Shown here: piece by piece, positions 1 through 64,000 of the stretch | Layout of the letters: every line of letters begins with the position of its first letter | Numbering within the stretch: the first letter of the stretch is position 1 | DNA from: an uncultured Chloroflexia bacterium | GTDB lineage: Bacteria > Chloroflexota > Limnocylindria > QHBO01 | Direction of reading: 5' to 3' | Length of the DNA: 64,000 bases | Assembly (NCBI GenBank): GCA_963810925.1 | Contig: CAWEPF010000010.1 | Location: 47,407-111,406, forward strand | The notes under the pieces: generated by a model | The model's input: only the letters and a program-made list of their open reading frames with translations | What the model was told of the DNA's origin: nothing | Databases searched by the model: none | Made by a program: the position numbers and the translations under genes

Positions 1-623
1 GGACCACGCTCCCGGTCCACTGGGGCCCGCCACCGCCCGGCCCGTGGACACGATTCAGCAACTGGATTCGCGGGCTCTCCGGGACGCCGTCGCCCGAGGT
101 GGCGACGCTCCCCGAGCTGCCGGCGTCGCTGCGGCGGTCCGAGCTGGCTGCCCCGTACCTCGAGTCCGAGCGGGCCGGCGACCACCGGCGAGCAGGCGCC
201 GCGGCGCTGGCCGCCGCCGAGGCGGCGATCGACGCCGAGGCGTGGTGGGCGGGTGACCTGTGGGCCCACCGGGCCATGTGGCACTTCGAGCGCGGCGACC
301 TTCCGCTGCAGGCCACCCGGGCCGCCCGACGGATCGGCGATCTCCGCGTGGCCGGCGGCGATCCGGCGAGTGCCCGGCGCTACTATGCCGAGGCGATCAG
401 CGAAGCCCGTGACCTCGGCGCGGAGCGCGAGGAGGGCCTCGCCGCCACGGGGATGGGCCGTGCCGAACTGGACCTGGGAAACGTGACCGCATCGCGACGA
501 TTGGCCGGGATCGCGGTCACCCTCCTCGAGCGGGGGAGTGGCGCCGCATCCGAGATCGCCGCCGCCCGCGAGCTGCACGGCGACGAGCGAAACGTGTCCG
601 AACCGGATGGCGCCGGTCGATGA
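1..623 (+). CDS. Hypothetical helical, TPR-like protein, C-terminal part. The gene probably starts upstream of the window; there is an internal GTG at 99.
   Basis: ORF track 99..623. The same frame has no stop back to base 3. The stop overlaps the proC start (ATGA at 620-623). Confidence 0.4.
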   Translation, partial: TTLPVHWGPPPPGPWTRFSNWIRGLSGTPSPEVATLPELPASLRRSELAAPYLESERAGDHRRAGAAALAAAEAAIDAEAWWAGDLWAHRAMWHFERGDLPLQATRAARRIGDLRVAGGDPASARRYYAEAISEARDLGAEREEGLAATGMGRAELDLGNVTASRRLAGIAVTLLERGSGAASEIAAARELHGDERNVSEPDGAGR

Positions 624-1471
624 GCACGCGTCGACCGGTTCGGGTGGGCATCGTGGGGGCCGGGGTCATGGCCGAGGCGATGATCACAGGGCTGCTGGCC
701 GATCGCGCCGTGCGCCCGGCCGCCCTCGTCGCCTCGCATCCGCGTCGAGACCGCCGCGCCGCCCTGGCGGCGGCCCATGGGATCTCGGTCGTGGCCCGTA
801 ATCGCGAGGCGGTCGCGAACGCGGACATCGTCGTCCTGGCGGTGAAGCCCCAGATGCTGCGCCCCGTCATGCGCGAGATCGCTCCCGCGCTCGATGACGG
901 CCAGGTGGTCCTCTCGATCGTCGCCGGCGCCACCCTCCGCACGCTCAGTGCGGGCCTCGGCCACGCCGCCGTGGCCCGGGCCATGCCGAACACGCCGGCC
1001 CAGATCCGCAAGGGAATCGCGGTGTGGGCCGCCGCCCCGGCCTGCACCGCCGGCCAGCGCGACCTCGTGCGCGCGGTGCTGCGCGCCCTTGGCGAGGAGC
1101 GCCAGGTGGAGGACGAGCAGTTCGTGGCCATGGCCACCGCCCTGTCGGGGACTGGACCGACCTACCTCTTCGCGGTCATGGAGGCGTTGGTGGATGCCGG
1201 CGTACACCTGGGGTTCCCGCGCGAGCTGGCCCACGACCTGGTGGCCGCCACGCTGGTGGGCTCCAGTGAATACGCCGCCGCCTCGAACCTCCATCCGGCC
1301 CAGCTGCGCAACGCGGTCACCTCGCCAGGCGGGACGAGCGCCGCGGCCATCTACGAGCTCGAGAAGGGACGCCTGCGCACGGTCCTTTCCGACGCCGTGT
1401 GGGCTGCCTACCGGCGCACGACCGAACTCGGCGAGCGGCTCGAGGCCGAGACCCTGGCCGACAGCGACTGA
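620..1471 (+). CDS. proC: pyrroline-5-carboxylate reductase
   Basis: 283 aa. N-terminal Rossmann motif VGIVGAGVMAEA. Also contains MPNTPAQIRKG and SPGGTSAAAIYELE, which are typical of ProC. Confidence 0.9.
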   Translation: MSTRRPVRVGIVGAGVMAEAMITGLLADRAVRPAALVASHPRRDRRAALAAAHGISVVARNREAVANADIVVLAVKPQMLRPVMREIAPALDDGQVVLSIVAGATLRTLSAGLGHAAVARAMPNTPAQIRKGIAVWAAAPACTAGQRDLVRAVLRALGEERQVEDEQFVAMATALSGTGPTYLFAVMEALVDAGVHLGFPRELAHDLVAATLVGSSEYAAASNLHPAQLRNAVTSPGGTSAAAIYELEKGRLRTVLSDAVWAAYRRTTELGERLEAETLADSD

Positions 1472-2535
1472 TGTACGCCCTCGTCATGGCCGGCGGGTCG
1501 GGGACCCGACTCTGGCCGCTGTCCCGTCGCCGGACGCCCAAGCAGCTGCTGCCCCTGACGGGGGACATGAGCCTCCTCCAGCAGACGGTGAGCCGCCTCG
1601 AGCCGCTGCTTCGCCCGCACGACATCTACGTCATCACCGCCGAGTCGCACGTCCACGCGACGCAGCGCCAGCTCCCCCAGCTGCCCGAGGGGAACGTCCT
1701 GGGCGAGCCCCTGGCCCGCTCCACGGCCGTGGCCGCGGCCCTGGGCTCCCTGCTCGCCCGTCGCCAGACCGATGAAGTCGCCATCGTCCTGCCGGCCGAC
1801 CACCACGTGGCCGATCCCGAGGCGTTCCTGGCCGCCGTCCGCGAGGCGGTCGTCACCGCCGAACGCGGATACCTCGTGGTCCTCGGCGTGACCCCCACCC
1901 ATCCGGCCACGGGCTACGGCTACGTCACCCGCGGGGAGGAGCTCTTCGCGACGGGCACCGCCGCGGTGAGCCAGTTCGTCGAGAAGCCCGATACCAAGGC
2001 GGCCAAGGCCCTGGTCGAGTCGGGCGCCCTGTGGAACGCGGGCGTGTTCGTATGGACCGGCTACGCCTTCCGCCAGGCGATCGAGCGATTCCAGCCCGAT
2101 CTGACGGCGGCCCTGGATGCCATCGGTCGCATGCCCCGCACGCCGGGATGGCAGACCGATGCCCGAGCCCTGCTCGAGCCACTGCCCGCCATCAGCATCG
2201 ACGCCGGGATTGCCGAACCGGCGGCCGCCGACGGACGGATGGCGGTCGTCGCCCTTGATGCGGGCTGGTCCGACATCGGTTCGTGGTCGGCCCTCCTGGA
2301 GGCGCTCAGCCGTCAGAGCGGGAAGAGCATGGTCGCCTCGGGCCAGCATCTCGACCGCGGGTCGCAGCGCGTCCTCGTCCACGGCGGGGAGCGGCTGGTC
2401 GTCACCGTCGGCCTGCGCGACGTGATCATCGTCGACACGCCCGACGCGCTCCTCGTCTGTGCGCGGGACAAGGCCGAGGAGATCAAACCCATCCTGGACG
2501 AGATTGCCGAGGCCACCGGCGACCGCTACCTCTAG
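1471..2535 (+). CDS. manC: mannose-1-phosphate guanylyltransferase (nucleotidyltransferase family)
   Basis: The internal ATG at 1471 overlaps the proC stop (TGATG). The N-terminus MYALVMAGGSGTRLWPLSRRRTPKQLLPL is the classic sugar-1-P nucleotidyltransferase signature. Confidence 0.85.
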   Translation: MYALVMAGGSGTRLWPLSRRRTPKQLLPLTGDMSLLQQTVSRLEPLLRPHDIYVITAESHVHATQRQLPQLPEGNVLGEPLARSTAVAAALGSLLARRQTDEVAIVLPADHHVADPEAFLAAVREAVVTAERGYLVVLGVTPTHPATGYGYVTRGEELFATGTAAVSQFVEKPDTKAAKALVESGALWNAGVFVWTGYAFRQAIERFQPDLTAALDAIGRMPRTPGWQTDARALLEPLPAISIDAGIAEPAAADGRMAVVALDAGWSDIGSWSALLEALSRQSGKSMVASGQHLDRGSQRVLVHGGERLVVTVGLRDVIIVDTPDALLVCARDKAEEIKPILDEIAEATGDRYL

Positions 2536-3166
2536 GGCGCGCCTCTCGGGCCGGCTCCTGGCCCTCTACCTGCGCCTCGTGGCGCGCACCGCGCGCATCG
2601 GTCCGGTCACGCGCGACCCGGTGGTCCTCGCGTTCTGGCACGAGTACAACCTCGGCCTGTTCGTCGCCGCCCGGGCGCGGCGCGGCGACCTTCCGCATGC
2701 CTCGTTCACGACCGATACGGCGCGCGGCACGGTCATCCAGACCATCTTCGAGTCCCTCGCCCAACGGCCGGGCCAGATCGTGGTCCTGCGCCTCCCCGAC
2801 GAGGCGGACCGGGAATCGGGGCGCGCGCTCGCCCGCCAGCTGGGGGACCTGGGCGCCGCCGGCAGTTCGCTGGTCGTCACCCCCGACGGCCCGTGGGGGC
2901 CGTACCGGGTGGCCAAGCCCGGCGTCCTGCTCGTGGCCCGCCAATCGGGCCTGCCCATCCTGCCGGTCGCCGTCACGGCCCGCCCCGCGCTGCGCCTGAC
3001 CCGGCGCTGGGATCGCCAGCTGGTGCCGCTCCCGTTCTCGCGGCTGCGACTCGTCGTGGGCGATCCCATCCGGCTGCCCGACACCGGCCCGCTGCGTCCC
3101 CATCTGGCGACCGTCCAGGCAGCCCTCGACCGGGTGACGGCCGCCGCCGAGCGGCGGCTACCATAG
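2459..3166 (+). CDS. DUF374 / lysophospholipid acyltransferase-like protein. Start uncertain: ATG 2459, TTG 2504, or later.
   Basis: ORF 2459..3166. AFWHEYNL and the VVTPDGPWGPYRVAKPGVLLVARQSGLPILPV pattern match the DUF374 family as I recall it. The ORF overlaps the 3' end of manC. Confidence 0.6.
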   Translation: MRGTRPRRSNPSWTRLPRPPATATSRARLSGRLLALYLRLVARTARIGPVTRDPVVLAFWHEYNLGLFVAARARRGDLPHASFTTDTARGTVIQTIFESLAQRPGQIVVLRLPDEADRESGRALARQLGDLGAAGSSLVVTPDGPWGPYRVAKPGVLLVARQSGLPILPVAVTARPALRLTRRWDRQLVPLPFSRLRLVVGDPIRLPDTGPLRPHLATVQAALDRVTAAAERRLP

Positions 3167-3174
3167 GCTCGCCC

Positions 3175-4632
3175 ATGACGACGATCCGGTTCGGGACCGA
3201 TGGCTGGCGCGCCGCCATTGCCGAGGACTTCACCTTCCACAACGTCCGTCGCTGTGCGCGTGGCGTGGCCGACTACCTCAACGAGCAGGGGACCGCGGAT
3301 CGCGGCGTGGTGGTCGCCCACGACCGCCGATTTGCCTCGGAGCACTTCGCGCGGGCCTGCATCGAGGTCCTCGCCGCGCACGGCATCCGGTGCATGACCC
3401 CGCCCGAGGCGGTGCCCACCCAGGTCGTCTCGTACTTCACCCGCGAGCTGCAGGCGGGCGCGGGGATCGTGATCACCGCCAGCCACAACCCGTGGACCGA
3501 CAACGGGTTCAAGGTCAAAGCCGACACCGGCGGCGCCGCCGCGCCGGCCATGCTGGCCGCCATCGAGGCGACGATGGACCGCTATCCCGAGGACGAGGTG
3601 CCGCCCCGCCGCGAGTACGACGACGCGCTGGCGGCCGGCCTGGTCGAGGTGTTCGACCCGTATCCCCGGTTCCGCGACCAGCTCGCCGCGATCGTCGACC
3701 TGGAGCGCATCCGCGGGTCGAACGGCAAGGTCCTGGTCGAGCCGATGTGGGGGTCCGGGGCGGGCTGGTTCGGACGGATCTTCGCCGGTGGCAAGCTCGA
3801 CGTCCGCGAGCTCCACACCGAGCGCAATCCGTTCTTCGGCGGGGTCAATCCTGAGCCGATCCGCCCGAACATCGACGAGTGGCTGGGCGAGATCCCGCGC
3901 TGGGGCGCAGACATCGGTATCGCGTTCGACGGAGACGCCGATCGGGTGGGGATGGCGACCGAGGAGGGGGTCTTCGTCAACCAGCTCCAGGTCTATGGCC
4001 TGCTGTACTGGTACCTGCTCGAGGTGCGCGGGCAGATCGGTCCGGCGGTCTACACGGTGACCACCACGTCCATGGCCAGGCGGCTGGCGGACCACTACGG
4101 GACCGAGGCGTTCGAGACGAACGTGGGCTTCAAGTACGTGGGACCGAAGATGGCCGAGACCAGGGCCGTGATCGGCGGCGAAGAGTCCGGCGGGTTCGGA
4201 TTCGGGATGCACATCCCCGAGCGGGACGGCATCGCGGCCGGCCTGTTCCTGCTCGACCTGTGGCTGTCGCGGGGTCGCCGCGCTTCGGAGGTCCTGGCCG
4301 AGCTCCAGGCGCTGGCCGGGCCCTCGTACTACAACCGGATCGACGTACGCTTCTCGCGGGACGTGTATGACGGCATTCGGCGCGACACGCTGGCCCGCCT
4401 GAACGACGAGGCGCCAACCGTCCTCGCCGGCCGCCCGGTCGTCCGCCGCCAGGCCCTCGAGACCGGCGATGGCTTCAAGTTCTACCGCGACGACGAGTCG
4501 TGGCTCCTCATCCGGTTCAGCGGGACCGAGGCGCTGCTCCGGATCTACGTCGAGGCGCGTTCGCCGGCGGACGTGGAGGCGCTCCTGGACGAGGGCCGGC
4601 GGATCGCCGACGCCGCCGCGGCGCCGGCATGA
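3175..4632 (+). CDS. phosphomannomutase/phosphoglucomutase (alpha-D-phosphohexomutase)
   Basis: Internal ATG at 3175 (MTTIRFGTDGWRA). Active-site loop TASHNPWTDNGFKV and metal loop FDGDADR are present. Confidence 0.85.
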   Translation: MTTIRFGTDGWRAAIAEDFTFHNVRRCARGVADYLNEQGTADRGVVVAHDRRFASEHFARACIEVLAAHGIRCMTPPEAVPTQVVSYFTRELQAGAGIVITASHNPWTDNGFKVKADTGGAAAPAMLAAIEATMDRYPEDEVPPRREYDDALAAGLVEVFDPYPRFRDQLAAIVDLERIRGSNGKVLVEPMWGSGAGWFGRIFAGGKLDVRELHTERNPFFGGVNPEPIRPNIDEWLGEIPRWGADIGIAFDGDADRVGMATEEGVFVNQLQVYGLLYWYLLEVRGQIGPAVYTVTTTSMARRLADHYGTEAFETNVGFKYVGPKMAETRAVIGGEESGGFGFGMHIPERDGIAAGLFLLDLWLSRGRRASEVLAELQALAGPSYYNRIDVRFSRDVYDGIRRDTLARLNDEAPTVLAGRPVVRRQALETGDGFKFYRDDESWLLIRFSGTEALLRIYVEARSPADVEALLDEGRRIADAAAAPA

Positions 4633-5801
4633 CCGACGCGCGCGACTTCTTCGGCTACAAGGACCCCGACCAGGAGCCCGGGCGCCGCCCCGAAGAGGAG
4701 GACGAGCTCGACCCGGACGCGCCGCTCCAGGCCGATGAGGCCATCACCCTGGACTCGTCGGCCGTCCTGGCCCGGATCGACCGGAGCGGGATGCTGGCCC
4801 GGGTCCGCGACCTGCCCCGTCAGCTGGCCGGTGCTCGCCAGGCAGCCGCGGGCCTGACCCTGGATGCCCGGCACCGCGACGTGGACCTGGTCGTCGTGCT
4901 GGGGATGGGCGGATCCGCGATCGGTGCGGACCTGGTCGCCGGCGCCGCCGGCCCGCGCCTGCGCGTCCCTCTCATCGTCCAGCGGGACTACGAGCTGCCG
5001 TCCGGCCTCGGGCCGCGAACCCTGGTCGTGGCCGCGTCGCACTCGGGCGACACGATCGAGACCCTCACCGCTGCGGCCCAGGCGCGCGAGCGCGGGTTGC
5101 CGCTGGTGGTCATCGCCACTGGCGGCCGACTCGGCCGCGAAGCCGCCGCGGACGGGATCCCGTGGCTCCAGTACGAGCAGCCCGGGCAGCCTCGCGCCGC
5201 CCTTGGATGGTCGGTGGGCCTGCTCCATGAGCTCCTCGTCGCCGCGGGGCTGATCACCGATCCCGATCCGCTCGGCCCGGCCGTCGCGACCCTGGACGAC
5301 CTCCTCGATCGGATGGGTCCCGGCGTGGACACCGATGCCAACCCCACCAAGCAGCTGGCCTGGAGCCTGTTCGGCCGGTTCCCGGTCATCTACGGGGCGG
5401 GGTCCATGGCCGCCGTCGCGCGGCGCTGGAAGACTCAGCTGAACGAGAACGCCAAGGCCTGGGCATCGTACGAGCCGATGCCCGAGGCCAACCACAACGC
5501 GATCGAGGGATCGCTCAACCCGCGCGAGCTGGCCGATGCGCCGTTCGTGATCGAGGTCCGCGACCCGGGCGAGTCCGCGGAGATCGCCTCCCGCTACCGG
5601 GTGGTGGAAGAGCTGCTCGGGGAGCGGGCCACCAACCGGACCGCGGTGTGGGCGGAAGGCCCCTCGCCCCTGGCCCGGGTCCTGTCCGCCGTCGCCTGGG
5701 GCGACCTGGTGAGCGTGTACCTGGCCGTCCTCTACCAGACCGACCCCACCCCGGTTACACTGCTCGAGATGCTGAAGGAGCGGCTCGCCAGGTCCGACTG
5801 A
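4629..5801 (+). CDS. bifunctional phosphoglucose/phosphomannose isomerase (SIS domain) with an acidic N-terminal extension of about 45 aa
   Basis: The ATG at 4629 overlaps the upstream stop (ATGA). SIS motifs LGMGGSAIGADL and AASHSGDTIETL are present, with a C-terminal PMI-type region. Confidence 0.75.
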   Translation: MTDARDFFGYKDPDQEPGRRPEEEDELDPDAPLQADEAITLDSSAVLARIDRSGMLARVRDLPRQLAGARQAAAGLTLDARHRDVDLVVVLGMGGSAIGADLVAGAAGPRLRVPLIVQRDYELPSGLGPRTLVVAASHSGDTIETLTAAAQARERGLPLVVIATGGRLGREAAADGIPWLQYEQPGQPRAALGWSVGLLHELLVAAGLITDPDPLGPAVATLDDLLDRMGPGVDTDANPTKQLAWSLFGRFPVIYGAGSMAAVARRWKTQLNENAKAWASYEPMPEANHNAIEGSLNPRELADAPFVIEVRDPGESAEIASRYRVVEELLGERATNRTAVWAEGPSPLARVLSAVAWGDLVSVYLAVLYQTDPTPVTLLEMLKERLARSD

Positions 5802-5849
5802 CGGGCGCCACGGAGATGGCGCCCCCGAGGCGCCTGGAGGAGTTGCGAC

Positions 5850-6131
5850 GTGCAATCGGGCATGATCGGCAAGGTCGAAAAGGCGATGCGTTACGCGCAC
5901 GAACCGGACCGGGTGGCCATCCACCGCCTGGAAGCGAGCTTCGCCGGCGACAACGGATCGCACACGGTCACCCTGGACGGCGAGCACTGGCATTGCGACT
6001 GCCACCTCTTTGAACAGGCGGGTGGCTGCACCCACACCCTGGCGGTCCAGAAGATGCTCGATCCCATGCTCTCCGAGGCGGCCCGCGAGACGCCGCTGTA
6101 CGGGCACGCGGAGGTCGGCGCCGGGGTCTGA
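5850..6131 (+). CDS. small SWIM zinc-finger protein
   Basis: 93 aa with a GTG start preceded by GGAGGAG. The CxCx(n)CxH signature is HCDCHLFEQAGGCTH. Confidence 0.6.
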   Translation: MQSGMIGKVEKAMRYAHEPDRVAIHRLEASFAGDNGSHTVTLDGEHWHCDCHLFEQAGGCTHTLAVQKMLDPMLSEAARETPLYGHAEVGAGV

Positions 6132-6164
6132 CCCCCGGCCGGATCGGTCAGGCCGTCTGCTAGG

Positions 6165-6320
6165 ATCGGCCGACCAACCAAAGACCGCGTGGGGTGCCGC
6201 CGCCGAAAGGCCGGCGGATGAATGGCGAAGCCGGTGCAAGACCGGCGCTGTCCCGCAACTGTAACCAGGCCCTGGGGCCCGGAAGCCAGGTCGCCCAGCC
6301 AGCACGCGATGTCTCAACCC
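6165..6320 (+). promoter_or_regulatory. cobalamin (B12) riboswitch
   Basis: GGTGCC...GAATGGCGAAGCCGGTGCAAGACCGGCGCTGTCCCGCAACTGTAA, followed by the B12-box-like GAAGCCAGGTCGCCCAGCC. It lies directly upstream of a BtuF-like gene. Confidence 0.85.
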
Positions 6321-6344
6321 TCGTGAGAAAGGGAGTGACATCAC

Positions 6345-7309
6345 ATGCGATCGCGCCGTGTTCCCCTTCTTGGGCTCCTCTTCGTGCTGGCCGTTGCCTG
6401 CCAGCCCTCCAGCCCGGCCGCCACCGGCAGCGCCAGCCCGCCGGCCCAATCACCGTCGGCGCCGGCCGCCACCAGCTATCCGCTTTCCCTGACCGATGAC
6501 GCCGGTCGCGATGTCTCGCTCGCGGCCGAGCCGCAGCGGATCGTCAGCCTCGCCCCGTCGAACACGGAGATCGTGTGCGCTCTCGGCGCGTGCGACCGCC
6601 TGGTGGGCGTGACCGACTTCGACGACTACCCGGCCGAGGTTTCCGATGTGCCCCACGTGGTGATCGGTGCAGTGGTGGACGTCGAGCTCGTGGTCGAGGC
6701 GGATCCGGACCTCGTCATCGCCGCGGGCAACGAGCTCACCCCGAGCGCGGTCATCACCCAGATCGCGGATCTCGACATTCCGGTCCTCGTCCTGTATCCC
6801 GACACGCTGGACGCGGTGCTGGACAACATCACGCTGGTCGGCGAGGCGATCAACGCCCCGCAGGCGGCGGCGGAGCTCACCGCGGACATGCAATACCGGA
6901 TCGACGTGGTCCACCACGCGGTCCCATCGGTCGTCCCGTTGGTGTTCTACGAGGTCGGCGTGTTCGAAGGGACGATCTACACCGCGGGCGAGAATTCCTT
7001 CCTGGCCAGCGTGATCGGGATGGCAGGCGCCAGTCCGGTGACCGGTGATCCGCTGACCACGGCCATCCAACTCGAGGATCTCATCGCTGCGGACCCCGCG
7101 CATGATCCTTCTGGGCGACGCCGCCTACGACCCGTCCGATCACGCCCGAGTCGGTGGCGGCCCGTCCGGGCTGGGAGTCGATGACCGCGGTGACCACCGG
7201 ACAGGTCTTCGTCGTGGAGGAGGACCCGGTCATCACCCGCCCGGGACCGCGGATCGTGGACGGGCTCGAGGCCCTGGCCAGGACGATCCACCCCGACCTG
7301 TTCCCGTGA
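6345..7309 (+). pseudogene. ABC substrate-binding lipoprotein, BtuF/FhuD-type (cobalamin or Fe-siderophore), interrupted by two +1 frame changes
   Basis: Lipobox LAVAC. The homologous reading continues across three frames: ...IAADP / MILLGDAAYDPS / ITPESVAARPGWESMTAVTTGQVFVVEEDPVITRPGPRIVDGLE. The shifts are at about 7094-7097 and 7136-7137. Confidence 0.8.
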
Positions 7310-7318
7310 GCTGAGTCG

Positions 7319-8411
7319 GTGCGAGCCTCGGTCGCCGCGCGTCCACTGGTGGGGGGGCCCAGCCTCGCCCGCTCGACGCTGGTCATCGGTGGCGGCGTTC
7401 TGATCCTGGCGGCCTCGATGGTCGTTGCCATCGGCCTGGGCAGCACCGACGTCGGTCTCGGCGAGGCGCTGGGGATCATCGCCCACCGGCTCGGGCTCTC
7501 GGTCCACGAGACCTGGTCGGCCACCGCGCCCACCATCCTGTTCGAGGTCCGTCTGCCGCGGGTCCTGGCCGGCGCGCTGGTGGGCGCCGGACTGGGCTGC
7601 GCGGGGGTCGTCTTCCAGGCGCTGCTCCGCAATCCCATGGCCGATCCGTACATCATCGGCAGCGCGTCGGGCGCCTCGCTGGGCGCCGTGCTGGCCATCA
7701 CCGCCCCGGTGATCCTTCCCGCGCTTGCCGTTGGAGCGGGGACGGCCTGGCTGGGGATCGGGCTGGCCCAGGTCCTCGCCTTCGTCGGCGGGCTGGGCGC
7801 GGTGACGCTCGTGCTGGTCGTAGCTCGCCAAGGGCGGTCGCTCGAGCATGGTCACCCTCCTGCTCACCGGGTACGCCGTGTCGTCGCTCCTCGCCGCGGG
7901 CGTGGCCCTGCTGCTGGTCAGCGCCGGACGGGCGCTGGCATCGGTCGTGGGCTGGCTGCTGGGCTCGCTGGGTGGGACGGGCTATCCGGAGCTCGCCATC
8001 GCCGCCCCGTTGATCCTGGGCGGATCGGTCCTGCTCCTCGTGCGCTGGCGGACGCTGAACCTGCTGCTCCTCGGCGACGAGGCGGCTGCCGGCCTGGGGG
8101 TCGACCTCGCCCGCGCGCGACGGACGCTCATCCTGCTCGCCACGCTCGTCACCTCCGCGGCGGTGGCCCTGGCCGGGACCATCGGGTTCGTGGGGCTGGT
8201 CGTGCCGCACGTCGTGCGACTGGCGCTCGGACCGGACCATCGGCTCCTCCTCCCGATGAGCTGCCTGGGCGGCGCCTCGCTGCTCGTCCTGGCCGACCTG
8301 GGGGCACGACTGCTCGGCGGCGTGCCGGTGGGGGTCATCACCGCGTTGATTGGCGCCCCGTTCTTCCTGTGGCTGCTCCATCGCTCCGTCGCAGCGCCGG
8401 GCACGCCATGA
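7319..8411 (+). pseudogene. FecCD/BtuC-type ABC permease with one +1 frame change near 7850
   Basis: The N-terminal half is in the 7319 frame (EVRLPRVLAGALVGAGLG, NPMADPYIIG). The C-terminal half is ORF 7848..8411 (GTIGFVGLVVPHVVR, ITALIGAPFFLWLL). Confidence 0.8.
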
Positions 8412-9205
8412 ACGCCGGCATCACGCCTCTGCTGATCCTGGACGACGTCCAGTTCGCGTATCGACGACGCGGGCGGCCGGACCGGACCGTGCTCCGCGGC
8501 GTGAGCCTGGCCATCGCCCCCGGGGAGCTGGTCGCCATCCTCGGACCGAACGGGAGCGGAAAGACCACGCTCCTGCGCCTGGCCACCGGGCTGCTCGCCG
8601 CGCAGGCCGGTGTGGTCCGCCTCGACGAGCGGGAGATCGGCGCATGGACCCGGCGCGAGGTGTCGCAGCGCGTGGCCGTCCTGCCCCAGATCCCCACGCT
8701 CCCCGAAGGCTTCCGGATCGAGGAGCTGGTCGAGATGGGCCGTGCGCCGCATGCCCGATCCCGGTTCGGGGCCACCACCGCGGACGCGGATGCCGTGCAG
8801 CAGGCCCTGGTCGATGCCGGTGCCGTGGACCTCGTGGGGCGCACCGTCGACGAGCTGTCAGGCGGGGAACGTCAACGCGTGGCGGTTGCCATGGCCCTGG
8901 CCCAGGAGCCGCGGCTGCTCCTTCTGGACGAGCCGACCCAGCACCTGGACCTCGCCCATCAGGTCGCCCTGCTGGCCATGCTCGAACGGCTCCGGCGGTC
9001 GCGCGGGATGGCGGTCGTGGCCGTCCTGCATGACCCGGCTCTGACTGCGCTGGCCGCCCCGCGCGTGGTCCTGCTCAGCGAAGGGCGGATCGTGGCCGAC
9101 GGCCCCGCAGCCGAGGTGCTGCAGCCGGCCACCGTGTCGCGGGTCTTCCAGATCTCCCCGGCCGCCGCCCTCGCCCTCTCAGGGCGCGGAGGCAGCCCGA
9201 ACTAG
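8408..9205 (+). CDS. ABC transporter ATP-binding protein (BtuD/FecE-like)
   Basis: The ATG at 8408 overlaps the permease stop (ATGA). Walker A GPNGSGKTT, signature LSGGERQRV and Walker B LLLLDEP are present. Confidence 0.85.
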   Translation: MNAGITPLLILDDVQFAYRRRGRPDRTVLRGVSLAIAPGELVAILGPNGSGKTTLLRLATGLLAAQAGVVRLDEREIGAWTRREVSQRVAVLPQIPTLPEGFRIEELVEMGRAPHARSRFGATTADADAVQQALVDAGAVDLVGRTVDELSGGERQRVAVAMALAQEPRLLLLDEPTQHLDLAHQVALLAMLERLRRSRGMAVVAVLHDPALTALAAPRVVLLSEGRIVADGPAAEVLQPATVSRVFQISPAAALALSGRGGSPN

Positions 9206-10359
9206 GTGCCTGTGTCCCCTCCCGCGACCTGCGCATGGACGCTTTCCACCTCCGCCACGAACTCGGGGTCCGGCGGTCGATAGACGTCCACCCAGTGGTT
9301 CACGAAGATCACGATCACGGCCAGGATCGGGATGCCGAACAGTGCGCCCCACAGCCCGGCGATCTGGACGCCGACGAGCAGTCCCACGAACAGGAGGATG
9401 GGGTGCAGGCCCAGGGACTCTTGCATCATCTTGGGCTGGAGCACGTTCACCATCACGGTCTGGACGATGACGATGACCGCCACGGCGACGATGGCCACTA
9501 CCCAGTTCTCGCTGGTCAGGAAGGCGATGAAGATGGGCGGCACGAGGGCCAGGACGGGACCGATCATGGGGATGAACATCAGCAGCCCGGACACGACCGC
9601 GGTCACGAAGATGTACTCCATCCCGCCCAGCGCCCGGGCAATCAGGCCCACCAGCATGACCAGGGCGAACATCAGGAAGGCGAGCACCGTCTGGGCCCGG
9701 ATGAAGCCTCCGAACGAGCGTGCCACCCCCTCCTGGAGGAGAAGCGACTGGTCGCGGAGTCGGCTCGGGACCAGTCGGCTGAACCAGACCATGATCTTGT
9801 GGCTGTCCATGACCATGAAGAAGGCGAGCAGGACGACCAGGAACAGGGTTCCGATCGCACTGAAGGCCCCGCTGGCGATGGCTCCGGCCGACCCGGCCAG
9901 GTCGCCGCCCAGGCTGCCGACCTGGTCGATGACGCCGATGAAGATGACGGCCAGGTCCGGCTCCTCGAAGCCGATTGCCTGCTGCAGATCGCGGATCTGC
10001 TGCGCCAGCTGGTCTTCACGGCTGGGCCACGTGCTGATGAAGTTGGCCAGGTCCGAGACCATGACCGCCGCGATGACCAGCAGGAACGTTGCCAGCGCGA
10101 TGAGGGTCACTCCGAAGGCGACGCCCACGGCCGCACCGCGGCCGACCTTGAGCCGATCCTGGACTCGATGGACGAGAGGCGAGATCAGGAAAGCGAGGAG
10201 CCAGGCCATGAACAGCGCGACCAGGATGTCCTGGAACCCGATCAGGATGTTCAGGATGAGACCGATGGCCATCAGCCCGAAGTAGACGGTGCCGGCCACC
10301 AGGAAGGCGGCCAGCAGTCGACGCTCCCGGACCCATGCCCCCTGGAACAGCTCGATCAC
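9202..10359 (-). CDS. AI-2E family (PerM/UPF0118) transporter
   Basis: Polytopic membrane protein. GTG start at 10359, preceded by GGAGGA, overlaps the trpS stop (GTGA). The longer upstream part of the ORF is Arg/Gly-rich and overlaps trpS. Confidence 0.8.
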   Translation of the reverse strand: MIELFQGAWVRERRLLAAFLVAGTVYFGLMAIGLILNILIGFQDILVALFMAWLLAFLISPLVHRVQDRLKVGRGAAVGVAFGVTLIALATFLLVIAAVMVSDLANFISTWPSREDQLAQQIRDLQQAIGFEEPDLAVIFIGVIDQVGSLGGDLAGSAGAIASGAFSAIGTLFLVVLLAFFMVMDSHKIMVWFSRLVPSRLRDQSLLLQEGVARSFGGFIRAQTVLAFLMFALVMLVGLIARALGGMEYIFVTAVVSGLLMFIPMIGPVLALVPPIFIAFLTSENWVVAIVAVAVIVIVQTVMVNVLQPKMMQESLGLHPILLFVGLLVGVQIAGLWGALFGIPILAVIVIFVNHWVDVYRPPDPEFVAEVESVHAQVAGGDTGT

Positions 10360-11360
10360 GACGTCCTCCGCCCCACTCGCCCGGTGCCGACCGCCTCCAG
10401 GACCTCGGCCCTGGTCGCCTCGAGGATGGGCCGGACCTTGTCCGCGCCCGCCGAGAGTACCGCTTCCACCATGCCCGGATCGGCAGCGAGGGCCGCCCGC
10501 TTCTCGCGCATGGGCCGGAAGAACTCGATGATCCGCTCTGCGAGCAGGCCCTTCGTGTCCACGCACCCGGTCCGCGCCGTGCGCTCGCCGTCCTGGATCT
10601 GGAGGTAGTCGCCGCCGAAGAACCGATGGAGCTGGCACACGTTGCACACCTCGGGCCGGCCCGGATCGGTGCGCTTGATGCGTTGCGGGTCGGTGACCAT
10701 GTTCATCACGATCCGCTGGATCTCATCGGCCTCGGCGAAGATCGGGATCGTGTTGTTGGCGGACTTGCTCATCTTGCGGGCGCCATCGGTCCCGAGCACG
10801 ACCGGCGCATCGGTGAAGACGGCGTTGGGCTCGGGGAAGATCGGTCCGTATCGGTGGTTGAACGCGCGCACGATCTCGCGCGACAGTTCGAGGTGCGGCG
10901 CCTGGTCCTTGCCGACCGGCACCCGACTGGCCTTGTAGATGACGATGTCCGCCGCCTGCAGGACGGGGTAGGTGAGGAGCCCGTTGCTGTTGTCCTTGCC
11001 CTCGGCCAGGCCCTCCTTGTAGGTCGGGTTGCGCTCGAGCCAGCTGACCGGGACGACCGTGCTGAAGATCCAGCACAGCTCGGCCACCTCGGGGAAGTCC
11101 GACTGTCGGATGAGCGCGCAGCGGTCGGGGTCGAGGCCCACGGCCAGCAGGTCCAGGGCCATCTCCCGGGTCAGGCGGCGCAGCTCCTCGCCGTCGTGGA
11201 CCGTCGTGAGGGCGTGGTAGTCGACGATGGCGTAGATCGCCTCGTACTCGTCCTGGAGCGCGACGTAGTTCCGCTGCGCGCCCAGGTAGTTGCCCAGATG
11301 GCTCGCGCCGCTGGGCTGGATGCCGGAGAAGACACGTTCGCGCGCCGCTGGGCTGGACAT
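10356..11360 (-). CDS. trpS: tryptophan--tRNA ligase
   Basis: 334 aa. The motifs GIQPSGASHLGNY (HIGH-like) and KMSKS are present. Confidence 0.95.
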   Translation of the reverse strand: MSSPAARERVFSGIQPSGASHLGNYLGAQRNYVALQDEYEAIYAIVDYHALTTVHDGEELRRLTREMALDLLAVGLDPDRCALIRQSDFPEVAELCWIFSTVVPVSWLERNPTYKEGLAEGKDNSNGLLTYPVLQAADIVIYKASRVPVGKDQAPHLELSREIVRAFNHRYGPIFPEPNAVFTDAPVVLGTDGARKMSKSANNTIPIFAEADEIQRIVMNMVTDPQRIKRTDPGRPEVCNVCQLHRFFGGDYLQIQDGERTARTGCVDTKGLLAERIIEFFRPMREKRAALAADPGMVEAVLSAGADKVRPILEATRAEVLEAVGTGRVGRRTS

Positions 11361-11431
11361 CCGGCCGAGTGTACCGGAGCCGATTTCGACGGCTGGTAGA
11401 ATCGGCCACCCTTCGAGGATCCGAGGCCGCC

Positions 11432-12247
11432 GTGTCTGACTTCTCCTCCGCCGCTTCGCCGACCCCCGCGTGGTCGAGCGCCGCGCGCGCCGGTCGACGC
11501 GTGGGCCAGGCGGTCGAGCATCACGCCGAGATCGGGTCCACCAACGACCGGGCGCGCGAGGCGCTGGCCGCCCCGGGCGGGGACGGGCTGGCGGTGGTGG
11601 CCGATCGGCAGGTGGCGGGGCGCGGACGGATGGGTCGAGCCTGGCTCTCCCCGGCCGGCGCGAACCTGCTGGTCAGCGTGGGACTCCAGCTGGACCTTCC
11701 CGTGGAACGAGCGTGGTGGCTGGGAGCCGCCTCTGCCCTCGCCGTGCGAGCGGCCGCCTCCCCGTGGGTCGAGCTGCTGATCCGCTGGCCCAATGACCTG
11801 GTGACACGCGACGGCCTGAAGGTGGCCGGCCTGCTCACCGAAACCCAGATCGAGGGCGAGCGCCTGGTGAGCGCGGTGCTCGGGATGGGGATCAACGTGA
11901 ATTGGGCGCGGTCCGAGATGCCGCCCGACATCGCTCCGGCGGCCACGTCACTGGCGGACGAGTCCGGCAGCCCGCGTGACCGGGTGGCCCTCCTCGCCGC
12001 GCTGCTGGAGTCCCTTGACGAGGAGATCGGGGCGGTCGAGTCCGGTATCTCGCCGCTCGCCCGGTTCCAGGCCGCTTCGTGGCTCACCGGTCAGGCGATC
12101 GAAGTCGAGACCCCGGCCGGCCGCTTGAGCGGCGTCGCCGGCCCGGTGGCCGACACCGGCGGCCTGCTGCTCACCGGTCCCGCGTTCCAGACCACGATCA
12201 GCGTGGGCGAGGTCATTCGCGTCCACGCACGGGGGGCGGGCGCATGA
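11432..12247 (+). CDS. birA: biotin--[acetyl-CoA-carboxylase] ligase. Start uncertain: GTG 11432 preferred over 11369.
   Basis: Contains GSTNDRA and the GRGRMGRAWLSP motif. A start at 11369 would leave only 8 bp before divergent trpS. Confidence 0.8.
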   Translation: MSDFSSAASPTPAWSSAARAGRRVGQAVEHHAEIGSTNDRAREALAAPGGDGLAVVADRQVAGRGRMGRAWLSPAGANLLVSVGLQLDLPVERAWWLGAASALAVRAAASPWVELLIRWPNDLVTRDGLKVAGLLTETQIEGERLVSAVLGMGINVNWARSEMPPDIAPAATSLADESGSPRDRVALLAALLESLDEEIGAVESGISPLARFQAASWLTGQAIEVETPAGRLSGVAGPVADTGGLLLTGPAFQTTISVGEVIRVHARGAGA

Positions 12248-12837
12248 CCGCCGACCCCCGACCCGAGTCCCGCCGCCACGCGGCACCGGATGCCGGGGAT
12301 CCGGACCTGGCGGACGTGCGCGCCGCCCAGGCGGACCCCGCCGCCTTCGACCAGCTCTATCGGCGCTACGTGGATCGGGTCTACAGCTACGCCTTCTACC
12401 AGCTGGGGGACCATCACGAGGCCGAGGACGTCACCGAGCGGACCTTCCTGTCGGCGCTCGCCGCGATTGGTCGCTACCGCGATGACGGGTCCACCTTCCG
12501 GGCCTGGCTGTTCCGGATTGCGCACAACGCCATCGCCAACGCGCATCGCTCACGCGCGCGACGCCGGACCGAGCCCATCGAGTCCATCGCGGAGCCGCAT
12601 GCCCCCGGCGCCGATCCGGCCGCGGTGGTCGCCGGCGCTGATCGCTCGCGCGCCGTCCGCGAGGCATTGGCCCGCATCCCGACGGAGCGTCGCCAGGTGA
12701 TCGTGCTTCGCTTCGTGGATGGCCTGTCGTCGCGGGAGATCGGGGCGGTGCTCGACCGGAGCCCCGGCGCCGCCCGCGTCCTCCTCCATCGGGCCCTGGC
12801 CGACCTCGCCGCCGAGCTGGACCGGGCCGACCTGTAA
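12244..12837 (+). CDS. ECF-type RNA polymerase sigma-70 family factor
   Basis: The ATG at 12244 overlaps the birA stop (ATGA). Region 2 (YRRYVDRVYSYAFYQLGDHHEAEDVTERTF) and region 4 (VIVLRFVDGLSSREIGAVL) are recognisable. Confidence 0.85.
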   Translation: MTADPRPESRRHAAPDAGDPDLADVRAAQADPAAFDQLYRRYVDRVYSYAFYQLGDHHEAEDVTERTFLSALAAIGRYRDDGSTFRAWLFRIAHNAIANAHRSRARRRTEPIESIAEPHAPGADPAAVVAGADRSRAVREALARIPTERRQVIVLRFVDGLSSREIGAVLDRSPGAARVLLHRALADLAAELDRADL

Positions 12838-12870
12838 CGAATCGGCCGCCGCGGTGTTAGCCGCGACAGG

Positions 12871-13200
12871 ATGCCTCCATTCTCGACTGACGCCGACCGG
12901 CTCGACCGCGCGGTGACCGCCGTCCTGGCCGACGAGCCGGCCGCCGTTCCGCCGACCCTGGCCGACCAGCTGGCCCTGGCCCGCGTGCTCCGGACCGCGC
13001 TGGCCCCGGTTCCCGCCGGCTCCGCGTTCGAGGACCATCTCGCGGAACGTCTCGCCCATGGCCCAGAGGCGGACCCGGGTCGGCTGATGAGCCAGTTCGT
13101 CCGCCACCACCAGCGCCTTGTCGTGACCGGGGCGGTGAGCTCGGTCGTGCTCAGCACGGCCAGCGCGGCGGTCCTCGCCTGGAGGCTGGTGCACCGGTGA
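12871..13200 (+). CDS. putative membrane-anchored anti-sigma factor
   Basis: 109-aa ORF immediately after the ECF sigma gene, with a C-terminal TM segment (LVVTGAVSSVVLSTASAAVLAW). The call rests on position only. Confidence 0.45.
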   Translation: MPPFSTDADRLDRAVTAVLADEPAAVPPTLADQLALARVLRTALAPVPAGSAFEDHLAERLAHGPEADPGRLMSQFVRHHQRLVVTGAVSSVVLSTASAAVLAWRLVHR

Positions 13201-13204
13201 GCGC

Positions 13205-14170
13205 ATGAAGATCAAGTTCCCGTTCAGCCGCCGCAGCGGTCCCACCGACGCGTGGACCAAGTGCCCCGTGTGCGAGAACCAGCTGTTCAACCGTCAGCTG
13301 GAGCGAACGCAGCGGGTGTGCCCCACCTGCGGCCACCACTTCCGCCTGTCTGCCGCCGAGCGGATCGAGCTGCTCATCGATGGTGGGACCTTCGAGGAGC
13401 GCGACGCGAACCTGGTCAGTGGTGACCCGCTGGGTTTCGTGGACAGCAAGCCCTATCCCGAGCGGCTCGAATCCTCGCGGGTCCGGTCCGGTCTGCCGGA
13501 GGCTGCCATCTGGGGCATCGGCAAGATCGAGGGCCAGCGCGTCGCGATCGGTCTGTTCGACTTCCGGTTCATGGGTGGCTCCATGGGCAGCGTGGTGGGC
13601 GAGAAGGTCGCGCGCTGCTTCGAGGCGGCCCTGGCGGAGCGCATCCCGGCCATCGTGGTCAGCGCGTCAGGCGGGGCGCGCATGCAGGAGGGCACGATCT
13701 CGCTCCTCCAGCTGGCCAAGACGACCGCCGCCCTCGAGCGCCTGAACGAGGCGGGCATCCCGTTCATCAGCATCCTGACCGATCCCACCACCGGGGGCGT
13801 GCTCGCCAGCTTCGCGTCGCTGGGTGACGTCGTCCTGTCCGAGCCGCGCGCGCTGGTCGGATTTGCGGGCGCCCGGGTGGCCAGCGGAACGGTGGGGGAG
13901 GAGCTCCCCGAGGGCTTCCAGAGTGCCGAGCGCCTGATGGAGCACGGGTTCGTGGACGTCATCGTGCCGCGCACCCAGCTCCGAGCGACGGTCGCCCGTC
14001 TCGTCCGCGTGCTCCCCGTCGCGGGCCAGACCGATGCGACCGATCGGCGTGCCATCCGACCGATCGGCATGCTTCAGGGCCTGGCCCAGCGCGTCGGAGG
14101 CGCGGTGAGCGAAACGGCCGGGATCGACACCGATGTCACGCCCGGTCGGCCAAACGGTGGTGGCCGATGA
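13205..14170 (+). CDS. accD: acetyl-CoA carboxylase carboxyltransferase beta subunit
   Basis: N-terminal Zn ribbon CPVCENQ...CPTCGHH, followed by a carboxyltransferase domain. Confidence 0.9.
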   Translation: MKIKFPFSRRSGPTDAWTKCPVCENQLFNRQLERTQRVCPTCGHHFRLSAAERIELLIDGGTFEERDANLVSGDPLGFVDSKPYPERLESSRVRSGLPEAAIWGIGKIEGQRVAIGLFDFRFMGGSMGSVVGEKVARCFEAALAERIPAIVVSASGGARMQEGTISLLQLAKTTAALERLNEAGIPFISILTDPTTGGVLASFASLGDVVLSEPRALVGFAGARVASGTVGEELPEGFQSAERLMEHGFVDVIVPRTQLRATVARLVRVLPVAGQTDATDRRAIRPIGMLQGLAQRVGGAVSETAGIDTDVTPGRPNGGGR

Positions 14171-15152
14171 CCGAGACGTGACCGAGATGGCCATCCAGCC
14201 CGACCCGCCCGTGATCAGCGCCGAGGCCGCCGACGCGGCGTGGCGCCGCGTGCAGCTGGCCCGCCACCCGCAGCGCCCGCGCACCTTGTCGCTCGTCGCG
14301 CAGATGTTCGACGAGTTCGTCGAGCTCCACGGTGATCGCACCTTCCGCGACGACCCGGCCATGGTCGGTGGTCCGGCTCTGCTGGACGGGCGTGCGGTCA
14401 TGGTCATCGGCCACCAGAAGGGCAGCGATACCGAGTCGAACATCTTCCGGAACTTCGGCTCGCCCATGCCGGAGGGCTTCCGCAAGGCGCAACGGCTGAT
14501 GCGCCTGGCCGACCGGATCGGCGTGCCGGTCATCACCTTCCTCGACACCGCGGGGGCATTTCCCGGGCCGGCCGCCGAGGAGCGCGGCCAGGCGGAGGCG
14601 ATTGCCAGCTCGATCCGGCTCATGACCGGATTGCGGGTGCCGATCGTGGTCGTCATCGTCGGAGAGGGCGGATCAGGCGGGGCTCTGGCCATCGGGGTGG
14701 GGGACGAGGTCCTCGCCCTGGAGAACGCGGTGTACTCGGTCATCTCGCCCGAGGGATGCGCCGCCATCCTGTGGCGCTCGGCCGACGCCGCGCCGCGGGC
14801 CGCGGCCGCGATGAAGATGACCGCCGCCGAGCAGCACGCGCTGGGGATCGTGGACGGCGTGATCGACGAGCCGCCCGACGGCGCCCATACCGACCTTCCG
14901 GCCACCGCGGCCGCCATCAAGCAGGCCATCCTGGGATCGCTGACCCGCCTGGATCGGCTCGCTCCCGACGATCTGCGCGCGGCTCGCTATGCTCGACTGC
15001 GCACGATCGGTACCGTGCTCGAGCTGGAGGCTGAGGCACTTCGGGGTCCCTCGCCCTCCTTCGGGGAGCGGCTGGGGCGTCTGCTGGGGCTCCCGGCCGG
15101 GGCGCAGCCCGCGGAGTCCGATGAGGATGATCTCGACGAGGAGGGCGCATGA
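14133..15152 (+). CDS. accA: acetyl-CoA carboxylase carboxyltransferase alpha subunit. Start uncertain (14133-14187).
   Basis: ARHPQRPRTL, FLDTAGAFPG, AEERGQAEAIA and GEGGSGGALA are hallmarks of AccA. Confidence 0.9.
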   Translation: MSRPVGQTVVADDRDVTEMAIQPDPPVISAEAADAAWRRVQLARHPQRPRTLSLVAQMFDEFVELHGDRTFRDDPAMVGGPALLDGRAVMVIGHQKGSDTESNIFRNFGSPMPEGFRKAQRLMRLADRIGVPVITFLDTAGAFPGPAAEERGQAEAIASSIRLMTGLRVPIVVVIVGEGGSGGALAIGVGDEVLALENAVYSVISPEGCAAILWRSADAAPRAAAAMKMTAAEQHALGIVDGVIDEPPDGAHTDLPATAAAIKQAILGSLTRLDRLAPDDLRAARYARLRTIGTVLELEAEALRGPSPSFGERLGRLLGLPAGAQPAESDEDDLDEEGA

Positions 15153-15619
15153 GCGACGATCCGGCCCAGGCCATCGCCCGTGCCGCCGCCGAGCTGGTCC
15201 CGCCCCTCACCGAGCGCCTGAACCGCCTCGGCCTGGGCGAGATCGAGGTCCGCCAGGGCGACCTCCGGGTGCGGGTCGTGGCCGTCGAGAAGTCGCCAGG
15301 GGGATCCGGTTCGGGCGTGGACGTCACCGTCACGCGGCCGGGAGCGACCGATCCCGCGCCCGCCGCCGCGAGGACCCTCGACCAGCTGAAGTCCCCCGCG
15401 GTCGGCCATTTCGTATACGCCGACGGCCTGGGACCGGGACTGGCGGTAGGCCCCGGGACCGAAGTCGGGTACGTGGAGATGCTCGGCATCCGCCATGAAG
15501 TTCGGGCGGCCGAGGCGGGCGTCGTGCGCCACCTCGTGGCCGAGAGCGGTGAGCCGGTGGAATACGGACAGCTCCTGGTCGAGCTCGAGCGCGGGTCGGG
15601 CGGCGGGTCCGGAGCCTGA
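15149..15619 (+). CDS. BCCP-like biotinyl-domain protein that lacks the biotinylated lysine
   Basis: The C-terminal domain aligns to BCCP (SPAVGHFVY...GTEVGYVEMLGIRHEVRAAEAGVV). The EAMK hairpin reads VEMLG, with Gly at 15485-15487. The gene overlaps the accA stop and the accC start. Confidence 0.75.
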   Translation: MSDDPAQAIARAAAELVPPLTERLNRLGLGEIEVRQGDLRVRVVAVEKSPGGSGSGVDVTVTRPGATDPAPAAARTLDQLKSPAVGHFVYADGLGPGLAVGPGTEVGYVEMLGIRHEVRAAEAGVVRHLVAESGEPVEYGQLLVELERGSGGGSGA

Positions 15620-16983
15620 TGTTCGCCAAGATCCTGATTGCCAACCGAGGCGAGATCGCGGTCCGCGTCCTCCGCACCTGCCGCGAGCTGGGCATCCCGG
15701 CCGTCGTCGCGTTCAGCGAGCCCGATCGGGAGTCCATGGCCGTTCAGCAGGCGGACGAGGCGATCTGCATCGGTCCAGCGGAAGCTCGGCGGTCGTACCT
15801 CAACCAGCCGGCGCTCATCAGCGCGGCACTGATCACCGGTTGCGATGCCATCCACCCCGGCTATGGCTTCCTGTCAGAGGACGCCTCGTTCGCCGAGGCC
15901 TGCGCCGCGCACGACCTGGTGTTCATCGGTCCACCCGCGCACGTCATCGAGCGGTTCGCCTCCAAGTACGCGGTCCGCCGCATGCTCGCCGCCACCGGCC
16001 TGCCGACCGTTCCGGGGAGCACCGGGATCGTCGCCGACCTGGCCGACGCCCTGGCCCAGGCCGAGGCCGCCGGCTACCCGGTTCTGCTCAAGCCCTCGGC
16101 CGGCGGGGGCGGCCGCGGGATGCGCCTCGTCCGCTCCCCCCGTGAGATGGAGACCTCGCTGCCCCTCGCCAAGTCGGAGGCCCGCGCCGCGTTCGGGGAT
16201 GACTCGCTGTACTTCGAGCGGTGGATCGAGGAGAACCGACACGTGGAGGTCCAGGTCCTGATCGACAGCCATGGGAACGGCATCCACCTGGGCGAGCGCG
16301 ACTGCTCGGTCCAGCGCCGGCATCAGAAGATCATCGAGGAGGGGCCGTCGCCGGCCATGACCGAGCCCGCCCGCGAGCGGCTGCGGGACCTGGCCATCCG
16401 CTCGGTCGTCTCCGCTGGCTACGAGAACATGGGCACGCTCGAGTTCCTGCTCGACCGTGAGGGCAACTTCTTCTTCATCGAGATCAACTGCCGGATCCAG
16501 GTCGAGCACCCGGTGACCGAGATGCTGACCGGGGTGGACCTCGTGGCGGAGCAGATCCGGATCGCCGCCGGAGAGCGGCTGCTCATGACCCAGGAGCAGG
16601 TCCAGCTGCGCGGTCACGCGATCGAGTTCCGGATCACCGCCGAGGACCCGCTCGACAACTTCTCGCCCCAGACGGGAGTCGTGACCGACGTCCAGTGGCC
16701 CGGCGGCGCGGGTGTACGGGTGGATACCCACCTCTACCCCGGGTACGAGATCCCGCCGTACTACGACTCGCTCCTCGCCAAGCTGGTGGTGTGGGGCGAG
16801 ACGCGGACCGAAGCTCTCGCCCGAGCCCGCCGGGCCCTGGCCGAGACGACGGTCGAGGGCGTGAAGACGAACCTCCCCTTCCACCGGGGGATCGTTGACA
16901 ATGCGGCCTTCGTGGGGGCTGAGGTCAGCACCAACCTGCTCGACCGCGTCGGCGCTGCAGCCTTCGTGGGCGAGCCCGTCTGA
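15619..16983 (+). CDS. accC: acetyl-CoA carboxylase biotin carboxylase subunit
   Basis: 454 aa. [16 protein letters not shown]-grasp motifs and [14 protein letters not shown] are present. Confidence 0.95.
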
Positions 16984-16991
16984 GAGGACCA

Positions 16992-17492
16992 ATGACGACC
17001 GACAAGCCCGATTCCACCCTGCCGCCGCTCCCCTGGGAAGCGGCCGACATCATGGAGATCTTGCCCCACCGCTACCCGTTCCTGCTCATCGACCGGGTGG
17101 TCGAGGTCGAGCCCGGGCAGCGGGTGGTCGCCATCCGCAACGTGACCGCCAACGAGCCGCAGTTCACCGGCCACTTCCCCGGGCGCCCGATCATGCCCGG
17201 CGTCCTCCTGGTCGAGTCGCTGGCCCAGACCGGCTGTGTGGCCATCCTGGCCGCGCCGGAGAACCGTGGCCGGCTCATCCTGTTCGCGGGCATCGACGAG
17301 TGCCGCTTCCGGAGGGTCGTGATCCCCGGGGACACGCTCCGGCTCGAGATCACGGTCGAGAAGCTGGGCCGCGTCTCGGGACGAGCGCGTGCGGTGGCCA
17401 CCGTCGAGGGCGAGATCGCGGTCGAGGCGCTCCTGTCGTTCATCATGCCCCGCGACCAGGACCTGGGCGGGAGCCGCGCAGCCGGTGGCTGA
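16992..17492 (+). CDS. fabZ: 3-hydroxyacyl-ACP dehydratase
   Basis: Contains [13 protein letters not shown] and [22 protein letters not shown]. Confidence 0.9.
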
Positions 17493-18780
17493 TCAGTCCC
17501 CGCGGCCCAGCTCCCGCGAGCGCGGCGAGCGTCGGGTGGTGGTCACCGGCCTGGGCGCCGTGACACCGCTGGGCAACGACGTGGCGACGTACTGGGAAGG
17601 CCTCGTGGCCGGCCGCAGCGGGCTGGGTCGCATTCAATCCTTCGATCCATCCCGGATCACGTCTCAGGTGGGCGGCGAGGTCAAGGACTTCGACCCCACC
17701 ACGGTCATGGACCGCAAGGAAGCCCGCCGCCATGACCGCTACGTCCACTACGCGTGGGCGGCGGCTTCACAGGCCCTCACGGATGCCGGCATCACGTTCC
17801 CGGTGGTCGCGGACGCCGACGCGGACCGGATGGGTGCCATCGTGGCCACCGGCGTCGGCGGGGTGGGGTCGCTCGTCCGCGACGCCCAGGCGGCCGCGAT
17901 CGAGGGCTACGATCGGGTCAGCCCGTTCGCCGTGCTGAACATGATTTCCGACACCGCCGCAGGCCACGTGGCCATCGCCGCCAACCTCCGAGGCCCGAAC
18001 TACGCCACGGTCAGCGCCTGCGCCTCGAGCAACCACGCCCTGGGCGAAGCGGCCGGCATCATCCGGCGGGGAGATGCCGACGTCATGGTGGCTGGCGGCT
18101 CGGAGGCGGCCATCTGCGAGATGGTCGTGGCGGCGTTCTGCGCGATGCGGGCGCTGTCCACCAAGCGGAACGATGACCCGACCCATGCCTCGCGCCCGTT
18201 CGACGTGGACCGCGATGGGTTCGTGATCGCCGACGGGGCCGGGATGCTGGTCCTCGAGGACCTGGACCACGCGCGTGCCCGGGGAGCCACCATCCGGGCG
18301 GAGTTCGTCGGCTATGGCGCCTCGGACGATGCCTCGCACGTGACCCTGCCGGCGCCGGGCGGTCGGGGAGCGGCGGCCAGCATGCGGATCGCGCTGGCCG
18401 ACGCCGGCCTCGCCCCCAGTGAGCTGGGGTACATCAACGCCCACGGCACCTCGACCCCGCCCAACGACCCGGCTGAGACGGCGGCGATCAAGACCGTCTT
18501 CGGCGCCGATGCCTACACGGTTCCCATCAGCAGCACGAAGTCCATGACCGGGCACCTCATGGGGGCCGGGGGCGGGATCGAAGCCGTCGCCTGCGTTCGC
18601 GCGCTCGAGACGGGGACCATCCCGCCCACCATCAACCTCGACAACCCCGATCCCGAGTGCGACCTCGACTACGTCCCCAACGTGGCGCGCCAGCTCCCCA
18701 TCGAGACGGCGATGAGCAATGCCTTCGGGTTCGGCGGGCACAACGCCACCCTGGTCTTCCGACGCTGGGACGGCGCCTGA
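17485..18780 (+). CDS. fabF: beta-ketoacyl-ACP synthase II. Start is GTG 17485 or GTG 17536.
   Basis: [14 protein letters not shown], the active-site context ATVSACASS, and GHNATLVF at the C-terminus. Confidence 0.9.
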
Positions 18781-18784
18781 TCGG

Positions 18785-19222
18785 ATGGACACCGATCCCA
18801 TCCTCGCCGCGGTCGACGCGCTCACCGGGCCCTTCGCGGCGAGCGATCTGGACGAGCTGGAGGTCGAGTCCGGCGGGATCACCGTCCGCTTGGCAAAGCG
18901 TCGCGCACCCGCACCCGCGCCGGCCGCCGCCTCGGCGGGTTCGCCGGCAGCCACCGGCCCCTTCGGTGAGCCGGCTCCCGGTCATCGGTTCATCACCGCG
19001 CCGTTGACCGGTGTCTGGTACGGCGCCCCGTCGCCCGGCGCCCGCCCCTACGTCCAGCTCAACGGCGAGGTGTCGGCCGGCCAGGTGGTCGGCCTGATCG
19101 AGGCCATGAAGCTGTTCAACGAGATCAAGTCCGACGTGGCGGGCACGGTGAGCCGGATCCTGGCCGACAGTGGGACACTGGTGAAGCGCCAGCAGCCACT
19201 CTTCGAGGTCAAATTGTCGTGA
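18785..19222 (+). CDS. accB: acetyl-CoA carboxylase biotin carboxyl carrier protein (canonical)
   Basis: ATG at 18785. The canonical hairpin GLIEAMKLFNEIKSD has its Lys codon at 19109-19111. Confidence 0.85.
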   Translation: MDTDPILAAVDALTGPFAASDLDELEVESGGITVRLAKRRAPAPAPAAASAGSPAATGPFGEPAPGHRFITAPLTGVWYGAPSPGARPYVQLNGEVSAGQVVGLIEAMKLFNEIKSDVAGTVSRILADSGTLVKRQQPLFEVKLS

Positions 19223-20295
19223 CGTCGCCCCGCACCGTGATCACCGGCTGGGGGATGTATGCCCCGGCCCGGATCATGACCAACGACGAACTGTCGCGGA
19301 TCGTGGACACGTCCGACGAATGGATCAGGAGCCGGACCGGGATCCGCGAGCGACGGATCGCCGCCGATGACGAGACGACCACCACCCTGGCCACCAACGC
19401 CGGCCGCGATGCGCTGGCCGTGGCCGGCCTCGATCCGGCGGACCTGGACCTCGTGATCGTGGCCACCGCGAGCCCCGACTACCTCATGCCGGCCACCGGC
19501 GTGCTCGTCGCGCGGGACCTGGGCGCCACCCGCGCGGCCGGGTTTGACCTCAATGCCGCGTGCTCCGGGTTCCTCTTTGGCCTCGCGGCGGGGGCGAGCT
19601 TCGTGGGCAGCGGGATGTATCGGAACGTGCTGGTGGTTGGCGTGGACCTCCTGAGCCGCTACCTGGACTGGACCGATCGGAACACGTGCGTTCTCTTCGG
19701 CGACGGGGCGGGGGCCGTTGTCCTGTCCGCGTCCGACGAGCCCGGCGGGTTGCTCGGCATCCAGCTGTACAGCGATGGCACCGGAGCCGAGGGGATCATC
19801 ATCCCCGGCGGCGGGACGGCACACCCGGCCACGGCCGAGACGGTTGCCGACCGCCTGCACTTCATGCGCATGGCGGGCAAGGAGGTCTATCGATACGCCA
19901 CCCGCCAGCTGGCCGATACCACCCAGGCCGCCGTGGCCAACGCGGGCCTCCGCATGGCCGACGTCGACCTGTTCCTGTACCACCAGGCCAACATGCGGAT
20001 CCTCGACACCGTCCGCGAGCTGCTGAACGTGCCAGCAGAGAAGGTCTTCGTGAACATCGACCGATACGGCAACACCTCGGCAGCCTCCGTTCCCATGGCC
20101 CTCACAGAGGCCGTCGCCGCGGGCCGCGTCCACAAGGGCGACCGGATCCTGATGGGCGCCTTCGGCTCGGGCTACACGGCCGGCGCCGCGGTGGTCGAAT
20201 GGACCGCGGATCCGCTCCGCGCGTTCCTCGCCCCCGGGGAGCAGACGCGCGCCGGCCAGCCCCAGCGCGAGCCGGTCACGGCGGGGAGCGCCTGA
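19219..20295 (+). CDS. fabH: beta-ketoacyl-ACP synthase III
   Basis: The GTG start overlaps the accB stop (GTGA). TSDEWIRSRTGIRERR, NAACSGF and the HQAN motif are present. Confidence 0.9.
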   Translation: MTSPRTVITGWGMYAPARIMTNDELSRIVDTSDEWIRSRTGIRERRIAADDETTTTLATNAGRDALAVAGLDPADLDLVIVATASPDYLMPATGVLVARDLGATRAAGFDLNAACSGFLFGLAAGASFVGSGMYRNVLVVGVDLLSRYLDWTDRNTCVLFGDGAGAVVLSASDEPGGLLGIQLYSDGTGAEGIIIPGGGTAHPATAETVADRLHFMRMAGKEVYRYATRQLADTTQAAVANAGLRMADVDLFLYHQANMRILDTVRELLNVPAEKVFVNIDRYGNTSAASVPMALTEAVAAGRVHKGDRILMGAFGSGYTAGAAVVEWTADPLRAFLAPGEQTRAGQPQREPVTAGSA

Positions 20296-21050
20296 TGTTC
20301 GACCTCACCGGCCGCGCGGCCCTCGTCACCGGTGGCAGCCGGGGTATCGGGCGGGCGATCGCCCTGGCGTTCGCCCGCCAGGGTGCCGACGTGGCGGTGA
20401 ACTACCGCGAGAGCGCCGCAGGCGCGGAGGCGGTGGTGGCCGAGATCACGGCCATGGGCCGACGGGCGGTCGCCATCCAGGGCAGCACCGCCGACGGGCG
20501 CGACGCCTGCGAGGCCATCGTGAAGGCCGCTTTGGAGGCATTCGAGAAGGTCGACATCCTCGTCAACAACGCCGGCATCACCCGCGACGACCTGATCATG
20601 CGGATGGATCCCGAGGACTGGGACGCGGTCATCGCGACCAACCTGTCGGGGCCGTTCTGGATGACCAAGGCCGTCTCCCGGCCGATGATGAAAGCCCGGT
20701 ACGGGCGGATCATCAACATGTCCAGCGTGGCCGGACGGATGGGCAACGTGGGTCAGGCGAACTACGTGGCCGCCAAGGCGGGGCTCATCGGTCTGACCAA
20801 GACGACCGCTCGCGAGCTCGCCACCCGGAACGTGACCTGCAACGCGATCGCTCCTGGCCTGGTCGAGACCGACATCCTGAACAACCTGTCAGACGCGGCC
20901 CGCGAGGCCATCCTCCAGATCACGCCGCTGGGTGGTCTGGCCACCGTGGACGACGTGGCCGCCGCCGCCGTCTTCCTCGCCAGCGACGAGGCCCGCTTCC
21001 TCACCGGCCAGGTGCTGGGCGTGGACGGCGGCATCGTGATGGGGAACTGA
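20295..21050 (+). CDS. fabG: 3-oxoacyl-ACP reductase (SDR)
   Basis: The ATG at 20295 overlaps the fabH stop (TGATG). TGGSRGIGRAIA, NNAG and YVAAKAG are present. Confidence 0.9.
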   Translation: MFDLTGRAALVTGGSRGIGRAIALAFARQGADVAVNYRESAAGAEAVVAEITAMGRRAVAIQGSTADGRDACEAIVKAALEAFEKVDILVNNAGITRDDLIMRMDPEDWDAVIATNLSGPFWMTKAVSRPMMKARYGRIINMSSVAGRMGNVGQANYVAAKAGLIGLTKTTARELATRNVTCNAIAPGLVETDILNNLSDAAREAILQITPLGGLATVDDVAAAAVFLASDEARFLTGQVLGVDGGIVMGN

Positions 21051-21058
21051 GGACACTG

Positions 21059-21646
21059 ATGACCGTGTTCACGCCCGAGGTCCTGATCGGCATCCGCTGG
21101 GTGCACTTCGTGGCCGGTATCACCTGGATCGGCCTGCTCTACTGGTTCAACCTCGTGAACGTCCCGTTCCAGCGGGTGCTCGATCCATCGGTCAAGGGCC
21201 AGGTCAACCCGCCACTGTTCACCCGAGCCCTGGCCTGGTTCCGCTGGTCGGCGGTCGTCACCATCACCGCCGGCCTGCTGCTCATCTACGGCCTGTACTG
21301 GCAGGACGGGAACCTGTTCGGCAGCAAGACCGAGATCACGATCTTCTTCGGCGGTCTGCTGGGCGTGATCATGCTGGCCAACGTGTGGATGGTCATCTGG
21401 CCCAACCAGCGCCGGACGCTGGCCGCCATGCAGGCGGGCCAGCCCCCGGATCCGACGTGGCCGCGCAACGCCCTGTACGCGTCGCGGATCAACTTCGCGC
21501 TCTCATTCCCCATGCTGTTCTTCATGGCCGGCTCGACCCACTACCCGCTGGACCTGGTTGGGGTCGCGGTCGTGGGGTCCATCCTGGCCGTGCTCGGCGC
21601 GGTCGTCGTGATGACCGTGCAGAAGTACCAGGTGGCCCGCTTCTAG
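21059..21646 (+). CDS. integral membrane protein resembling the N-terminal membrane domain of PuuD-type proteins
   Basis: 195 aa with 4-5 TM segments. The motif IRWVHFVAGITWIGLLYWFNLV is present. The functional label is tentative. Confidence 0.55.
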   Translation: MTVFTPEVLIGIRWVHFVAGITWIGLLYWFNLVNVPFQRVLDPSVKGQVNPPLFTRALAWFRWSAVVTITAGLLLIYGLYWQDGNLFGSKTEITIFFGGLLGVIMLANVWMVIWPNQRRTLAAMQAGQPPDPTWPRNALYASRINFALSFPMLFFMAGSTHYPLDLVGVAVVGSILAVLGAVVVMTVQKYQVARF

Positions 21647-21661
21647 GCTGCGGCGCCTCGC

Positions 21662-22834
21662 CTACTCGGTGAAGGCGAAGGTGTTCATGAACGCGTCGAA
21701 CTCGTCCTGAACCGCCGATTCCTCACCCGGTGCGGCAATCGTGGCCAGCTGGATCTCGTATCCATACGTGCCGTCGAACAGGGGCAGGTGCAGCAGGAGG
21801 CTGTTCGCGTCCGCATAGGCATTGCGATAGGCGACCAGCGTGCTGGAGATCGACCCCACCTCGTACGGCAGGCTGCCCGACGGCGTTGCGCCGAGTGACG
21901 CCATGGTGGCCAGGGATGCCGCCGAGAAGGCCTCCTGCGACATCTGCTCGGGCGTCGGAGCGGAGAGCGTGACCGAGAACAACGTGTTCTCGTCTGGGGC
22001 GGTGAAGAGCAGCGTTCCGAAGGCCGCGTCGGAGGACCAGCCCTCAGGGTAGGCGACCGTGAATGGTGCGTCTGCCGCGTCCCACCAGACCCATGTCTCG
22101 TCGGGGATGTCGATCACCACCGGGGAATCCAGGTCCGTGAACTCGAAGTCGATCGCCACCTCCGCGTCGGCGAGAGCGCCGGTGTCGAGGCCCTGGGTCC
22201 AGGTCATGCCGACCGAGAACCCGGCCGGCATCCCATCCGCCTCGGCGAAGAACGCCATGGACACCTCCGCGTTGGCCATGGACGGATCGGTCAGTCCCAG
22301 CGCCGCGGGATCCAGGTCGATCGGGTCGGTCGGCGTGAGCTCGTGGACGGTCCGGCCGTAGTGCTCGGTTTCGCCGGCATCGCGCAGGGATTCGAGCCCA
22401 GCCAGGATCTCGCTGAGGTTGGAACTGTCTTCGGCACCGGTGTCGGGCGCGCTGAGCACGAATGGTCCGCCATCGGTGCTCGAGTAGGTGTCGGTGCCCA
22501 CCGACACTTCGTCCATCTGCTGGCTCACGCCCGCCATCTCCATGGTGAGCGAGCTCGCCGAATCACCGCCTGCGAAGCGGTACTCGCCGCTGATGGTGCC
22601 GTCGATCGTGATGCCTTCGCTGGCGATCGTCAGTGTGCCCGTGACGTCGCTCACCCCTTCGAAGCTGGGGCTCGACAGCTCGTCGACGAAGACCTGGGCG
22701 ATGTCCGGGGTGGCTTCCGGCGTGGCAGCCAGGCTGGGGCTGGGCGTCGCCGTCGGAGCGGTGCACCCAGCCAGGATTGCCGTGATCAGAAACGCGGTCC
22801 CGAGGGCCGCAGATCGTGTGCTCAAGCGATTCAT
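21662..22834 (-). CDS. hypothetical lipoprotein
   Basis: Signal peptide plus lipobox ILAGC. Ser/Thr/Asp-rich extracytoplasmic protein of 390 aa. Confidence 0.6.
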   Translation of the reverse strand: MNRLSTRSAALGTAFLITAILAGCTAPTATPSPSLAATPEATPDIAQVFVDELSSPSFEGVSDVTGTLTIASEGITIDGTISGEYRFAGGDSASSLTMEMAGVSQQMDEVSVGTDTYSSTDGGPFVLSAPDTGAEDSSNLSEILAGLESLRDAGETEHYGRTVHELTPTDPIDLDPAALGLTDPSMANAEVSMAFFAEADGMPAGFSVGMTWTQGLDTGALADAEVAIDFEFTDLDSPVVIDIPDETWVWWDAADAPFTVAYPEGWSSDAAFGTLLFTAPDENTLFSVTLSAPTPEQMSQEAFSAASLATMASLGATPSGSLPYEVGSISSTLVAYRNAYADANSLLLHLPLFDGTYGYEIQLATIAAPGEESAVQDEFDAFMNTFAFTE

Positions 22835-22909
22835 TTCCGTCGTCCTCCGTTGCGCGGGCGCCAGCCGAAAAGCCGACGTGTGGGCGCGTTTTGGGAACCG
22901 TACGGGTGA

Positions 22910-22953
22910 GGAACTGCGGTCAGACCGGGGGCGGAACTGCGGTCAGACTGCGG
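22910..22953. repeat. Tandem direct repeat GGAACTGCGGTCAGAC x2 (period 23 bp), plus a partial third copy, upstream of sodN
   Basis: Copies at 22910-22925 and 22933-22948, followed by TGCGG. Both read directly from the sequence. Confidence 0.8.
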
Positions 22954-23011
22954 AAGCGCCGTGAGCGTCCGTCACCGTGCCGCGATCGCCCGCATGGGGC
23001 ACAATCGGTCC

Positions 23012-23431
23012 ATGTTGACCATTCGCCGACTCATCCATCCCACCCGCCACGTGGCCGCTCATTGCGACCTGCCATGTGGGGTCTACGACCCGGTACAGGC
23101 CCGGATCGAGGCCGAATCGTGCCTGCGCATCATCGAGAAGCACGACGCCAGCGAGGACGCCCTGTTCCGCGCCCGGTGCATCCACCTCAAGGAGGAGCGC
23201 GCCGAGCTCGTGAAGCACCATCTCGACGTCCTGTGGCACGACTACTTCAAGCCCGAGCACCTCGAGGCCCATCCGGATCTCCACGAGGCGTTCTGGCAGG
23301 CCACCAAGCAGGCGTCCAAGGTGAAGCAGACGCTTGACGTCCAGGCCGCCAAGGACCTGCTGACCGCCATCGACCGCATCGACGACATGTGGAAGTCCAC
23401 CGGCGGACCCGAGAAGACCAGGGTCCACTGA
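23012..23431 (+). CDS. sodN: nickel-containing superoxide dismutase precursor
   Basis: 16-aa propeptide followed by the Ni-hook HCDLPCGVYDP. The -10-like CACAAT at 23000-23005 lies 6 nt before the ATG. Confidence 0.9.
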   Translation: MLTIRRLIHPTRHVAAHCDLPCGVYDPVQARIEAESCLRIIEKHDASEDALFRARCIHLKEERAELVKHHLDVLWHDYFKPEHLEAHPDLHEAFWQATKQASKVKQTLDVQAAKDLLTAIDRIDDMWKSTGGPEKTRVH

Positions 23432-23467
23432 CCGATACCTGACCGGGTTCACGGTCAGACCAGACCG

Positions 23468-23881
23468 ATGCGCCCGGGAGGCGTCCTCGTTGCCGCCGGC
23501 CTGGCGGCGGCTGCCGCCGTGGTCGGCGTCGCCGTGTCGCGCGCCCTCCGTGATCTCGACGCCGTGGCGGTCACCGGCCGATCCATGGTCCCCACCCTCG
23601 AGCCGGGCGACCGGCTGATCGTGGAGGCGCGCTCGTATCGGAGGCGCTCGCCGCTCCCCGGGGAGATCGTCCTGGCCGCCGACCCGCGCGCCCCGCATCG
23701 CGAGCTCGTGAAGCGGGTCGCCGCCCTGGAGGGCGGGGCCGTCACCATCCTGGGCGACAACCCCGACAGCACCGATTCGCGCACGTTCGGTCTCGTGCCC
23801 GCTTCATCGGTGCGCTGGCGGGTGCTGTTCCGGTACTGGCCACCCCGACGGATCGGTTTCGTGGGCCGACTCAGCCGGTAA
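23468..23881 (+). CDS. sodX: Ni-SOD maturation protease (S26 signal-peptidase family)
   Basis: GRSMVPTLEPGD, KRV and GDNPDSTDSR motifs. Located immediately downstream of sodN. Confidence 0.85.
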   Translation: MRPGGVLVAAGLAAAAAVVGVAVSRALRDLDAVAVTGRSMVPTLEPGDRLIVEARSYRRRSPLPGEIVLAADPRAPHRELVKRVAALEGGAVTILGDNPDSTDSRTFGLVPASSVRWRVLFRYWPPRRIGFVGRLSR

Positions 23882-24242
23882 GGGCGGCGACCGCCTCCCC
23901 GCACGGCGCGACTGCCGCCGGCAGCATCACGACCCCCACTCCTGCCTCCGCGCCCACGAGCCACTCGGCACCAGGACCGGGCCGGACCGCGATTCGGGCC
24001 TCGGCCGCGCGCTCGCGGACGAACGCCACCACCGGTCCCAGGCCGGCGTCGCCAAACTCCGCCCGCACCGCTCCGGTGTCGATCACGACCACCGTCGGGA
24101 CCCGCAAAACGATGGCCTGGTGGAGCCGCGCCGCATCGTTGTAGAAGAAGACCAGTGCCCCGGTCAGGCGCTCGTCCAGGATCGCGGCCAGTTCGTGGTC
24201 GCGGGTCAGGCAGTAGACAAGCGGCTCCGCTGGAGTGCCCAC
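23871..24242 (-). CDS. hypothetical protein
   Basis: 123-aa ORF with plausible amino-acid composition and no recognised motif. Confidence 0.35.
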   Translation of the reverse strand: MGTPAEPLVYCLTRDHELAAILDERLTGALVFFYNDAARLHQAIVLRVPTVVVIDTGAVRAEFGDAGLGPVVAFVRERAAEARIAVRPGPGAEWLVGAEAGVGVVMLPAAVAPCGEAVAALTG

Positions 24243-24459
24243 GATCAGAGCGTATCATCGGCCTCCCATGATTCGGACCATGCAGCTCGTCCTCCTGGGA
24301 AGTGCGATTGCCGCCACGATCGCGGTCATCGCGTTCGTGGACCAGGGGTCCCACTCGGTCAGCGACACGCTGTACGGCTCGGCGATCTACGTGATGCTGA
24401 TCTGGGTCGGGGCCGCGCTCGCGTTCTACGCGCTCGGCAGGCGGAAGTCATGGCCGTAA
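24235..24459 (+). CDS. small two-TM membrane protein (start possibly ATG 24268)
   Basis: Two hydrophobic segments. The 3' end overlaps the deoC start. Confidence 0.35.
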   Translation: MPTIRAYHRPPMIRTMQLVLLGSAIAATIAVIAFVDQGSHSVSDTLYGSAIYVMLIWVGAALAFYALGRRKSWP

Positions 24460-25421
24460 CCCCCGGCGCAACCAAGACGCCGGCGCGTCGGCGGGCGCCG
24501 CTGAGCGCGTCGCGGCACCAGGCGCTCGGCAACCTGCTCGGTCGGGTCTGGGCGGTTGACCAGGTGGGAGTCGAGGAGCGCGCGGCCATGCTCGCCAAGC
24601 GGAGCATCAAGCGCGAGTCGAAGCTGTGGGCCCTCGACTTGGCCATCCGGATGATGGATCTCACCACGCTCGAGGGGAAGGACACGCCGGGTAAGATCCG
24701 AGCCCTGGCAGGCAAGGCGGTCCGTCCCGATCCCACCGACCCCACCATCCCGTCAGTCGCTGCCCTGTGCGTCTACCCGAACATGATCGCGGCCGCCAAG
24801 AAGGCGCTCGCCGGCTCATCGGTCAAGGTCGCCTCGGTGGCCACCTACTTCCCGTCGGGCCAGGCTCCGCTCGAGGTCAAGCTCGAGGACGTCCGCGAGG
24901 CGGTCGCTGCCGGCGCGGACGAGATCGACATGGTCATCGACCGCGGCGCGTACCTGGCCGGAGACTACGGGAAGGTCTACGACGAGATCGTGGCCGTGAA
25001 GCAGGCGGCCCGCCCTGCGCACTTGAAGGTCATCCTCGAGACGGGCGAGCTCGAGACATACGACAACGTGCGCCGCGCATCGGTCCTGGCCATGGCCGCT
25101 GGCGCTGATTTCATCAAGACCTCCACCGGCAAGGTCCAGCCCGCATCAACACTGCCCGTGACCCTGGTCATGCTGGAGGCCATCCGCGACTTCCACGCTC
25201 AGACCGGGCGGGCAGTGGGCATGAAGCCCGCCGGCGGGATTCGGACCTCCAAGGAGGCGATCGCCTACCTGACCGTGCTGTACGAAACCCTGGGTCCCGC
25301 CTGGATGACACCTGACCGATTCCGCTTCGGTGCGTCCAGCCTCCTGAACGACGTCCTCATGCAGATCCGCAAGGAGCGCACCGGCCGCTACAGCGGCGGC
25401 GACTACTTCACGATCGACTGA
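24450..25421 (+). CDS. deoC: deoxyribose-phosphate aldolase (long actinobacterial type)
   Basis: Internal ATG at 24450. DLTTLEG, ADEIDMVI and FIKTSTGK (Schiff-base Lys context) are present. Confidence 0.9.
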   Translation: MAVTPGATKTPARRRAPLSASRHQALGNLLGRVWAVDQVGVEERAAMLAKRSIKRESKLWALDLAIRMMDLTTLEGKDTPGKIRALAGKAVRPDPTDPTIPSVAALCVYPNMIAAAKKALAGSSVKVASVATYFPSGQAPLEVKLEDVREAVAAGADEIDMVIDRGAYLAGDYGKVYDEIVAVKQAARPAHLKVILETGELETYDNVRRASVLAMAAGADFIKTSTGKVQPASTLPVTLVMLEAIRDFHAQTGRAVGMKPAGGIRTSKEAIAYLTVLYETLGPAWMTPDRFRFGASSLLNDVLMQIRKERTGRYSGGDYFTID

Positions 25422-25887
25422 CCGTCTGGTCGTCGACTCGCCGTAGCGCGCCCGTCAAGTGTCGGGTCGAAGACTCGACTTTGAAGGTCGTCATCTCGAA
25501 GTCGTACGTCAGCTCGTCGCCATTGAGCCGATAGGAACGCCGCGTGGCGACCAGCGGCGAGGCATTCGCCGCGCGACCGACACTCGTGGACTTCAGCTCC
25601 ACTATTCCGGGACGGATCGTCCCCTCCGAGACCTCCGCGGTCCGCGGTTGGGCAATGGTGGCCGCCAGTACGCCGTCTGGCGTCGCCCGCCAGGAACCGG
25701 CTTCGGCATGAAGGACTTCGCCGCTCCCCGGATCCCAGGCACGTTGGAGGTAGGCGACGTCACGACTGCCGACGTCAAGGAATCGCACCTCCTCCTCGTA
25801 CGGGAAGGTGCCCATCCCCGGGAACTCGCCGGTCCCGCTCCCACGCCACGTCCCGAGCAGCGGGGCTAGCAAGGGTTCGACGGCCAT
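25408..25887 (-). CDS. nitrobindin / FABP-family heme-binding beta-barrel protein (DUF1794)
   Basis: LLGTWRGSGTGEFPGMGTFPYEEEVRF at the N-terminus is typical of this family. Confidence 0.7.
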   Translation of the reverse strand: MAVEPLLAPLLGTWRGSGTGEFPGMGTFPYEEEVRFLDVGSRDVAYLQRAWDPGSGEVLHAEAGSWRATPDGVLAATIAQPRTAEVSEGTIRPGIVELKSTSVGRAANASPLVATRRSYRLNGDELTYDFEMTTFKVESSTRHLTGALRRVDDQTVSRS

Positions 25888-25920
25888 GCCCCCAGCCTAT
25901 CAGCGCCGTACGCTTGCGCG

Positions 25921-26439
25921 GTGCCTCACGAATCGGGCGCGCGGCGCGTTTCACGACCAGTGAGCCTGCCGCCGTTCCAGCGCCTCGTCGACGACCACGC
26001 CATCGAGCTGCACCGCTTCCTCGTCGGCTGCGTCGGGCCCGATGCCGCCGAGGACTGCCTCCAGGAGACCTTCATGGCTGCCCTTCGTGCCTACCCGAGA
26101 CTCCGTCACGCGGACAACCTGCGGGCCTGGCTGTACACGATCGCCCACCGCAAGGCGACCGATACGGTCCGCGTCCGAGCGCGTCGACCCGCCACGGTCG
26201 CCCTGGACGGCCTGACACCTGCCGCGGAGCCCTCCACCCAGCCCGTCTCGCCGGCCGATGACGGTCTGTGGTCCGCCGTTCGGGAGCTGCCCGCCAAGCA
26301 GCGCGCGGCCGTCGTCCATCGGTATGTGCTCGACCTGGACTACCGGCAGATCGCCGAGCGGATGGGCACCTCCGAGGAAGCCGCCCGCCAGAATGTCAGC
26401 GCCGGGCTGCGCCGGCTGAGGGTCGAGGTGGACCGATGA
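25921..26439 (+). CDS. ECF-type RNA polymerase sigma factor
   Basis: Region 2 (AEDCLQETFMAALRAYPRLRHADNLRAWLYTIAHRKATD) and region 4 (AVVHRYVLDLDYRQIAERMGTSEEAARQNV) are recognisable. Confidence 0.8.
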   Translation: MPHESGARRVSRPVSLPPFQRLVDDHAIELHRFLVGCVGPDAAEDCLQETFMAALRAYPRLRHADNLRAWLYTIAHRKATDTVRVRARRPATVALDGLTPAAEPSTQPVSPADDGLWSAVRELPAKQRAAVVHRYVLDLDYRQIAERMGTSEEAARQNVSAGLRRLRVEVDR

Positions 26440-27053
26440 CCGATCTTGAGCGGCGGCTCTCCCGACCCGTGACCCCTTCGGTGGATCCCGGGCAGGTCAC
26501 GGCAGAGCTTGCTCGCCGCGCCGATGCCGCCGGTTTGCTCGACGTGGCCTGGGCCACCCTCGACACGCCGCTGGGGCCGATCGCCGTGTTCGTGACCCCG
26601 CGTGGTCTCGTCCGGGTCGCGTACGACCGGGAGAACTTCGGTGACGTGGCGGAAGAGGTCGCCGAGCAGGTGTCGCCACGCGTCCTGGTGGCTCCTCGCC
26701 GTACCGATCCGGTCCGCGCGCAGCTCGACGAGTACTTCGGGGAGCGGCGTCATCGGTTCGACCTGCCCATCGACTGGACCCTGGTCCATGGCTTCAACCA
26801 GGGCGTGCTGCGCGCCACCGCCGAGATCCCGTTTGGGGAGACGGCCAGCTACGGAGACGTGGCGGCTGCCGCCGGCTCACCGCGCGCCGCGCGAGCCGCG
26901 GGGAACGCACTCGCCGGCAACCCGATCCCCATCGTCGTGCCCTGCCACCGGGTCATCCACGCCGATGGCGGGATCGGCGGCTATACCGGCGGCCTGGACA
27001 ACAAGCGGTTCCTGCTCCGCCTCGAGGGCGTCAGCCCGCCTCGCGAGGTCTAG
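26436..27053 (+). CDS. ogt: methylated-DNA--protein-cysteine methyltransferase
   Basis: The ATG overlaps the sigma gene stop (ATGA). The active site is IVVPCHRVI, and GNALAGNPIP is present. Confidence 0.85.
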   Translation: MTDLERRLSRPVTPSVDPGQVTAELARRADAAGLLDVAWATLDTPLGPIAVFVTPRGLVRVAYDRENFGDVAEEVAEQVSPRVLVAPRRTDPVRAQLDEYFGERRHRFDLPIDWTLVHGFNQGVLRATAEIPFGETASYGDVAAAAGSPRAARAAGNALAGNPIPIVVPCHRVIHADGGIGGYTGGLDNKRFLLRLEGVSPPREV

Positions 27054-28000
27054 TATCCGTAGGGCGGGAGGACGGGCACCAGGTCGGCGCAGGTCGGGAA
27101 ACCGTCAACGGTGCGCGGGCTCAGGTACAGGCCCACCCACCCGGCGTCGGTCGCAACGTCGACCCGTCTGCTGGGGTCGACCCCGACCCCGGATAGCCCG
27201 GCGGCCAGGTCTGCTGCCTGCGACGGCTCGAGGTACCCGCATCGTCCCGTGCTGATTTCGTTCGCGGCGACTATCCCTCCGAACGCTTCAATGGGCCCCT
27301 CGAAGGGCCATGTCACGCCCACGGCGGAGGGCAGACCCTCGGGGGCCGGCTCCGACCACACCGTCACCCACAGCAGGTAGGCGGTCGCCTGGTACGGAGT
27401 CCAATTCGATGTCGCCCAACCATCGGGGTCGACCCAGTTCGATACGTCCATCAAGAGACGGGCGAGGCGATCAAGCTCCTTCCGCTCAGGCGATGGAGCG
27501 AAGTACTGGGCCTCGTACTCGTCACCGAGCCAGCCCGAGGAGGTCACGACCACCGCATCCGCGCCTTCGCCCACCGTGAATGTCCACACGGTGGCAATGA
27601 TCCCGATCGGGATCTGCATGGGATCGTCAGGCGGGATGAACTCTGCCTGATAGTCGCCGCTGGCCTGGAGCAACGGCGCCGCGAGAACCTCCTCGGCGAC
27701 CTGTTGCAGCCCGGTGGCCGTCAGCGATCGCGTGGTCCACGGGTCGCCACCCAGGACGACCTGGCCGTCGGACATGATCTCCACGCTGAGGGTGAGGGTT
27801 GGCGGGTTGGGGATCCGTGCTGTCAGCCGAACCGTCAGCCCCGTCTCGGGCGCCGGCGACACGGTCGGCGACGGCCTTTCGGTTGCCGCCGGCTGCGACG
27901 CGCTGGCCGAGGCGCTAAGGGATGCCGACGACGTCGGTGAGCAACTGGCCACAATGACCAGGACCGAAACCGCCACGCCGAAACCGCGGATGAGCTTCAT
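27050..28000 (-). CDS. hypothetical lipoprotein
   Basis: Signal peptide with lipobox VASC, followed by a Ser/Ala/Pro linker. Confidence 0.55.
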   Translation of the reverse strand: MKLIRGFGVAVSVLVIVASCSPTSSASLSASASASQPAATERPSPTVSPAPETGLTVRLTARIPNPPTLTLSVEIMSDGQVVLGGDPWTTRSLTATGLQQVAEEVLAAPLLQASGDYQAEFIPPDDPMQIPIGIIATVWTFTVGEGADAVVVTSSGWLGDEYEAQYFAPSPERKELDRLARLLMDVSNWVDPDGWATSNWTPYQATAYLLWVTVWSEPAPEGLPSAVGVTWPFEGPIEAFGGIVAANEISTGRCGYLEPSQAADLAAGLSGVGVDPSRRVDVATDAGWVGLYLSPRTVDGFPTCADLVPVLPPYGY

Positions 28001-28120
28001 GGCACCTCATGGTCCCCTCAGCCGCAATCGGTGCCCAGTGCCGAATGCCACCACTTCGACCGGCCGAACGAACCCCGCTCTGCGGCACCCGTTGGGCACG
28101 GTCAGTCCATAATCGGCGCG

Positions 28121-29634
28121 ATGGCACTCACCCGAAAGCCGGACGCCAAGCCCGCGAACGCTTCGTGGGGGATGGCCGCCCGCGACATTCCGTGGGAGTA
28201 CGCCGCCGCGCCCGAGTCCACGGACCACATCCGGATCGAGCGCGAGTACGGGCTGTTCATCGACAACCAATTCACGCCGGCGCGCCCGAAGGCGACCTTC
28301 GATGTGATCAACCCCGCGACCGAGGACGTGCTGTCGAAGGTAGCGCGCGCCAGCAAGGCGGACGTCAATCGGGCGGTCGGAGCCGCGCGCCGTGCGCACG
28401 ACACGGTCTGGTCACGGATGCCGGGCAGCGAGCGCGCGAAGTACCTCTATCGCATCGCGCGGATCATGCAGGAGCGCTCGCGCGAGTTCGCGGTCGTCGA
28501 GACGATGAACAGCGGGAAGCCGATCAAGGAAAGCCGCGACGTCGACGTGCCACTCGCAGCGGCCCACTTCTTCTATTACGCGGGTTGGGCCGACAAGCTC
28601 GAGTACGCCTTCCCGAACCGGCGCCCCGCCTCCTTGGGCGTGGCCGCGCAGATCATTCCGTGGAACTTCCCGCTCCTGATGCTGGCCTGGAAGATCGCGC
28701 CGGCCCTGGCCTGCGGCAACACGGTGATCCTCAAGCCAGCATCCACCACGCCCCTTACCGCCTACTTATTCGCTGATGTCGTCCGCCAGGCGGAGCTGCC
28801 GCCCGGGGTCGTGAACATCATCACCGGGCCCGGTGAGATCGGTATGGAGCTCGTCCGCCATCCGCAGGTCGACAAGGTGGCGTTCACCGGCTCCACGGCG
28901 GTGGGCAAGCTCATCGCCCGGGCGGTGGCGGGCACCCACAAGAAGGTCACCCTGGAGCTGGGCGGGAAGGCCGCGAACATCGTCTTCGACGACGCGCCAC
29001 TGGACCAGGCCATCGAGGGCATCATCAATGGCATCTACTTCAACCAGGGCGAGGTGTGCTGCGCCGGGTCGCGCCTGTTCGTCCAGGAATCGGTCTATGA
29101 GCCGCTCCTCGACAAGCTGAAGGACCGCCTATCCACGCTCCGGGTGGGCGACCCGCTCGACAAGAACACCGATGTCGGTGCCATCAACTCCGCCGGGCAG
29201 CTGGCCAAGATCGCGGAGCTCGTCGAATCGGGGATCGCGGAAGGGCGCCGAGATCTTCCAGCCCGACTGCGTCCTCCCGGACAAGGGCTTCTTCTTCCGG
29301 CCCACCCTGTTCACGGGCGTGAGCCAGAGCCATCGGATCGCCCAGGAGGAGATTTTCGGGCCCGGTTCTCTCCGTCCTCACCTTCCGGACGCCCGAGGAG
29401 GCCGTCGAGAAGGCGAACAACACCCCGTATGGCCTGTCCGCCGGGGTCTGGACCGAGAAGGGCAGCCGCATCTTCAAGATGGTCGGGGCCATGAAGGCCG
29501 GTGTGGTGTGGGCCAACACGTTCAACCGATTCGACCCCACCTCCCCGTTCGGCGGCTACAAGGAGTCCGGTTACGGCCGCGAGGGCGGGCTCCACGGATT
29601 GGCCGCCTATACCCGCCTGAACGGGGCGAACTGA
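28121..29634 (+). pseudogene. NAD(P)-dependent aldehyde dehydrogenase interrupted by two +1 frame changes
   Basis: PWNFP, GSTAVG, ELGGK and the catalytic VCCAGSR lie in the first frame. AEIFQPDCVLPDKGFFFRPTLF...EEIFGP lies in the second. VLSVLTFRTPEEAVEKANNTPYGLSAGVW...GGYKESGYGRE lies in the third. The shifts are at 29243-29245 and 29364-29365. Confidence 0.85.
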
Positions 29635-29637
29635 CCG

Positions 29638-30639
29638 ATGGCGGTTCCGCGTCGCTCCACCGCTCGCCGCCTCACCACGACGCGGGCGCGCGCCCGAGCA
29701 TCGGTCCTGGACACGCGTTCCCCGGCGCCCCTCGCCCTGCGGGACGGCGCGAGTACGGCGGGGGAGCGGGTGGGGGTGCGGAAGACGTACAAGCTGTTCA
29801 TCGGCGGGGCGTTCCCGCGCACCGAGTCGGGGCGCGCGTACGTCGTGCGCGATGCGCAGGGCGCGATGCTGGCCAATGCCTGCCGCGGCACCCGCAAGGA
29901 CATCCGGGACGCGGTTCGCGCGGCGCGCAAGGTCCAGCCCGAGTGGGCGGACAAGACGGCCGCGAACCGCAGCCAGATCCTCTATCGGATCGCCGAGCTC
30001 ATGGAAGGGCGCCGCGACCAGTTCGTGTCCGAGGTCCGCGCGGCCGAAGGGGTGGGCCTCCAGCGTGCGCGCCGGCTGGTGGATGCCGCGATCGACCGAT
30101 GGGTCTGGTACGCGGGCTGGGCCGACAAATTCCCGCAGATCCTCGGCAACGTGAACCCCGTCGGCGGGGCGTACTTCAACTTTTCCATCCCCGAGCCCAC
30201 CGGGGTGGTGGGGATCGTGGCTGCCGAGGACTCGTCGTTGCTCGGGCTCGTGAGCCGCCTGGCGCCGGTCATCGTGTCGGGGAACGCAGCGGTCGTCCTG
30301 GCCAGTGAGTCTCGCCCGCTGCCGGCCATCACCCTTGCCGAGGTCGTGGCCACCTCCGACGTTCCGGGCGGCGTGGTGAACGTGATCACCGGCCTCCGGC
30401 GCGAGCTCGTGCCGCACCTCGCGTCCCACATGGACGTCAACGCCCTGGACGGATTCGGGCTGGACCCCGCCACGGTCGCCGCGGTCGAGGAAGCGGCCAC
30501 CGAGAACGTGAAACGCTTCTCGCGGCCGCCGAACGGAGGCCTGAACGGCTACGACTGGCTGTCGGCCGACGCGCAGTCGCCGTACCTCATCGGTGAGTTC
30601 GTCGAGATCAAGACGGTCTGGCACCCCATCGGCGTCTAA
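29638..30639 (+). CDS. ALDH-family paralog lacking the catalytic domain (true start may be an internal GTG near VGVRKTYKLFIGG)
   Basis: It aligns to ALDH from KLFIGG through VVNVITG and ends with EIKTVWHP. No PWNFP, no GSTxxG and no catalytic Cys segment are present. Confidence 0.7.
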   Translation: MAVPRRSTARRLTTTRARARASVLDTRSPAPLALRDGASTAGERVGVRKTYKLFIGGAFPRTESGRAYVVRDAQGAMLANACRGTRKDIRDAVRAARKVQPEWADKTAANRSQILYRIAELMEGRRDQFVSEVRAAEGVGLQRARRLVDAAIDRWVWYAGWADKFPQILGNVNPVGGAYFNFSIPEPTGVVGIVAAEDSSLLGLVSRLAPVIVSGNAAVVLASESRPLPAITLAEVVATSDVPGGVVNVITGLRRELVPHLASHMDVNALDGFGLDPATVAAVEEAATENVKRFSRPPNGGLNGYDWLSADAQSPYLIGEFVEIKTVWHPIGV

Positions 30640-30670
30640 GGACGCCGGGCGCGTCTCTGAGCGCCGCCGG

Positions 30671-32026
30671 CTAGAGGCTCAGCACCAGTCGGGCGATCTC
30701 GAAGTAGATGATCAGCCCCGTCCCGTCCACGAGGGTCGTGATGAGCGGAGCCGAAACGACGGCAGGGTCCACCCGCAGCCGCCGCAGGAGCAGGGGCAGG
30801 GCCGCGGCGACTGTCGCGGACCAGACGCTGATCGCGACCACCGTCAGTGCGACGACGAGGCCGATGTCGGGACCCACGTCCAGCAGATAGGCACGGATGA
30901 ATGCAGCAACGGCCATGACCGCGCCTAACGCCAGTCCGACGCGCATCTCCTTGAACACGATCCACCCGATGTCGCGCATGGCAAGTTCATTGACGGCCAT
31001 GGCGCGCACGATCAGGGTCACGGTCTGGCTGCCGATATTCCCGCCAGTACCAATGAGGAGCGGGATGAAGAAGCTCAGCGCAACGACGGTGGCCAGCTCC
31101 CCTTGGAAGTTGCGGAGCACCGTCCCGGTGTACGCCTCCGCGACGAAGAGCAGCAGGATCCAGAACACGCGTTTTCGGAAGAGGAGCCCCACGCTCGCCA
31201 GCCGATAGGGCAGGTTCAACGGCTGCGAACCACCAAGTCGCTCGATGTCCTCGGTGGCCTCCGCCTGCAGCACGTCCGCCACGTCGTCCTCGGTGATGAT
31301 CCCCAGCAGGTGGTCCTGGTCGTCGACGACCGGGATGGCCAGCAGGTTGCGGTCGGTCAGGAGACGTGCGGCCGCCTCCTGGTCCGCACTGGCGCGCACG
31401 CGCACCGTGTCGGGCGCCATGAGCTCGTGGACCGGCGTCTCGCCCGGGCTCAGCAGGAGTCGATAGAGGGACAGGACGCCGAGCAGATGACGGTCGCCGT
31501 CCACCACGTACACGTAGTTCACGGTCTCCGCCTCGTCGACCAGGCGCCGGATGGCGGCCAGGGCCTGGTCCGACGTCACGTCCGCCCCCACGGCCACGAA
31601 CGCGGGGGTCATGAGGCCACCAGCCGAGTCCGGCTCGTACGCCGCCAGTTCGCGGATCTCGGCGGCGTCTTCGGCCCGCATCCGGACCAGGATCTCGTCG
31701 GCCGTCGAGTCGGGCAGGTTCTCGAGGATGTCCGCCGCATCGTCGGGGTCCATCTCCTCGAGCAGCTCGGCCGCCTCGGGCTGAGACAGGGTGCGCAGGA
31801 TGCGGGCCGCCTCGGCTGGCGACAGCTCTTCGAGGAGCGCGGGGACTTCCTCGTCGGGAAGCCACTGGATCAGGACCGCGACCTCGGCCGGCTCCAGCTC
31901 GGGGACCAGGTCAGCCCATTCGGAGGGACCGATCCGCTCGGCAAGGCCCCGCACGCCTTCCTGCTCGCGCTCGCGAATGAGCGCCTGGACTTCGGCGAGC
32001 AGCTCGCCGGTCTCGACTTCGCTCAT
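30671..32026 (-). CDS. mgtE: magnesium transporter MgtE
   Basis: 451 aa with an MgtE N-domain, a CBS pair and a C-terminal TM domain (GTGGNIGSQ). RBS is AAGGAGGTG. Confidence 0.92.
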   Translation of the reverse strand: MSEVETGELLAEVQALIREREQEGVRGLAERIGPSEWADLVPELEPAEVAVLIQWLPDEEVPALLEELSPAEAARILRTLSQPEAAELLEEMDPDDAADILENLPDSTADEILVRMRAEDAAEIRELAAYEPDSAGGLMTPAFVAVGADVTSDQALAAIRRLVDEAETVNYVYVVDGDRHLLGVLSLYRLLLSPGETPVHELMAPDTVRVRASADQEAAARLLTDRNLLAIPVVDDQDHLLGIITEDDVADVLQAEATEDIERLGGSQPLNLPYRLASVGLLFRKRVFWILLLFVAEAYTGTVLRNFQGELATVVALSFFIPLLIGTGGNIGSQTVTLIVRAMAVNELAMRDIGWIVFKEMRVGLALGAVMAVAAFIRAYLLDVGPDIGLVVALTVVAISVWSATVAAALPLLLRRLRVDPAVVSAPLITTLVDGTGLIIYFEIARLVLSL

Positions 32027-32039
32027 CGGGCCACCTCCT

Positions 32040-32250
32040 TGGGCGCCGCCTCGACGGGCATGAAAAAACCACCTCGTCGCGCGGCACCGTGAAATTCCTT
32101 GCGCGTCGGGTGGTCGTCAGTCGCCGGGCCCCGCAGGAGGAATCCTCGCTAGGCGGTCACCTCGGCGCCGAGCGACCGGCGCGCGAAACGGGTACTACAA
32201 CCAGCGTCCACTGGGTCGATGGAGCCTCGTATGCGGAAAAGCGCCTGATT
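32040..32250 (-). promoter_or_regulatory. M-box (ykoK-type Mg2+) riboswitch candidate
   Basis: 224-nt leader of mgtE. It contains GAGGCUCC, ACGCUGG...CCC and GAGGUGACC segments that resemble M-box core elements, plus the terminator above. Confidence 0.55.
32063..32113 (-). terminator. intrinsic terminator inside the mgtE leader
   Basis: On the minus strand: CCACCCGACGCGC...GCGCGACGAGGTGG followed by TTTTTT, ending about 37 nt before the mgtE ATG. Confidence 0.7.
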
Positions 32251-32922
32251 CTAGTGCGCGACGGCTCCCGCGGGAAGGGTCCCGGTGGTCCTGGGAGCCG
32301 GACCGACCACCTCGCCCCGGTGCCGCTCTCGGTGCCGCGCCACCTTGGCCCGGTTGCCGCAGGTCCGCATCGTGCACCACCGCCGCCGCCCGGTGGGGGA
32401 GCGGTCGATGAAGATCTCGCGGCAGCCGTCGTTGGCGCAGATGCGCAGCCGATGGAGGTCCCGCCCGGCGAGGTACTCGGCAAACGTGCCGGCCACCAGC
32501 GCGCGGCCCTGGTCCAGCCGGTCGCCCACCCGGGCGAGCGCGTACTGGTTGCCTTCGGTGTTCATCTCGAGCTGGTGGTAGTGCAGGCCGCGGCGGAGGA
32601 TGTGATTGAGGTCGCGCACCTGTCCGCGCTGCAGCTCGCCGCTCGTGGTCAGCTCGACGGCAATGGCCCGAATCAGGTCCCGCAGGGCGCGATAGTCATC
32701 GAGGCGTCGGCTTGCGTCCTGCGGGTCGTCGCGGAGCTGAGCGCGCTCGGCACTCGCGGCGCGATCGGACAGCAGCCGCTCCTGGCGGAGCCAGGCCACC
32801 AGTGCGTCCCCCTGGGCGATGTGATCGGTCGCCCGCCCACGGGTGAAGGTCTCGGTGTTGACGAATCGGACCCACAGGTCGGTGGACGGTGGCTCGGGGA
32901 GGACGTCTCTCGGGTGACTCAT
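32251..32922 (-). CDS. CGNR zinc-finger (ABATE domain) putative regulator
   Basis: The C-terminal region reads CANDGCREIFIDRSPTGRRRWCTMRTCGNRAKV. A perfect TATAAT (plus-strand 32934-32939) lies 11 nt upstream of the ATG. Confidence 0.85.
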   Translation of the reverse strand: MSHPRDVLPEPPSTDLWVRFVNTETFTRGRATDHIAQGDALVAWLRQERLLSDRAASAERAQLRDDPQDASRRLDDYRALRDLIRAIAVELTTSGELQRGQVRDLNHILRRGLHYHQLEMNTEGNQYALARVGDRLDQGRALVAGTFAEYLAGRDLHRLRICANDGCREIFIDRSPTGRRRWCTMRTCGNRAKVARHRERHRGEVVGPAPRTTGTLPAGAVAH

Positions 32923-32945
32923 GTGTCGTAACCATTATAGGTAGG

Positions 32946-32974
32946 TTGACAAGTTACTGACACCACTCTATCAT
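32946..32974 (+). promoter_or_regulatory. sigma-70-like promoter: TTGACA, 17-nt spacer, TATCAT
   Basis: TTGACA at 32946-32951 and TATCAT at 32969-32974, in the most AT-rich stretch of the window. Confidence 0.55.
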
Positions 32975-33066
32975 TCGTAACCAGTAAAGTCATCAGCAAT
33001 AGTTACCGATGCAAGCTGGAGATCGCCAGTCAGGGAGCACTCGGTTTTGGACAAGGAGGAAACAGG

Positions 33067-33228
33067 ATGAGCCGCGGACTGACCTACATGGCCTTGATCG
33101 CGTCCATCCGGCAGCGCGAGCTGCTCGAGGAGGCACACCGGGAGCGGTACATCACCGAAGTCCCACGTCGCCGCCGAAGCCGAATGTTCGGCCTGAGCTT
33201 GCCGCGCGCACTGCGCCGGACGCGATAG
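33067..33228 (+). CDS. small ORF (53 aa): MSRGLTYMALIASIRQRELLEEAHRERYITEVPRRRRSRMFGLSLPRALRRTR
   Basis: Not in the ORF track (under 60 aa). It has a strong RBS (AAGGAGGAAACAGG then ATG), a promoter upstream and a hairpin terminator downstream. Confidence 0.4.
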   Translation: MSRGLTYMALIASIRQRELLEEAHRERYITEVPRRRRSRMFGLSLPRALRRTR

Positions 33229-33254
33229 AGCCAACCACAACCAACCAATTTCGA

Positions 33255-33290
33255 AGCCGGGCCGACGGGCCCGGTTTCGTGCTTCTTTGG
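33255..33290 (+). terminator. intrinsic terminator-like hairpin
   Basis: CCGGGCC GACG GGCCCGG followed by TTTCGTGCTTCTTT. Confidence 0.55.
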
Positions 33291-33315
33291 GCAATTCGGC
33301 TGCGGTTCGTAGAAT
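33287..33315 (+). promoter_or_regulatory. promoter TTGGGC, 17-nt spacer, TAGAAT, for a leaderless polX transcript
   Basis: The -10 element ends 6 nt before the polX ATG at 33322. Confidence 0.45.
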
Positions 33316-33321
33316 GCGCCG

Positions 33322-35070
33322 ATGCCACGACCCCGCCCCGTCACCCGTTCCGCGCACGGCGGGTTGAGCAATGCCGAGCTGGCGGCAACGTTCCGGGAGG
33401 TGGGTGACCTCCTCGACCTGCTCGACGAGGTTCCGTACAAGGCAGTCGCCTACCGACGCGTGGCCGACGCCATCGAGCGCTACCCGGTGGACCTGACCCC
33501 GCTCGTGGTGGAGGGCCACACCCCGAAGATCCCTGGCGTAGGCCCGGCCATTGGTGCGCGGCTCACGGAGCTGGCCACGACCGGGAAGCTGGAGTACCAC
33601 CAGCGCCTTCGCGAACAGATCCCGCCCGGCCTCCTGGACGTGCTGCGGATCAGCGGCGTGGGGCCGCGCACCGCGCGCCAGCTCCACGTGGAGCTGGGCA
33701 TCACGTCCATCGACGAGCTGCGCGCCGCCGCGGAGACCGGGCGCGTCCGCCAGGTGAGCGGCATGTCGGCGCGGACCGAGCAGAACATCCTGGCCGGGAT
33801 CGGGCGCCTGGACCAGCAGTCCGGCCGGCTCCTGCTCCACGACGCCGACCGGCTGGCGGGAGAGCTTTTGGCCGGCCTGGGGCGGGTGCCGGGCATCCAC
33901 CAGATTGCGAGTGCCGGGTCGCTGCGGCGGCGCCGGGCCACGATCGGCGACCTCGACATCCTGGCCGCCTGCGACGACCCCGCCGAGCTCATTCGGGCGT
34001 TCGAGCAGCTGCCGGACGTCGAGCGCGTGCTCAACGCGGGGACCGACAAGGCCAGCGTGGTCCTGCGAGCCGACGGGGACCGCCAGGTTGACCTCATGCT
34101 GTGCCGTCCCGAGGCGTGGGGCTCGCATCTCGTCCACTTCACCGGCAGCAAGGAGCACAACGTCGAGCTGCGCGCCCGGGCGCAGGACCGGGGGCTATCC
34201 CTGAGCGAGAAGGGGTTCAAGGACGTGGAGACCGGGGAGCTGCTCCTGGCCGCGACCGAGGAGGACGTGTACGCCCGTCTCGACATGGCGTGGGTGCCGC
34301 CCGAGCTGCGCGAGGGCGAAGGAGAGGTGGCCGCGGCGGCCGCCGGCAAGCTCCCGCGCCTGGTCGAGCGGAGCGACATCCGCGGCGACACGCACACCCA
34401 TTCCAACTGGACCGATGGCGTGGACGACATCGAAACCATGGCGGGAGCGGCGCGGGCATCCGGCCTGGAGTACATGGTCCTGACCGATCACTCGCCATCC
34501 CTCGGCGTGGCGCGCGGGCTGTCCCCGGAACGGGTGGCCGAGCAACGGGCCGAGATCGACCGCCTCAACGGGGAGTTGAGCCCATTCCGCATCCTGCACG
34601 GCACCGAGATGGAGATCCTGGCCGACGCGACCCTGGACTACCCCGACGAGATCCTGGCCACGTTCGACGTGGTCGTGGCCAGCATCCACGCCGCGCGCAG
34701 CCAGCCGGTGGATCAGCTCACGAAGCGCGCGCTGGCGGCCATCGAGAACCCACACGTGGACATCATTGCCCACCCCACCGGGCGGATCGTGAATCGGCGC
34801 GAGCCGGTCTCGTTCCACTGGCCCGAGCTGTTCGAGGCTGCCGCGCGGACGGGCACCATGCTCGAGATCAACGGCAGTCCGCGCCTCGACCTGGACGAGC
34901 GGCTGGCGCGGGACGCGGCTGTTGCCGGCGTGCGGCTCACGCTCTCGAGCGACGCGCACCGGACCGAGGAGCTGGGCTACCTCGACTACGCGGTGGGCGT
35001 GGCCCGTCGGGCGGGTCTCACGGCCGAGCAGGTGGCCACCACCCGCGGTGCCGGGGAGCTGCTCCGATGA
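33322..35070 (+). CDS. polX: family X DNA polymerase with C-terminal PHP (3'-5' exonuclease/phosphoesterase) domain
   Basis: 582 aa. HhH motifs (IPGVGPAIG, ISGVGPRTA), GSLRRRRATIGDLDIL and the PHP motif GDTHTHSNWTDG are present. Confidence 0.9.
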   Translation: MPRPRPVTRSAHGGLSNAELAATFREVGDLLDLLDEVPYKAVAYRRVADAIERYPVDLTPLVVEGHTPKIPGVGPAIGARLTELATTGKLEYHQRLREQIPPGLLDVLRISGVGPRTARQLHVELGITSIDELRAAAETGRVRQVSGMSARTEQNILAGIGRLDQQSGRLLLHDADRLAGELLAGLGRVPGIHQIASAGSLRRRRATIGDLDILAACDDPAELIRAFEQLPDVERVLNAGTDKASVVLRADGDRQVDLMLCRPEAWGSHLVHFTGSKEHNVELRARAQDRGLSLSEKGFKDVETGELLLAATEEDVYARLDMAWVPPELREGEGEVAAAAAGKLPRLVERSDIRGDTHTHSNWTDGVDDIETMAGAARASGLEYMVLTDHSPSLGVARGLSPERVAEQRAEIDRLNGELSPFRILHGTEMEILADATLDYPDEILATFDVVVASIHAARSQPVDQLTKRALAAIENPHVDIIAHPTGRIVNRREPVSFHWPELFEAAARTGTMLEINGSPRLDLDERLARDAAVAGVRLTLSSDAHRTEELGYLDYAVGVARRAGLTAEQVATTRGAGELLR

Positions 35071-35855
35071 GCGCGGTGGCGGACAGCCGCCGGCTGCTTC
35101 GCGCGGGACGCGTCCGGGGCGCGCGGACCGTGAAACGGGCCGGACCTTTCGTCCTGCCCCTCATCCTCGCCGCGCTCGTGGCCGCGGGTTGGGTGGTCGA
35201 CATGGTCGCCCTGGCCGGCGTGCTGGCCCTCGAGCTGGCCGTGGCCGGGATGGGCATGGCTGCGCTGCTGGGCGCAGCCCGCCCGTCGGTGGGATACGCG
35301 CGCTACGCGATCCTCGCCGTGGCCGCGGTGTCGATCACCCTGGCCGGGCGGCTCCTGCCGCCCGGCATCGGTCCATTGGCCGCTCCCGTGGCCTGGGCCT
35401 TCCTGTGGTGGACCCTGTACACCGAGCGGATGGGGCCGACGGCCCCCACGAATCGGCTCTCGCTCGACTTGCTGCTGGTTTTCACCGTCTTCTGCGCCGC
35501 GGTCGGCCTGGCGGGAGTGATTCCGTCGGAGCTGTGGCTGCTCCAGCTCGTCCTGCTGGCCATGTTGGTCGCGGTGCCCTGTCTGCGCGCCGCGGAGGCC
35601 CGGGGAGCCGTTGGCGTCCCGGCGGTGGGGCACGGGGCGCTCCACCTGCTGGTCGTGCTCCAGGTGGCGACCGCCCTGATCCTGCTCAACCTGCCCCAAC
35701 CTGTGGGTCCCGCACTGATCGCGCTGACCTTCCACGCCTGGAGCGGCGCGGCCGACGCACTGGAGTCCGGCGTGCCGAGTCGCGCCGTAGCCCTGGAGTA
35801 CGGCTCGCTGGCCGTTATCGGCGCATTCGTGGCTCTCTTCCTGAGTCGGAGCTGA
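35067..35855 (+). CDS. polytopic membrane protein, hypothetical
   Basis: The ATG at 35067 overlaps the polX stop (ATGA). About 7 hydrophobic segments. Only the last 262 aa of ORF 34101..35855 look coding. Confidence 0.6.
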   Translation: MSAVADSRRLLRAGRVRGARTVKRAGPFVLPLILAALVAAGWVVDMVALAGVLALELAVAGMGMAALLGAARPSVGYARYAILAVAAVSITLAGRLLPPGIGPLAAPVAWAFLWWTLYTERMGPTAPTNRLSLDLLLVFTVFCAAVGLAGVIPSELWLLQLVLLAMLVAVPCLRAAEARGAVGVPAVGHGALHLLVVLQVATALILLNLPQPVGPALIALTFHAWSGAADALESGVPSRAVALEYGSLAVIGAFVALFLSRS

Positions 35856-35862
35856 AATCGCG

Positions 35863-35891
35863 TTGACACTCCGGGGGGCCGATGGTAGAAA
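35863..35891 (+). promoter_or_regulatory. candidate promoter TTGACA, 17-nt spacer, TAGAAA
   Basis: Lies in the 120-bp gap before the TPR gene. Confidence 0.35.
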
Positions 35892-35975
35892 GTGTCGCCC
35901 TCCGACGGTTCCGCTGGTCGACGCGGCGCCGTTTCGCCTATTTGATGCATTTTTTCCGGGGAGAGTCGCTCGCCC

Positions 35976-36803
35976 ATGACCGCCGGGGATCCTGACCTCA
36001 CCATCCGCCAACGGCGCCAGCTCGCGGAGATCGCGATTGCTCAGGCTGCCCGCGGGGAGTGGGAGGAATCGGTCGATACCAACCGCCAGATCGTGGAGCT
36101 GGGCGGTGACGTGGACGCGTACAACCGGCTGGGCAAGGCCCTGGCCGAGCTCGACCGCCTGCCCGAGGCGCTGGAGGCCTACCAGTCCGCCCTCGAACGG
36201 GAGCGCACGAACCGGATTGCAGAGCGGAACGTGGAGCGGCTCGAGGCCCTCATCGCGGCCGAGGGCACGACCCGCGGCGACCGGCATGCGGCCCGTGCTC
36301 CCGCGGCCCTGTTCATCGAGGAGATGGGCAAGACCGGCAGCGCTCGACTGATCAACCTCGCGCCGGCCAAGCAGCTGGCGCCGCTCTCCGCGGGGGATGC
36401 GATCGAGCTCCACGCGGCCGATGGCGAGCTGGAGGCCAAGGTCCGCGGGATCAAGGTGGGCCAGGTGGAGCCGCGGGTCGCGAATCGGCTGCTGGAACTC
36501 ATGTCCAAGGGGAATCGGTACGAGGCGGCCCTGACCACGGTCACCAACGACGATCTGCGACTCATCATCCGCGAGGTCTTCGCGGACCCCGCGAACTTTG
36601 GAAAGGTGTCCTTCCCGGGTGCCGCCGCGGGCCGGAGCACTGACGTCCGACCGTACATGAAGGGCAGTGCCCTCCGGTACGATGACGACGACGAGTCGGA
36701 GGAGTCCGAAGAAGAGCCGGAAGAGGTCGAGGAGCTCGACACCAGCCTTCCGGAGCTCTCGAGCGAGCCCGATGAAGAAGAGGAACTGCTCGAAGAGACG
36801 TAG
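35976..36803 (+). CDS. TPR-like protein with a central beta-rich domain and a strongly acidic C-terminal tail
   Basis: 275 aa. N-terminal TPR-like helices (AYNRLGKALAELDRLPEALEAYQSAL). The tail reads DDDDESEESEEEPEEVEELDTSLPELSSEPDEEEELLEET. Confidence 0.7.
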   Translation: MTAGDPDLTIRQRRQLAEIAIAQAARGEWEESVDTNRQIVELGGDVDAYNRLGKALAELDRLPEALEAYQSALERERTNRIAERNVERLEALIAAEGTTRGDRHAARAPAALFIEEMGKTGSARLINLAPAKQLAPLSAGDAIELHAADGELEAKVRGIKVGQVEPRVANRLLELMSKGNRYEAALTTVTNDDLRLIIREVFADPANFGKVSFPGAAAGRSTDVRPYMKGSALRYDDDDESEESEEEPEEVEELDTSLPELSSEPDEEEELLEET

Positions 36804-36808
36804 CCGCG

Positions 36809-39640
36809 ATGACCTTGGCCGAACGGAAGAGACTCGACCACGTCGTCCTTCCGAGGCGCCTTCCGGGACTCGCCCTGCTCGAGCGGTACTTTCCCTCCCC
36901 GGCCGACAACGTCCTCGACGCCGAGCTGGCGTCGTTCGCCACGTCGGGCGACACGATCCTCGATCCCTGGGCGGGCACCGGCTGGACGGCCCGTCGCGCG
37001 GTCGCGCACGGCATGCGGGTCGTGGCCGCCGAAGCCAGCCCGTTCGCCCAGATGGCCGCCCAGGCCTTCCTCCTGGCGCCCGAGGTGGCGGCCGTGGACG
37101 CCGCGTTTGCCCAGCTGGCCTCGTCGCGCCGGGTGGACATCCCGCTCCGCCAGCACATCGAGGAGCTGTACGCATCCCGCTGCCCGGTCTGCAACCGCCC
37201 GGTCCTGGCCGAGGAGTTCATCTGGCCCCGGGACGGCGATGCGCCCGGCCGCAAGGTGTACCGATGCGCCGCGTGTGACGTGGCCCTTGGCGGACCCGAC
37301 GAGCGCGTCGCGCCGGTGGACGAGTCGGACTACGCCAAGCTCGGGTTGGAGCCGCCCCAACCGGCCGAGCCCGCCGCCGGCGTGGAGCCGGCGGCCGACG
37401 CCGACGAGGACCTGCCGCCCGCCCCGATGGGCCTGATCGGAGACACGGGGGCGACCGAGCCCCCACCCCTGGCCCCGCTGGGCGAGCCGGGCGGCCCGCC
37501 GCCACCGCCGGCCCGGGCGCCGGATCCGCCGCTGTCGCTCACCGCGCCCGAAGGGCCCCGCTACGCCTCGACCGTGCAGCCCACGCCGCTTCCTGCCCCG
37601 GTGGGGACCGACGTCCGGCAGGGACTGGCCTACCAGCAGCTCCGCGACCGGTTCCCGGTGCTCGACGAGCGGGGAGACGTGGTGGACGAGGTGCTGGACC
37701 TGTACACCTCGCGCAACCTGTATGCCCTGCAGACGATCGCCAACAAGATCGATGCGGAATTCCACGACCAGCCCCTGGCCGCCGTATTCCGCCTGGCGCT
37801 GGCCGGCTGCCTGCTCCCCGCGAGCCGCCTGAACGGGTATCCGGGCCGCGTCGCATCCCTGCGGATCAGCGGCGGCCACGTCCGTCAGCCCGCGTCCCGC
37901 CATCACCGCGAGGTCAACGTCTGGCGCCTGTTCGAGGTCGCGTACCAGGACGTGCGCACCGCCCTGGCGGCGCTGGGACGCGACCGCCGTCCCGTCCGGT
38001 TCGCCGCCGACCTGGACGAGCTGGGGGGCATGAGCGCGGCCAACCTGCTGTGGATCCGATGCCGGCCTGCGGTCGTGGGCCAGTACCTGCCCCCCGAGAG
38101 CGTCGACCTGGTCATCGGCTCGCCGCCGCCCCCCGAGAGCGTGGACGAGCTGAGCTTCGAGTACCTGGCCACGGCCTGGCTGATGGGACGCGAAGCGGCC
38201 GAGACACTCCGCCTCGAGCCGCTGTTCGGCGGCGGCTCGGCCCGTTCCGATGGAGCCGAGGTGACCGCCTTCCGGCATGCCCTGGCGTCGGCCACCGGCG
38301 CCCTGAAGCCGGGCGGCTGGTGCACCGTCCTGCTGGAGGGTGACGACCCGGACCGCGTCCTCGCCGTGGCCCTCGCGGCCGCGGCGGCGGAGCTGGAGCT
38401 CGTGCACGCCATTCCGCGCGAGTCGGGGAGGGTGGGGGACGGGGTGACCCTCCATTTCCGTCGCGCCTCGGCCGAGGATCGACTGCGCGACGCCGTACGC
38501 CCCAAGCCGCTCCGACTGGGCGCCGAAGGGGGCCACCTGACCTATCCCGAGCTGGCCGGCGCGATCGAACGCGCGGCGGTCAACCTCCTGCGCGAGCGAG
38601 GCGAGCCGGCCGGCCTGTCGCGGATCGCGTGTGCAGCGCTGATCGAGCTCGAACGGACCGGGCTGCTCCGTCGCCTGGTCCAGGCGCGTTCGGACGGCGA
38701 GGCCGGAGACGCGACGGTGGAGGCGACCGATGAGCAGCTGGGGCGCGTCGACCGAGGCGGGCCAGCCCTGCTGGCCGTCCTGCTCCGCGAGGAGCTGTGG
38801 CGCGACGATCATCCGGCCCTGGTGCGGGTCGGAGAGGACGGGCCGCGTCCGTCATGGTGGCTGCGCGAGCCGACGCTGGGCGAGGGCACGATCGCGGATC
38901 GGGTGGAATGGGCCACCTTCTCGCTGCTCACGACAGCCGGTCGCCTCGACGAATCGGGCTTCCTGGATCGGATCTACGCCCTGTTCCCGGGCACCGCCTC
39001 GCCTGACGAGGAGCTCGTGCGGGCCTGCCTCGGTGCCTACGGGACGGTGGGGGAGCGTGGCCAGATCCACTCCGAGGAAGATCTCGCGGCCCGGATGGCC
39101 GACCACACCCGGATCCTGGCCGGAATCGTGGACTTCGGACATCGGCTCGGGCTCCGGGCCTGGGTCAGCCGCCGAGAGCAGGATCGCCCGTGGCGGCATG
39201 GCGCCCTCGCCGACCTGCTCAAGGAGGACGAGCGGCGCACGTACCTTCCCCTCGTGATCCGTGCCCCGGCCGAGGTGCTCGGCGCGGTGGACGCCCTGTG
39301 GTACGTGCGGAACCGGTCCAGCTACCTGTTCGAGGTGGAGTGGACGGCCATGATCGGTGACGCCGTCCTGCGGCGAGGTGCCGAGATCCCGACCTCGGAG
39401 CAGCAGGCCCGCTTCCTCGTCATTCCCGCCGAGCGGACAGAGCTCCTGCGCTTGAAGATCGGCCGCTCGCCGTGGCTGCGCGCCGAAATGGAACGTCAGA
39501 ACTGGCACGTCCTGAAGTGGCCCCATCTCGAGGCCCTGGTGGCGCGTGACGGGGCGCGGATGGAGTGGCTGGAACCCATGGTCGGGCTCGATCCGCTGGT
39601 CGAGCGCGGCGGCAAACAGCTCACCATGTTCGGGGAGTAA
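36809..39640 (+). CDS. 943-aa Zn-ribbon methyltransferase-like protein with a degenerate catalytic motif and an uncharacterised C-terminal domain
   Basis: SAM motif I-like ILDPWAGTGWT (36962-). CPVC...CAAC Zn ribbon (37181-37276). Pro-rich linker. SPPP in place of (D/N)PP(Y/F) at 38120-38131. C-terminal segment VDALWY...YLFEVEW. Confidence 0.75.
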   Translation: MTLAERKRLDHVVLPRRLPGLALLERYFPSPADNVLDAELASFATSGDTILDPWAGTGWTARRAVAHGMRVVAAEASPFAQMAAQAFLLAPEVAAVDAAFAQLASSRRVDIPLRQHIEELYASRCPVCNRPVLAEEFIWPRDGDAPGRKVYRCAACDVALGGPDERVAPVDESDYAKLGLEPPQPAEPAAGVEPAADADEDLPPAPMGLIGDTGATEPPPLAPLGEPGGPPPPPARAPDPPLSLTAPEGPRYASTVQPTPLPAPVGTDVRQGLAYQQLRDRFPVLDERGDVVDEVLDLYTSRNLYALQTIANKIDAEFHDQPLAAVFRLALAGCLLPASRLNGYPGRVASLRISGGHVRQPASRHHREVNVWRLFEVAYQDVRTALAALGRDRRPVRFAADLDELGGMSAANLLWIRCRPAVVGQYLPPESVDLVIGSPPPPESVDELSFEYLATAWLMGREAAETLRLEPLFGGGSARSDGAEVTAFRHALASATGALKPGGWCTVLLEGDDPDRVLAVALAAAAAELELVHAIPRESGRVGDGVTLHFRRASAEDRLRDAVRPKPLRLGAEGGHLTYPELAGAIERAAVNLLRERGEPAGLSRIACAALIELERTGLLRRLVQARSDGEAGDATVEATDEQLGRVDRGGPALLAVLLREELWRDDHPALVRVGEDGPRPSWWLREPTLGEGTIADRVEWATFSLLTTAGRLDESGFLDRIYALFPGTASPDEELVRACLGAYGTVGERGQIHSEEDLAARMADHTRILAGIVDFGHRLGLRAWVSRREQDRPWRHGALADLLKEDERRTYLPLVIRAPAEVLGAVDALWYVRNRSSYLFEVEWTAMIGDAVLRRGAEIPTSEQQARFLVIPAERTELLRLKIGRSPWLRAEMERQNWHVLKWPHLEALVARDGARMEWLEPMVGLDPLVERGGKQLTMFGE

Positions 39641-39682
39641 CCCCCGGCGGTCGGCTTGACCCTCGCTCGTATAGTCGGGACC

Positions 39683-39715
39683 GGGAGTGCCGCGGTTCCC
39701 CCCTGCGGCACTCCC
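39683..39715. terminator. perfect 11-bp-stem hairpin between convergent genes (bidirectional terminator candidate)
   Basis: GGGAGTGCCGC, 11-nt loop, GCGGCACTCCC. Confidence 0.6.
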
Positions 39716-39721
39716 GTCTTG

Positions 39722-40069
39722 CTATCCGGTGGCTGCTCCGTTGCCCCGCCGGCTTCGGCGCGCGGCGGGTCGACCCATCGCCCGACGGACGACCTGCATC
39801 ACCTCGCGGACGTACGGCTCGCCCTGTCCGGAGTCGATCGCGTGGGTCAGGCAGCCATCGATGTGGTCCTCGAGGACGAGCATCGCCACCTGGTCGGCGG
39901 CCGCGGTCATGGCTTCCACCTGCTGGAGGATGTCGAGGCAGTAGGCCTCGTTGTCGACCAGCCGTTGGATGCCGCGGGCCTGGCCCTCGATCCGCCGGAG
40001 GCGGTTCTGGAGCTCCTTGCGGTCGCGGGAGTAGCTGTGGCGAAAGTGGGCGGGATCGGTCATGTCCAT
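39722..40069 (-). CDS. csoR: CsoR/RcnR-family metal-sensing repressor
   Basis: LQNRLRRIEGQARGIQRLV is present, together with a C...H...C ligand pattern (YCLD, EDH, GC). Confidence 0.85.
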   Translation of the reverse strand: MDMTDPAHFRHSYSRDRKELQNRLRRIEGQARGIQRLVDNEAYCLDILQQVEAMTAAADQVAMLVLEDHIDGCLTHAIDSGQGEPYVREVMQVVRRAMGRPAARRSRRGNGAATG

Positions 40070-40085
40070 ACTCCGGGGTAGTATG
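40067..40085. promoter_or_regulatory. CsoR-type operator candidate CATACTCCGGGGTAGTATG
   Basis: G/C tract flanked by an ATAC/GTAT inverted repeat. It overlaps the csoR start codon and the -10-like CATACT. Confidence 0.5.
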
Positions 40086-40162
40086 CCGATGTCGAGCCGG
40101 GCTGGTCAATCGCAGGCGCTGCCCGAAGAGGAGCGAGCGTCGTCCGATACGATCGGTGCATC

Positions 40163-42213
40163 GTGAGCAATCGCCTCGCCGGCGCGACGAGCCCGTACCT
40201 GCTCCAGCACGCCGAAAACCCGGTCGACTGGTATCCGTGGGGACCCGAAGCCCTGGCCCGCGCTCGGGTGGAGGATCGGCCGATCTTCCTGTCCATCGGC
40301 TACTCCGCCTGCCATTGGTGCCACGTCATGGCCCACGAGTCGTTCGAGGATCCGGCGCTCGCCGAGCGACTGAACCGCGACTTCGTGTCCATCAAGGTGG
40401 ATCGCGAGGAGCGCCCCGACATCGACGACGTGTACATGGCCGCGGTGCAGGCCATGACCGGGTCCGGCGGCTGGCCGCTGAGCGTGTTCCTGACCCCGGA
40501 CCTGGAGCCGTTCTTCGGCGGCACGTACTTCCCGCCGGCGGACCGGCACGGCCTGCCGGCGTTCGGGACCGTGCTCGACGGGGTGGCCGAGGCGTATCGC
40601 GACCGGCGCGGCGAGGTCAGCGACGTGGCCGCGCACCTGGCCGAGCACCTCCGCACCCAGATGGCGGCACCGGTCGCCGGTGCCGGAACCGGGGGACGCG
40701 GTCCTGGACGGCGCGGTCCGGCGCCTCGCGTCGGCATTCGACCCGCGCGACGGCGGATTCGGCCCTGCCCCCAAGTTCCCGGCGCCCATGGCCCTCGAGT
40801 TCCTCCTGCGCCGCTGGCGCGATACCCGCGACGAGGCGACGCTCCGGATGGTGACCTTCACCCTCGACCGCATGGCCGACGGGGGGATCCACGACCAGCT
40901 GGCAGGTGGCTTCGCGCGCTACAGCACCGACGTCCGATGGCTGGCGCCGCACTTCGAGAAGATGCTGTACGACAACGCGCTCCTGGCCCATGCCTACCTC
41001 GAGGCCTTCCGAGCGACGGGCGACGGACCGATACGCCCGGGTCGCACGCTCCACGCTGGACTTCCTGCTGGCCGAGCTGCGGACCGATGACGGCGGCTTC
41101 GCCGCCGCCCTGGACGCCGACAGCGAGGGCGAAGAAGGACGCTTCTACGTATGGGATGCCGATGCCGCCCGGACGGCGCTGGCGGAAGCGGGTCTCGAGC
41201 CCACCGCCATGGAGACGATGGCTGCCTACTGGGACATCCGGGACGGCGGGAACTGGGAGGGCCACACGATCCTGCACGTCACCGACGCTCCGCCGCCCGA
41301 CCCGGGGGACCTCGAGCGGGCTCGGGCCGCGCTCCTCGCCGCCCGGTCATCGCGCGTCCGCCCGGGACGCGACGGAAAGCAGCTGGCCGCCTGGAACGGG
41401 ATGGCCCTGCGCGCCTTCGCCGGCGCCGCGCTCGTCCTGGGCGACGAGCGCTTCGTGATCGGCACCCGCGACCTCGTCCGGTTCGTGCGCGACACGTTGC
41501 TCCACGACGGGGATCGCCTGTGGCGCACGGCGCGTGACGGCGTGGCACATACCGCTGGATTCGCCGAGGACTATGCGGCCGTGGCCGACGGTCTCCTCGA
41601 GGCGTATGGCGCGCTGGGCGAGCCCGACGACCTGCGCCTCGCGGAGGCGCTCATGGGACGGTTGCTGACCGATTTCTGGGATCACGAGTCAGGGACGCTG
41701 TTCGATACCGGGCCCGAGCACGAGCAGACCGTGGCTCGGCCGCGATCACTCGTGGACGGGGCGACGCCCAGCGCGAACGCCATGGCCGCCGACGTGTGGC
41801 TGCGTCTGGCGTTGCTCGCCGGCGACGAGGAGCATCACCGGCGCGCGCGCCGGATCCTCGCCGCGGTTGGGCCCGCGCTCGAACGCCAACCCACCGGGTT
41901 CGGACGGATGCTGAGCGCGGCCGACCGGGCGGAGCGGCCGGCCACCGACGTGGTGGTGGCCGGGGAGGCGCAGGACGAGCGGTCGGTGGCGCTCCGCCGA
42001 GCCGCCGCTCGACCCTACGCGCCGGACCTGGTCATGGCCCCGCTCACGCCGGGTGACGCCCTCGAATCGCGCCCGCTGTTCGCGGGCAAGACGCCCCGCA
42101 ACGGCGCGCCCACCGCCTTCGTGTGCCGTGGCTACGCCTGCGACGCCCCGACCACCGATCCGGCCGAGGTCGAGCAGCAGGTCAATCGCCTCTCCGCGGC
42201 GCCCGCCGGCTAG
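40163..42213 (+). pseudogene. thioredoxin-domain protein (DUF255 / YyaL-type, N-acylglucosamine-epimerase-like C-terminal domain) with two +1 frame changes
   Basis: [11 protein letters not shown]...[11 protein letters not shown] lies in frame 1. [24 protein letters not shown]...[12 protein letters not shown] lies in frame 2. [14 protein letters not shown]...EGRFYVW... lies in frame 3. The shifts are at 40679-40680 and 41025-41026. Confidence 0.85.
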
Positions 42214-42623
42214 CCGGGCAGGAACGAGAGCCGCACCCGCCGGTCACCCCGATCCTGATTGGGATCCAGCAGGGCAATGGACTGCCAGGTGCCCAGCGCG
42301 AGCTGCCCGCCCAGGACCGGGATGCTGAGCGAGGGGCCGACAAACAGGGGCAGCACGTGATCCGCGCCGTGTCCGAGCGACCCGTGCCGATGACGCCATC
42401 GGTCATCGCGGGGGAGGAGCCGATCGAGTGCCTCCATGACATCGGTCTCGGAGCCGCTTCCGAGCTCCATCACCAGCACCCCGGCCGTGGCATGGGGCAC
42501 GAACACGTGCAGCATGCCGTCGCCCGCGGCGGCGGCCTCGGCCGCGAACGCGGCGCACATCGGTGTCAGGTCGTGCACGCCCCGCTGGCCTCGCGTGTCG
42601 ATAGAAAACTCCTGCGAATGCAT
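42210..42623 (-). CDS. yjbQ: YjbQ/UPF0047 family protein (secondary thiamine-phosphate synthase-like)
   Basis: Start at MHSQEFSIDT (42623). FVPHATAGVLVMELGSGSE and GHGADHVLP are present. Confidence 0.8.
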   Translation of the reverse strand: MHSQEFSIDTRGQRGVHDLTPMCAAFAAEAAAAGDGMLHVFVPHATAGVLVMELGSGSETDVMEALDRLLPRDDRWRHRHGSLGHGADHVLPLFVGPSLSIPVLGGQLALGTWQSIALLDPNQDRGDRRVRLSFLPG

Positions 42624-42625
42624 GA

Positions 42626-43633
42626 ATGGAGCGTACGGGATACGATCCGCCGTCGATGTCGCCCGCGCCGCGCCGCCTTCGCCTCCTGATCCCGCTCGTC
42701 CTGGCCCTGGTTGCCGGATGTTCGATGCTGTCCCCGAGCCAGTCTCCCAGTCCGAGCGCCGAGACCACGCTCGCCCCCACACCGACACCGCGGCCGACAC
42801 CGACCCCGGAGCCCACGCCCACCCCTGAGCCAACGCCGGTTCCGCTGAACAGCTCGCTCCTGTACGGACGGATCACGGTCCTGTTCGCCGGCAACGACTC
42901 GACGCCGGACCGGGTGGCGAACGGGTATGGCCCGCTGACCGACTCGATGATCGTGGCCTCGGTGAGCCCGAACCACCAGCAGCTGGCGATGGTGGCTCTG
43001 CCCCGCGACGCGACCGACATTCCGCTCGGCAACGGCAACATCTGGCATCTCAAGGCCAATGCCATCCGCTTCAACTACGACATGCCCGGCCTGGAGGGGG
43101 CGCTGGAGGCCACCTACGGCATCCCGATCGACTACTACGTCGAGATCAGCATGCCCGACCTTCCCCGGCTGGTGGACGCCCTGGGCGGGGTCTGGGTGGA
43201 CGTTCCGTACGAGATTCATGACGCGGAGGTGGGCCTCAACATCGGTGCCGGTGCCCAACGCCTCAACGGGGTCACCGCGCTCCAGTACTCGCGAGCCCGC
43301 CACTTCGACAGCGACTTCGCGCGCGCCCAGCGCCAGATGCAGGTCATCCTGGGCCTCGCGCAGCGGATTGCGGACCTGGGCACCAACTTCGATCCGGCCA
43401 CCATCCTGGCCCTGCTCACGACCCTCCACACCGACATCCCGATGGGCGACGTCCCCTCGCTGCTGAGGGTGGTCGATGCGGCGGCCGACGCGGAGGTCAT
43501 CACCACGGTCCTCGCCCCGCCCGAGTTCGCGCTGTACTCGGGCCTCGAGCCGGGGACGAATCGCGGCTACGTGATGATCGCGAACGTGCCGGCGATGCGC
43601 TACTACGTGCAGTCGGTGATGGGCGACCGCTAG
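42626..43633 (+). CDS. LytR-CpsA-Psr (LCP) family cell-envelope phosphotransferase (start possibly 42656)
   Basis: Membrane anchor/lipobox LVAGC, a PT-rich linker, and LCP core motifs (TDSMIVASV, LPRDA, ARHFDSDFARAQRQ). Confidence 0.8.
   Translation: MERTGYDPPSMSPAPRRLRLLIPLVLALVAGCSMLSPSQSPSPSAETTLAPTPTPRPTPTPEPTPTPEPTPVPLNSSLLYGRITVLFAGNDSTPDRVANGYGPLTDSMIVASVSPNHQQLAMVALPRDATDIPLGNGNIWHLKANAIRFNYDMPGLEGALEATYGIPIDYYVEISMPDLPRLVDALGGVWVDVPYEIHDAEVGLNIGAGAQRLNGVTALQYSRARHFDSDFARAQRQMQVILGLAQRIADLGTNFDPATILALLTTLHTDIPMGDVPSLLRVVDAAADAEVITTVLAPPEFALYSGLEPGTNRGYVMIANVPAMRYYVQSVMGDR
42773..42844 (+). repeat. coding low-complexity Pro/Thr linker (APTPTPRPTPTPEPTPTPEPTPVP)
   Basis: Read directly from the sequence, inside the LCP gene. 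Confidence 0.9.
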
Positions 43634-43643
43634 ACCAGGGTCG

Positions 43644-44021
43644 CTACTGGCGGGTTCCGCACTGGTAGCAGACGGCATCGACGGCCCGAATGGTCGTCCC
43701 GCAGGTCGTGCAGTCGCGGGCCAGGTCCGCCTCGCATCGCGCGCAGTAGACCGCTCCGGCGGGATGGACGAGGCCATCCACCAGGCAGTACGGCGTCCCC
43801 CGGGCTGGCGCGAGCGCCGTTCCCGTCGCTCCGGCATCGGCCATCACGGCCTCGCCGCTGACCGCTTCAGCCTCGATGCCCCGGTTCGAGGCATGGAGGT
43901 ACCCGATCAGGAGGTACACGACGTAGAGGCCCACCAGGCCGATGAGGGCGAGGGGGACGAGGATGGTGAGCCGATCGGCCCAGCCGGTGGCGAGTGACTC
44001 GATCAGTCCCTTGAGGTCCAT
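43644..44021 (-). CDS. membrane-anchored zinc-ribbon protein, hypothetical
   Basis: N-terminal TM segment. The C-terminal Cys pairs are YCLVD...CARCE...CTTCG...CYQCG. Confidence 0.5.
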   Translation of the reverse strand: MDLKGLIESLATGWADRLTILVPLALIGLVGLYVVYLLIGYLHASNRGIEAEAVSGEAVMADAGATGTALAPARGTPYCLVDGLVHPAGAVYCARCEADLARDCTTCGTTIRAVDAVCYQCGTRQ

Positions 44022-44100
44022 CGGTGGCCGATTCTAGCATCGGGTCTGGCCCCCAACCCTGCTGCTACACTCGGGTCGGAACCTCGCACCGGGTACCGTA

Positions 44101-45177
44101 TTGGCGCGACCGCGGATCGATCCCCAGACCGCCCTCAGTGAGCTCCACGTCCACCTGGGGGCAGCCGTTTCACCGGCCATCATGTGGGGCATCGCCCACG
44201 CCCAGGGGATCCGCCTGCCAACCAAGGACTACTGGGCGTTTCGGGAGCTCATCACCCTGGGCACCCGCCGCCGGCGGACGTTCAACGGGTACCTGGACCT
44301 CTTCCACTGGACCGAGCTGATCCAGTCCAGCCCGCTCGCCGTTGAGCGCAGCGTGTACGAGGTCATCGGCGGCGCATATCGGCGCAGCAACATCACGAGC
44401 CTGGAGCTGCGCTTCAACCCGATGAAGCGCAACCGCGGCGGCGAGCAGGACCTGGACCACATCATCGCGGCGGCGGTGCGCGGGATGGACCGCGCGATCC
44501 TCGAGTACCCGCAGGTCCAGGCCGGGCTCATCTTCTGCCTTGACCGCGCATTCAGCCGCGACCTGAACGAGATCCTCGCGTCGAAGGCCATCAGCTGGCG
44601 GCCCCGCGGCGTGGTCGGGATCGACATCGCGGGCCCCGTGGTCGAGGGCTTCCGGTTTGCGGACTACCGCGACGTCATGGACGAGTGCCGCCGCGCCGGG
44701 CTGGGGATCACCGTCCACGCGGGCGAAACCGGTGGTGCGGACGAGGTCCAGGAGGCGGTGGAGGCCCTCGACCCGGCGCGCATCGGTCACGGCATTCGGA
44801 GCGCGACCGATCCCAAGGTCATGGCCATGCTCCGCGAGCGGGGCGTGGTGCTGGAGGTGTGTCCGTCGTCCAACCTGAGCACCGGCGTGGTGAGCGGGCT
44901 CCCCGAGCTGCGCACCCACCTCCGGGCCCTGGTCGACAACGGCGTGCGCTTCACCCTCTCGACCGATGGCCCCGAGATCCTGGAACGGTACCTGCGCGAC
45001 GAGTTCGCGCTCGTCCTCCGCCAGGACATCCTGTCGCCCGAAGAGGTGGCGGAGGCCATCGAGACCGGCCACCAGGCCAGCTTCGTGAACCGCGTCCCCG
45101 CCGCCGAGCGGGTCCCGGGGGCCCGTCATCGGACCCGCGATCCGGCCGCCCGGGTAGCCCTCGAGCTCGAGGTCTGA
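44101..45177 (+). CDS. adenosine deaminase family protein (paralog 1)
   Basis: TTG start. ELHVHLGAA, TVHAGE and STDGP metal/catalytic motifs of the ADA amidohydrolase fold are present. Confidence 0.8.
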   Translation: MARPRIDPQTALSELHVHLGAAVSPAIMWGIAHAQGIRLPTKDYWAFRELITLGTRRRRTFNGYLDLFHWTELIQSSPLAVERSVYEVIGGAYRRSNITSLELRFNPMKRNRGGEQDLDHIIAAAVRGMDRAILEYPQVQAGLIFCLDRAFSRDLNEILASKAISWRPRGVVGIDIAGPVVEGFRFADYRDVMDECRRAGLGITVHAGETGGADEVQEAVEALDPARIGHGIRSATDPKVMAMLRERGVVLEVCPSSNLSTGVVSGLPELRTHLRALVDNGVRFTLSTDGPEILERYLRDEFALVLRQDILSPEEVAEAIETGHQASFVNRVPAAERVPGARHRTRDPAARVALELEV

Positions 45178-45195
45178 CCCTGTAGACTCGGCGCC

Positions 45196-46050
45196 GTGTC
45201 GTCGATCTGGCGGCCCGTCCGCGAACGGAATCCAGCCCGCAGCCTGATGGTCATCGTCGCCCACCCGGGCGACGAGGCGTTTGGATTCGGTGGCGCCATT
45301 GCCCAGGCCTCCGCGGAAGGCGCCTATGTTGCGGTCGTGTGCGCCACGCGCGGCTACTTCGACGCCCGGGTCACGATGAAGCCACCGGCCCCCGGGGGTC
45401 GGAACCGCGACCTGCTCGAGTCGCTCGGATGGCGCAACCTCGACACCGTCCGTGAAGACGAAATGCGCCGTTCGGCGGCGCTGCTGGGGGTCCGCGTCCT
45501 GCGCATGCTCGACTACGCCGAGGGCGACCTGGACCGGGTGGACTTCCATCACCTCGTCGGCCGGCTGGTGGAGCCCATCCGGATGCACCAGCCCGAGGTG
45601 GTCCTGACGTTCGGCCCGGACGGCATCACCGGTGACTCGGACCACGTGACCCTCTCGCGCGCGGTGGATGAGGCGGTCACCCTGGCCAGCCAGCCATTCG
45701 CCTACGAGGACGACCTCGAGGAGGACCAGGTGGCGTGGAAGATCGCCAAGCTGTTCCACCTGACCGTTCCGCCCGAGCGGCTGGCGGTCCTGGGGACCAT
45801 GGCGCCCCACACCGGGTACGGCTCGAGCGCCGCCCCCACCGTCGCCCTGTCCCTGGGGGAGCTGGCCCAGCTCAAGCTGGCGGCCATCGAGCGCCACGTC
45901 TCGCAGACCGGGTCGTCGGGACCGTATGCCGGGTGGGACCCGGCGGTTCGCGACGAATGGCTTGCCACCGAGCACTACCGGCTGGCCGTGTCGAACGTGG
46001 GCTCTTCGCCGGCGGGTGCGGCGGCCGGCCTCTTCGATGGTCTCGCTTGA
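45196..46050 (+). CDS. PIG-L/LmbE family deacetylase
   Basis: AHPGDE and GPDGITGDSDH motifs are present. Confidence 0.8.
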   Translation: MSSIWRPVRERNPARSLMVIVAHPGDEAFGFGGAIAQASAEGAYVAVVCATRGYFDARVTMKPPAPGGRNRDLLESLGWRNLDTVREDEMRRSAALLGVRVLRMLDYAEGDLDRVDFHHLVGRLVEPIRMHQPEVVLTFGPDGITGDSDHVTLSRAVDEAVTLASQPFAYEDDLEEDQVAWKIAKLFHLTVPPERLAVLGTMAPHTGYGSSAAPTVALSLGELAQLKLAAIERHVSQTGSSGPYAGWDPAVRDEWLATEHYRLAVSNVGSSPAGAAAGLFDGLA

Positions 46051-46093
46051 GGCGCCGGGAACGGTCAACCGAGTCCTCTGATACCCTCGGGGG

Positions 46094-47179
46094 GTGACCA
46101 CCGTGCTGACCGACGACGCGATCATGGCTGCCCTGGCGCGGGTCACCGACCCCGAGATCGGTCGGGACCTCGTGTCGCTGAACATGGTGCGGGGGATCGA
46201 CATCGAAGGCTCCCTCGTCACGGTGACCGTGGAGCTCACCACCCCGGCCTGTCCTTTGAAGGCCAAGATCGAGTCCGATATCGCCGATGAGCTGACCGGT
46301 GTGGGCGCCGGCGCTGTGCGCATCGAGTGGGCGGCCAATGTGAAGCGCAGCTTCGGCGGTCCCATGGCCGACCTCATCCCCGGCGTCCGGAACACGATCG
46401 CGGTCGCGTCCGGCAAGGGCGGGGTGGGCAAGACGACGGTCGCCGTCAACCTGGCCGTCAGCCTGGCCCGCGAGGGTGCCTCGGTGGGGCTCCTGGACGC
46501 GGACATCACCGGGCCCAACGTGCCGCTCATGATGGGCACCCAGGAGGGCCACGTGACCGGCAACTCGGGGCGCGTGAACCCGGTCGTCAGCCATGGCGTG
46601 AAGATGATGAGCATCCAGTACTTCCTCACCGGCGATGCGCCGGTCATCTGGCGCGGGCCGCTCATCCATTCGGCCATCCAGCAGTTCCTGCGCGACGTGG
46701 AGTGGGGCGACCTCGACTACCTGGTCATCGACCTTCCGCCCGGGACCGGGGACGCGGCCCTCTCGCTGGCCCAGCTCATCCCGCTGTCCGGCGCGGTGAT
46801 CGTGACCACGCCCCAGGAGGCGTCCCTGATGGACGCCCGCAAGGCGATCGCCATGTTCACCAAGGTCAACGTCCGCACCCTGGGCGTGGTCGAGAACATG
46901 AGCGGCTTCATCTGCCCCCATTGCGGCACCGAGCACGACCTGTTCGGCTCCGGCGGTGGCGAGGCCATGGCCCGCGAGCTGGGGCTCGAGGTCCTCGGCC
47001 GCATCCCGCTCGAGCCGGCCGTGCGGGCCGGTGGCGATGCGGGGGTGCCCATCACCTCGGCCCAGCACCCGGATTCCGATGGCTCGGCGGCGGCAGCAGC
47101 CCTGCGCGACGTTTCGCGGGTGGTTGCCGGGCGGGTCTCGGTGCTCGCCGCCCCCATGGTCGCGGCGGCAGTCAGCTGA
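46094..47179 (+). CDS. apbC: Mrp/NBP35 (ApbC) Fe-S cluster carrier ATPase with N-terminal DUF59
   Basis: The DUF59 segment is DPEIGRDLVSLNMV. The deviant Walker A is SGKGGVGKTT, and the CPHC motif is present. Confidence 0.9.
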   Translation: MTTVLTDDAIMAALARVTDPEIGRDLVSLNMVRGIDIEGSLVTVTVELTTPACPLKAKIESDIADELTGVGAGAVRIEWAANVKRSFGGPMADLIPGVRNTIAVASGKGGVGKTTVAVNLAVSLAREGASVGLLDADITGPNVPLMMGTQEGHVTGNSGRVNPVVSHGVKMMSIQYFLTGDAPVIWRGPLIHSAIQQFLRDVEWGDLDYLVIDLPPGTGDAALSLAQLIPLSGAVIVTTPQEASLMDARKAIAMFTKVNVRTLGVVENMSGFICPHCGTEHDLFGSGGGEAMARELGLEVLGRIPLEPAVRAGGDAGVPITSAQHPDSDGSAAAAALRDVSRVVAGRVSVLAAPMVAAAVS

Positions 47180-47206
47180 ACTAGGCCGCTCCCGCGGTCT
47201 CGCGAC

Positions 47207-48268
47207 CTAGGCCGCCTTCGACTCGCGCTCGTACGGGCGCCCGTCCGCGGCCGGCGGCATGCTCCGGCCCACGACACCCGCCAGCACGATGATCGTGATC
47301 ACGTACGGCAGCGCATCGTAGGCCTCGATCGGTATCCCGCTCAGGATGTCACCCAGGGTTCCCTCTGGCGGGGCGAATCGGACGACAGCCGCAACGCCGA
47401 CGGACGCCTTGAACAGCAGGGCTGCACCGAAGGAGCCGATGGGCGTGTACCGCCCGAAGATCAATGCCGCCAACGCGATGAAGCCGACCCCGTTCGTCAT
47501 GTTGGTCTGGAACGAGCTGCCGAACTCGATGGTCAGGTAGGCCCCGCCCAGCCCGGCGAAGATCCCGCCCAGGATGACGTTCCGATATCGGAGCTTGATG
47601 ACGTCGATGCCCACGGTTTCTGCGGCTTTCGGGTGCTCCCCGACGGCCTTGGTCCGCAGGCCCCAGCGGGACCGATGGAGCAAGACCTGGAGCACGATCA
47701 CCGAGACCAGCATGGTCAGCGCGATGGGTCCCACCGCGAGGAATGCATCGAACAGCCAGCCGACCACCGGTAGGCCCGTCAGGAACGGCAACGACAACGA
47801 GCTGAACTGCCCGGCCGTGGTCAGGTGCTGACCGCTGATGATCAGGTTCAGGTAGCCGGTGATGCCGAATGCGAAGATGTTGATGATCGTCCCGCTGATG
47901 ATCTGGTCGGCCCTGACCGAGATCGAAAGCCACGCATGGACGGCCGACACGGCGCAGGCGGCCAGGATGGCAGCCACCAGCCCGACCAGCAGGGACGGCG
48001 AGATCCCCAGCGGCCCGCCGGACGCTGGGATGACGGTGTGCACGAGTGACGCCACCCACCACGCGACGAAGGCCGACGTCAGCATCATGCCCTCGATCCC
48101 GATGTTCACCACCCCCGAGCGTTCGTTCATGAACCCGCACAGGGCGCCCAGGATGATCGGCACTGCGGCCGCGACCACGATGGGGGCCAGCACCGGGGTG
48201 TGGACGGCCAAGTAAACGATGAACTGGATCAGCATGCCGATGATCGGGATGTCGTACAGCGCTTCCAT
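47207..48268 (-). CDS. ABC permease of a BMP-type (nucleoside/simple sugar) importer
   Basis: 353-aa polytopic protein in an operon with the BMP lipoprotein gene. Confidence 0.85.
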   Translation of the reverse strand: MEALYDIPIIGMLIQFIVYLAVHTPVLAPIVVAAAVPIILGALCGFMNERSGVVNIGIEGMMLTSAFVAWWVASLVHTVIPASGGPLGISPSLLVGLVAAILAACAVSAVHAWLSISVRADQIISGTIINIFAFGITGYLNLIISGQHLTTAGQFSSLSLPFLTGLPVVGWLFDAFLAVGPIALTMLVSVIVLQVLLHRSRWGLRTKAVGEHPKAAETVGIDVIKLRYRNVILGGIFAGLGGAYLTIEFGSSFQTNMTNGVGFIALAALIFGRYTPIGSFGAALLFKASVGVAAVVRFAPPEGTLGDILSGIPIEAYDALPYVITIIVLAGVVGRSMPPAADGRPYERESKAA

Positions 48269-48271
48269 CAG

Positions 48272-49399
48272 TCAGGGCCGTGACGCATAGGTGTCCGAAA
48301 GGGTCGTGACATCCCCGAAGGCCCGGCTCGCTTCCCGGACGCGGAAGATGCGGCGGACGAGGACCTCGGCGGTCAGGAAGAACAGGATGATCGCCTGCAG
48401 GACCAGGACGAACTGGAACGGAATGCCGAGCTGGGACTGCATCGCGAGGCCGCCGGCCCGCATGGCGCCGAACAGCAGGCCAGACAGGAGAATGCCGACC
48501 GGGTGAGCCCGGCCGAGCAGCGCGACCGCGATGGCTTCGAAACCGATCGTCGGGGCGTACGAGGCAGGGAGGTAGCCCGTCTGTCCCAGGATCACGACTC
48601 CACCCGCCAACCCCGCGAAGAGGCCGCACAGCGACATCGTGAAGACGATCAGCCATCGCGGGTTCATGCCCGCGTATCGAGCCGCCTCGCTGTTCGCGCC
48701 GGTCGTGCGGACCTCGAAACCGATGGTCGAGCGAAACAGGAACCACCACACGATGGGCACGGCGATCACCGCAAACAGGATGCCCAGGTGCCCCGTATCG
48801 CCAAGGATCATCGGGAGCCGGGCGGCCACGATGTCGTCGGTGCGCTGGTAGCTGACGTCCTCGCCGAGGAGCGGGTTGTTGACCACCCACGAAACGATGA
48901 GGATCGCGATGTAGTTGAGCATGATGGTCACGACCACTTCGTGGGCGCCCGTGAAGGCTTTCAGGAGGCCCGGGATCATCCCGTACAGCAGCCCTCCGGC
49001 CATACCGGCCAGGACCGACGCGGTGATGGCGACGGCGGGCGAGGCATCGTTCAAGGCGAGCGCCATAGCCGTGGCCGCGAGCGCCCCGATGAGGTACTGG
49101 CCCTGGGCACCGATGTTGAAGAGCCCGGCCTTGAAGCCGATGCCCACCGCAAAGCCGGCCAGGATCAGCGGCGTGGCGTTCACCAACGTGTTGACGATCG
49201 CCCGCTCCGATCCGAACGCCCCACTCAGGAGCGAGGCGTAGGCGCGCACCGGGAGCAGCAGGTCCACCGACCCCTCGATCAGCGGACTGGACAGAATCAG
49301 GAACCCTGCCCCCACCACGAAGGCGAGGAGCAACGCCAGGGCAGGGACCACCACGAGCGCGCGAACGCGAGTCAGCATCGTGGTCCTCCGTTCGGTCAC
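48272..49399 (-). CDS. ABC permease of a BMP-type importer
   Basis: 375-aa polytopic protein. It overlaps the ATPase gene by 4 bp. Confidence 0.85.
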   Translation of the reverse strand: MTERRTTMLTRVRALVVVPALALLLAFVVGAGFLILSSPLIEGSVDLLLPVRAYASLLSGAFGSERAIVNTLVNATPLILAGFAVGIGFKAGLFNIGAQGQYLIGALAATAMALALNDASPAVAITASVLAGMAGGLLYGMIPGLLKAFTGAHEVVVTIMLNYIAILIVSWVVNNPLLGEDVSYQRTDDIVAARLPMILGDTGHLGILFAVIAVPIVWWFLFRSTIGFEVRTTGANSEAARYAGMNPRWLIVFTMSLCGLFAGLAGGVVILGQTGYLPASYAPTIGFEAIAVALLGRAHPVGILLSGLLFGAMRAGGLAMQSQLGIPFQFVLVLQAIILFFLTAEVLVRRIFRVREASRAFGDVTTLSDTYASRP

Positions 49400-50973
49400 G
49401 AGGCCGCCTCCTCGGCCCGCTCCGTGGCTCGGCCGCCGGTGGCCATCAAAAGGCCAACGGTTTCACGATCGGCCGTTCGACCGTCCAGGACCTCGACGAT
49501 GGCACCCCGGTACATGACCGCGATCCGGTCGCTCAGCTCGAGAATCTCGTCCAGCTCCGCGGAGACCAGCAGGATCCCGATTCCCGCATCGCGGCGGGCG
49601 ATGGCCTGCCGGTGGATGAATTCGATCGAGCCCACGTCCAGGCCGCGGGTCGGCTGGTCGAGCACGAGGAGCTTCAGATCGCCCTCGAATTCGCGCGCCA
49701 CGATGATTTTCTGCTGATTGCCCCCGGACAGGGTGGACGCGGAGACCGTTGCCGACGGAGTCCGGATGTCGTAGCGCGCGACAAGATCCTCAGCATCGCG
49801 CAGGATGGCCACTTCGTCCCTGACCGGACCACGGGCGTAGGGCGCGTGGTAGTAGTCGTTCAAGATGAGGTTGTCAGAGAGCGGGAACGAGAGGACGAGC
49901 CCGAACCGCTGACGGTCGCCGGGCACGAACCCGACTCCGGCCTCGTGCAGTCGCCGCGGGCCGACGCCGGTGACATCGGCCTCCGCCAGGCGAACCGATC
50001 CCGATGTTGGCTTGCGGAGGCCGGTGAGGGCCTCGACCAGTTCGTCCTGTCCGTTACCCGCCACGCCCGCGACGCCGAAGATCTCGCCGGCGCGGATGGT
50101 GAAACTGACCCCGTGAACCACCTCACCGCCCCGGTCGTCCTTCACGTGCAGGTCATCGACGGTCAGGATGGGATTTCCGGGATGACTCGTGCCCCGGTCG
50201 ACCGTCAGCTGGACCTCCCGCCCCACCATGAGCTCGGCAAGGTCGTCCTCGTTTGTTTCGGCCGGTGCCCGTTCCCCGACGACCTTCCCCCGTCGAATGA
50301 CGGTGATTCGGTCCGCGACCTCAAGGACTTCGTACAGCTTGTGGGAGATGAAGACGATGGCGTACCCCTCGTCTCGCAGGCGGCGCAGGACGTCGAAGAT
50401 CTCGCGCGTCTCCTGCGGAGTGAGGACGGCAGTGGGCTCATCGAGGATGAGCACCTTTGCATTGCGATAGAGCGCCTTGAGGATCTCGACCCGTTGCTGC
50501 CAGCCCACCGAGAGCTGACCGACCTTCCGGTCGGGGTCGATCTCCCAGCCGAAGCGTGAACCGAGCTCCCGAATGCGCTCTCGGGAACCCGATCGGTCCA
50601 GGAAGATCTTGCGTTTGATGGGCTCTTCGCCCAGGAGGATGTTCTCGCTCACCGAGAGCACGGGCACGAGCATGAAATGTTGGTGGACCATGCTGATCCC
50701 GCGCTCGATGGCGTCATGGGGACTGCGGATGGTGACCGGCTCTCCGTCCAGCAGGATCTCCCCGGCATCGGGCACGGCGAGTCCGTACAGGACGTTCATC
50801 AACGTAGTCTTGCCGGCTCCGTTCTCACCGAGCAGGGCGTGGATCTCGCCCGCCCGGACCACGAGATTGATGCCGTCGTTGGCGACCACGCCCGGATACC
50901 GCTTCGTGATGCCGCGCATCTCGAGCGGCGGGGCACCGGCCGCGGGGGGTGAGGCGGGGATTTCGTCAGTCAT
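49396..50973 (-). CDS. ABC ATP-binding protein with duplicated ATPase domains
   Basis: 525 aa. Walker A is GENGAGKTT. Two LSVGWQQR/LSGGNQQK signatures are present. Confidence 0.9.
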   Translation of the reverse strand: MTDEIPASPPAAGAPPLEMRGITKRYPGVVANDGINLVVRAGEIHALLGENGAGKTTLMNVLYGLAVPDAGEILLDGEPVTIRSPHDAIERGISMVHQHFMLVPVLSVSENILLGEEPIKRKIFLDRSGSRERIRELGSRFGWEIDPDRKVGQLSVGWQQRVEILKALYRNAKVLILDEPTAVLTPQETREIFDVLRRLRDEGYAIVFISHKLYEVLEVADRITVIRRGKVVGERAPAETNEDDLAELMVGREVQLTVDRGTSHPGNPILTVDDLHVKDDRGGEVVHGVSFTIRAGEIFGVAGVAGNGQDELVEALTGLRKPTSGSVRLAEADVTGVGPRRLHEAGVGFVPGDRQRFGLVLSFPLSDNLILNDYYHAPYARGPVRDEVAILRDAEDLVARYDIRTPSATVSASTLSGGNQQKIIVAREFEGDLKLLVLDQPTRGLDVGSIEFIHRQAIARRDAGIGILLVSAELDEILELSDRIAVMYRGAIVEVLDGRTADRETVGLLMATGGRATERAEEAAS

Positions 50974-50990
50974 CTGTCGTCAGGAATAGG

Positions 50991-51025
50991 CGAGCGGGCC
51001 GATCCCAGGGGGACCGGCCCGCTCG
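50991..51025 (-). promoter_or_regulatory. intercistronic perfect 11-bp hairpin between the binding-protein and ATPase genes
   Basis: CGAGCGGGCCG, 13-nt loop, CGGCCCGCTCG. There is no U-tract. Confidence 0.5.
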
Positions 51026-51051
51026 TTGAGCTTCGTACGACTGGGGGAGAG

Positions 51052-52218
51052 CTACTCGGTCCCGGTGTCCTCAGTACCGGAGTAGCACGTGCTCGGATCG
51101 CCGCACGGATCCAGGTCGCCGCTCGCCATTGCGTTAAAGGCATCGTCGATCGCCGTCTGGATGTCGTCCGTGACCAGATCCGAGAACTGGTAGAACGGGG
51201 CAAGCCCGATCCCGTCGTTCGAGGCGTCGTAGAACACATTGTTGCTACGCCCCGCATTGTCCTCGGCGAAGGTCGTGATTGACTCGCTGACCGCCTTGGT
51301 CAGGTGCTTCTCCGCGCTGGTGACGACGCACACCTGGGCCGACGGGTACGAGACCCACTGGTCAACGTCCACGCCGAAGCCATAAATGCCGTGCTCAACG
51401 ACGGAGTCCAGCATGCCGTTTCCGGTCTTGCCGGCGACCTGGAACAGGACGTCGACGTCAGGGTTCACCCCGAGGAACGTATCGGCAAACGTCTTGCCGC
51501 CGGTCGGGTCGTTGAACGCCTTGCTCAGGTCGTTGCTGACATAGGCCAGGTGGACGTTCACGGTGTCATCGACGCTGTGCGCGCCATTCTCAAAGCCGCG
51601 CATGTAGTTCACGACGGGCGGGATGGTTCCCGATCCGCCGAGGGCGGCGATTTCCTTGCTCGAGGTGATGGACGCGGCGAGGATGCCCGCGAGGTACCCG
51701 GCCTGCTGCTCGCTGAAGATCAGCGACTCGTAGTTCGGGAGCGGATCCCAGTCACCGCCAAAGTCGCTGTTGACCTGGAACTGATCCACGCCAACGAAGT
51801 GGATGTCGGGATTTGCCGCGGCGGCCGCCTGTGTCGCGTCACCGATGGCGAATCCGACCGTCACGATGACGTTCGCGCCGTCGTCCACGAACTGCTGGAT
51901 GTCCTGCTCGTACTCATCCGAGCTGGCAGGGACCACGTAATTGGGTTCCGCAGCCCCGATGATGGCCGCTCCTTGGACCGCGCCTTCGTAGCTGTACTGG
52001 TTGAAGTTGTGGTCGTCGATGGTCCCCACGTCGGTGACCACGCCGATGACCAGGTCGCTGGTCCCGGTCGCTGCCGGGGGTGATGCCTCGGCGGCCGCGT
52101 TGTCACCGATCTCTCGGCACAACCCGGCGCCAGTGCTGATCTGGCCATTGCTGCAGGCTGCGAGCACCAGCGCAAAGGACACAAACAACGCGCTGAATGC
52201 GTAATTCCGCTTCCGCAT
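51052..52218 (-). CDS. BMP-family (PnrA/Med-like) substrate-binding lipoprotein
   Basis: Lipobox LAAC. 388 aa with BMP-type periplasmic-binding-fold sequence. Confidence 0.85.
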   Translation of the reverse strand: MRKRNYAFSALFVSFALVLAACSNGQISTGAGLCREIGDNAAAEASPPAATGTSDLVIGVVTDVGTIDDHNFNQYSYEGAVQGAAIIGAAEPNYVVPASSDEYEQDIQQFVDDGANVIVTVGFAIGDATQAAAAANPDIHFVGVDQFQVNSDFGGDWDPLPNYESLIFSEQQAGYLAGILAASITSSKEIAALGGSGTIPPVVNYMRGFENGAHSVDDTVNVHLAYVSNDLSKAFNDPTGGKTFADTFLGVNPDVDVLFQVAGKTGNGMLDSVVEHGIYGFGVDVDQWVSYPSAQVCVVTSAEKHLTKAVSESITTFAEDNAGRSNNVFYDASNDGIGLAPFYQFSDLVTDDIQTAIDDAFNAMASGDLDPCGDPSTCYSGTEDTGTE

Positions 52219-52385
52219 GCGTTCTCCTTCCGCCCTCCGTAACGGGATGGATCCGCCGCGGCGTAGTCACGCGGCAACGCTCGGGGCCCTGAGGGCAGAG
52301 CCCGTGCGAGACGCCGCATGATAGCCGCCTAGCGGCCGAGGACTCAAGAAGTTTCCGCTGCGGATGACTCGTAGAATCGGCCGCC

Positions 52386-53235
52386 ATGGCATCCGGGTCG
52401 CCTCACACTGCCCTCAGGCTGGTCATCCTCGACCTGGACGGGGTCGTGTACCGCGGGGCCCAGCCCGTGGAGGGGGCTCCTCAGCTCGTGGCGCGGCTCC
52501 ACGCCGCCCACCTCGCGGTTCGCTATGCGACGAACAATTCGATGTCGACCCGCGCCGAGTTCGCCGCGCGCCTGACGGAGATGGGAATCGCGGCCGACGT
52601 CGGGAGAGATCGTGACCTCGGTGTCGGCCACGATCGAGCACCTTCGCCGCCATCTGCCCCAGGTTCGGTCGGTGATGACGGTGGGCGCCCGCGGCATGGT
52701 GGAGGAGCTGCGCACAGCCGGATTCGAGGTCCATCCCGTTGCCGACGCGGTCCGGGCGGTCATCCGCACCTCGCGTCGACGCGGTCCTCGTGGGCGTGGA
52801 CTTCGACTTTGACGAGGCACGCCTCGCGGCGGCGGCGGCGGCGGTCCGGGCGGGCGCCCGGTTCGTGGCGACCAACGCGGACGCGCGCTACCCCACGCCC
52901 GACGGGTTCCGGCCCGGCGCCGGAGCCATGGTCGACGCCGTCGCGGGCCGCGACCGGCGTCAGCCCGCTGGTCATCGGCAAGCCCGAGCCGGCCATGTTC
53001 GAGGCGATCCTCGAGGAGATCGCGTGCCGAGCCCGGCGAGGCGATCGTCGTGGGGGACAGCCTCGACTCGGACATCCTGGGCGCACGGCGGGCAGGGATC
53101 GAAAACATCGCGGTCCTGACCGGAGTGACGAGCGCCTCAGCGGCGGCCGATGCCCCATCGGACCGTGCCCCGGACCACGTGGCGGCGGGGCCGGACGAGG
53201 TCTGGGCGATCGTGGAGGGACGGATCAGGCGCTGA
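52386..53235 (+). pseudogene. HAD-IIA (NagD-like) phosphatase interrupted by four +1 frame changes
   Basis: LDLDGVVYRG...YATNNS is followed by four further pieces in rotating frames: TSVSATIEHL...GARGMVEEL, then VDAVLVGVDFDF...FVATNADARYPTPDGFRPGAGAMVDAV, then TGVSPLVIGKPEPAMFE, then VVGDSLDSDILGARRAGI. Confidence 0.8.
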
Positions 53236-54286
53236 GCGGCCGCGCCGTCTGGGCCCACGCATGCCAGGCCCGCGCCGCGTCCGCGCGACGTGACGCGAGC
53301 GCGAGCGGGGAGCTGAACCCGCGCCGGAACGCGTTGATCGCGATCTCCGCCAGCTCGTCTGGGGTCATCCCCGTTGCCACGGCCACCGCCGCCAGCTCAC
53401 CGCTCAGCGTGGTGCCGCTCACCGTCCGATCGTCGGTGGACACCGTCACGCTCACGCCTGACCGATGGAGCTCCGTCACCGGATGAGCGGCCAGGTTCGG
53501 CACGACCCCGGTCTGGACGTTGCTGGTGGGGCACAGGTCGAGCGTGACATCCCGGGTCCGCAGCACGTCCATCAGCGGGGGATCGGTCGAGGCCGGCGCC
53601 CCGTGGGCGACCCGGCTGACGCCGAACTCGAGGACTTCCCAGATCCGCCCGGTGTCGGGCGTCTCCCCGGCATGCGCGGTGAGCCCCAGCCCGGCGGCCT
53701 GGGCCGCGCGGAATGCGGCCGCATGCGGCGGGGCAGGGTACGCGGCCTCCGGCCCGGCCAGGTCGAACCCCACGACCGGCGTGACCGAACGCTCCGGCGT
53801 GGCGGGCCAGCTCCACGTTGGCGCCCGGCGGGTGGGAGCGCATGGCGGTCACGATCAGGCCGATGGCCGGCGGCTGGTCCAGGTCGTCCAGGGCATCGGC
53901 CACGCCCTCGGCCACCGCCTCGATGACCTCCCGCACGCCCAGGCCCTTCTCGAGATGGAGGCGCGGCGCCCAGCGGATCTCGCCGTAGGTCACGCCATCC
54001 GCGGCCAGGTCCTCCACCAGCTCGCGGGCAGCGCGCCGCAGCGCGCCATCGGTCTGGAGCAGGCGGATGGGAAGGTCGAAATAGGTCAGCAGCTCCGCCT
54101 GATCGCGGCAGTGCGCCGGGGCCACCAGCCGTGCGTGCGCCTCCTCGAGGGTGAGCGTCTCACCGATCTCGATGGCCAGCTCGACGGCCGTGGAAGGCCG
54201 AAGGCCCCATCGAGGTGCTGGTGCAGCTCGGCCTTGGGGAGGGTCCGGATCGTCTCGACCAGTCGTGTGGGGGCGCCCTCCATCAC
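53225..54286 (-). pseudogene. add: adenosine deaminase (paralog 2) with two frame changes (one deletion, one insertion)
   Basis: MMEGAPTRLVETIRTLPKAELHQHLDGA is followed by RPSTAVELA...GVTYGEIRWAP... and then VVGFDLAGPE...HAGE...STDD, read in alternating frames on the minus strand. Confidence 0.8.
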
Positions 54287-54303
54287 GGCATGATAGGAGG
54301 CGC

Positions 54304-55176
54304 GTGATCCGAGTCGCCGCCTTCATCGTCGCCGTCGTCGTGCTCCTGGTGCTTCTGGGCGCCCGATCGGCCGACCCCGCCGTGTCCGACCCGGTCCGCA
54401 TCGCGGGGCTGATACGGCTCGGCGCAACGCAGGCCGCGGCGGCCGATGCGTCACTGGCCGATGCGGAGGGACGCATGCGCGCCGCGACCGAGCAGGCTCG
54501 GCAGGGAATGAGCGCCATCGTGGCCGGGGAGGCCGATCCGACCGTGGGGTTGACCGCCGCCGCGGACGGCTTCGAGCAGGCCGCCCCATCGGTAGGCGAC
54601 GCCCAGGCCAATCTCACGGCCCTGCGCTGGACGCTCCTCGCCCTCGACTCGAATGCGACCATCCCCGAGCTGACCGTCCGGCAGGCCGACATCCTTGCCA
54701 TCAGTGCCCAGTGGCTGGCGGCCGTGCCGCCGAGCGCGGCGCTCACCGACCTGCGGCGCCAGGCGGAGGAGACGGTCACCCTGCTGACGGCCGCAGTGGC
54801 CTCACTGGACGCGGATGACCCTGCGGCCGCGCTCGAGTCGATCGACCAGGCCGACGCGGCCCTAGAGCCGATTCGCGACGAGTCGGACCAGATCCCGGCG
54901 CTGGGTGTCTGGGTCGACACCGTGGACGCACTGTCGACCGCCGTGCGCGACATCGCGCTGGCCGCCCAGGCCGGTGACCCGGCCGCGCTGGCCGAGGCCC
55001 AGGCGGCGTACGAGGCCGCGGCCGCCGACGCGGCCCGTGCCGACCAGGCGTTGACCATTGCCATCGGGGAGTCCGCGGCCCAGATCGTGCGGCCCGCGTC
55101 GGCGTCGTCGGCCGTGGCGTTGCGAGCCGTGACCGCCGCACGGGACGAGTTGGCGGCGCTGTCTATACTCCGCTGA
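54304..55176 (+). CDS. membrane-anchored Ala-rich hypothetical protein
   Basis: GTG start at 54304. N-terminal TM segment (VAAFIVAVVVLLVLLG) followed by helical Ala/Asp-rich sequence. Confidence 0.5.
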   Translation: MIRVAAFIVAVVVLLVLLGARSADPAVSDPVRIAGLIRLGATQAAAADASLADAEGRMRAATEQARQGMSAIVAGEADPTVGLTAAADGFEQAAPSVGDAQANLTALRWTLLALDSNATIPELTVRQADILAISAQWLAAVPPSAALTDLRRQAEETVTLLTAAVASLDADDPAAALESIDQADAALEPIRDESDQIPALGVWVDTVDALSTAVRDIALAAQAGDPAALAEAQAAYEAAAADAARADQALTIAIGESAAQIVRPASASSAVALRAVTAARDELAALSILR

Positions 55177-55218
55177 CCCGCCCGTCAGACGGGCTCACGC
55201 ACGAGAGCAGGAGATGGC

Positions 55219-56700
55219 ATGCGGCTGCGCGCGGAGGCGAAGGATCCGGCATCGGTGGAGGCCAACGTCCTCGCCGTTCCCATCTACAAGGAAGACGATC
55301 CGTTCGCGGATGACCTCGCCAACCTGGACGCCGCCGCCGGGGGCGTGATCCGCGAGGCGATTGACTGGGGCCGCTTCAACATCGCCGAGGACTACTTCGC
55401 GCTCGTGCCCGGCGGCGATCTTCCGGTCGAGCACATCCTGCTCGTGAACGGCGTGCGACGCGGCCGCGGGCCGTGGCGCGCACGGCGCATGGCTGGCGTG
55501 GCCACTCGCGCCCTCCAGGGCAAGGGCGCCCCGCGCATGGCTCTGTGGCTCCGTGACGGGGAGTCGGCGGACGCGGTCGAGGCCGCGGCGGTCGGTGCCG
55601 TGGGTGGGGGGTATCGGCCGATGGACCTGTACGGACGCGTTCGCGACACCGAGGCCATGAAGCGCAACGTCGAGGAGGTCGTGTTCCTCGGCGCGGATCA
55701 GGGCGTGTTGGACCGCGCGGCCCTCATCGCGGACGGCGTCGAGTGGTGCCGCGACCTCTCGAACCGCGCGGCGAACGACCTGTACCCCGAGAAGATGGCC
55801 GAGGAGGCCAGGGCCCTCGAGGCCGATGGCTGCACGGTCGAGGTGCTCCACGTCCCGGAGATGCGCCAGCTGGGGATGGGCGCGCTTCTCGGGGTGGGCC
55901 AGGGAGGCGAGCACCCGCCCTGCCTGATCGGGATCAAGCTCCCCGGCTGGGACAAGGCCACCGATAGGCGGCTCGCGATCGTGGGCAAGGGCGTGTGCTT
56001 CGACTCCGGTGGGCTGAGCCTGAAGCCCGCGGACAAGATGGAGGAGATGAAGCACGACAAGTCCGGGGCGGCGGCGGTGATCGCGGCGGCCCGGACGCTG
56101 GCCCGGATCGCCCCCGATGCGGCGGTCATGGCGGTGGCGCCCATGGTCGAGAACATGCCCGGCGGGCGTGCGCAGCGACCCGGTGACGTCGTGAAGGCCA
56201 TGAACGGGAAGACGATCGAGGTCACCAACACCGATGCGGAGGGGCGCCTCATCCTGGCCGATGCCCTCGCCTGGGCCGAGTCCCAGGGCGCGACCCACCT
56301 GGTGGACGTGGCCACCCTGACGGGTGCCGCGGCCATCGCATTTGGCGAGCTCATCAGCGCCTACTTCGCCAAGCCCCGCGAGTGGGGGAACGAGGTGCAT
56401 GCCGCGGCCGACGCCACCGGCGAGTGGGTCTGGGAGATGCCCCTCGCCACCGAATACCGACCGCAGCTCGACACCCCGTATGCCGACATCCTGAACAGCG
56501 GGTCGCGCGATGGGTCGCTCATCAAGAGTGCGCTGTTCATCCACGAGTTCGCGACCAAGCCCTGGGTCCACATGGACATCGCGGGAACGGCGTGGTCCAC
56601 CTCGGACAAGGCGACGTTCGCCAAGGGCGCGATCGGCGTGGGGGTCACGAGCCTCGTCCGGCTGGGCATGGAGTTCTCGTCCGGGGAGCGGGGCGCCTAA
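55219..56700 (+). CDS. pepA: leucyl aminopeptidase (M17)
   Basis: VGKGVCFDSGG and the NTDAEGRLILAD motif are present. Confidence 0.9.
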   Translation: MRLRAEAKDPASVEANVLAVPIYKEDDPFADDLANLDAAAGGVIREAIDWGRFNIAEDYFALVPGGDLPVEHILLVNGVRRGRGPWRARRMAGVATRALQGKGAPRMALWLRDGESADAVEAAAVGAVGGGYRPMDLYGRVRDTEAMKRNVEEVVFLGADQGVLDRAALIADGVEWCRDLSNRAANDLYPEKMAEEARALEADGCTVEVLHVPEMRQLGMGALLGVGQGGEHPPCLIGIKLPGWDKATDRRLAIVGKGVCFDSGGLSLKPADKMEEMKHDKSGAAAVIAAARTLARIAPDAAVMAVAPMVENMPGGRAQRPGDVVKAMNGKTIEVTNTDAEGRLILADALAWAESQGATHLVDVATLTGAAAIAFGELISAYFAKPREWGNEVHAAADATGEWVWEMPLATEYRPQLDTPYADILNSGSRDGSLIKSALFIHEFATKPWVHMDIAGTAWSTSDKATFAKGAIGVGVTSLVRLGMEFSSGERGA

Positions 56701-56702
56701 CC

Positions 56703-57359
56703 GTGCCCTGGCCAGCGGTCGCCGCCGCGGCGTTTGGTGCCGTGGGCGTGGCGGCCGAACGCGTCGCCAGCTTCTGGCCCGCCGCTGAAGCCCGCCACCG
56801 CGGACCGAGCTGGCGCACGGCGGCCATGGGACTGGCCGCAGGAGCGGCCGCCTTTGGGCTGACCACCCTGTCTCACCTGCCCATCTGGGCCCTGCTGATC
56901 CATCTCCTCATGCTGGGCCTGATGACCTTCCTCGTGGCCACCGACCTCGAGCAGCGGCGGCTGCCGCACCTGCTGCTCGACCCGCTGATCGTGGTCGCGG
57001 TGGGCTTCGCGTTCATCAATCCCGCCCTGGAGACGATCGCGACATTCGCCGGCGCCGCGGCCGCGGTCCTGTTTCTGGGGCTCCTGGCCCTCATCATCCG
57101 CGGGGGGATCGCGCTCGGTGACCTGTACCTGGCGGTGCCCATCGGTCTGACCCTGGGCTGGCCGCTCGTGTGGAGCGGCCTGTTCACCGGGGCGCTATTG
57201 ACCGCCGTGGTCAGCCTCTTCCTGATCGTGACCGGGCGGGTAGGCCTGAAGTCGTACATCGCCTTCGGTCCGTACCTGGTGGCCGGATACGTCATCACGC
57301 TCCTTCGGGAGGGCTCGCTGCTCGCTCCTTCGGTGACCGCGGCGCTGGGCCTCTCCTAG
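56703..57359 (+). CDS. A24-family prepilin peptidase-like membrane protease
   Basis: GTG at 56703. Polytopic, with two Asp motifs (VATDLEQRRLP and ALGDLYLA). Confidence 0.65.
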   Translation: MPWPAVAAAAFGAVGVAAERVASFWPAAEARHRGPSWRTAAMGLAAGAAAFGLTTLSHLPIWALLIHLLMLGLMTFLVATDLEQRRLPHLLLDPLIVVAVGFAFINPALETIATFAGAAAAVLFLGLLALIIRGGIALGDLYLAVPIGLTLGWPLVWSGLFTGALLTAVVSLFLIVTGRVGLKSYIAFGPYLVAGYVITLLREGSLLAPSVTAALGLS

Positions 57360-57404
57360 CCCTCCATTCGACCGAATTCGGGTCGGCTGGTACCCTTTCT
57401 GCCG

Positions 57405-60152
57405 ATGCATCCAGCCATGCAGCGGCGCCGTCGGCAGATGCTGACCCGCCGGAACTCTCGGCGCGGGTCCCAGCACCGAGGGCTCATCCTGGCGTTCCTT
57501 GTCGTCTTTGGCATCTTTGGGGTGCTGGTCGGCGGAACGGTGCTTGGCGCCGGTGCCGGAGCGCTCGTCGCCTACAACTACTTTGCGACCGGCCTTCCTG
57601 ACCCGCACCTCCTCGACTCGGTCCCGCTGCCGCAGTCGAGCCTGGTCTACGATCGCACCGGCACGGTCCTGTTGGCACGATTCGAATGCCAGAACCGCGA
57701 GTCGGTCACGTTCGACCAGATTCCATCGGTGGTCGTCAACGCGACGGTCGCGAGCGAGGACCAGACGTTCTGGACGAACAACGGCGTGGACTTCCCGGCC
57801 ATCGCCCGCGCCGCGTACGCCAACCTGCGAGCCGGTGGGATCGTCCAGGGTGCATCCACGATCACCCAGCAGGTCATCAAGTACGCCGGCTCCATCGCCC
57901 TCGCCCAGGAGGACACGGGCGACGCCATCGTCCTGCCCAGCCTCTCCGAGGACGGGGCCCAGGGGACGACCGATGAGGACGTCTGCCCGCCACCACGCCT
58001 GACCTTCCTCGAGGGGCGTGGATTCGAGGACAAGATCCGCGAGCAGATCATGGCCATGCAGGTCACCGCGGCATATCCCGGCCGCGAGGGCAAGGAGAAG
58101 ATCCTCGCCACGTACCTGAACCTGATCTTCTACGGCAACGGCTCGTACGGCATCAAGGCCGCCGCGGCGAACTACTTCGGCGTGAGCGACCTGGATGACC
58201 TGACCCTTGCCCAGTCCGCGTTCCTGGCGGCCCTCCCCAAGCGACCGAGCGCGCTGGACCCGTACCAGAACCCGAACGGACCGGTGGACGCCATGCGGGA
58301 GCGGGACACGGTCCTGTTCGGCATGCTCGGAGAGGGATACATCACCCTCGACGAGTACAACACCGCGAGCCGAACGACCTGGGAAGAGATGGGTCCCAGC
58401 CAGGTCGTGCACCCGCTGCTGGAGCCGCACTTCACGTTCCGCGTGCAGCGTGAGCTGGTCCAGATCCTGGCCGCCATGGGCGTCGCGGATCCCGAGCAGG
58501 CGGCCCGCACCGGGGGCTACACGGTTACGACCACCCTGGACTACCCCCTGCAGCAGTCGGCCCGCGCCGAAGTCCAGCTGTGGGTTGCGAAGCTGGGGGT
58601 GAAGAACGTCCACAACGGCGCACTGGTGGCCATCAACTCGGCCACCGGCGAGATCGTGGCCTACATCGGGAGCGTGGACTACAACAACCAGACCGATCCA
58701 CGGGTCCAGGGCCAGTTCGACGTGGCCGGCCTCGCGAGGCGACAACCGGGATCGGCCTTCAAGCCCATCGTCTACACCTCGGCCTTCAAGGCGCGGGTGG
58801 CCACCGTGTCCACCATGTTCGTGGACGCCATCACCAACTTCGGGAGCCCTTCGAACCCGTACCTGCCCTCGAACGCCGACATCAAGGAGCACGGCCCGCT
58901 GCTGGCCATGGACTCGCTCCATTTCTCGCTGAACGTTCCCTCGGTCCAGATGCAGGGCGTCGTCGGACCCGAGACCACCGCCCACTTGGCCGACGCGATG
59001 GGGATCGCGGGCTACGACTACATCATGGCCCAGGATCCGGGCCTGTCCCTGGGCTTGGGCACGGTGCCGGTCAACCTGACCAACTTCACCGCGGGATACA
59101 GCGTCTTCGCCCAGCAGGGAACACTGCACCCGGCCACCGCGATCAACGAGATCCGCGACCGGGACGGGAAGATCATCTACACCCGCGAGGCGAATGGCCC
59201 GGAGACGAGCAACCCCCTGTCTCCCGCGGAGGCATACCTGACCCACTGGATCATCGAGGGCAACACGAACCCGGCCGTGAATCCGCTGTGGGGGCCAACG
59301 GCGCGCCTGAACGATCCCAGCGGTGTTCGCCGCCACGCGGGGTTCAAGACCGGGACGACCGACGACTTCAAGGACGTCTCCGCCATGGGCTACATCCCGG
59401 GCAGCCTGACCGTGGGGGTGTGGATGGGCAACAACAACCAGGAGCCGATGTCCAATAGCTTCAGCGGGGGCCTCTTCTCGGCAGACGGCCCGCTCTTCCT
59501 GTGGCACGACTTCATGGACATCGCCATCAACCAGCCGTGGGACTGGAACGGTCACCAGGCCGTGCCGAACCAGGACTTCGCGATGCCCGCGGGCGTCCAG
59601 ATGGCGAAGGTTTGCCGGTTCAGCGGGATGAGCCCCGGCGGCGGCTGCGGGCAGACGATCACGGCCCCATTCCTGGAAGGCACTGTGCCGCCGGTGGACA
59701 ACGTCCACCACACCGACCAGTGGCATCCGCAGGGCTGCTTCGACATCGTCCAGTACGTGCAGCAGAACGGCCGGCCCGACCTGTGGGTCAGCGCCGCGGC
59801 AGGCTGGGTGGACCGCCAGAACAACGGAAAAGGTGCGACCGCCAAGAGCCCATACGGGGCTGCCCCGCTGCCCGGCACCGCCGGCTTCGGCGGCCCATTC
59901 TGCGGCAAGGTCCTGGCTACCCCCACCCCGCAGCCGACGTTCTGCTTCGGTGGCGGCCACAACCAGACATGCGTCCCAGTCCCGAGCTGTCCGCCGCTGC
60001 CGTTCCCGTGCTTCACGCCTCCTGGGGCACCGGTCACCTACACCGGCAGTCCGGCCATCAACGCCAGCTTCCTGGTCCCCGTCTTCGCGCTCCCGGTCTT
60101 GCTCGGCGCCGCGCCGTATCTGGCGCGCTTCGCCCGGCGTCGGCGTCGCTGA
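57405..60152 (+). CDS. class A penicillin-binding protein (glycosyltransferase plus transpeptidase)
   Basis: GT51 motifs (SEDQTFWTNNGVD, GASTITQQ). Transpeptidase motifs SAFKP and KTGTT. Confidence 0.9.
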   Translation: MHPAMQRRRRQMLTRRNSRRGSQHRGLILAFLVVFGIFGVLVGGTVLGAGAGALVAYNYFATGLPDPHLLDSVPLPQSSLVYDRTGTVLLARFECQNRESVTFDQIPSVVVNATVASEDQTFWTNNGVDFPAIARAAYANLRAGGIVQGASTITQQVIKYAGSIALAQEDTGDAIVLPSLSEDGAQGTTDEDVCPPPRLTFLEGRGFEDKIREQIMAMQVTAAYPGREGKEKILATYLNLIFYGNGSYGIKAAAANYFGVSDLDDLTLAQSAFLAALPKRPSALDPYQNPNGPVDAMRERDTVLFGMLGEGYITLDEYNTASRTTWEEMGPSQVVHPLLEPHFTFRVQRELVQILAAMGVADPEQAARTGGYTVTTTLDYPLQQSARAEVQLWVAKLGVKNVHNGALVAINSATGEIVAYIGSVDYNNQTDPRVQGQFDVAGLARRQPGSAFKPIVYTSAFKARVATVSTMFVDAITNFGSPSNPYLPSNADIKEHGPLLAMDSLHFSLNVPSVQMQGVVGPETTAHLADAMGIAGYDYIMAQDPGLSLGLGTVPVNLTNFTAGYSVFAQQGTLHPATAINEIRDRDGKIIYTREANGPETSNPLSPAEAYLTHWIIEGNTNPAVNPLWGPTARLNDPSGVRRHAGFKTGTTDDFKDVSAMGYIPGSLTVGVWMGNNNQEPMSNSFSGGLFSADGPLFLWHDFMDIAINQPWDWNGHQAVPNQDFAMPAGVQMAKVCRFSGMSPGGGCGQTITAPFLEGTVPPVDNVHHTDQWHPQGCFDIVQYVQQNGRPDLWVSAAAGWVDRQNNGKGATAKSPYGAAPLPGTAGFGGPFCGKVLATPTPQPTFCFGGGHNQTCVPVPSCPPLPFPCFTPPGAPVTYTGSPAINASFLVPVFALPVLLGAAPYLARFARRRRR

Positions 60153-60165
60153 GCCCCGGACCGGC

Positions 60166-61423
60166 GTGGCGGGTTCGGTCCTCACCCTCATCCTGGCCGG
60201 AGGCGAGGGTGAACGACTGTCGATCCTGTCCCAGGTCCGCGCCAAGCCCGGCGTTCCCTTCGGGGGCAAGTACCGGATCATCGACTTCGCGCTCTCGAAC
60301 GCGGTGAACTCCGGCCTGACCGATGTCGGGATCCTGACCCAGTACGCGCCCCGCTCGCTGATCGACCACATCGGGGTCGGCCGGCCGTGGGACCTCGACC
60401 GCAGCCGTGGGGGCGTGAGCCTCCTCCAGCCGTACCTCGGACGGGGACGGCGCCGGGACTGGTATCGCGGAACGGCCGACGCGGTCCGCCAGAACCTGGA
60501 CTTCATTGCCGACCGCGACCCGGAGCTGGTCCTCGTCCTGGCCGGGGACCACGTCTACAAGATGGACTTCCGCCCGTTCATCGCCCTCCACCGCTCACGG
60601 GGCGCGGACCTCACGGTCGCCGTCCGGACGGTGCCCCTGGCCGAGGCTGATCGGTTCGGGATCCTGGAGCTGGGAGACGGCGGTCGTGTCACGCGGTTCG
60701 TCGAGAAGCCACCCCGCCCCACTTCGAACCTGGTGAGCATGGGGGTCTACGCCTTCAACTGGCCCCTCCTGCGCGAGGTCCTCTCCGCCGAGCGGCTGGA
60801 CTTCGGGCGCGACGTCCTCCCCGCCATGGTGGAAGGCGGTCGCGGCGTGTACGCCTACGAGTACCGCGGCTACTGGCAGGACATCGGGACGGTGGACGCG
60901 TACTGGCAGGCGAGCATGGACCTCGCTCCGCGAGAACCCGCCCATGGACCTGTACGAGACCGGCTGGCTCATCTACACCCGGAGCGAGGAGCGGGCCCCG
61001 GCCCGGATCGGCGCGCACGCGACCGTGACGCAGAGCATGATCAGCCATGGTTGCGTGATAGAGGGGTCGGTCGATCACAGCATCCTGTCGCCGGGCGTGC
61101 GGGTGGGCGCCGGGGCGGTCGTGCGTGACTCGATCGTGATGTTCGACACCGAGATCGGTCCGGGCGCGATCGTCGACCGGGCGATCGTGGACAAGGAGGT
61201 CGTCATTGGCGCCCATGCGCGGGTGGGGGATGGGAACGTCCTCCGACCGAACCGGAGCGAGCCGGAACGCCTGTTCAGCGGCCTCACCCTGGTCGGCAAG
61301 CAGGCCCGGGTGCCGGCGCAGGCCCGGATCGGCCGGAACTGCCGGATTGACCCATACGTGACCGAAGCTGACTTCCCCCGTCGCCGCGTGGCGGCCGGGG
61401 ACACGGTGGCCCACGCTGGCTGA
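60166..61423 (+). pseudogene. glgC: glucose-1-phosphate adenylyltransferase with one +1 frame change near 60924
   Basis: LILAGGEGERLS and FGGKYRIIDFALSN lie in frame 1. From MDLYETGWLIYTR onward the left-handed beta-helix C-terminus is in ORF 60944..61423. Confidence 0.85.
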
Positions 61424-61439
61424 CCCACGCGTCGCCGAG

Positions 61440-61970
61440 GTGGCGCCGCCCATCGATGCCTGGCTGGACGAGCTTGGACTCGTGCCGGTGGGCAGCACGT
61501 CCGCGCCGGAGGGGCTGGCCTGGAGCCGCGACGTGGTCCTCGACGGGGAGCGGCGGTTCGATCTGCGGGTCACGATCGCGTGGGCCGCGGGGATGGGCAT
61601 CCACCTGTGGGGCTACTACGGGCTGGACGGCATGGAGATCCCGCGTCGAACGCTGCTGCGCCTGCTGGGCGCAAACGCCGACTATCCGTTCGTGAAGTTC
61701 GCGATCACCGATGAAGACCGACCGATGCTCATGACCGAGCTGCCACCCATCGCGGTCGACCGCGATGAGCTCGGCCGGGCCCTGACCCGCATCGTCGTCG
61801 TGGCCGACCGGCTCGTGACCGAGACGGCGCGTGCCATCGCCGATCGCGGGCGGCTGCCGGACTGGTCGGGCCGCACGACCCGTAATCCGCAGCTCCTGGC
61901 CCGCTACCGGGCCGACGTCGAGGCGGCCATGCCCGAGTGGCAGGCGCCCGAGCCGGTCGCCGCCCGATGA
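61440..61970 (+). CDS. YbjN-like (putative sensory-transduction/chaperone-like) protein
   Basis: 176 aa. The assignment is by general resemblance only. The stop overlaps the next start (ATGA). Confidence 0.4.
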   Translation: MAPPIDAWLDELGLVPVGSTSAPEGLAWSRDVVLDGERRFDLRVTIAWAAGMGIHLWGYYGLDGMEIPRRTLLRLLGANADYPFVKFAITDEDRPMLMTELPPIAVDRDELGRALTRIVVVADRLVTETARAIADRGRLPDWSGRTTRNPQLLARYRADVEAAMPEWQAPEPVAAR

Positions 61971-63908
61971 CCGTGTTGCGCGGGATGCGCCTGCTTCTCG
62001 CCGTGCTGGTAGCCGTTGCGGCGCTGACCCTCCCCGCAAACCGCGTCGCCGGGGCGGAGTACACGATGGTCACCGCCGCCACGTACGCCGTGGATCCGGC
62101 CGCGGCCAAGATTGCGATCACGGTCGAGATCGACTTCGCGAACACGTTCCAGGCGCCATCGGGCCAGGTGAGCATGTTCAAGGAGATCCGCCTCGCCATC
62201 CACGACCATGCCGCGGCGGTGGCCGCCCACGACGCCACGGGCGCGCTCAATGCGGCTGTCGCGGTCGCCAGCGGGGTGAACGTGGTCACCATCACCCTCC
62301 GCACCCCGGTCCAGTACAACCAGTCTGCCCACCTCACCCTGACCTACGAGCTGCACGCCGGCGACGACCCGACGATCCGGATCGGGGACCACCTGGTGAC
62401 CTTCCCGGCCTGGGGGTTCGGCACGGCGAGCAGGGTCGTGATCACGATCCCGGCCGACTTCGAGGTCCGTGTCGACGGCGACACGCTCGAGGCGACGACC
62501 GAGGGCGACGTGACCACCCTCGACAGCGGCGCGATCGCCAGCCCGGTGGCGTGGCTGGCCCACATCGGTGCAACGCGGCAGCCCACGTACGACACGATTC
62601 AGCAGGCCGTTCCGCTCCAGGGCGGCACGGCCGACGTCCAGGTCCGGCACTGGACCGATGACCCCGAATGGGGCCAGGCGACGATGGACCTCCTCGTCGA
62701 GGCCCTTCCCCTGCTCGAACAGGCCTTTGGGCTGCCGTATCCAGCGCCCGGGCCGCTGGTGGTCACCGAATCGGTGAGCGGCGGCGGGCTCGGCCAGGAG
62801 CCGGCCGACGGCGAGCTGGCCATCGGCTTCGCGGAGCCACCGTTCACCCTGCTCCACCAGACGGCCCACGTGTGGGCGAATGACGCGCTCGCGTCGGACC
62901 GGTGGATCACCGAGGGTCTGGCGTCCTGGGCCGCCGCCCAGGCCGCGGCCGAGATGGAGGTCGCCCTCCCGTACGACCCGGCCAAGGTCACGACCGACAA
63001 TGCGGCCCAGGCATTCCCGCTGGCCGAGTGGTCGGCCGAGGACCGATCGGCCGCCGCCGATGCCTGGGGCTACGCGGCGTCCTGGGCGGTGACCAACCAG
63101 GTGGTCGAGCTGATCGGTGCCGAGAACCTGCGCCTGGCGCTGCGTCGGATCGCCGCCGGGCTGGATGGGTACGACGCGGTGGCCGAGGTGCCCGACCCGA
63201 CGTCGTCACCGGCGCCGGTGGACTCGCGTGCGCTACCTCGATCAGCTCGACGCGGTGTCCGATGCGGCGGTCGTGGAGGCGATTGCCCCCGCGGTCCTGG
63301 GCGACGGCAGCGCCGTGGAGCTCGCCGCCCGGACCGAGGCGCGGACCGCGCATGACGCCCTCCTCGTGCGCTCTGGTGGCTGGGGTGACCCCGATCCCGT
63401 CCGGGCGGCCATGGTCGAATGGCGCTTCGTGGACGCGATGGCCGAGATGGCGTCCGCGACCACGTGGCTCGACGCACGGGACGAGCTGTTGGCCGACATC
63501 GAGGCGGCGGGCCTGACACCACCGGAGCGCCTGATGACCGTCTACGTGACCGACGGCGGAGGCGCGGCGGCCCAGGCCGAGATTGCCGCCGAGGCAGCAG
63601 TGGTGGCGGCCTACAACGACGTGTCCGCGACGCTGGACGAGGGCCTCGGCCCGGTCGCCCGGATCGGGCTCATGATCGGGCCCAGCCCGGAAGAGCGGCT
63701 GGACACCGCAGCCGGCTACTTCGCCTCGGGCGACCTGCGCGCGGCGGCCGACGAGCTGGCGAGCCTGCACCAGGACATCGGCAATGCCACGGCCGCGGGA
63801 CTGGTGCGGATCGTCGCCCTCGCGGCGGCGACCGGTGCGGTGATCGTGCTGATCTCGATCTGGCTTCGCCGACGGCGCCCACCCACCGACTACACTCCCG
63901 ACCCATGA
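61967..63908 (+). pseudogene. secreted, C-terminally anchored M1/gluzincin-like protein with HQxxH in place of HExxH, and one +1 frame change near 63230
   Basis: Signal peptide. LLHQTAHVWAN...WITEGLASW lies at 62855-62925. The C-terminal part (RYLDQLDAVS...TM anchor) continues in ORF 63117..63908. Confidence 0.65.
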
Positions 63909-64000
63909 CGCCGGAGGACGCGGTCGAGCGGTTCGCGGCCAGCGAAGAGGTGCTGACCGGGCAAACCGCGGACGTGTACTTCGAGCGGGCCCACGCCATT
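63905..64000 (+). CDS. nicotinate phosphoribosyltransferase-like protein, N-terminal fragment (runs off the window)
   Basis: The ATG overlaps the upstream stop (ATGA). TADVYFERA resembles the N-terminus of archaeal-type NAPRTases. Only 32 codons are visible. Confidence 0.4.
   Translation, partial: MTPEDAVERFAASEEVLTGQTADVYFERAHAI

What the first reader, a model, noticed from the sequence alone, without database searches (positions are those of the whole stretch)
15149..15619. BCCP paralog without the biotinyl-lysine, occupying the classical accB slot next to accC
The C-terminal roughly 75 aa align with biotinyl domains, but the hairpin that normally reads E-A-M-K reads V-E-M-L-G, with Gly at 15485-15487. 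The only Lys in that domain sits at its start (in QLKSPAV), not in the hairpin. A canonical AccB with IEAMKLFNEI is encoded 3.2 kb downstream, between fabF and fabH. The Lys-less copy is translationally coupled to accA (ATGA) and accC (TGATG). Plant BADC proteins are Lys-less BCCP look-alikes reported to inhibit heteromeric ACCase. A bacterial counterpart inside the acc operon would be a candidate built-in modulator or scaffold of biotin carboxylase.
Basis: partly seen in the sequence, partly recalled or inferred. Interest (0 to 1): 0.65.

Follow-up and report, generated by a model that had tools for sequence, protein, structure and literature searches.

The report
Lysine-less biotin carrier twin beside accC
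A soil Chloroflexota lineage (class Limnocylindria) keeps, inside its acetyl-CoA carboxylase operon, a strongly conserved copy of the biotin carrier protein that cannot carry biotin; it looks like an independently evolved bacterial counterpart of the plant BADC proteins.

Summary
ORF 15149-15619 (+), 156 aa, here called X, is a full-length BCCP homologue. Gly113 (GGC, 15485-15487) sits where the biotinyl-lysine should be: VEMLG against IEAMK. X overlaps accA (ATGA) and accC (TGATG). A canonical AccB lies between fabF and fabH.

New findings:
- X also lacks the 6-residue "thumb" of ACC-type BCCPs.
- It keeps the N-terminal helix plus beta-hairpin module of BCCP.
- All 379 relatives whose hairpin is covered have Leu-Gly at the tip, and no Lys column is conserved anywhere.
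- The best 150 of 1.84 billion cluster representatives are all of this Lys-less type.
- The family is one clade (bootstrap 100). Every named source is Limnocylindria or Chloroflexota.
- The cluster birA-sigma-accD-accA-X-accC-fabZ-fabF-accB-fabH-fabG is conserved.
- dN/dS is 0.06-0.11, like the catalytic subunits.
- A Brassica BADC-type protein has the same E-x-L-G hairpin (IEQLG) but keeps the thumb, which points to convergence.

Best reading: X is a non-catalytic ACC subunit that anchors to biotin carboxylase and/or to AccB through its N-domain. Whether it scaffolds or inhibits was not tested. I found no bacterial precedent in the held literature. I rate it a new variant of a known kind, interest about 0.6.

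The parts
15149..15619 (+). X: Lys-less, thumb-less BCCP paralogue, 156 aa
   Evidence: ORF. PF00364 at 25 bits. TIGR00531 reaches only 34.3 bits against a cut-off of 115.2. The AF2 model has pLDDT 80.7 overall and 96-98 in the C-domain. Foldseek gives TMt 0.84 to E. coli BCCP and 0.90-0.91 to thumb-less P. horikoshii BCCP.
15149..15283 (+). N-terminal domain (aa 1-45): helix 5-27 plus beta-hairpin 31-36/39-45. This matches the BCCP-type alpha/beta/beta module used for oligomerisation and anchoring to biotin carboxylase.
   Evidence: AF2 secondary structure. L20, E31 and E33 are invariant, and L29 and R42 nearly so, across X, Limnocylindria AccB and E. coli BCCP. dN/dS is 0.03-0.08. For comparison, the E. 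coli BCCP N-terminus is predicted as alpha/beta/beta forming a barrel (PMC11160672), and the C. aurantiacus BCCP beta-hairpin barrel bridges BC dimers (PMC11077971).
15284..15382 (+). Ala/Pro/Gly-rich flexible linker (aa 46-78)
   Evidence: pLDDT is below 50 for aa 49-54 and 64-71. Length is variable in relatives. dN/dS is about 0.2.
15383..15589 (+). C-terminal biotinyl-domain fold (aa 79-147) without the acceptor Lys
   Evidence: PF00364 match at aa 79-146. pLDDT 96-98. dN/dS 0.02-0.05.
15482..15487 (+). Hairpin tip Leu112-Gly113. Gly (GGC, 15485-15487) replaces the biotinyl-Lys.
   Evidence: Alignments. The turn lies between strands 105-111 and 114-119. L and G are invariant in 102 aligned members and in 379/379 sequences. 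Independent metagenome contigs are identical here.
15425..15430 (+). Site of the 6-residue thumb deletion (between Gly93 and Leu94), relative to ACC-type BCCPs
   Evidence: Gap of 6 columns against E. coli BCCP, both Limnocylindria AccBs and plant BCCP. The gap is 9 columns against the Brassica BADC-type protein.
15140..15152 (+). GGAGG Shine-Dalgarno-like site plus the ATGA overlap of the accA stop and the X start
   Evidence: Read directly from the sequence.
15611..15621 (+). GGAG plus the TGATG overlap of the X stop and the accC start
   Evidence: Read directly from the sequence.
13205..14170 (+). accD (carboxyltransferase beta, with Zn ribbon)
   Evidence: PF01039 and PF17848.
14133..15152 (+). 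accA (carboxyltransferase alpha)
   Evidence: PF03255 at 383.6 bits.
15619..16983 (+). accC (biotin carboxylase)
   Evidence: PF00289, PF02786 and PF02785.
18782..19222 (+). Canonical accB (IEAMKLFNEI, thumb present) between fabF and fabH. The listed ORF starts at 18719, but ATG 18782 is the more likely start.
   Evidence: PF00364 at 48.7 bits and TIGR00531 at 93 bits. The orthologue in L083 is called as 145 aa. Alignment.
11369..12247 (+). birA (biotin-protein ligase), conserved upstream neighbour of the cluster
   Evidence: Orthologues carry PF03099/PF02237. Synteny shown.

Best explanation

Shown here:
- It has the complete BCCP architecture: N-terminal helix plus beta-hairpin, flexible linker, and C-terminal biotinyl-domain fold.
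- The acceptor Lys is replaced by Gly and the thumb is deleted. No conserved Lys exists anywhere in the protein, so it cannot be biotinylated or shuttle CO2.
- Both folded domains evolve as slowly as the catalytic subunits.
- It is translationally coupled to accA and accC.
- A separate canonical AccB is always encoded in the same cluster.

Inferred:
- X uses its conserved N-domain to attach to biotin carboxylase (AccC) and/or to co-oligomerise with the N-domain of the real AccB. E. coli and Chloroflexus BCCPs use the same module this way, forming beta-barrels that tether BCCP and bridge BC dimers.
- Its Lys-less C-domain may occupy BCCP docking sites on BC.
- The net effect would be to organise or tune the BC-BCCP subcomplex at fixed stoichiometry.

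I consider an assembly or scaffold role more likely than pure inhibition. The direction of the effect was not tested.

Evolutionary reading (also inferred): X descends from the original accB of an accB-accC pair. It lost the carrier function once, at or before the base of the class, after a second BCCP (the fabF-accB copy) was present.
For: Anatomy:
- Alignments put Gly at the Lys position and show a 6-residue thumb gap.
- The AF2 model has pLDDT 80.7, with L112-G113 at the hairpin turn and a helix 5-27 plus hairpin 31-45.
- Foldseek gives TMt 0.84, rmsd 1.8-2.2 A, to E. coli BCCP, and TMt 0.90-0.91 to thumb-less P. horikoshii BCCP.

Conservation:
- 379/379 relatives have L-G at the tip, and no column has Lys above 15%.
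- 14 columns are invariant in 102 members spanning 32-96% identity, among them L20, E31, E33 and R42 in the N-domain and L112-G113.
- dN/dS of X is 0.061 and 0.112. For comparison, accC is 0.050/0.062, accA 0.092/0.129 and accB 0.049. The N- and C-domains are at 0.02-0.08 and the linker at about 0.2.

Breadth:
- The profile search of 1.84e9 representatives gave 415 hits at E<=1e-10. All of the top 150 are Lys-less where the hairpin is covered.

Context:
- accD-accA-X-(fabD)-accC-fabZ-fabF-accB-fabH is found in all 17 related loci inspected, in both subfamilies.
- Start and stop codons overlap, with SD-like sites upstream.

Phylogeny:
- X forms a clade with bootstrap 100. Its two subclades mirror the two AccB subclades.
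- The X profile scores Thermoleophilia AccB at 66-68 bits but the co-resident AccB at only 30-41 bits. X is therefore not a recent copy of the co-resident gene.

Precedents for the role of the N-module:
- PMC11160672 and PMC11077971.

Precedents for Lys-less BCCP homologues that bind BC and are stoichiometric with other ACC subunits:
- Plant and algal BADC (PMC11926652; PMC13585458).
Against: - There is no experimental or expression evidence. No RNA run holds the gene.
- No protein-protein prediction could be made, because the tool folds single chains only.
- Binding to AccC or AccB is inferred from homology of the N-domain, not shown.
- All related loci were retrieved through X itself, so I cannot say that every Limnocylindria genome has X.
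- In Chloroflexus, a Lys-to-Ala BCCP no longer binds carboxyltransferase. X may therefore be excluded from part of the holoenzyme.
- Plant workers still disagree on whether BADCs inhibit or assemble, so the analogy does not settle the direction of the effect.
Confidence: 0.55

Rival explanations
1. Built-in negative regulator (the BADC inhibitor model). X competes with holo-AccB for biotin carboxylase and lowers ACC flux. A signal such as pH, PII or acyl-ACP might shift the balance between X and AccB.
For: X has the same Lys-less architecture and the same E-x-L-G hairpin as a BADC-type protein. BADCs are described as BC-binding inactive homologues that block BCCP access (PMC13585458; Salie 2016 as cited in PMC11926652). 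X keeps the BC-anchoring N-domain.
Against: X is co-translated at fixed coupling with accA and accC, which leaves no obvious way to vary the X:AccB ratio. An obligatory inhibitor retained across a whole class, under selection as strong as on the enzyme itself, is less parsimonious than a structural subunit. Reconstitution work in plants favours an assembly role.
Confidence: 0.2
2. Autoregulator of acc or fab expression. X keeps only the regulatory function that the E. coli AccB N-terminus has on the accBC operon, or it buffers BirA, and it is not part of the enzyme.
For: The N-terminal 68 residues of E. coli AccB can negatively regulate expression (PMC11160672). The N-domain of X is highly conserved. 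birA lies in the same conserved neighbourhood.
Against: The C-terminal domain is at least as constrained as the N-domain (dN/dS 0.02-0.05; pLDDT 96-98), which a purely N-domain function would not require. BirA here is short (268-292 aa; Pfam finds only the ligase domains), so it is probably not a repressor that would need buffering. Loss of AMK and of the thumb should weaken BirA recognition (inference).
Confidence: 0.1
3. X works outside ACC. It could be a Lys-less barrel-sandwich adaptor for another complex, or it could carry some other modification on a non-Lys residue.
For: There are weak hits to HlyD-type adaptor and oxaloacetate decarboxylase models. Some relatives carry precomputed MFP-type barrel-sandwich Pfam labels (PF25917, PF25919).
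Against: Those hits are far below their cut-offs (18.5 bits against 208.65). The best sequence and structure matches are ACC-type BCCPs. X keeps the BCCP N-domain. It is always embedded between accA and accC. Across the family, the ≥90%-conserved residues include no Cys and no Lys.
Confidence: 0.05
4. X is a decaying relic of accB, or an assembly or sequencing artefact, with no function.
For: It scores poorly against the AccB equivalog model (34 bits against 115).
Against: dN/dS is 0.06-0.11. The reading frame is intact in hundreds of clusters, with invariant motifs. Independent metagenome contigs are identical at the Gly codon. The fold is predicted with high confidence.
Confidence: 0.02

Closest known systems
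Plant and algal BADC / BCCP-like proteins (Arabidopsis BADC1-3; Brassica Bra027217; Chlamydomonas Cre01.g037850)
   Same: Both are BCCP homologues that lack the biotinyl-Lys. The hairpin reads E-x-L-G with Gly at the Lys position: IEQLG in Brassica, VEMLG or VDVLG in X. Both coexist with true BCCPs in a heteromeric ACC. BADCs are reported to bind BC, and in Chlamydomonas to be stoichiometric with the CT subunits.
   Different: BADCs are eukaryotic, nuclear-encoded and separately regulated, whereas X is translationally coupled inside a bacterial acc operon. The BADC-type protein keeps the thumb and lengthens it by 3 residues, while X has lost it. X is no closer to the BADC fragment (30%) than to plant BCCP (32%), and it forms its own clade seen only in Limnocylindria. 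An independent origin is most likely. PMC11926652 calls BADCs 'unique to the plant htACCase'.
Canonical AccB/BCCP (E. coli P0ABD8; PDB 1bdo, 4hr7; NCBIfam TIGR00531)
   Same: Same three-part architecture and fold (TMt 0.84, rmsd about 2 A). The N-domain motif E-h-E-h-x-x-G-x-x-x-h-R-h is shared. Both sit directly upstream of accC.
   Different: X has no EAMK Lys and no thumb. TIGR00531 scores 34 bits against a cut-off of 115. X has new family-specific residues after the tip, R115-H116 or R/P-Q, where BCCP has M-N.
BCCP beta-hairpin barrel of Chloroflexus aurantiacus BC1 and the predicted N-terminal barrel of E. coli BCCP
   Same: X keeps a helix plus beta-hairpin module of the type that forms inter-subunit beta-barrels. 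These barrels bridge BC dimers and tether BCCP in the holoenzyme.
   Different: In those systems the module belongs to a biotinylated carrier. In X it is attached to a dead carrier domain. Barrel formation by X is inferred, not shown.
Non-catalytic 'glue' subunits of actinobacterial acyl-CoA carboxylases (epsilon subunits, AccE)
   Same: They are small non-catalytic proteins that promote assembly and activity of a biotin-dependent carboxylase, and are cited as an analogy for BADC in PMC11926652.
   Different: By my own recollection, which I did not test here, the epsilon subunits are unrelated in sequence and fold to BCCP and bind the carboxyltransferase side.
Thumb-less BCCPs (Pyrococcus horikoshii BCCP, PDB 2evb/5gua/2ejf)
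   Same: These are the best structural superpositions of X's C-domain (TMt 0.85-0.91, rmsd 1.3-1.6 A), consistent with loss of the thumb.
   Different: They retain the biotinyl-Lys and are real carriers.

Membership tests
Functional BCCP / AccB (TIGR00531 equivalog) | Biotinyl/lipoyl barrel-sandwich fold (PF00364) | tested here: met
   PF00364 at 25.0 bits against a cut-off of 22.1, aa 79-146. Foldseek TMt 0.84 to 1bdo and 4hr7_G.
Functional BCCP / AccB (TIGR00531 equivalog) | Acceptor Lys in the (E)AMK hairpin tip | tested here: not met
   Gly113 aligns with the Lys. 379/379 relatives have Gly, and no Lys column is conserved.
Functional BCCP / AccB (TIGR00531 equivalog) | Protruding thumb typical of ACC-type BCCPs | tested here: not met
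   6-residue gap relative to E. coli, Limnocylindria and plant BCCPs.
Functional BCCP / AccB (TIGR00531 equivalog) | N-terminal alpha/beta/beta domain plus Ala/Pro-rich linker | tested here: met
   AF2 gives helix 5-27 and strands 31-36/39-45. L20, E31 and E33 are invariant with real BCCPs.
Functional BCCP / AccB (TIGR00531 equivalog) | Score above the curated equivalog cut-off | tested here: not met
   34.3 bits against a cut-off of 115.2. The co-resident AccB scores 93.2.
Functional BCCP / AccB (TIGR00531 equivalog) | Biotinylation by BirA and carboxyl transfer | not testable with these tools
   Needs a streptavidin blot or mass spectrometry, and an enzyme assay.
Plant BADC (biotin attachment domain-containing) proteins | BCCP homologue lacking the biotinyl-Lys motif | tested here: met
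   The BADC definition is taken from PMC11926652.
Plant BADC (biotin attachment domain-containing) proteins | Shared descent with the plant/algal BADC clade | tested here: inconclusive
   Only one BADC-type C-domain (Bra027217) was available. X is 30% identical to it and 32% to plant BCCP, and the thumb is retained in BADC but lost in X. The X clade carries only Chloroflexota/Limnocylindria names. This points to convergence, but no full BADC phylogeny was run.
Plant BADC (biotin attachment domain-containing) proteins | Physical association with BC/BCCP and an effect on ACC activity | not testable with these tools
   Needs pull-down or reconstitution experiments.
Membrane-fusion/HlyD-type barrel-sandwich adaptors | Match to the adaptor family models | tested here: not met
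   TIGR01843 at 18.5 bits against a cut-off of 208.65, covering 41 residues only.

The most novel reading that the evidence does not exclude
Two very distant lineages with heteromeric ACC, a bacterial class and the plant/algal plastid, independently turned a BCCP copy into a stoichiometric non-biotinylated subunit with the same E-x-L-G hairpin. This would mean that BCCP has a structural role (nucleating or bridging the BC-BCCP subcomplex) that is separable from its carrier role. In Limnocylindria the ancestral accB next to accC would have kept only the structural role, and a second AccB in the fab genes took over catalysis. X would then give a simple bacterial system for settling the plant dispute over whether BADCs inhibit or assemble.
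Probability: 0.35. Interest if true: 0.75.

Novelty: new variant of a known kind. Interest (0 to 1): 0.6.

Why it matters
Acetyl-CoA carboxylase catalyses the committed step of fatty-acid synthesis and is a target for antibiotics and herbicides. How the four-subunit bacterial enzyme assembles was visualised only recently.

Lys-less BCCP look-alikes have so far been treated as a plant/algal speciality, and their role (brake or glue) is still disputed. A bacterial analogue has several practical advantages:
- it is operon-encoded and small;
- it comes with its own AccA, AccC, AccD, AccB and BirA in one 10-kb cluster;
- it gives a tractable system for separating the structural and carrier functions of BCCP.

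There is also an annotation consequence. Public pipelines name these proteins 'acetyl-CoA carboxylase biotin carboxyl carrier protein'. That name is functionally wrong for this entire family.

Tried and rejected
- Sequencing error at 15485-15487: rejected.
- Pseudogene or relic: rejected on dN/dS and conservation.
- A biotinyl-Lys displaced elsewhere: rejected, because no Lys column exceeds 15% in 356 full-length members.
- Recent tandem copy of the co-resident accB: rejected. The X profile scores that AccB lowest (30-41 bits), and X forms a separate, deep clade.
- Membership in the plant BADC family: not supported.
- The first AF2 model, from 16 sequences, had pLDDT 63.7, too weak for fold comparison. 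I replaced it with a 102-sequence model.
- Transcription evidence: no RNA run holds the gene.
- The promoter/terminator scan was uninformative: 0 promoter-like sites, and the 2 terminator-like sites are no more than shuffled sequence gives.
- Key BADC evolution papers (Salie 2016; Conrado 2024) are not in the held library. My statement that no bacterial BADC-like protein has been described therefore rests on full-text searches of the held library only.
- Predicting the X-AccC or X-AccB complex: not attempted. The structure tool folds one chain, returns no inter-chain confidence, and accepts only unmodified sequences.
- Prevalence of X across all Limnocylindria could not be measured. The one genome scan retrieves loci through peptides of X itself.
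Full report
**1.
ORF 15149-15619 (+) encodes a 156-aa protein, here called X. Its ATG overlaps the accA stop (ATGA, 15149-15152), and its TGA overlaps the accC ATG (TGATG, 15617-15621). GGAGG (15140-15144) and GGAG (15611-15614) lie just upstream of the two start codons. The neighbours are bona fide accD, accA and accC.

Pfam PF00364 matches aa 79-146 just above its threshold (25.0 against 22.1 bits). The AccB equivalog model TIGR00531 reaches only 34.3 bits against a cut-off of 115.2.

Several alignments all place Gly113 (GGC, 15485-15487) at the biotinyl-Lys position, VEMLG against (I/V)EAMK. These are BLASTP against the co-resident AccB, HMMER against E. coli BCCP and human PCC, and two MAFFT alignments. 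X has two lysines, K48 and K81, and neither is conserved. The canonical AccB (IEAMKLFNEI) lies between fabF and fabH. Contigs from three independent soil-metagenome runs are identical across the Gly codon.

**2. More than the Lys is gone.**
Relative to E. coli BCCP, plant BCCP and both Limnocylindria AccBs, X lacks six residues exactly where ACC-type BCCPs carry the protruding thumb. Everything else of the BCCP plan is present.

An AlphaFold2 model built from 102 family members has mean pLDDT 80.7, and 96-98 in the C-domain. It predicts:
- a helix (aa 5-27) plus a beta-hairpin (31-36/39-45);
- a disordered Ala/Pro/Gly linker;
- a barrel-sandwich domain with L112-G113 at the turn between strands 105-111 and 114-119.

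Foldseek superposes the C-domain on E. coli BCCP (1bdo, 4hr7_G; TMt 0.84, rmsd 1.8-2.2 A). The fit is better still on the thumb-less Pyrococcus BCCP (TMt 0.85-0.91, rmsd 1.3-1.6 A). The N-domain shares invariant L20, E31 and E33, and near-invariant L29 and R42, with real BCCPs.

**3. It is a large, old, constrained family.**
The word-indexed search returned 1253 hits. All of the best 120 (55-99% identity) read VEMLG(I/V)RH(E/D)V.

A profile search that read all 1.84 billion cluster representatives gave 5520 hits at E<=1e-3, 415 at E<=1e-10 and 17 at E<=1e-30. All of the best 150 whose hairpin is covered read [VI][DE]xLG. Canonical BCCPs score at most 68 bits on this profile, below the 79 bits of the 150th hit.

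Over all sequences fetched, 379 of 379 have Gly at the Lys position. All but one, a garbled sequence (P0134), have Leu before it. In 356 full-length members no column has Lys above 15%.

There are two subfamilies:
- VEMLG-RH-VRA, which is the window's type;
- VDVLG-(R/P)Q-V-AP.

The source names point to Chloroflexota, Candidatus Limnocylindria or Limnocylindrales. One exception, a locus titled Pleomorphomonadaceae, looks mis-binned. Every non-Limnocylindria locus whose hairpin I read (13 of those from the genome scan) has EAMK.

A neighbour-joining tree puts all X sequences in one clade (bootstrap 100). Its two subclades (bootstrap 98 and 100) mirror the two subclades of Limnocylindria AccB. 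This indicates a single origin and vertical inheritance.

Against two close relatives, dN/dS of X is 0.061 and 0.112. That is within the range of accA (0.092/0.129), accC (0.050/0.062) and accB (0.049). The N- and C-domains are at 0.02-0.08 and the linker at about 0.2.

**4. The context is fixed.**
All 17 related loci that I inspected, from both subfamilies, carry the same cluster as far as the contig reaches: birA, ECF sigma, a small ORF, accD, accA, X, accC, fabZ, fabF, accB (EAMK), fabH, fabG. Two variations occur. fabD is inserted between X and accC in one subclade, and a metallophosphoesterase sits between fabZ and fabF in another. X therefore always coexists with a true carrier.

The X profile scores the co-resident AccB lowest (30-41 bits) and Thermoleophilia/Gaiellaceae AccB highest (66-68 bits). 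X also retains the widespread GEPVEYGQ C-terminus. X thus looks like the descendant of an ordinary accB that sat next to accC, not a recent copy of the fabF-linked accB. This last point is inference.

**5. How it most likely works.**
What is shown:
- X cannot be a biotin carrier, because it has no acceptor Lys, no conserved Lys anywhere, and no thumb.
- Both folded domains are nevertheless under strong purifying selection.
- It is produced in step with AccA and AccC.

What is inferred comes from what the conserved parts do in real BCCPs. In E. coli, the first 30 or so residues of BCCP are predicted to form an alpha/beta/beta unit that oligomerises into a beta-barrel. This fits density at the centre of the ACC tubes and would tether BCCP there. 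The C-domain parks on a non-catalytic site formed by BC and the AccD N-terminus (PMC11160672). In Chloroflexus aurantiacus BC1, four BCCP beta-hairpins form an eight-stranded barrel that bridges two BC dimers and raises BC activity. A Lys-to-Ala mutant no longer binds carboxyltransferase (PMC11077971).

X keeps exactly this module, and so does the co-resident AccB. My preferred model is therefore that X joins the BC-BCCP subcomplex through its N-domain, either alone or mixed with AccB, while its dead C-domain occupies a BCCP docking site. It would act as a stoichiometric organiser or tuner of the enzyme. I put about 0.55 on this non-catalytic ACC subunit reading. Within it, a scaffold role seems more likely than pure inhibition, because the coupling to accA and accC leaves little room for varying the X:AccB ratio.

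The rivals, set out in their own section, are an inhibitor (0.2), an expression or BirA regulator (0.1), a role outside ACC (0.05) and a relic (0.02).

**6. Comparison with what is known.**
The closest known things are the plant and algal BADC / BCCP-like proteins. These are Lys-less BCCP homologues that bind BC. They have been described both as inhibitors and as assembly glue (PMC11926652), and in Chlamydomonas they are stoichiometric with the CT subunits (PMC13585458).

A Brassica BADC-type sequence from the supplement of PMC9578262 reads IEQLG at the hairpin. That is the same E-x-L-G, with Gly at the Lys position, as in X.

X is still not a BADC family member on present evidence:
- the BADC-type protein keeps and lengthens the thumb, whereas X has lost it;
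- X is no more similar to the BADC fragment (30%) than to plant BCCP (32%);
- X forms its own clade, seen only in Limnocylindria.

So X works like a BADC, but most likely arose independently. Full-text searches of the held library found no description of a bacterial Lys-less BCCP. One paper calls BADCs 'unique to the plant htACCase'. Two key evolution papers could not be read, so prior mention elsewhere cannot be excluded.

**7. Verdict.**
The analogy is strengthened, but the function is untested and family membership is not supported.
- Novelty: a new variant of a known kind, namely an operon-encoded, thumb-less, independently evolved bacterial pseudo-BCCP.
- Interest: about 0.6. A specialist would find it surprising, and it offers a simple system for an open question about BADC function. 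It rests on sequence evidence only, from uncultured organisms.

Noticed in passing
window 11369-13200: In every Limnocylindria locus checked, three genes precede accD: birA (biotin-protein ligase), an ECF-type sigma factor (12244-12837) and a 109-aa ORF with no Pfam hit (12871-13200, possibly an anti-sigma factor). A sigma/anti-sigma pair wedged between birA and the acc-fab cluster is an unexplained conserved feature.
   Followed up: partly
L005 8468-9433 (also L006-L011, L014): In one subclade, fabD (321 aa, GHSVGE motif) is inserted between X and accC. X is therefore not always directly coupled to accC.
   Followed up: partly
L084 10478-11224; L085 10428-11168; L013 10230-11144: In the VDVLG subfamily loci, a metallophosphoesterase gene sits between fabZ and fabF inside the fab cluster.
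   Followed up: no
L001 (DATKBC010000158.1): The contig is titled 'Pleomorphomonadaceae bacterium' (Alphaproteobacteria). It carries the Limnocylindria birA-sigma-accD-accA-X-accC cluster at 69-91% protein identity to the window. It is probably a mis-binned contig.
   Followed up: partly
window 18719-18782: The longest accB ORF overlaps fabF by 62 nt. ATG 18782, one base after the fabF stop, gives the 145-aa product called in the close relative L083 and is the likelier start.
   Followed up: partly
window 14917-15855 (-), 14987-15532 (-), 14989-15498 (+): Long ORFs on other frames and strands overlap X (up to 312 aa). They are typical of very GC-rich DNA, have no support, and should not be annotated.
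   Followed up: no
P0134, P0149 (representative library): Two X-type representatives have garbled stretches around the hairpin, for example SRCSG. They look like frameshifted gene calls from low-quality assemblies, not real variants.
   Followed up: no
P0154, P0166, P0169, P0187 and others: A sub-group of 12 representatives has Cys two residues before the Gly (VDCLG). It is not conserved family-wide, and its significance is unknown.
   Followed up: no
public annotations of P0014, P0032, P0075 and others: JGI and NCBI name many family members 'acetyl-CoA carboxylase biotin carboxyl carrier protein' or 'biotin/lipoyl-containing protein'. This is misleading for a protein without an acceptor Lys.
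   Followed up: yes

Follow-up and report, generated by a model that had tools for sequence, protein, structure and literature searches.

In the BREX-related ('Hma') defence systems, which centre on a DUF499 ATPase, the methylase component is a Zn-ribbon N6-adenine DNA methylase of the DUF1156/COG1743 type (bioRxiv 10.1101/2025.10.09.681413). R.NmeDI-type proteins (PF27126) and the Caballeronia plasmid protein WP_244818546.1 are stand-alone nucleases of 350–420 aa found in restriction-modification or plasmid contexts. NucS/EndoMS is a PD-(D/E)xK mismatch-repair nuclease whose C-terminal motif binds the sliding clamp. The two-gene module described here encodes a large protein in which a nuclease-type domain comparable to that of the R.NmeDI-type proteins is fused to an apparently dead methylase and a clamp motif, together with a TPR/acidic-tail protein. 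The module is located in a 64,000-nt window (the whole stretch of DNA analysed; positions 47,407–111,406 of the forward strand of contig CAWEPF010000010.1, assembly GCA_963810925.1) from an uncultured Chloroflexia bacterium of the QHBO01 lineage, Limnocylindria. Our preferred reading, with a probability of roughly 45%, is that the large protein is a domesticated restriction-modification-type, clamp-tethered DNA-processing nuclease and that the TPR/acidic protein is its regulator or adaptor.

Gene layout and transcription signals

The following genes and signals were identified at the locus.
33322–35070, + strand: polX, encoding a PolX core and a PHP domain; upstream neighbour with conserved synteny
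35067–35855, + strand: gene for a polytopic membrane protein of 262 aa with at least six hydrophobic spans
35863–35891, + strand: promoter of the TPR/large-gene pair (−35 TTGACA at 35863–35868, 17-nt spacer, extended −10 TGgTAGAAA at 35883–35891)
35976–36803, + strand: TPR/acidic-tail gene, an ORF of 275 aa
36809–39640, + strand: large gene, an ORF of 943 aa
39682–39716, + strand: hairpin with arms at 39682–39693 and 39705–39716, conserved in sequence

Both ORFs of the pair have coding-type GC3 (0.85 for the TPR gene, 0.88 for the large gene). They are separated by 5 bp, as claimed in a first-pass annotation: the TPR stop codon TAG (36801–36803) is followed by ccgcg and then by the ATG of the large gene. 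The same annotation placed the module directly downstream of polX, which is incorrect, since the membrane-protein gene lies between them. Its start overlaps the polX stop codon in ATGA. This gene had been overlooked.

The 120-nt gap upstream of the pair (35856–35975) contains all the elements previously described in it, namely TTGACA, a 17-nt spacer and TAGAAA (35886–35891), and a TG is present at 35883–35884. A generic promoter scanner omits the site, as the −10 hexamer has A at its sixth position. Corresponding elements (TTGAC[AG]-N16-18-TAn[AT][AT]n) are kept at the same place in 77 of 78 related loci, and the promoter is therefore not a chance match. The spacer is 17 nt in 74 related loci and TGn abuts the −10 hexamer in 76. 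Carriers of the consensus TTGACA-17-TGnTAnAA include L089, from a 35%-identity lineage. The hairpin reported downstream of the pair is indeed perfect, with a stem of 12 bp instead of 11 bp. Its loop is 11 nt (GGTTCCCCCCT), no T-run follows it, and it separates the large gene from the convergent csoR. It is probably the 3' end of the mRNA of the pair, and possibly a separate small RNA. Because the promoter and the hairpin are conserved and the gap between the genes is 5 bp, the pair is best explained as a vertically inherited chromosomal operon consisting of promoter, TPR gene, large gene and hairpin.

The TPR/acidic-tail protein (275 aa, pI 4.5) contains two TPR repeats (aa ~18–88), a basic conserved middle domain (aa ~96–232; FIEEMGKTG...GNRYEA...RPYMKG) that matched no known family, and an acidic tail of 43 residues (aa 233–275) with a net charge of −23. 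It shares 59–96% identity among Limnocylindria loci and ~50% with its counterparts in L083 and L089.

Methylase-like half of the large protein

The large protein begins with a split methylase-like fold carrying Zn-ribbon and helical inserts. Two winged-helix-like modules follow, then a domain resembling restriction endonucleases and finally a tail of clamp-binding type.
36956–36982, + strand: SAM motif I, ILDPWAGTG (aa 50–58), invariant in Limnocylindria
37169–37318, + strand: four-Cys Zn-ribbon insert (aa 121–170; C125, C128, C153 and C156)
37346–37612, + strand: Pro-rich disordered linker (aa 180–268; pLDDT <50, 31% Pro)
37613–38098, + strand: helical insert (aa 269–430), common to DUF1156-type methylases
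38117–38134, + strand: degenerate motif IV position, GSPPPP (aa 437–442), after the strand VDLVI
38543–39088, + strand: two winged-helix-like modules (aa 579–760), from the secondary structure of the AlphaFold2 model
39089–39553, + strand: restriction-endonuclease-like (NmeDI_C-type) domain (aa 761–915), from profile comparison and model topology
39617–39631, + strand: QLTMF (aa 937–941), in the disordered tail, fitting the bacterial beta-clamp-binding consensus

The AlphaFold2 model of the large protein has a pLDDT of 86 and a pTM of 0.86. All the peptide motifs quoted earlier for this protein were found in the claimed order: HVVLPRRLP (aa 11–19), ILDPWAGTGWT (50–60), AAEASPFA (73–80), CPVC (125–128), CAAC (153–156), SPPPPESVDELSFEYLATAWL (438–458), VDALWY (827–832), YLFEVEW (839–845) and FLVIPAERT (869–877). 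This order had been attributed to the DUF1156/COG1743 Zn-ribbon adenine methylases, and the two are homologous: when the family profile was compared with a DUF1156 adenine methylase, hhalign gave 99.1% (E 1.4e-18, 397 columns) over aa 31–534. The ~400 homologous columns include motif I, the Zn-ribbon insert, the helical insert, the motif IV strand and the C-terminal methylase lobe. Within the helical insert, xYTxRNL and ERNVW of the large-protein family correspond to MFNDRQL and ENNVW of DUF1156. Unlike DUF1156 methylases, the large protein lacks the DUF1156 N-terminal domain, carries a variable loop in place of DPPY, and has a C-terminal half made of winged helices, a nuclease-like domain and a clamp motif. 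Its gene belongs to the syntenic core, not to an island, and has no DUF499 ATPase/helicase neighbours.

In the PDB, the family profile matched beta-class N6/N4 methylases at 1e-10. Motif I aligns at this E value with N6_N4_Mtase enzymes (M.RsrI, TTHA0409, MboIIA and CcrM), whereas the motif IV strand aligns weakly. In contrast to these enzymes, the large protein has a permuted motif order (I before IV) with ~330 residues inserted between the halves, lacks (D/S)PPY, and falls below the Pfam threshold as well as the NCBIfam methylase thresholds.

The four Zn-ribbon cysteines are kept in at least 90% of the family, and the region forms beta-strands (122–169) in the model. The Pro-rich linker is a Limnocylindria-specific insertion with the invariant motifs DLPPAPxGL, GExGxPP and RxxSTVxP. 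The helical insert holds LYTSRNLYAL, with an invariant R302, and E368-x-N370-x-W372. In motif I, most distant relatives have R or Q instead of Gly56. GSPPPP aligns with DPPY of M.RsrI, SPPY of TTHA0409 and DPPY of the DUF1156 methylase P0443, and this position varies among orthologs of 66–93% identity (GSVTDA, SSIADA, TAIGPP and others). Across family members, (D/N/S)PP(Y/F/W) was absent except in a few outliers. The evidence is against an active DNA methyltransferase, because the (D/N/S)PP(Y/F) loop is unconserved and most distant relatives also have a degenerate SAM loop. The methyltransferase activity implied by the first-pass annotation is thus unsupported, as motif IV (SPPPP here) is free to vary even among close orthologs. 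Judged from sequence, the catalytic loop looks decayed and the SAM-binding loop still intact in Limnocylindria. Given this intact motif I, some SAM-dependent chemistry is possible.

Foldseek searches with the model, a check proposed earlier, recovered the class I methylase fold and gave no nuclease match for the C-terminal domain. In the viral library the best matches were DNA N4/N6 methylases. The top PDB matches were tRNA/rRNA m2G and m7G methylases (for example Trm11, TrmM and Bud23). These matches, and the conservation in Limnocylindria of motif I and of the acidic residue ending strand 2 (E75 or D), would fit a housekeeping enzyme that methylates RNA, protein or a small molecule by means of a non-canonical catalytic loop. 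We consider such an enzyme highly improbable. The Foldseek matches are generic Rossmann-fold matches (target-normalised TM ~0.25–0.49, E 3e-4 or worse), while the profile homology is specific to DNA N6/N4 methylases. Moreover, the substrate-side loop is unconserved, most of the family has lost the SAM-loop glycines, and a nuclease-type domain and clamp motif are ill-suited to an RNA or protein methylase.

Nuclease-type domain and clamp-type tail

The winged-helix-like region contains the conserved segments RGEP (597–600), WWL (683–685) and DRVEW (697–701), and the relative P0336 shows a weak Pfam winged-helix match. The domain that follows had been proposed to have a PD-(D/E)xK-like fold, and profile comparison agrees that it is of restriction-endonuclease type: aa 764–910 aligned with the C-terminal domain of a plasmid-encoded protein whose annotation reads 'type II restriction endonuclease' (hhalign 97.2%, E 4.4e-11). 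The signature D...FEVExT is common to both proteins; the likeness to the R.NmeDI-type/WP_244818546.1 proteins (97% probability) covers D-x12-13-FEVExT and the R-rich helix after it. PF27126 NmeDI_C gives weak precomputed matches in close relatives. In the model, the elements are ordered alpha-beta-beta-beta-alpha-beta, with D828, E842 and E844, plus R876 and K883, as candidate metal-binding residues. The top 50 Foldseek matches to the whole model were only methylase-fold or low-probability matches, and the nuclease assignment rests on the profile comparison and the annotation of another record.

D828 and E844 are invariant in 15 Limnocylindria sequences, and E842 is E in all except one, which has D. 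The acidic triad D...E-x-E is thus retained in Limnocylindria at the sequence level. Of the 56 distant members, 46 retain D828, 54 retain R876 and 53 retain K/R883, whereas only 18 have E842 and only 22 have E844, the residue being replaced in the others. This rules out nuclease activity as the function of the whole family.

The tail motif QLTMF matches the beta-sliding-clamp-binding motif in sequence; QLxLF is the consensus at the C-termini of clamp clients (PMC4549789). The pattern Q-[LIMV]-x-[LMIF]-[FLWY], applied to the last 14 residues of full-length members, was present in 120 of 120 Limnocylindria sequences, 46 of 67 representatives and 39 of 42 further matches. Q937 is conserved in 53 of 56 distant members, at an overall identity of only ~25–30%. 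Residues 936–943 have pLDDT <50 in the model, as in a disordered tail. On these alignments the QLxLF-type tail is the best-conserved linear motif of the family. Its family-wide occurrence had been overlooked.

These conservation patterns also bear on a rather unlikely alternative, in which both enzymatic centres are vestigial and the large protein is a non-catalytic clamp-binding scaffold or regulator, with the TPR protein as a second adaptor. Its methylase-like, Zn-ribbon and winged-helix modules would then serve only for binding, either to DNA or to partners, on the sliding clamp; they might, for instance, control clamp occupancy or recruit PolX or other factors. The residues conserved family-wide are non-catalytic (the Zn-ribbon cysteines, R302, E368/N370/W372, RGEP 597–600, W684, E700, W831, R876, W899 and QLxLF), and many members have degenerate versions of motif I, motif IV and the E-x-E pair. 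Against a scaffold, D...FEVEWTAM, matching an annotated restriction endonuclease, is strictly kept in Limnocylindria and in the TPR-paired lineage of 35–40% identity, and the invariance of motif I in Limnocylindria is a ligand-type conservation unusual for a pure scaffold.

As a functional analogy only, the domesticated nuclease that we favour resembles NucS/EndoMS in being a restriction-endonuclease superfamily nuclease with a C-terminal clamp peptide, encoded by a chromosomal core gene. NucS, unlike the module in the window, has neither a methylase-like module nor a TPR partner.

Distribution and likely role

The large gene is present as a single copy at the corresponding syntenic site in all 80 Limnocylindria species representatives returned. 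Wherever the flank of a representative's locus is long enough (73–78 of 80), the genes run polX, membrane protein, TPR, large gene, csoR; membrane-protein orthologs are present in 75 loci. Co-occurrence of the pair, raised earlier as a check, was confirmed: the two genes are adjacent in every Limnocylindria locus with enough upstream flank (78 loci with a TPR match). The large protein is 61–97% identical across the representatives, about as conserved as PolX. In the lineage of 35–40% identity, all four contigs have the TPR gene just 5' of the large gene. L083 (36% identity) also groups polX, TPR and large gene, and is the sole locus without immediate adjacency, as a DinB_2 gene on the opposite strand separates the pair. 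Distant homologs reside in housekeeping neighbourhoods with varied, mostly metabolic neighbours, and recA-recX is head to head with one of them. No relatives were found in viral contigs, and plasmids yielded no full-length copy, the sole match being a weak domain match. The usual ATPase partners are missing, as the first-pass annotation claimed, and the gene has no helicase partner either.

Clear active-methylase signatures are retained only by a few outliers: P0336 and P0353, both from the representatives, and P0441. These metagenomic proteins are full-length homologs with the same domain order as the large protein, and their tails fit QLxLF less well. All three score above the threshold of Pfam N6_N4_Mtase; DPFxGSG and DPPY are intact in P0353 and P0336, P0353 and P0441 have precomputed PF27126 matches, and P0353 adjoins an AAA_15/AAA_21 ATPase. 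They probably represent the active ancestral state. Together with the DUF1156 homology and its link to DUF499-centred defence, the intact motif I of the window's protein, and weak PADLOC matches to the MTase_II and mad2 models, they would suit a restriction-modification or defence enzyme with SAM-dependent activity. Methylase and nuclease would be joined in one chain (type IIG/IIC-like, or a BREX-related DUF1156 variant), which would methylate the cell's own DNA and cleave foreign DNA. Such an enzyme is improbable, given the unconstrained motif IV among close orthologs, the unmet methylase thresholds, and an occurrence in all representatives returned that is unlike the patchy occurrence of defence genes. 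The defence role once thought plausible is likewise unsupported, and the evidence is against a mobile defence system, because this is a class-wide, single-copy syntenic core gene without ATPase/helicase partners or viral copies.

In the favoured reading of a clamp-tethered nuclease, the clamp motif would bring the large protein to replication forks or repair patches where a clamp is loaded on the DNA. The dead methylase module would act as a DNA-recognition module, possibly sensing SAM, and the nuclease domain would cut or process DNA at those sites. The co-transcribed TPR protein would be a regulator or adaptor, whose acidic tail may mimic DNA and restrain the nuclease and whose TPR repeats may bind some partner. 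The polX neighbourhood is no more than suggestive, with the membrane-protein gene and a separate promoter lying between. The large protein would thus be a replication- or repair-coupled nuclease sharing the PolX neighbourhood, and most likely has its role in the replication or repair of the chromosome and not in phage defence.

Gene order, promoter and distribution

The window has a G+C content of approximately 70%, and its proteins are matched best by those of metagenome-assembled genomes bearing the names Candidatus Limnocylindria or Chloroflexota. Among the genome loci, L003, a related Limnocylindria locus, comes closest, with 97% identity at the protein level. Third-position GC analysis and Pfam searches gave the following gene order around the TPR/acidic-tail gene and the gene for the 943-aa protein (the large gene, encoding the large protein).

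32251-32922, minus strand: ABATE/zf-CGNR regulator
33322-35070, plus strand: polX
35067-35855, plus strand: polytopic membrane protein, unassigned to a family, with six or more hydrophobic spans; its ATG overlaps the polX stop (ATGA) and a gap of 120 nt separates it from the TPR gene
35976-36803, plus strand: TPR/acidic-tail gene, 5 nt before the large gene
36809-39640, plus strand: large gene (943 aa), with a hairpin 3' of the gene
39682-39716: hairpin between the large gene and csoR
39722-40069, minus strand: csoR, past the hairpin
40169-42189, plus strand: DUF255 thioredoxin-domain gene, past csoR

The pair is real and uncharacterised, as the first-pass annotation held, and the peptide motifs quoted there are all present in the order given. 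The pair had been placed directly downstream of polX, but the membrane-protein gene (35067-35855) lies in between. The proposed TTGACA-17-TAGAAA promoter element is real and is kept across related loci as an extended -10 promoter. Its consensus, TTGACA-17-TGnTAnAA, was found in 77 of the 78 related loci, 57-99 nt 5' of the TPR start codon, and one of the promoter-bearing loci belongs to a lineage with a large protein only 35% identical. A generic promoter scan misses TTGACA-17-TAGAAA on account of the A that closes the -10 hexamer.

Among species-representative genomes, a scan found at least 551 relatives, and the best 80 of these, all of Limnocylindria type, were examined. A few of the best 80 loci carry other taxon labels, yet show the same synteny and 65-88% identity, and these labels are therefore probably binning errors. 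Every sufficiently flanked locus keeps polX, the membrane-protein gene, the TPR gene, the large gene and reverse-strand csoR in this order. Across those loci, identity to the window ranges from 61 to 97% for the large protein, 64 to 97% for PolX, 59 to 96% for the TPR protein and 37 to 95% for the membrane protein. The pair is thus conserved and co-occurring, its adjacency being kept in all these Limnocylindria loci and also in a lineage whose large protein is 35-40% identical, where the TPR gene lies just upstream of the large gene in four of four contigs. Two of these contigs (L089 and that of P0245) show the TPR gene upstream, and the L093 contig starts within the acidic tail of the TPR protein. 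In the fourth, L083 (36% identity), the order is polX, membrane protein, a 77-aa ORF, TPR gene, a DinB_2 gene (6981-7877, minus strand) and large gene. The DinB_2 gene is on the opposite strand, and the pair are therefore neighbours even with co-transcription broken. The pairing of polX with the membrane-protein gene also occurs in the distant L083 (48% PolX identity), an odd partner for a repair polymerase.

No TPR neighbour was found beside more distant homologs of the large protein (25-33% identity), whose chromosomal surroundings are ordinary: a head-to-head arrangement with recA-recX-rny-dnaG-rpoD, a place behind RNase J and an HD protein, or a setting of metabolic genes. Wherever the source gives a taxon, these homologs are from Chloroflexota, including Anaerolineae. 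Small Cas4/PDDEXK_1-family genes lie 3-5 kb from two of them (L090, 2875-3474; L091, 13288-13809); the neighbourhoods are otherwise unrelated, and this may be a coincidence. A scan of viral contigs found no relative of the large protein, and a plasmid search with the window protein gave a single weak domain-level match. In a profile search of 1.84 billion cluster representatives (50% clustering), the family comprised 1578 representatives at E≤1e-3 and 285 at E≤1e-30, with full-length members of 750-985 aa. A homolog search with a distant profile returned 50 proteins, few of them named. The sources searched give no functional name for the family except two automatic JGI annotations, '16S rRNA G966 N2-methylase RsmD' and 'predicted RNA-binding Zn-ribbon protein', which mirror only the methylase-like or Zn-ribbon segment.

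The hairpin reported in the first-pass annotation is present, with a stem of 12 bp rather than 11. It is conserved in sequence and structure in all 81 Limnocylindria loci that include the region, as GGGAGTG(C/T)CG-(T/C)GGTTCCCCCC(T/C)G-CGGCACTCCC with a near-invariant C-rich loop. Across the 81 loci, the 11 inner pairs show standard pairing throughout except for one pair in one sequence, with three compensatory changes and many U-G wobbles valid only in plus-strand RNA. A TAnnnT hexamer lies 6-8 nt 5' of the hairpin in at least 90% of loci (TATAGT at 39670-39675 in the window, the whole region being 39656-39716). Rather than just a terminator, the hairpin could be, for instance, the 5' end of a small RNA antisense into csoR. 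TTGACC at 39656-39661 was considered as the -35 of a standard promoter for it and rejected by spacing, since it lies only 8 nt from TATAGT. A dispersed repeat was also rejected, the hairpin being unique in the window, and Rfam gave no match for it.

The DUF255 gene in the window is broken near 40663-40704 and near 41021-41029, and its three parts lie in different reading frames. An intact ortholog is present in the 97%-identical L003. The broken gene is either a pseudogene or the result of indel errors in this assembly.

Methylase fold and catalytic loop of the large protein

Searched alone, the large protein of the window gives marginal matches on residues 24-88, to TTHA0409 (0.003) and M.RsrI, and no match to Pfam N6_N4_Mtase (PF01555). 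Its orthologs score 11-16 bits against PF01555, below the cut-off of 26.7, and three uncharacterised metagenomic outlier relatives (P0353, P0336 and P0441) pass at 59-77 bits. Pfam, NCBIfam, PADLOC and PHROGs searches on the window proteins returned only TPR repeats and sub-threshold methylase matches, those in PADLOC being weak and partial (MTase_II, 1.2e-5; mad2, 1.4e-5) on the motif I region or aa 291-531.

The family profile is more informative. Against beta-class N6/N4 DNA methylases of the PDB, it scores 1e-10 in the region of motif I, with a further, weak match along the strand of motif IV. Compared by hhalign with a Haloarcula DUF1156 adenine methylase (P0443), it aligns over 397 columns (99.1%, E 1.4e-18), from motif I through the Zn-ribbon and helical insert to the motif IV strand and the fold's C-terminal lobe. 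Within the helical insert, LYTSRNLYAL pairs with MFNDRQLLCL and ERNVW with ENNVW. The large protein thus has the methylase core in which a Zn-ribbon, its cysteines conserved, and a helical insert separate motif I from motif IV. The motif order given in the first-pass annotation, that of the DUF1156/COG1743 Zn-ribbon adenine methylases, is borne out by this alignment.

Unlike those methylases, the window protein is without the DUF1156 domain proper: no Pfam match to PF06634 was found in it at E up to 0.1. P0443 carries this domain at aa 14-62, whereas the alignment of the window protein starts at the equivalent of P0443 residue 87. The catalytic (D/N)PPY of DUF1156/COG1743 methylases is not found in the window protein, which has GSPPPP instead. 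DUF1156/COG1743 methylases belong to a three-gene system with a DUF499 ATPase and a helicase (bioRxiv 10.1101/2025.10.09.681413). The ATPase partners are absent here, as first noted: the window neighbours are polX and the membrane protein, TPR, csoR and DUF255 genes, and no DUF499 ATPase or helicase was found among the neighbours in the window or in the related Limnocylindria loci L001 and L002.

An AlphaFold2 model of the large protein built with 71 diverse sequences reached a pLDDT of 86 and a pTM of 0.86, superseding an unusable one built with 26 close orthologs (pLDDT 54). Foldseek with the whole model returned class I methylases from the PDB and a viral library, many at probability 1.00, the best viral-library match being a Pandoravirus N4-cytosine DNA methylase. 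The model has the Rossmann-like fold, glycine-rich motif I and acidic residue after strand 2 of class I methyltransferases. Within Limnocylindria, motif I never departs from DPWAGTG and position 75 is always acidic (E or D); the large protein in this lineage may still bind SAM. Outside Limnocylindria, the first glycine of motif I is R or Q in most members (DPFCRxx, DLHGRGGW).

The catalytic loop is a different matter. GSPPPP stands at the position of (D/N/S)PP(Y/F/W) in the window protein, and orthologs 66-93% identical to it have GAPPPP, GSVPPP, GSVTDA, GMPSVA, TAIGPP, SSIADA, GSTGAP or AAPHPA. A loop varying so freely among close orthologs argues against the methyltransferase activity suggested by the first-pass annotation; its methylase-family and nuclease-fold ideas stand at the level of homology. 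Distant members commonly keep Pro-Pro at this position, with the aromatic residue replaced by P, R or L. Clear signatures of an active methylase were found only in a few outliers, of which P0336 and P0353 keep DPFxGSG and DPPY. In the region 4921-9427 of locus L085, the P0353 gene (DPFAGSG and DPPY) directly follows an AAA_15/AAA_21 ATPase gene and a 154-aa ORF, and is possibly a candidate for an active form of this architecture in restriction or defence. P0336, P0353 and P0441 look like the active ancestral state, and the Chloroflexota core-gene form looks like a pseudo-methylase.

Only Limnocylindria have the insertion that forms a Pro-rich linker (window 37346-37612; aa 180-268). The model shows this linker as disordered, but it contains the invariant short motifs DLPPAPxGL, GExGxPP and RxxSTVxP, which look like docking peptides for partners. 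Docking of the TPR protein on these motifs was rejected as a general rule, because the 35-40% lineage keeps the TPR partner without the linker.

Nuclease-type domain, C-terminal tail and TPR partner

In the model, the methylase fold is followed by two modules that resemble winged helices (aa 579-760) and then by an alpha/beta domain (aa 761-915). Residues 764-891 match a gene on a Caballeronia plasmid that carries the annotation 'type II restriction endonuclease' (tblastn, E 4e-4), and profile comparison by hhalign with the C-terminal domain of the same Caballeronia protein gives 97.2% and E 4.4e-11 over 137 columns, aligning VDALWY...LFEVEWTA of the window with IDVIWL...AFEVEHTT. Many relatives have precomputed Pfam matches to PF27126 (NmeDI_C), graded weak or faint in close ones and unmarked in P0353 (E≤1e-5).

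The modelled domain consists of a helix (759-779), strands 783-786, 829-833 and 837-843, a helix (850-859) and a strand (866-872). D828 lies just before strand 829-833, E842 on strand 837-843 and E844 just after it. In the model, this layout is a candidate PD-(D/E)xK site with glutamate in place of lysine, for which BamHI is a precedent. The NmeDI paper gives no information on catalytic residues, and Foldseek with the whole large-protein model against the PDB and the viral library gave no nuclease match in the top 50. D828, E842 and E844 hardly vary within Limnocylindria or within the 35-40% lineage; among 56 distant members, D828 is kept in 46, E842 in 18 and E844 in 22. This distribution bears on the main rival explanation, that the large protein is a non-catalytic scaffold that binds the sliding clamp. 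The scarcity of both glutamates in distant members is consistent with a scaffold and their near-invariance in Limnocylindria and the 35-40% lineage with a nuclease, and we regard the scaffold as unlikely.

The large protein ends in GGKQLTMFGE; QLTMF occupies aa 937-941 of the 943, and the model shows this tail as disordered (pLDDT below 50). Family members carry Q-[LIM]-x-[LM]-[FL] at the extreme C-terminus (QLPLF, QLSLF, QLALF, QIPLF, QLDLF, QMELF). The motif is found in all 120 Limnocylindria proteins, in 46 of the 67 full-length representatives and in 39 of the 42 further matches; several proteins that lack it seem to be frameshifted or truncated. Of the 56 distant members, whose overall identity is approximately 25-30%, 53 keep Q937. 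QLxLF at the C-terminus is the accepted consensus for binding to the bacterial beta sliding clamp, QLSLF being its full form (PMC4549789). QLTMF is an accessible C-terminal motif of this type, as expected of a beta-clamp client. At the sequence level, the tail is the strongest family-wide functional clue and points to a protein that may act on clamp-loaded DNA, i.e., in replication or repair.

The TPR protein (275 aa) contains two TPR repeats at aa ~18-88, where its profile matches consensus TPR structures (Pfam TPR_1 at aa 46-79, 30.7 bits against a cut-off of 27.8). Its middle domain (aa ~96-232) is conserved and slightly basic, with the invariants FxEExGKTG, GDxxEL, VEPR, GNxY and RPYxKG, and is followed by a 43-residue tail with a net charge of -23. 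The two thirds of the protein beyond the repeats gave no match, the middle domain having been searched in Pfam, NCBIfam and the PDB. The repeats might serve as an adaptor and the acidic tail as a DNA-mimic gate. The solid evidence for a functional linkage between the two proteins is their conserved adjacency and shared promoter only.

Proposed role and significance

The defence role first entertained for the pair is not borne out: PADLOC matches are only weak, there are no partner genes, and the distribution is that of a core gene. The reading that we favour, at a probability of roughly 0.45, is that the large protein is a domesticated restriction-modification-type nuclease that processes DNA while tethered to the clamp, with a TPR/acidic regulator, near polX. 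The parts are of known kinds (a methylase fold of the DUF1156 type, a probable nuclease domain of the NmeDI type and a putative clamp-binding peptide); their combination is unusual and unannotated, and is widespread in the Chloroflexota sequences found.

A broader and rather doubtful proposal is that the pair, possibly with the polX and membrane-protein genes, forms a hitherto unrecognised system, core to Limnocylindria, for DNA surveillance or repair coupled to replication. In such a system, a restriction-modification enzyme would have been domesticated, its dead methylase becoming a reader of a lesion, mismatch or strand mark and its nuclease domain supplying an incision activity. The C-terminal QLxLF peptide would couple the large protein to the sliding clamp, and the TPR protein would gate it through its DNA-mimicking acidic tail. 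The system would have arisen independently, as an analogue of MutL or NucS.

Motif-based pipelines will label this family 'DNA methylase' or defence despite the lost catalytic motif. Where a taxon is given, the large-protein family has so far been seen only in Chloroflexota. If the proposed role is true, it would show clearly that core chromosome maintenance can recruit a restriction-modification enzyme, with the decay of the methylase loop traceable stepwise from canonical relatives such as P0353 to the Limnocylindria core gene. It would also add a new client for the bacterial sliding clamp and a new repair nuclease in a large, mostly uncultured phylum.
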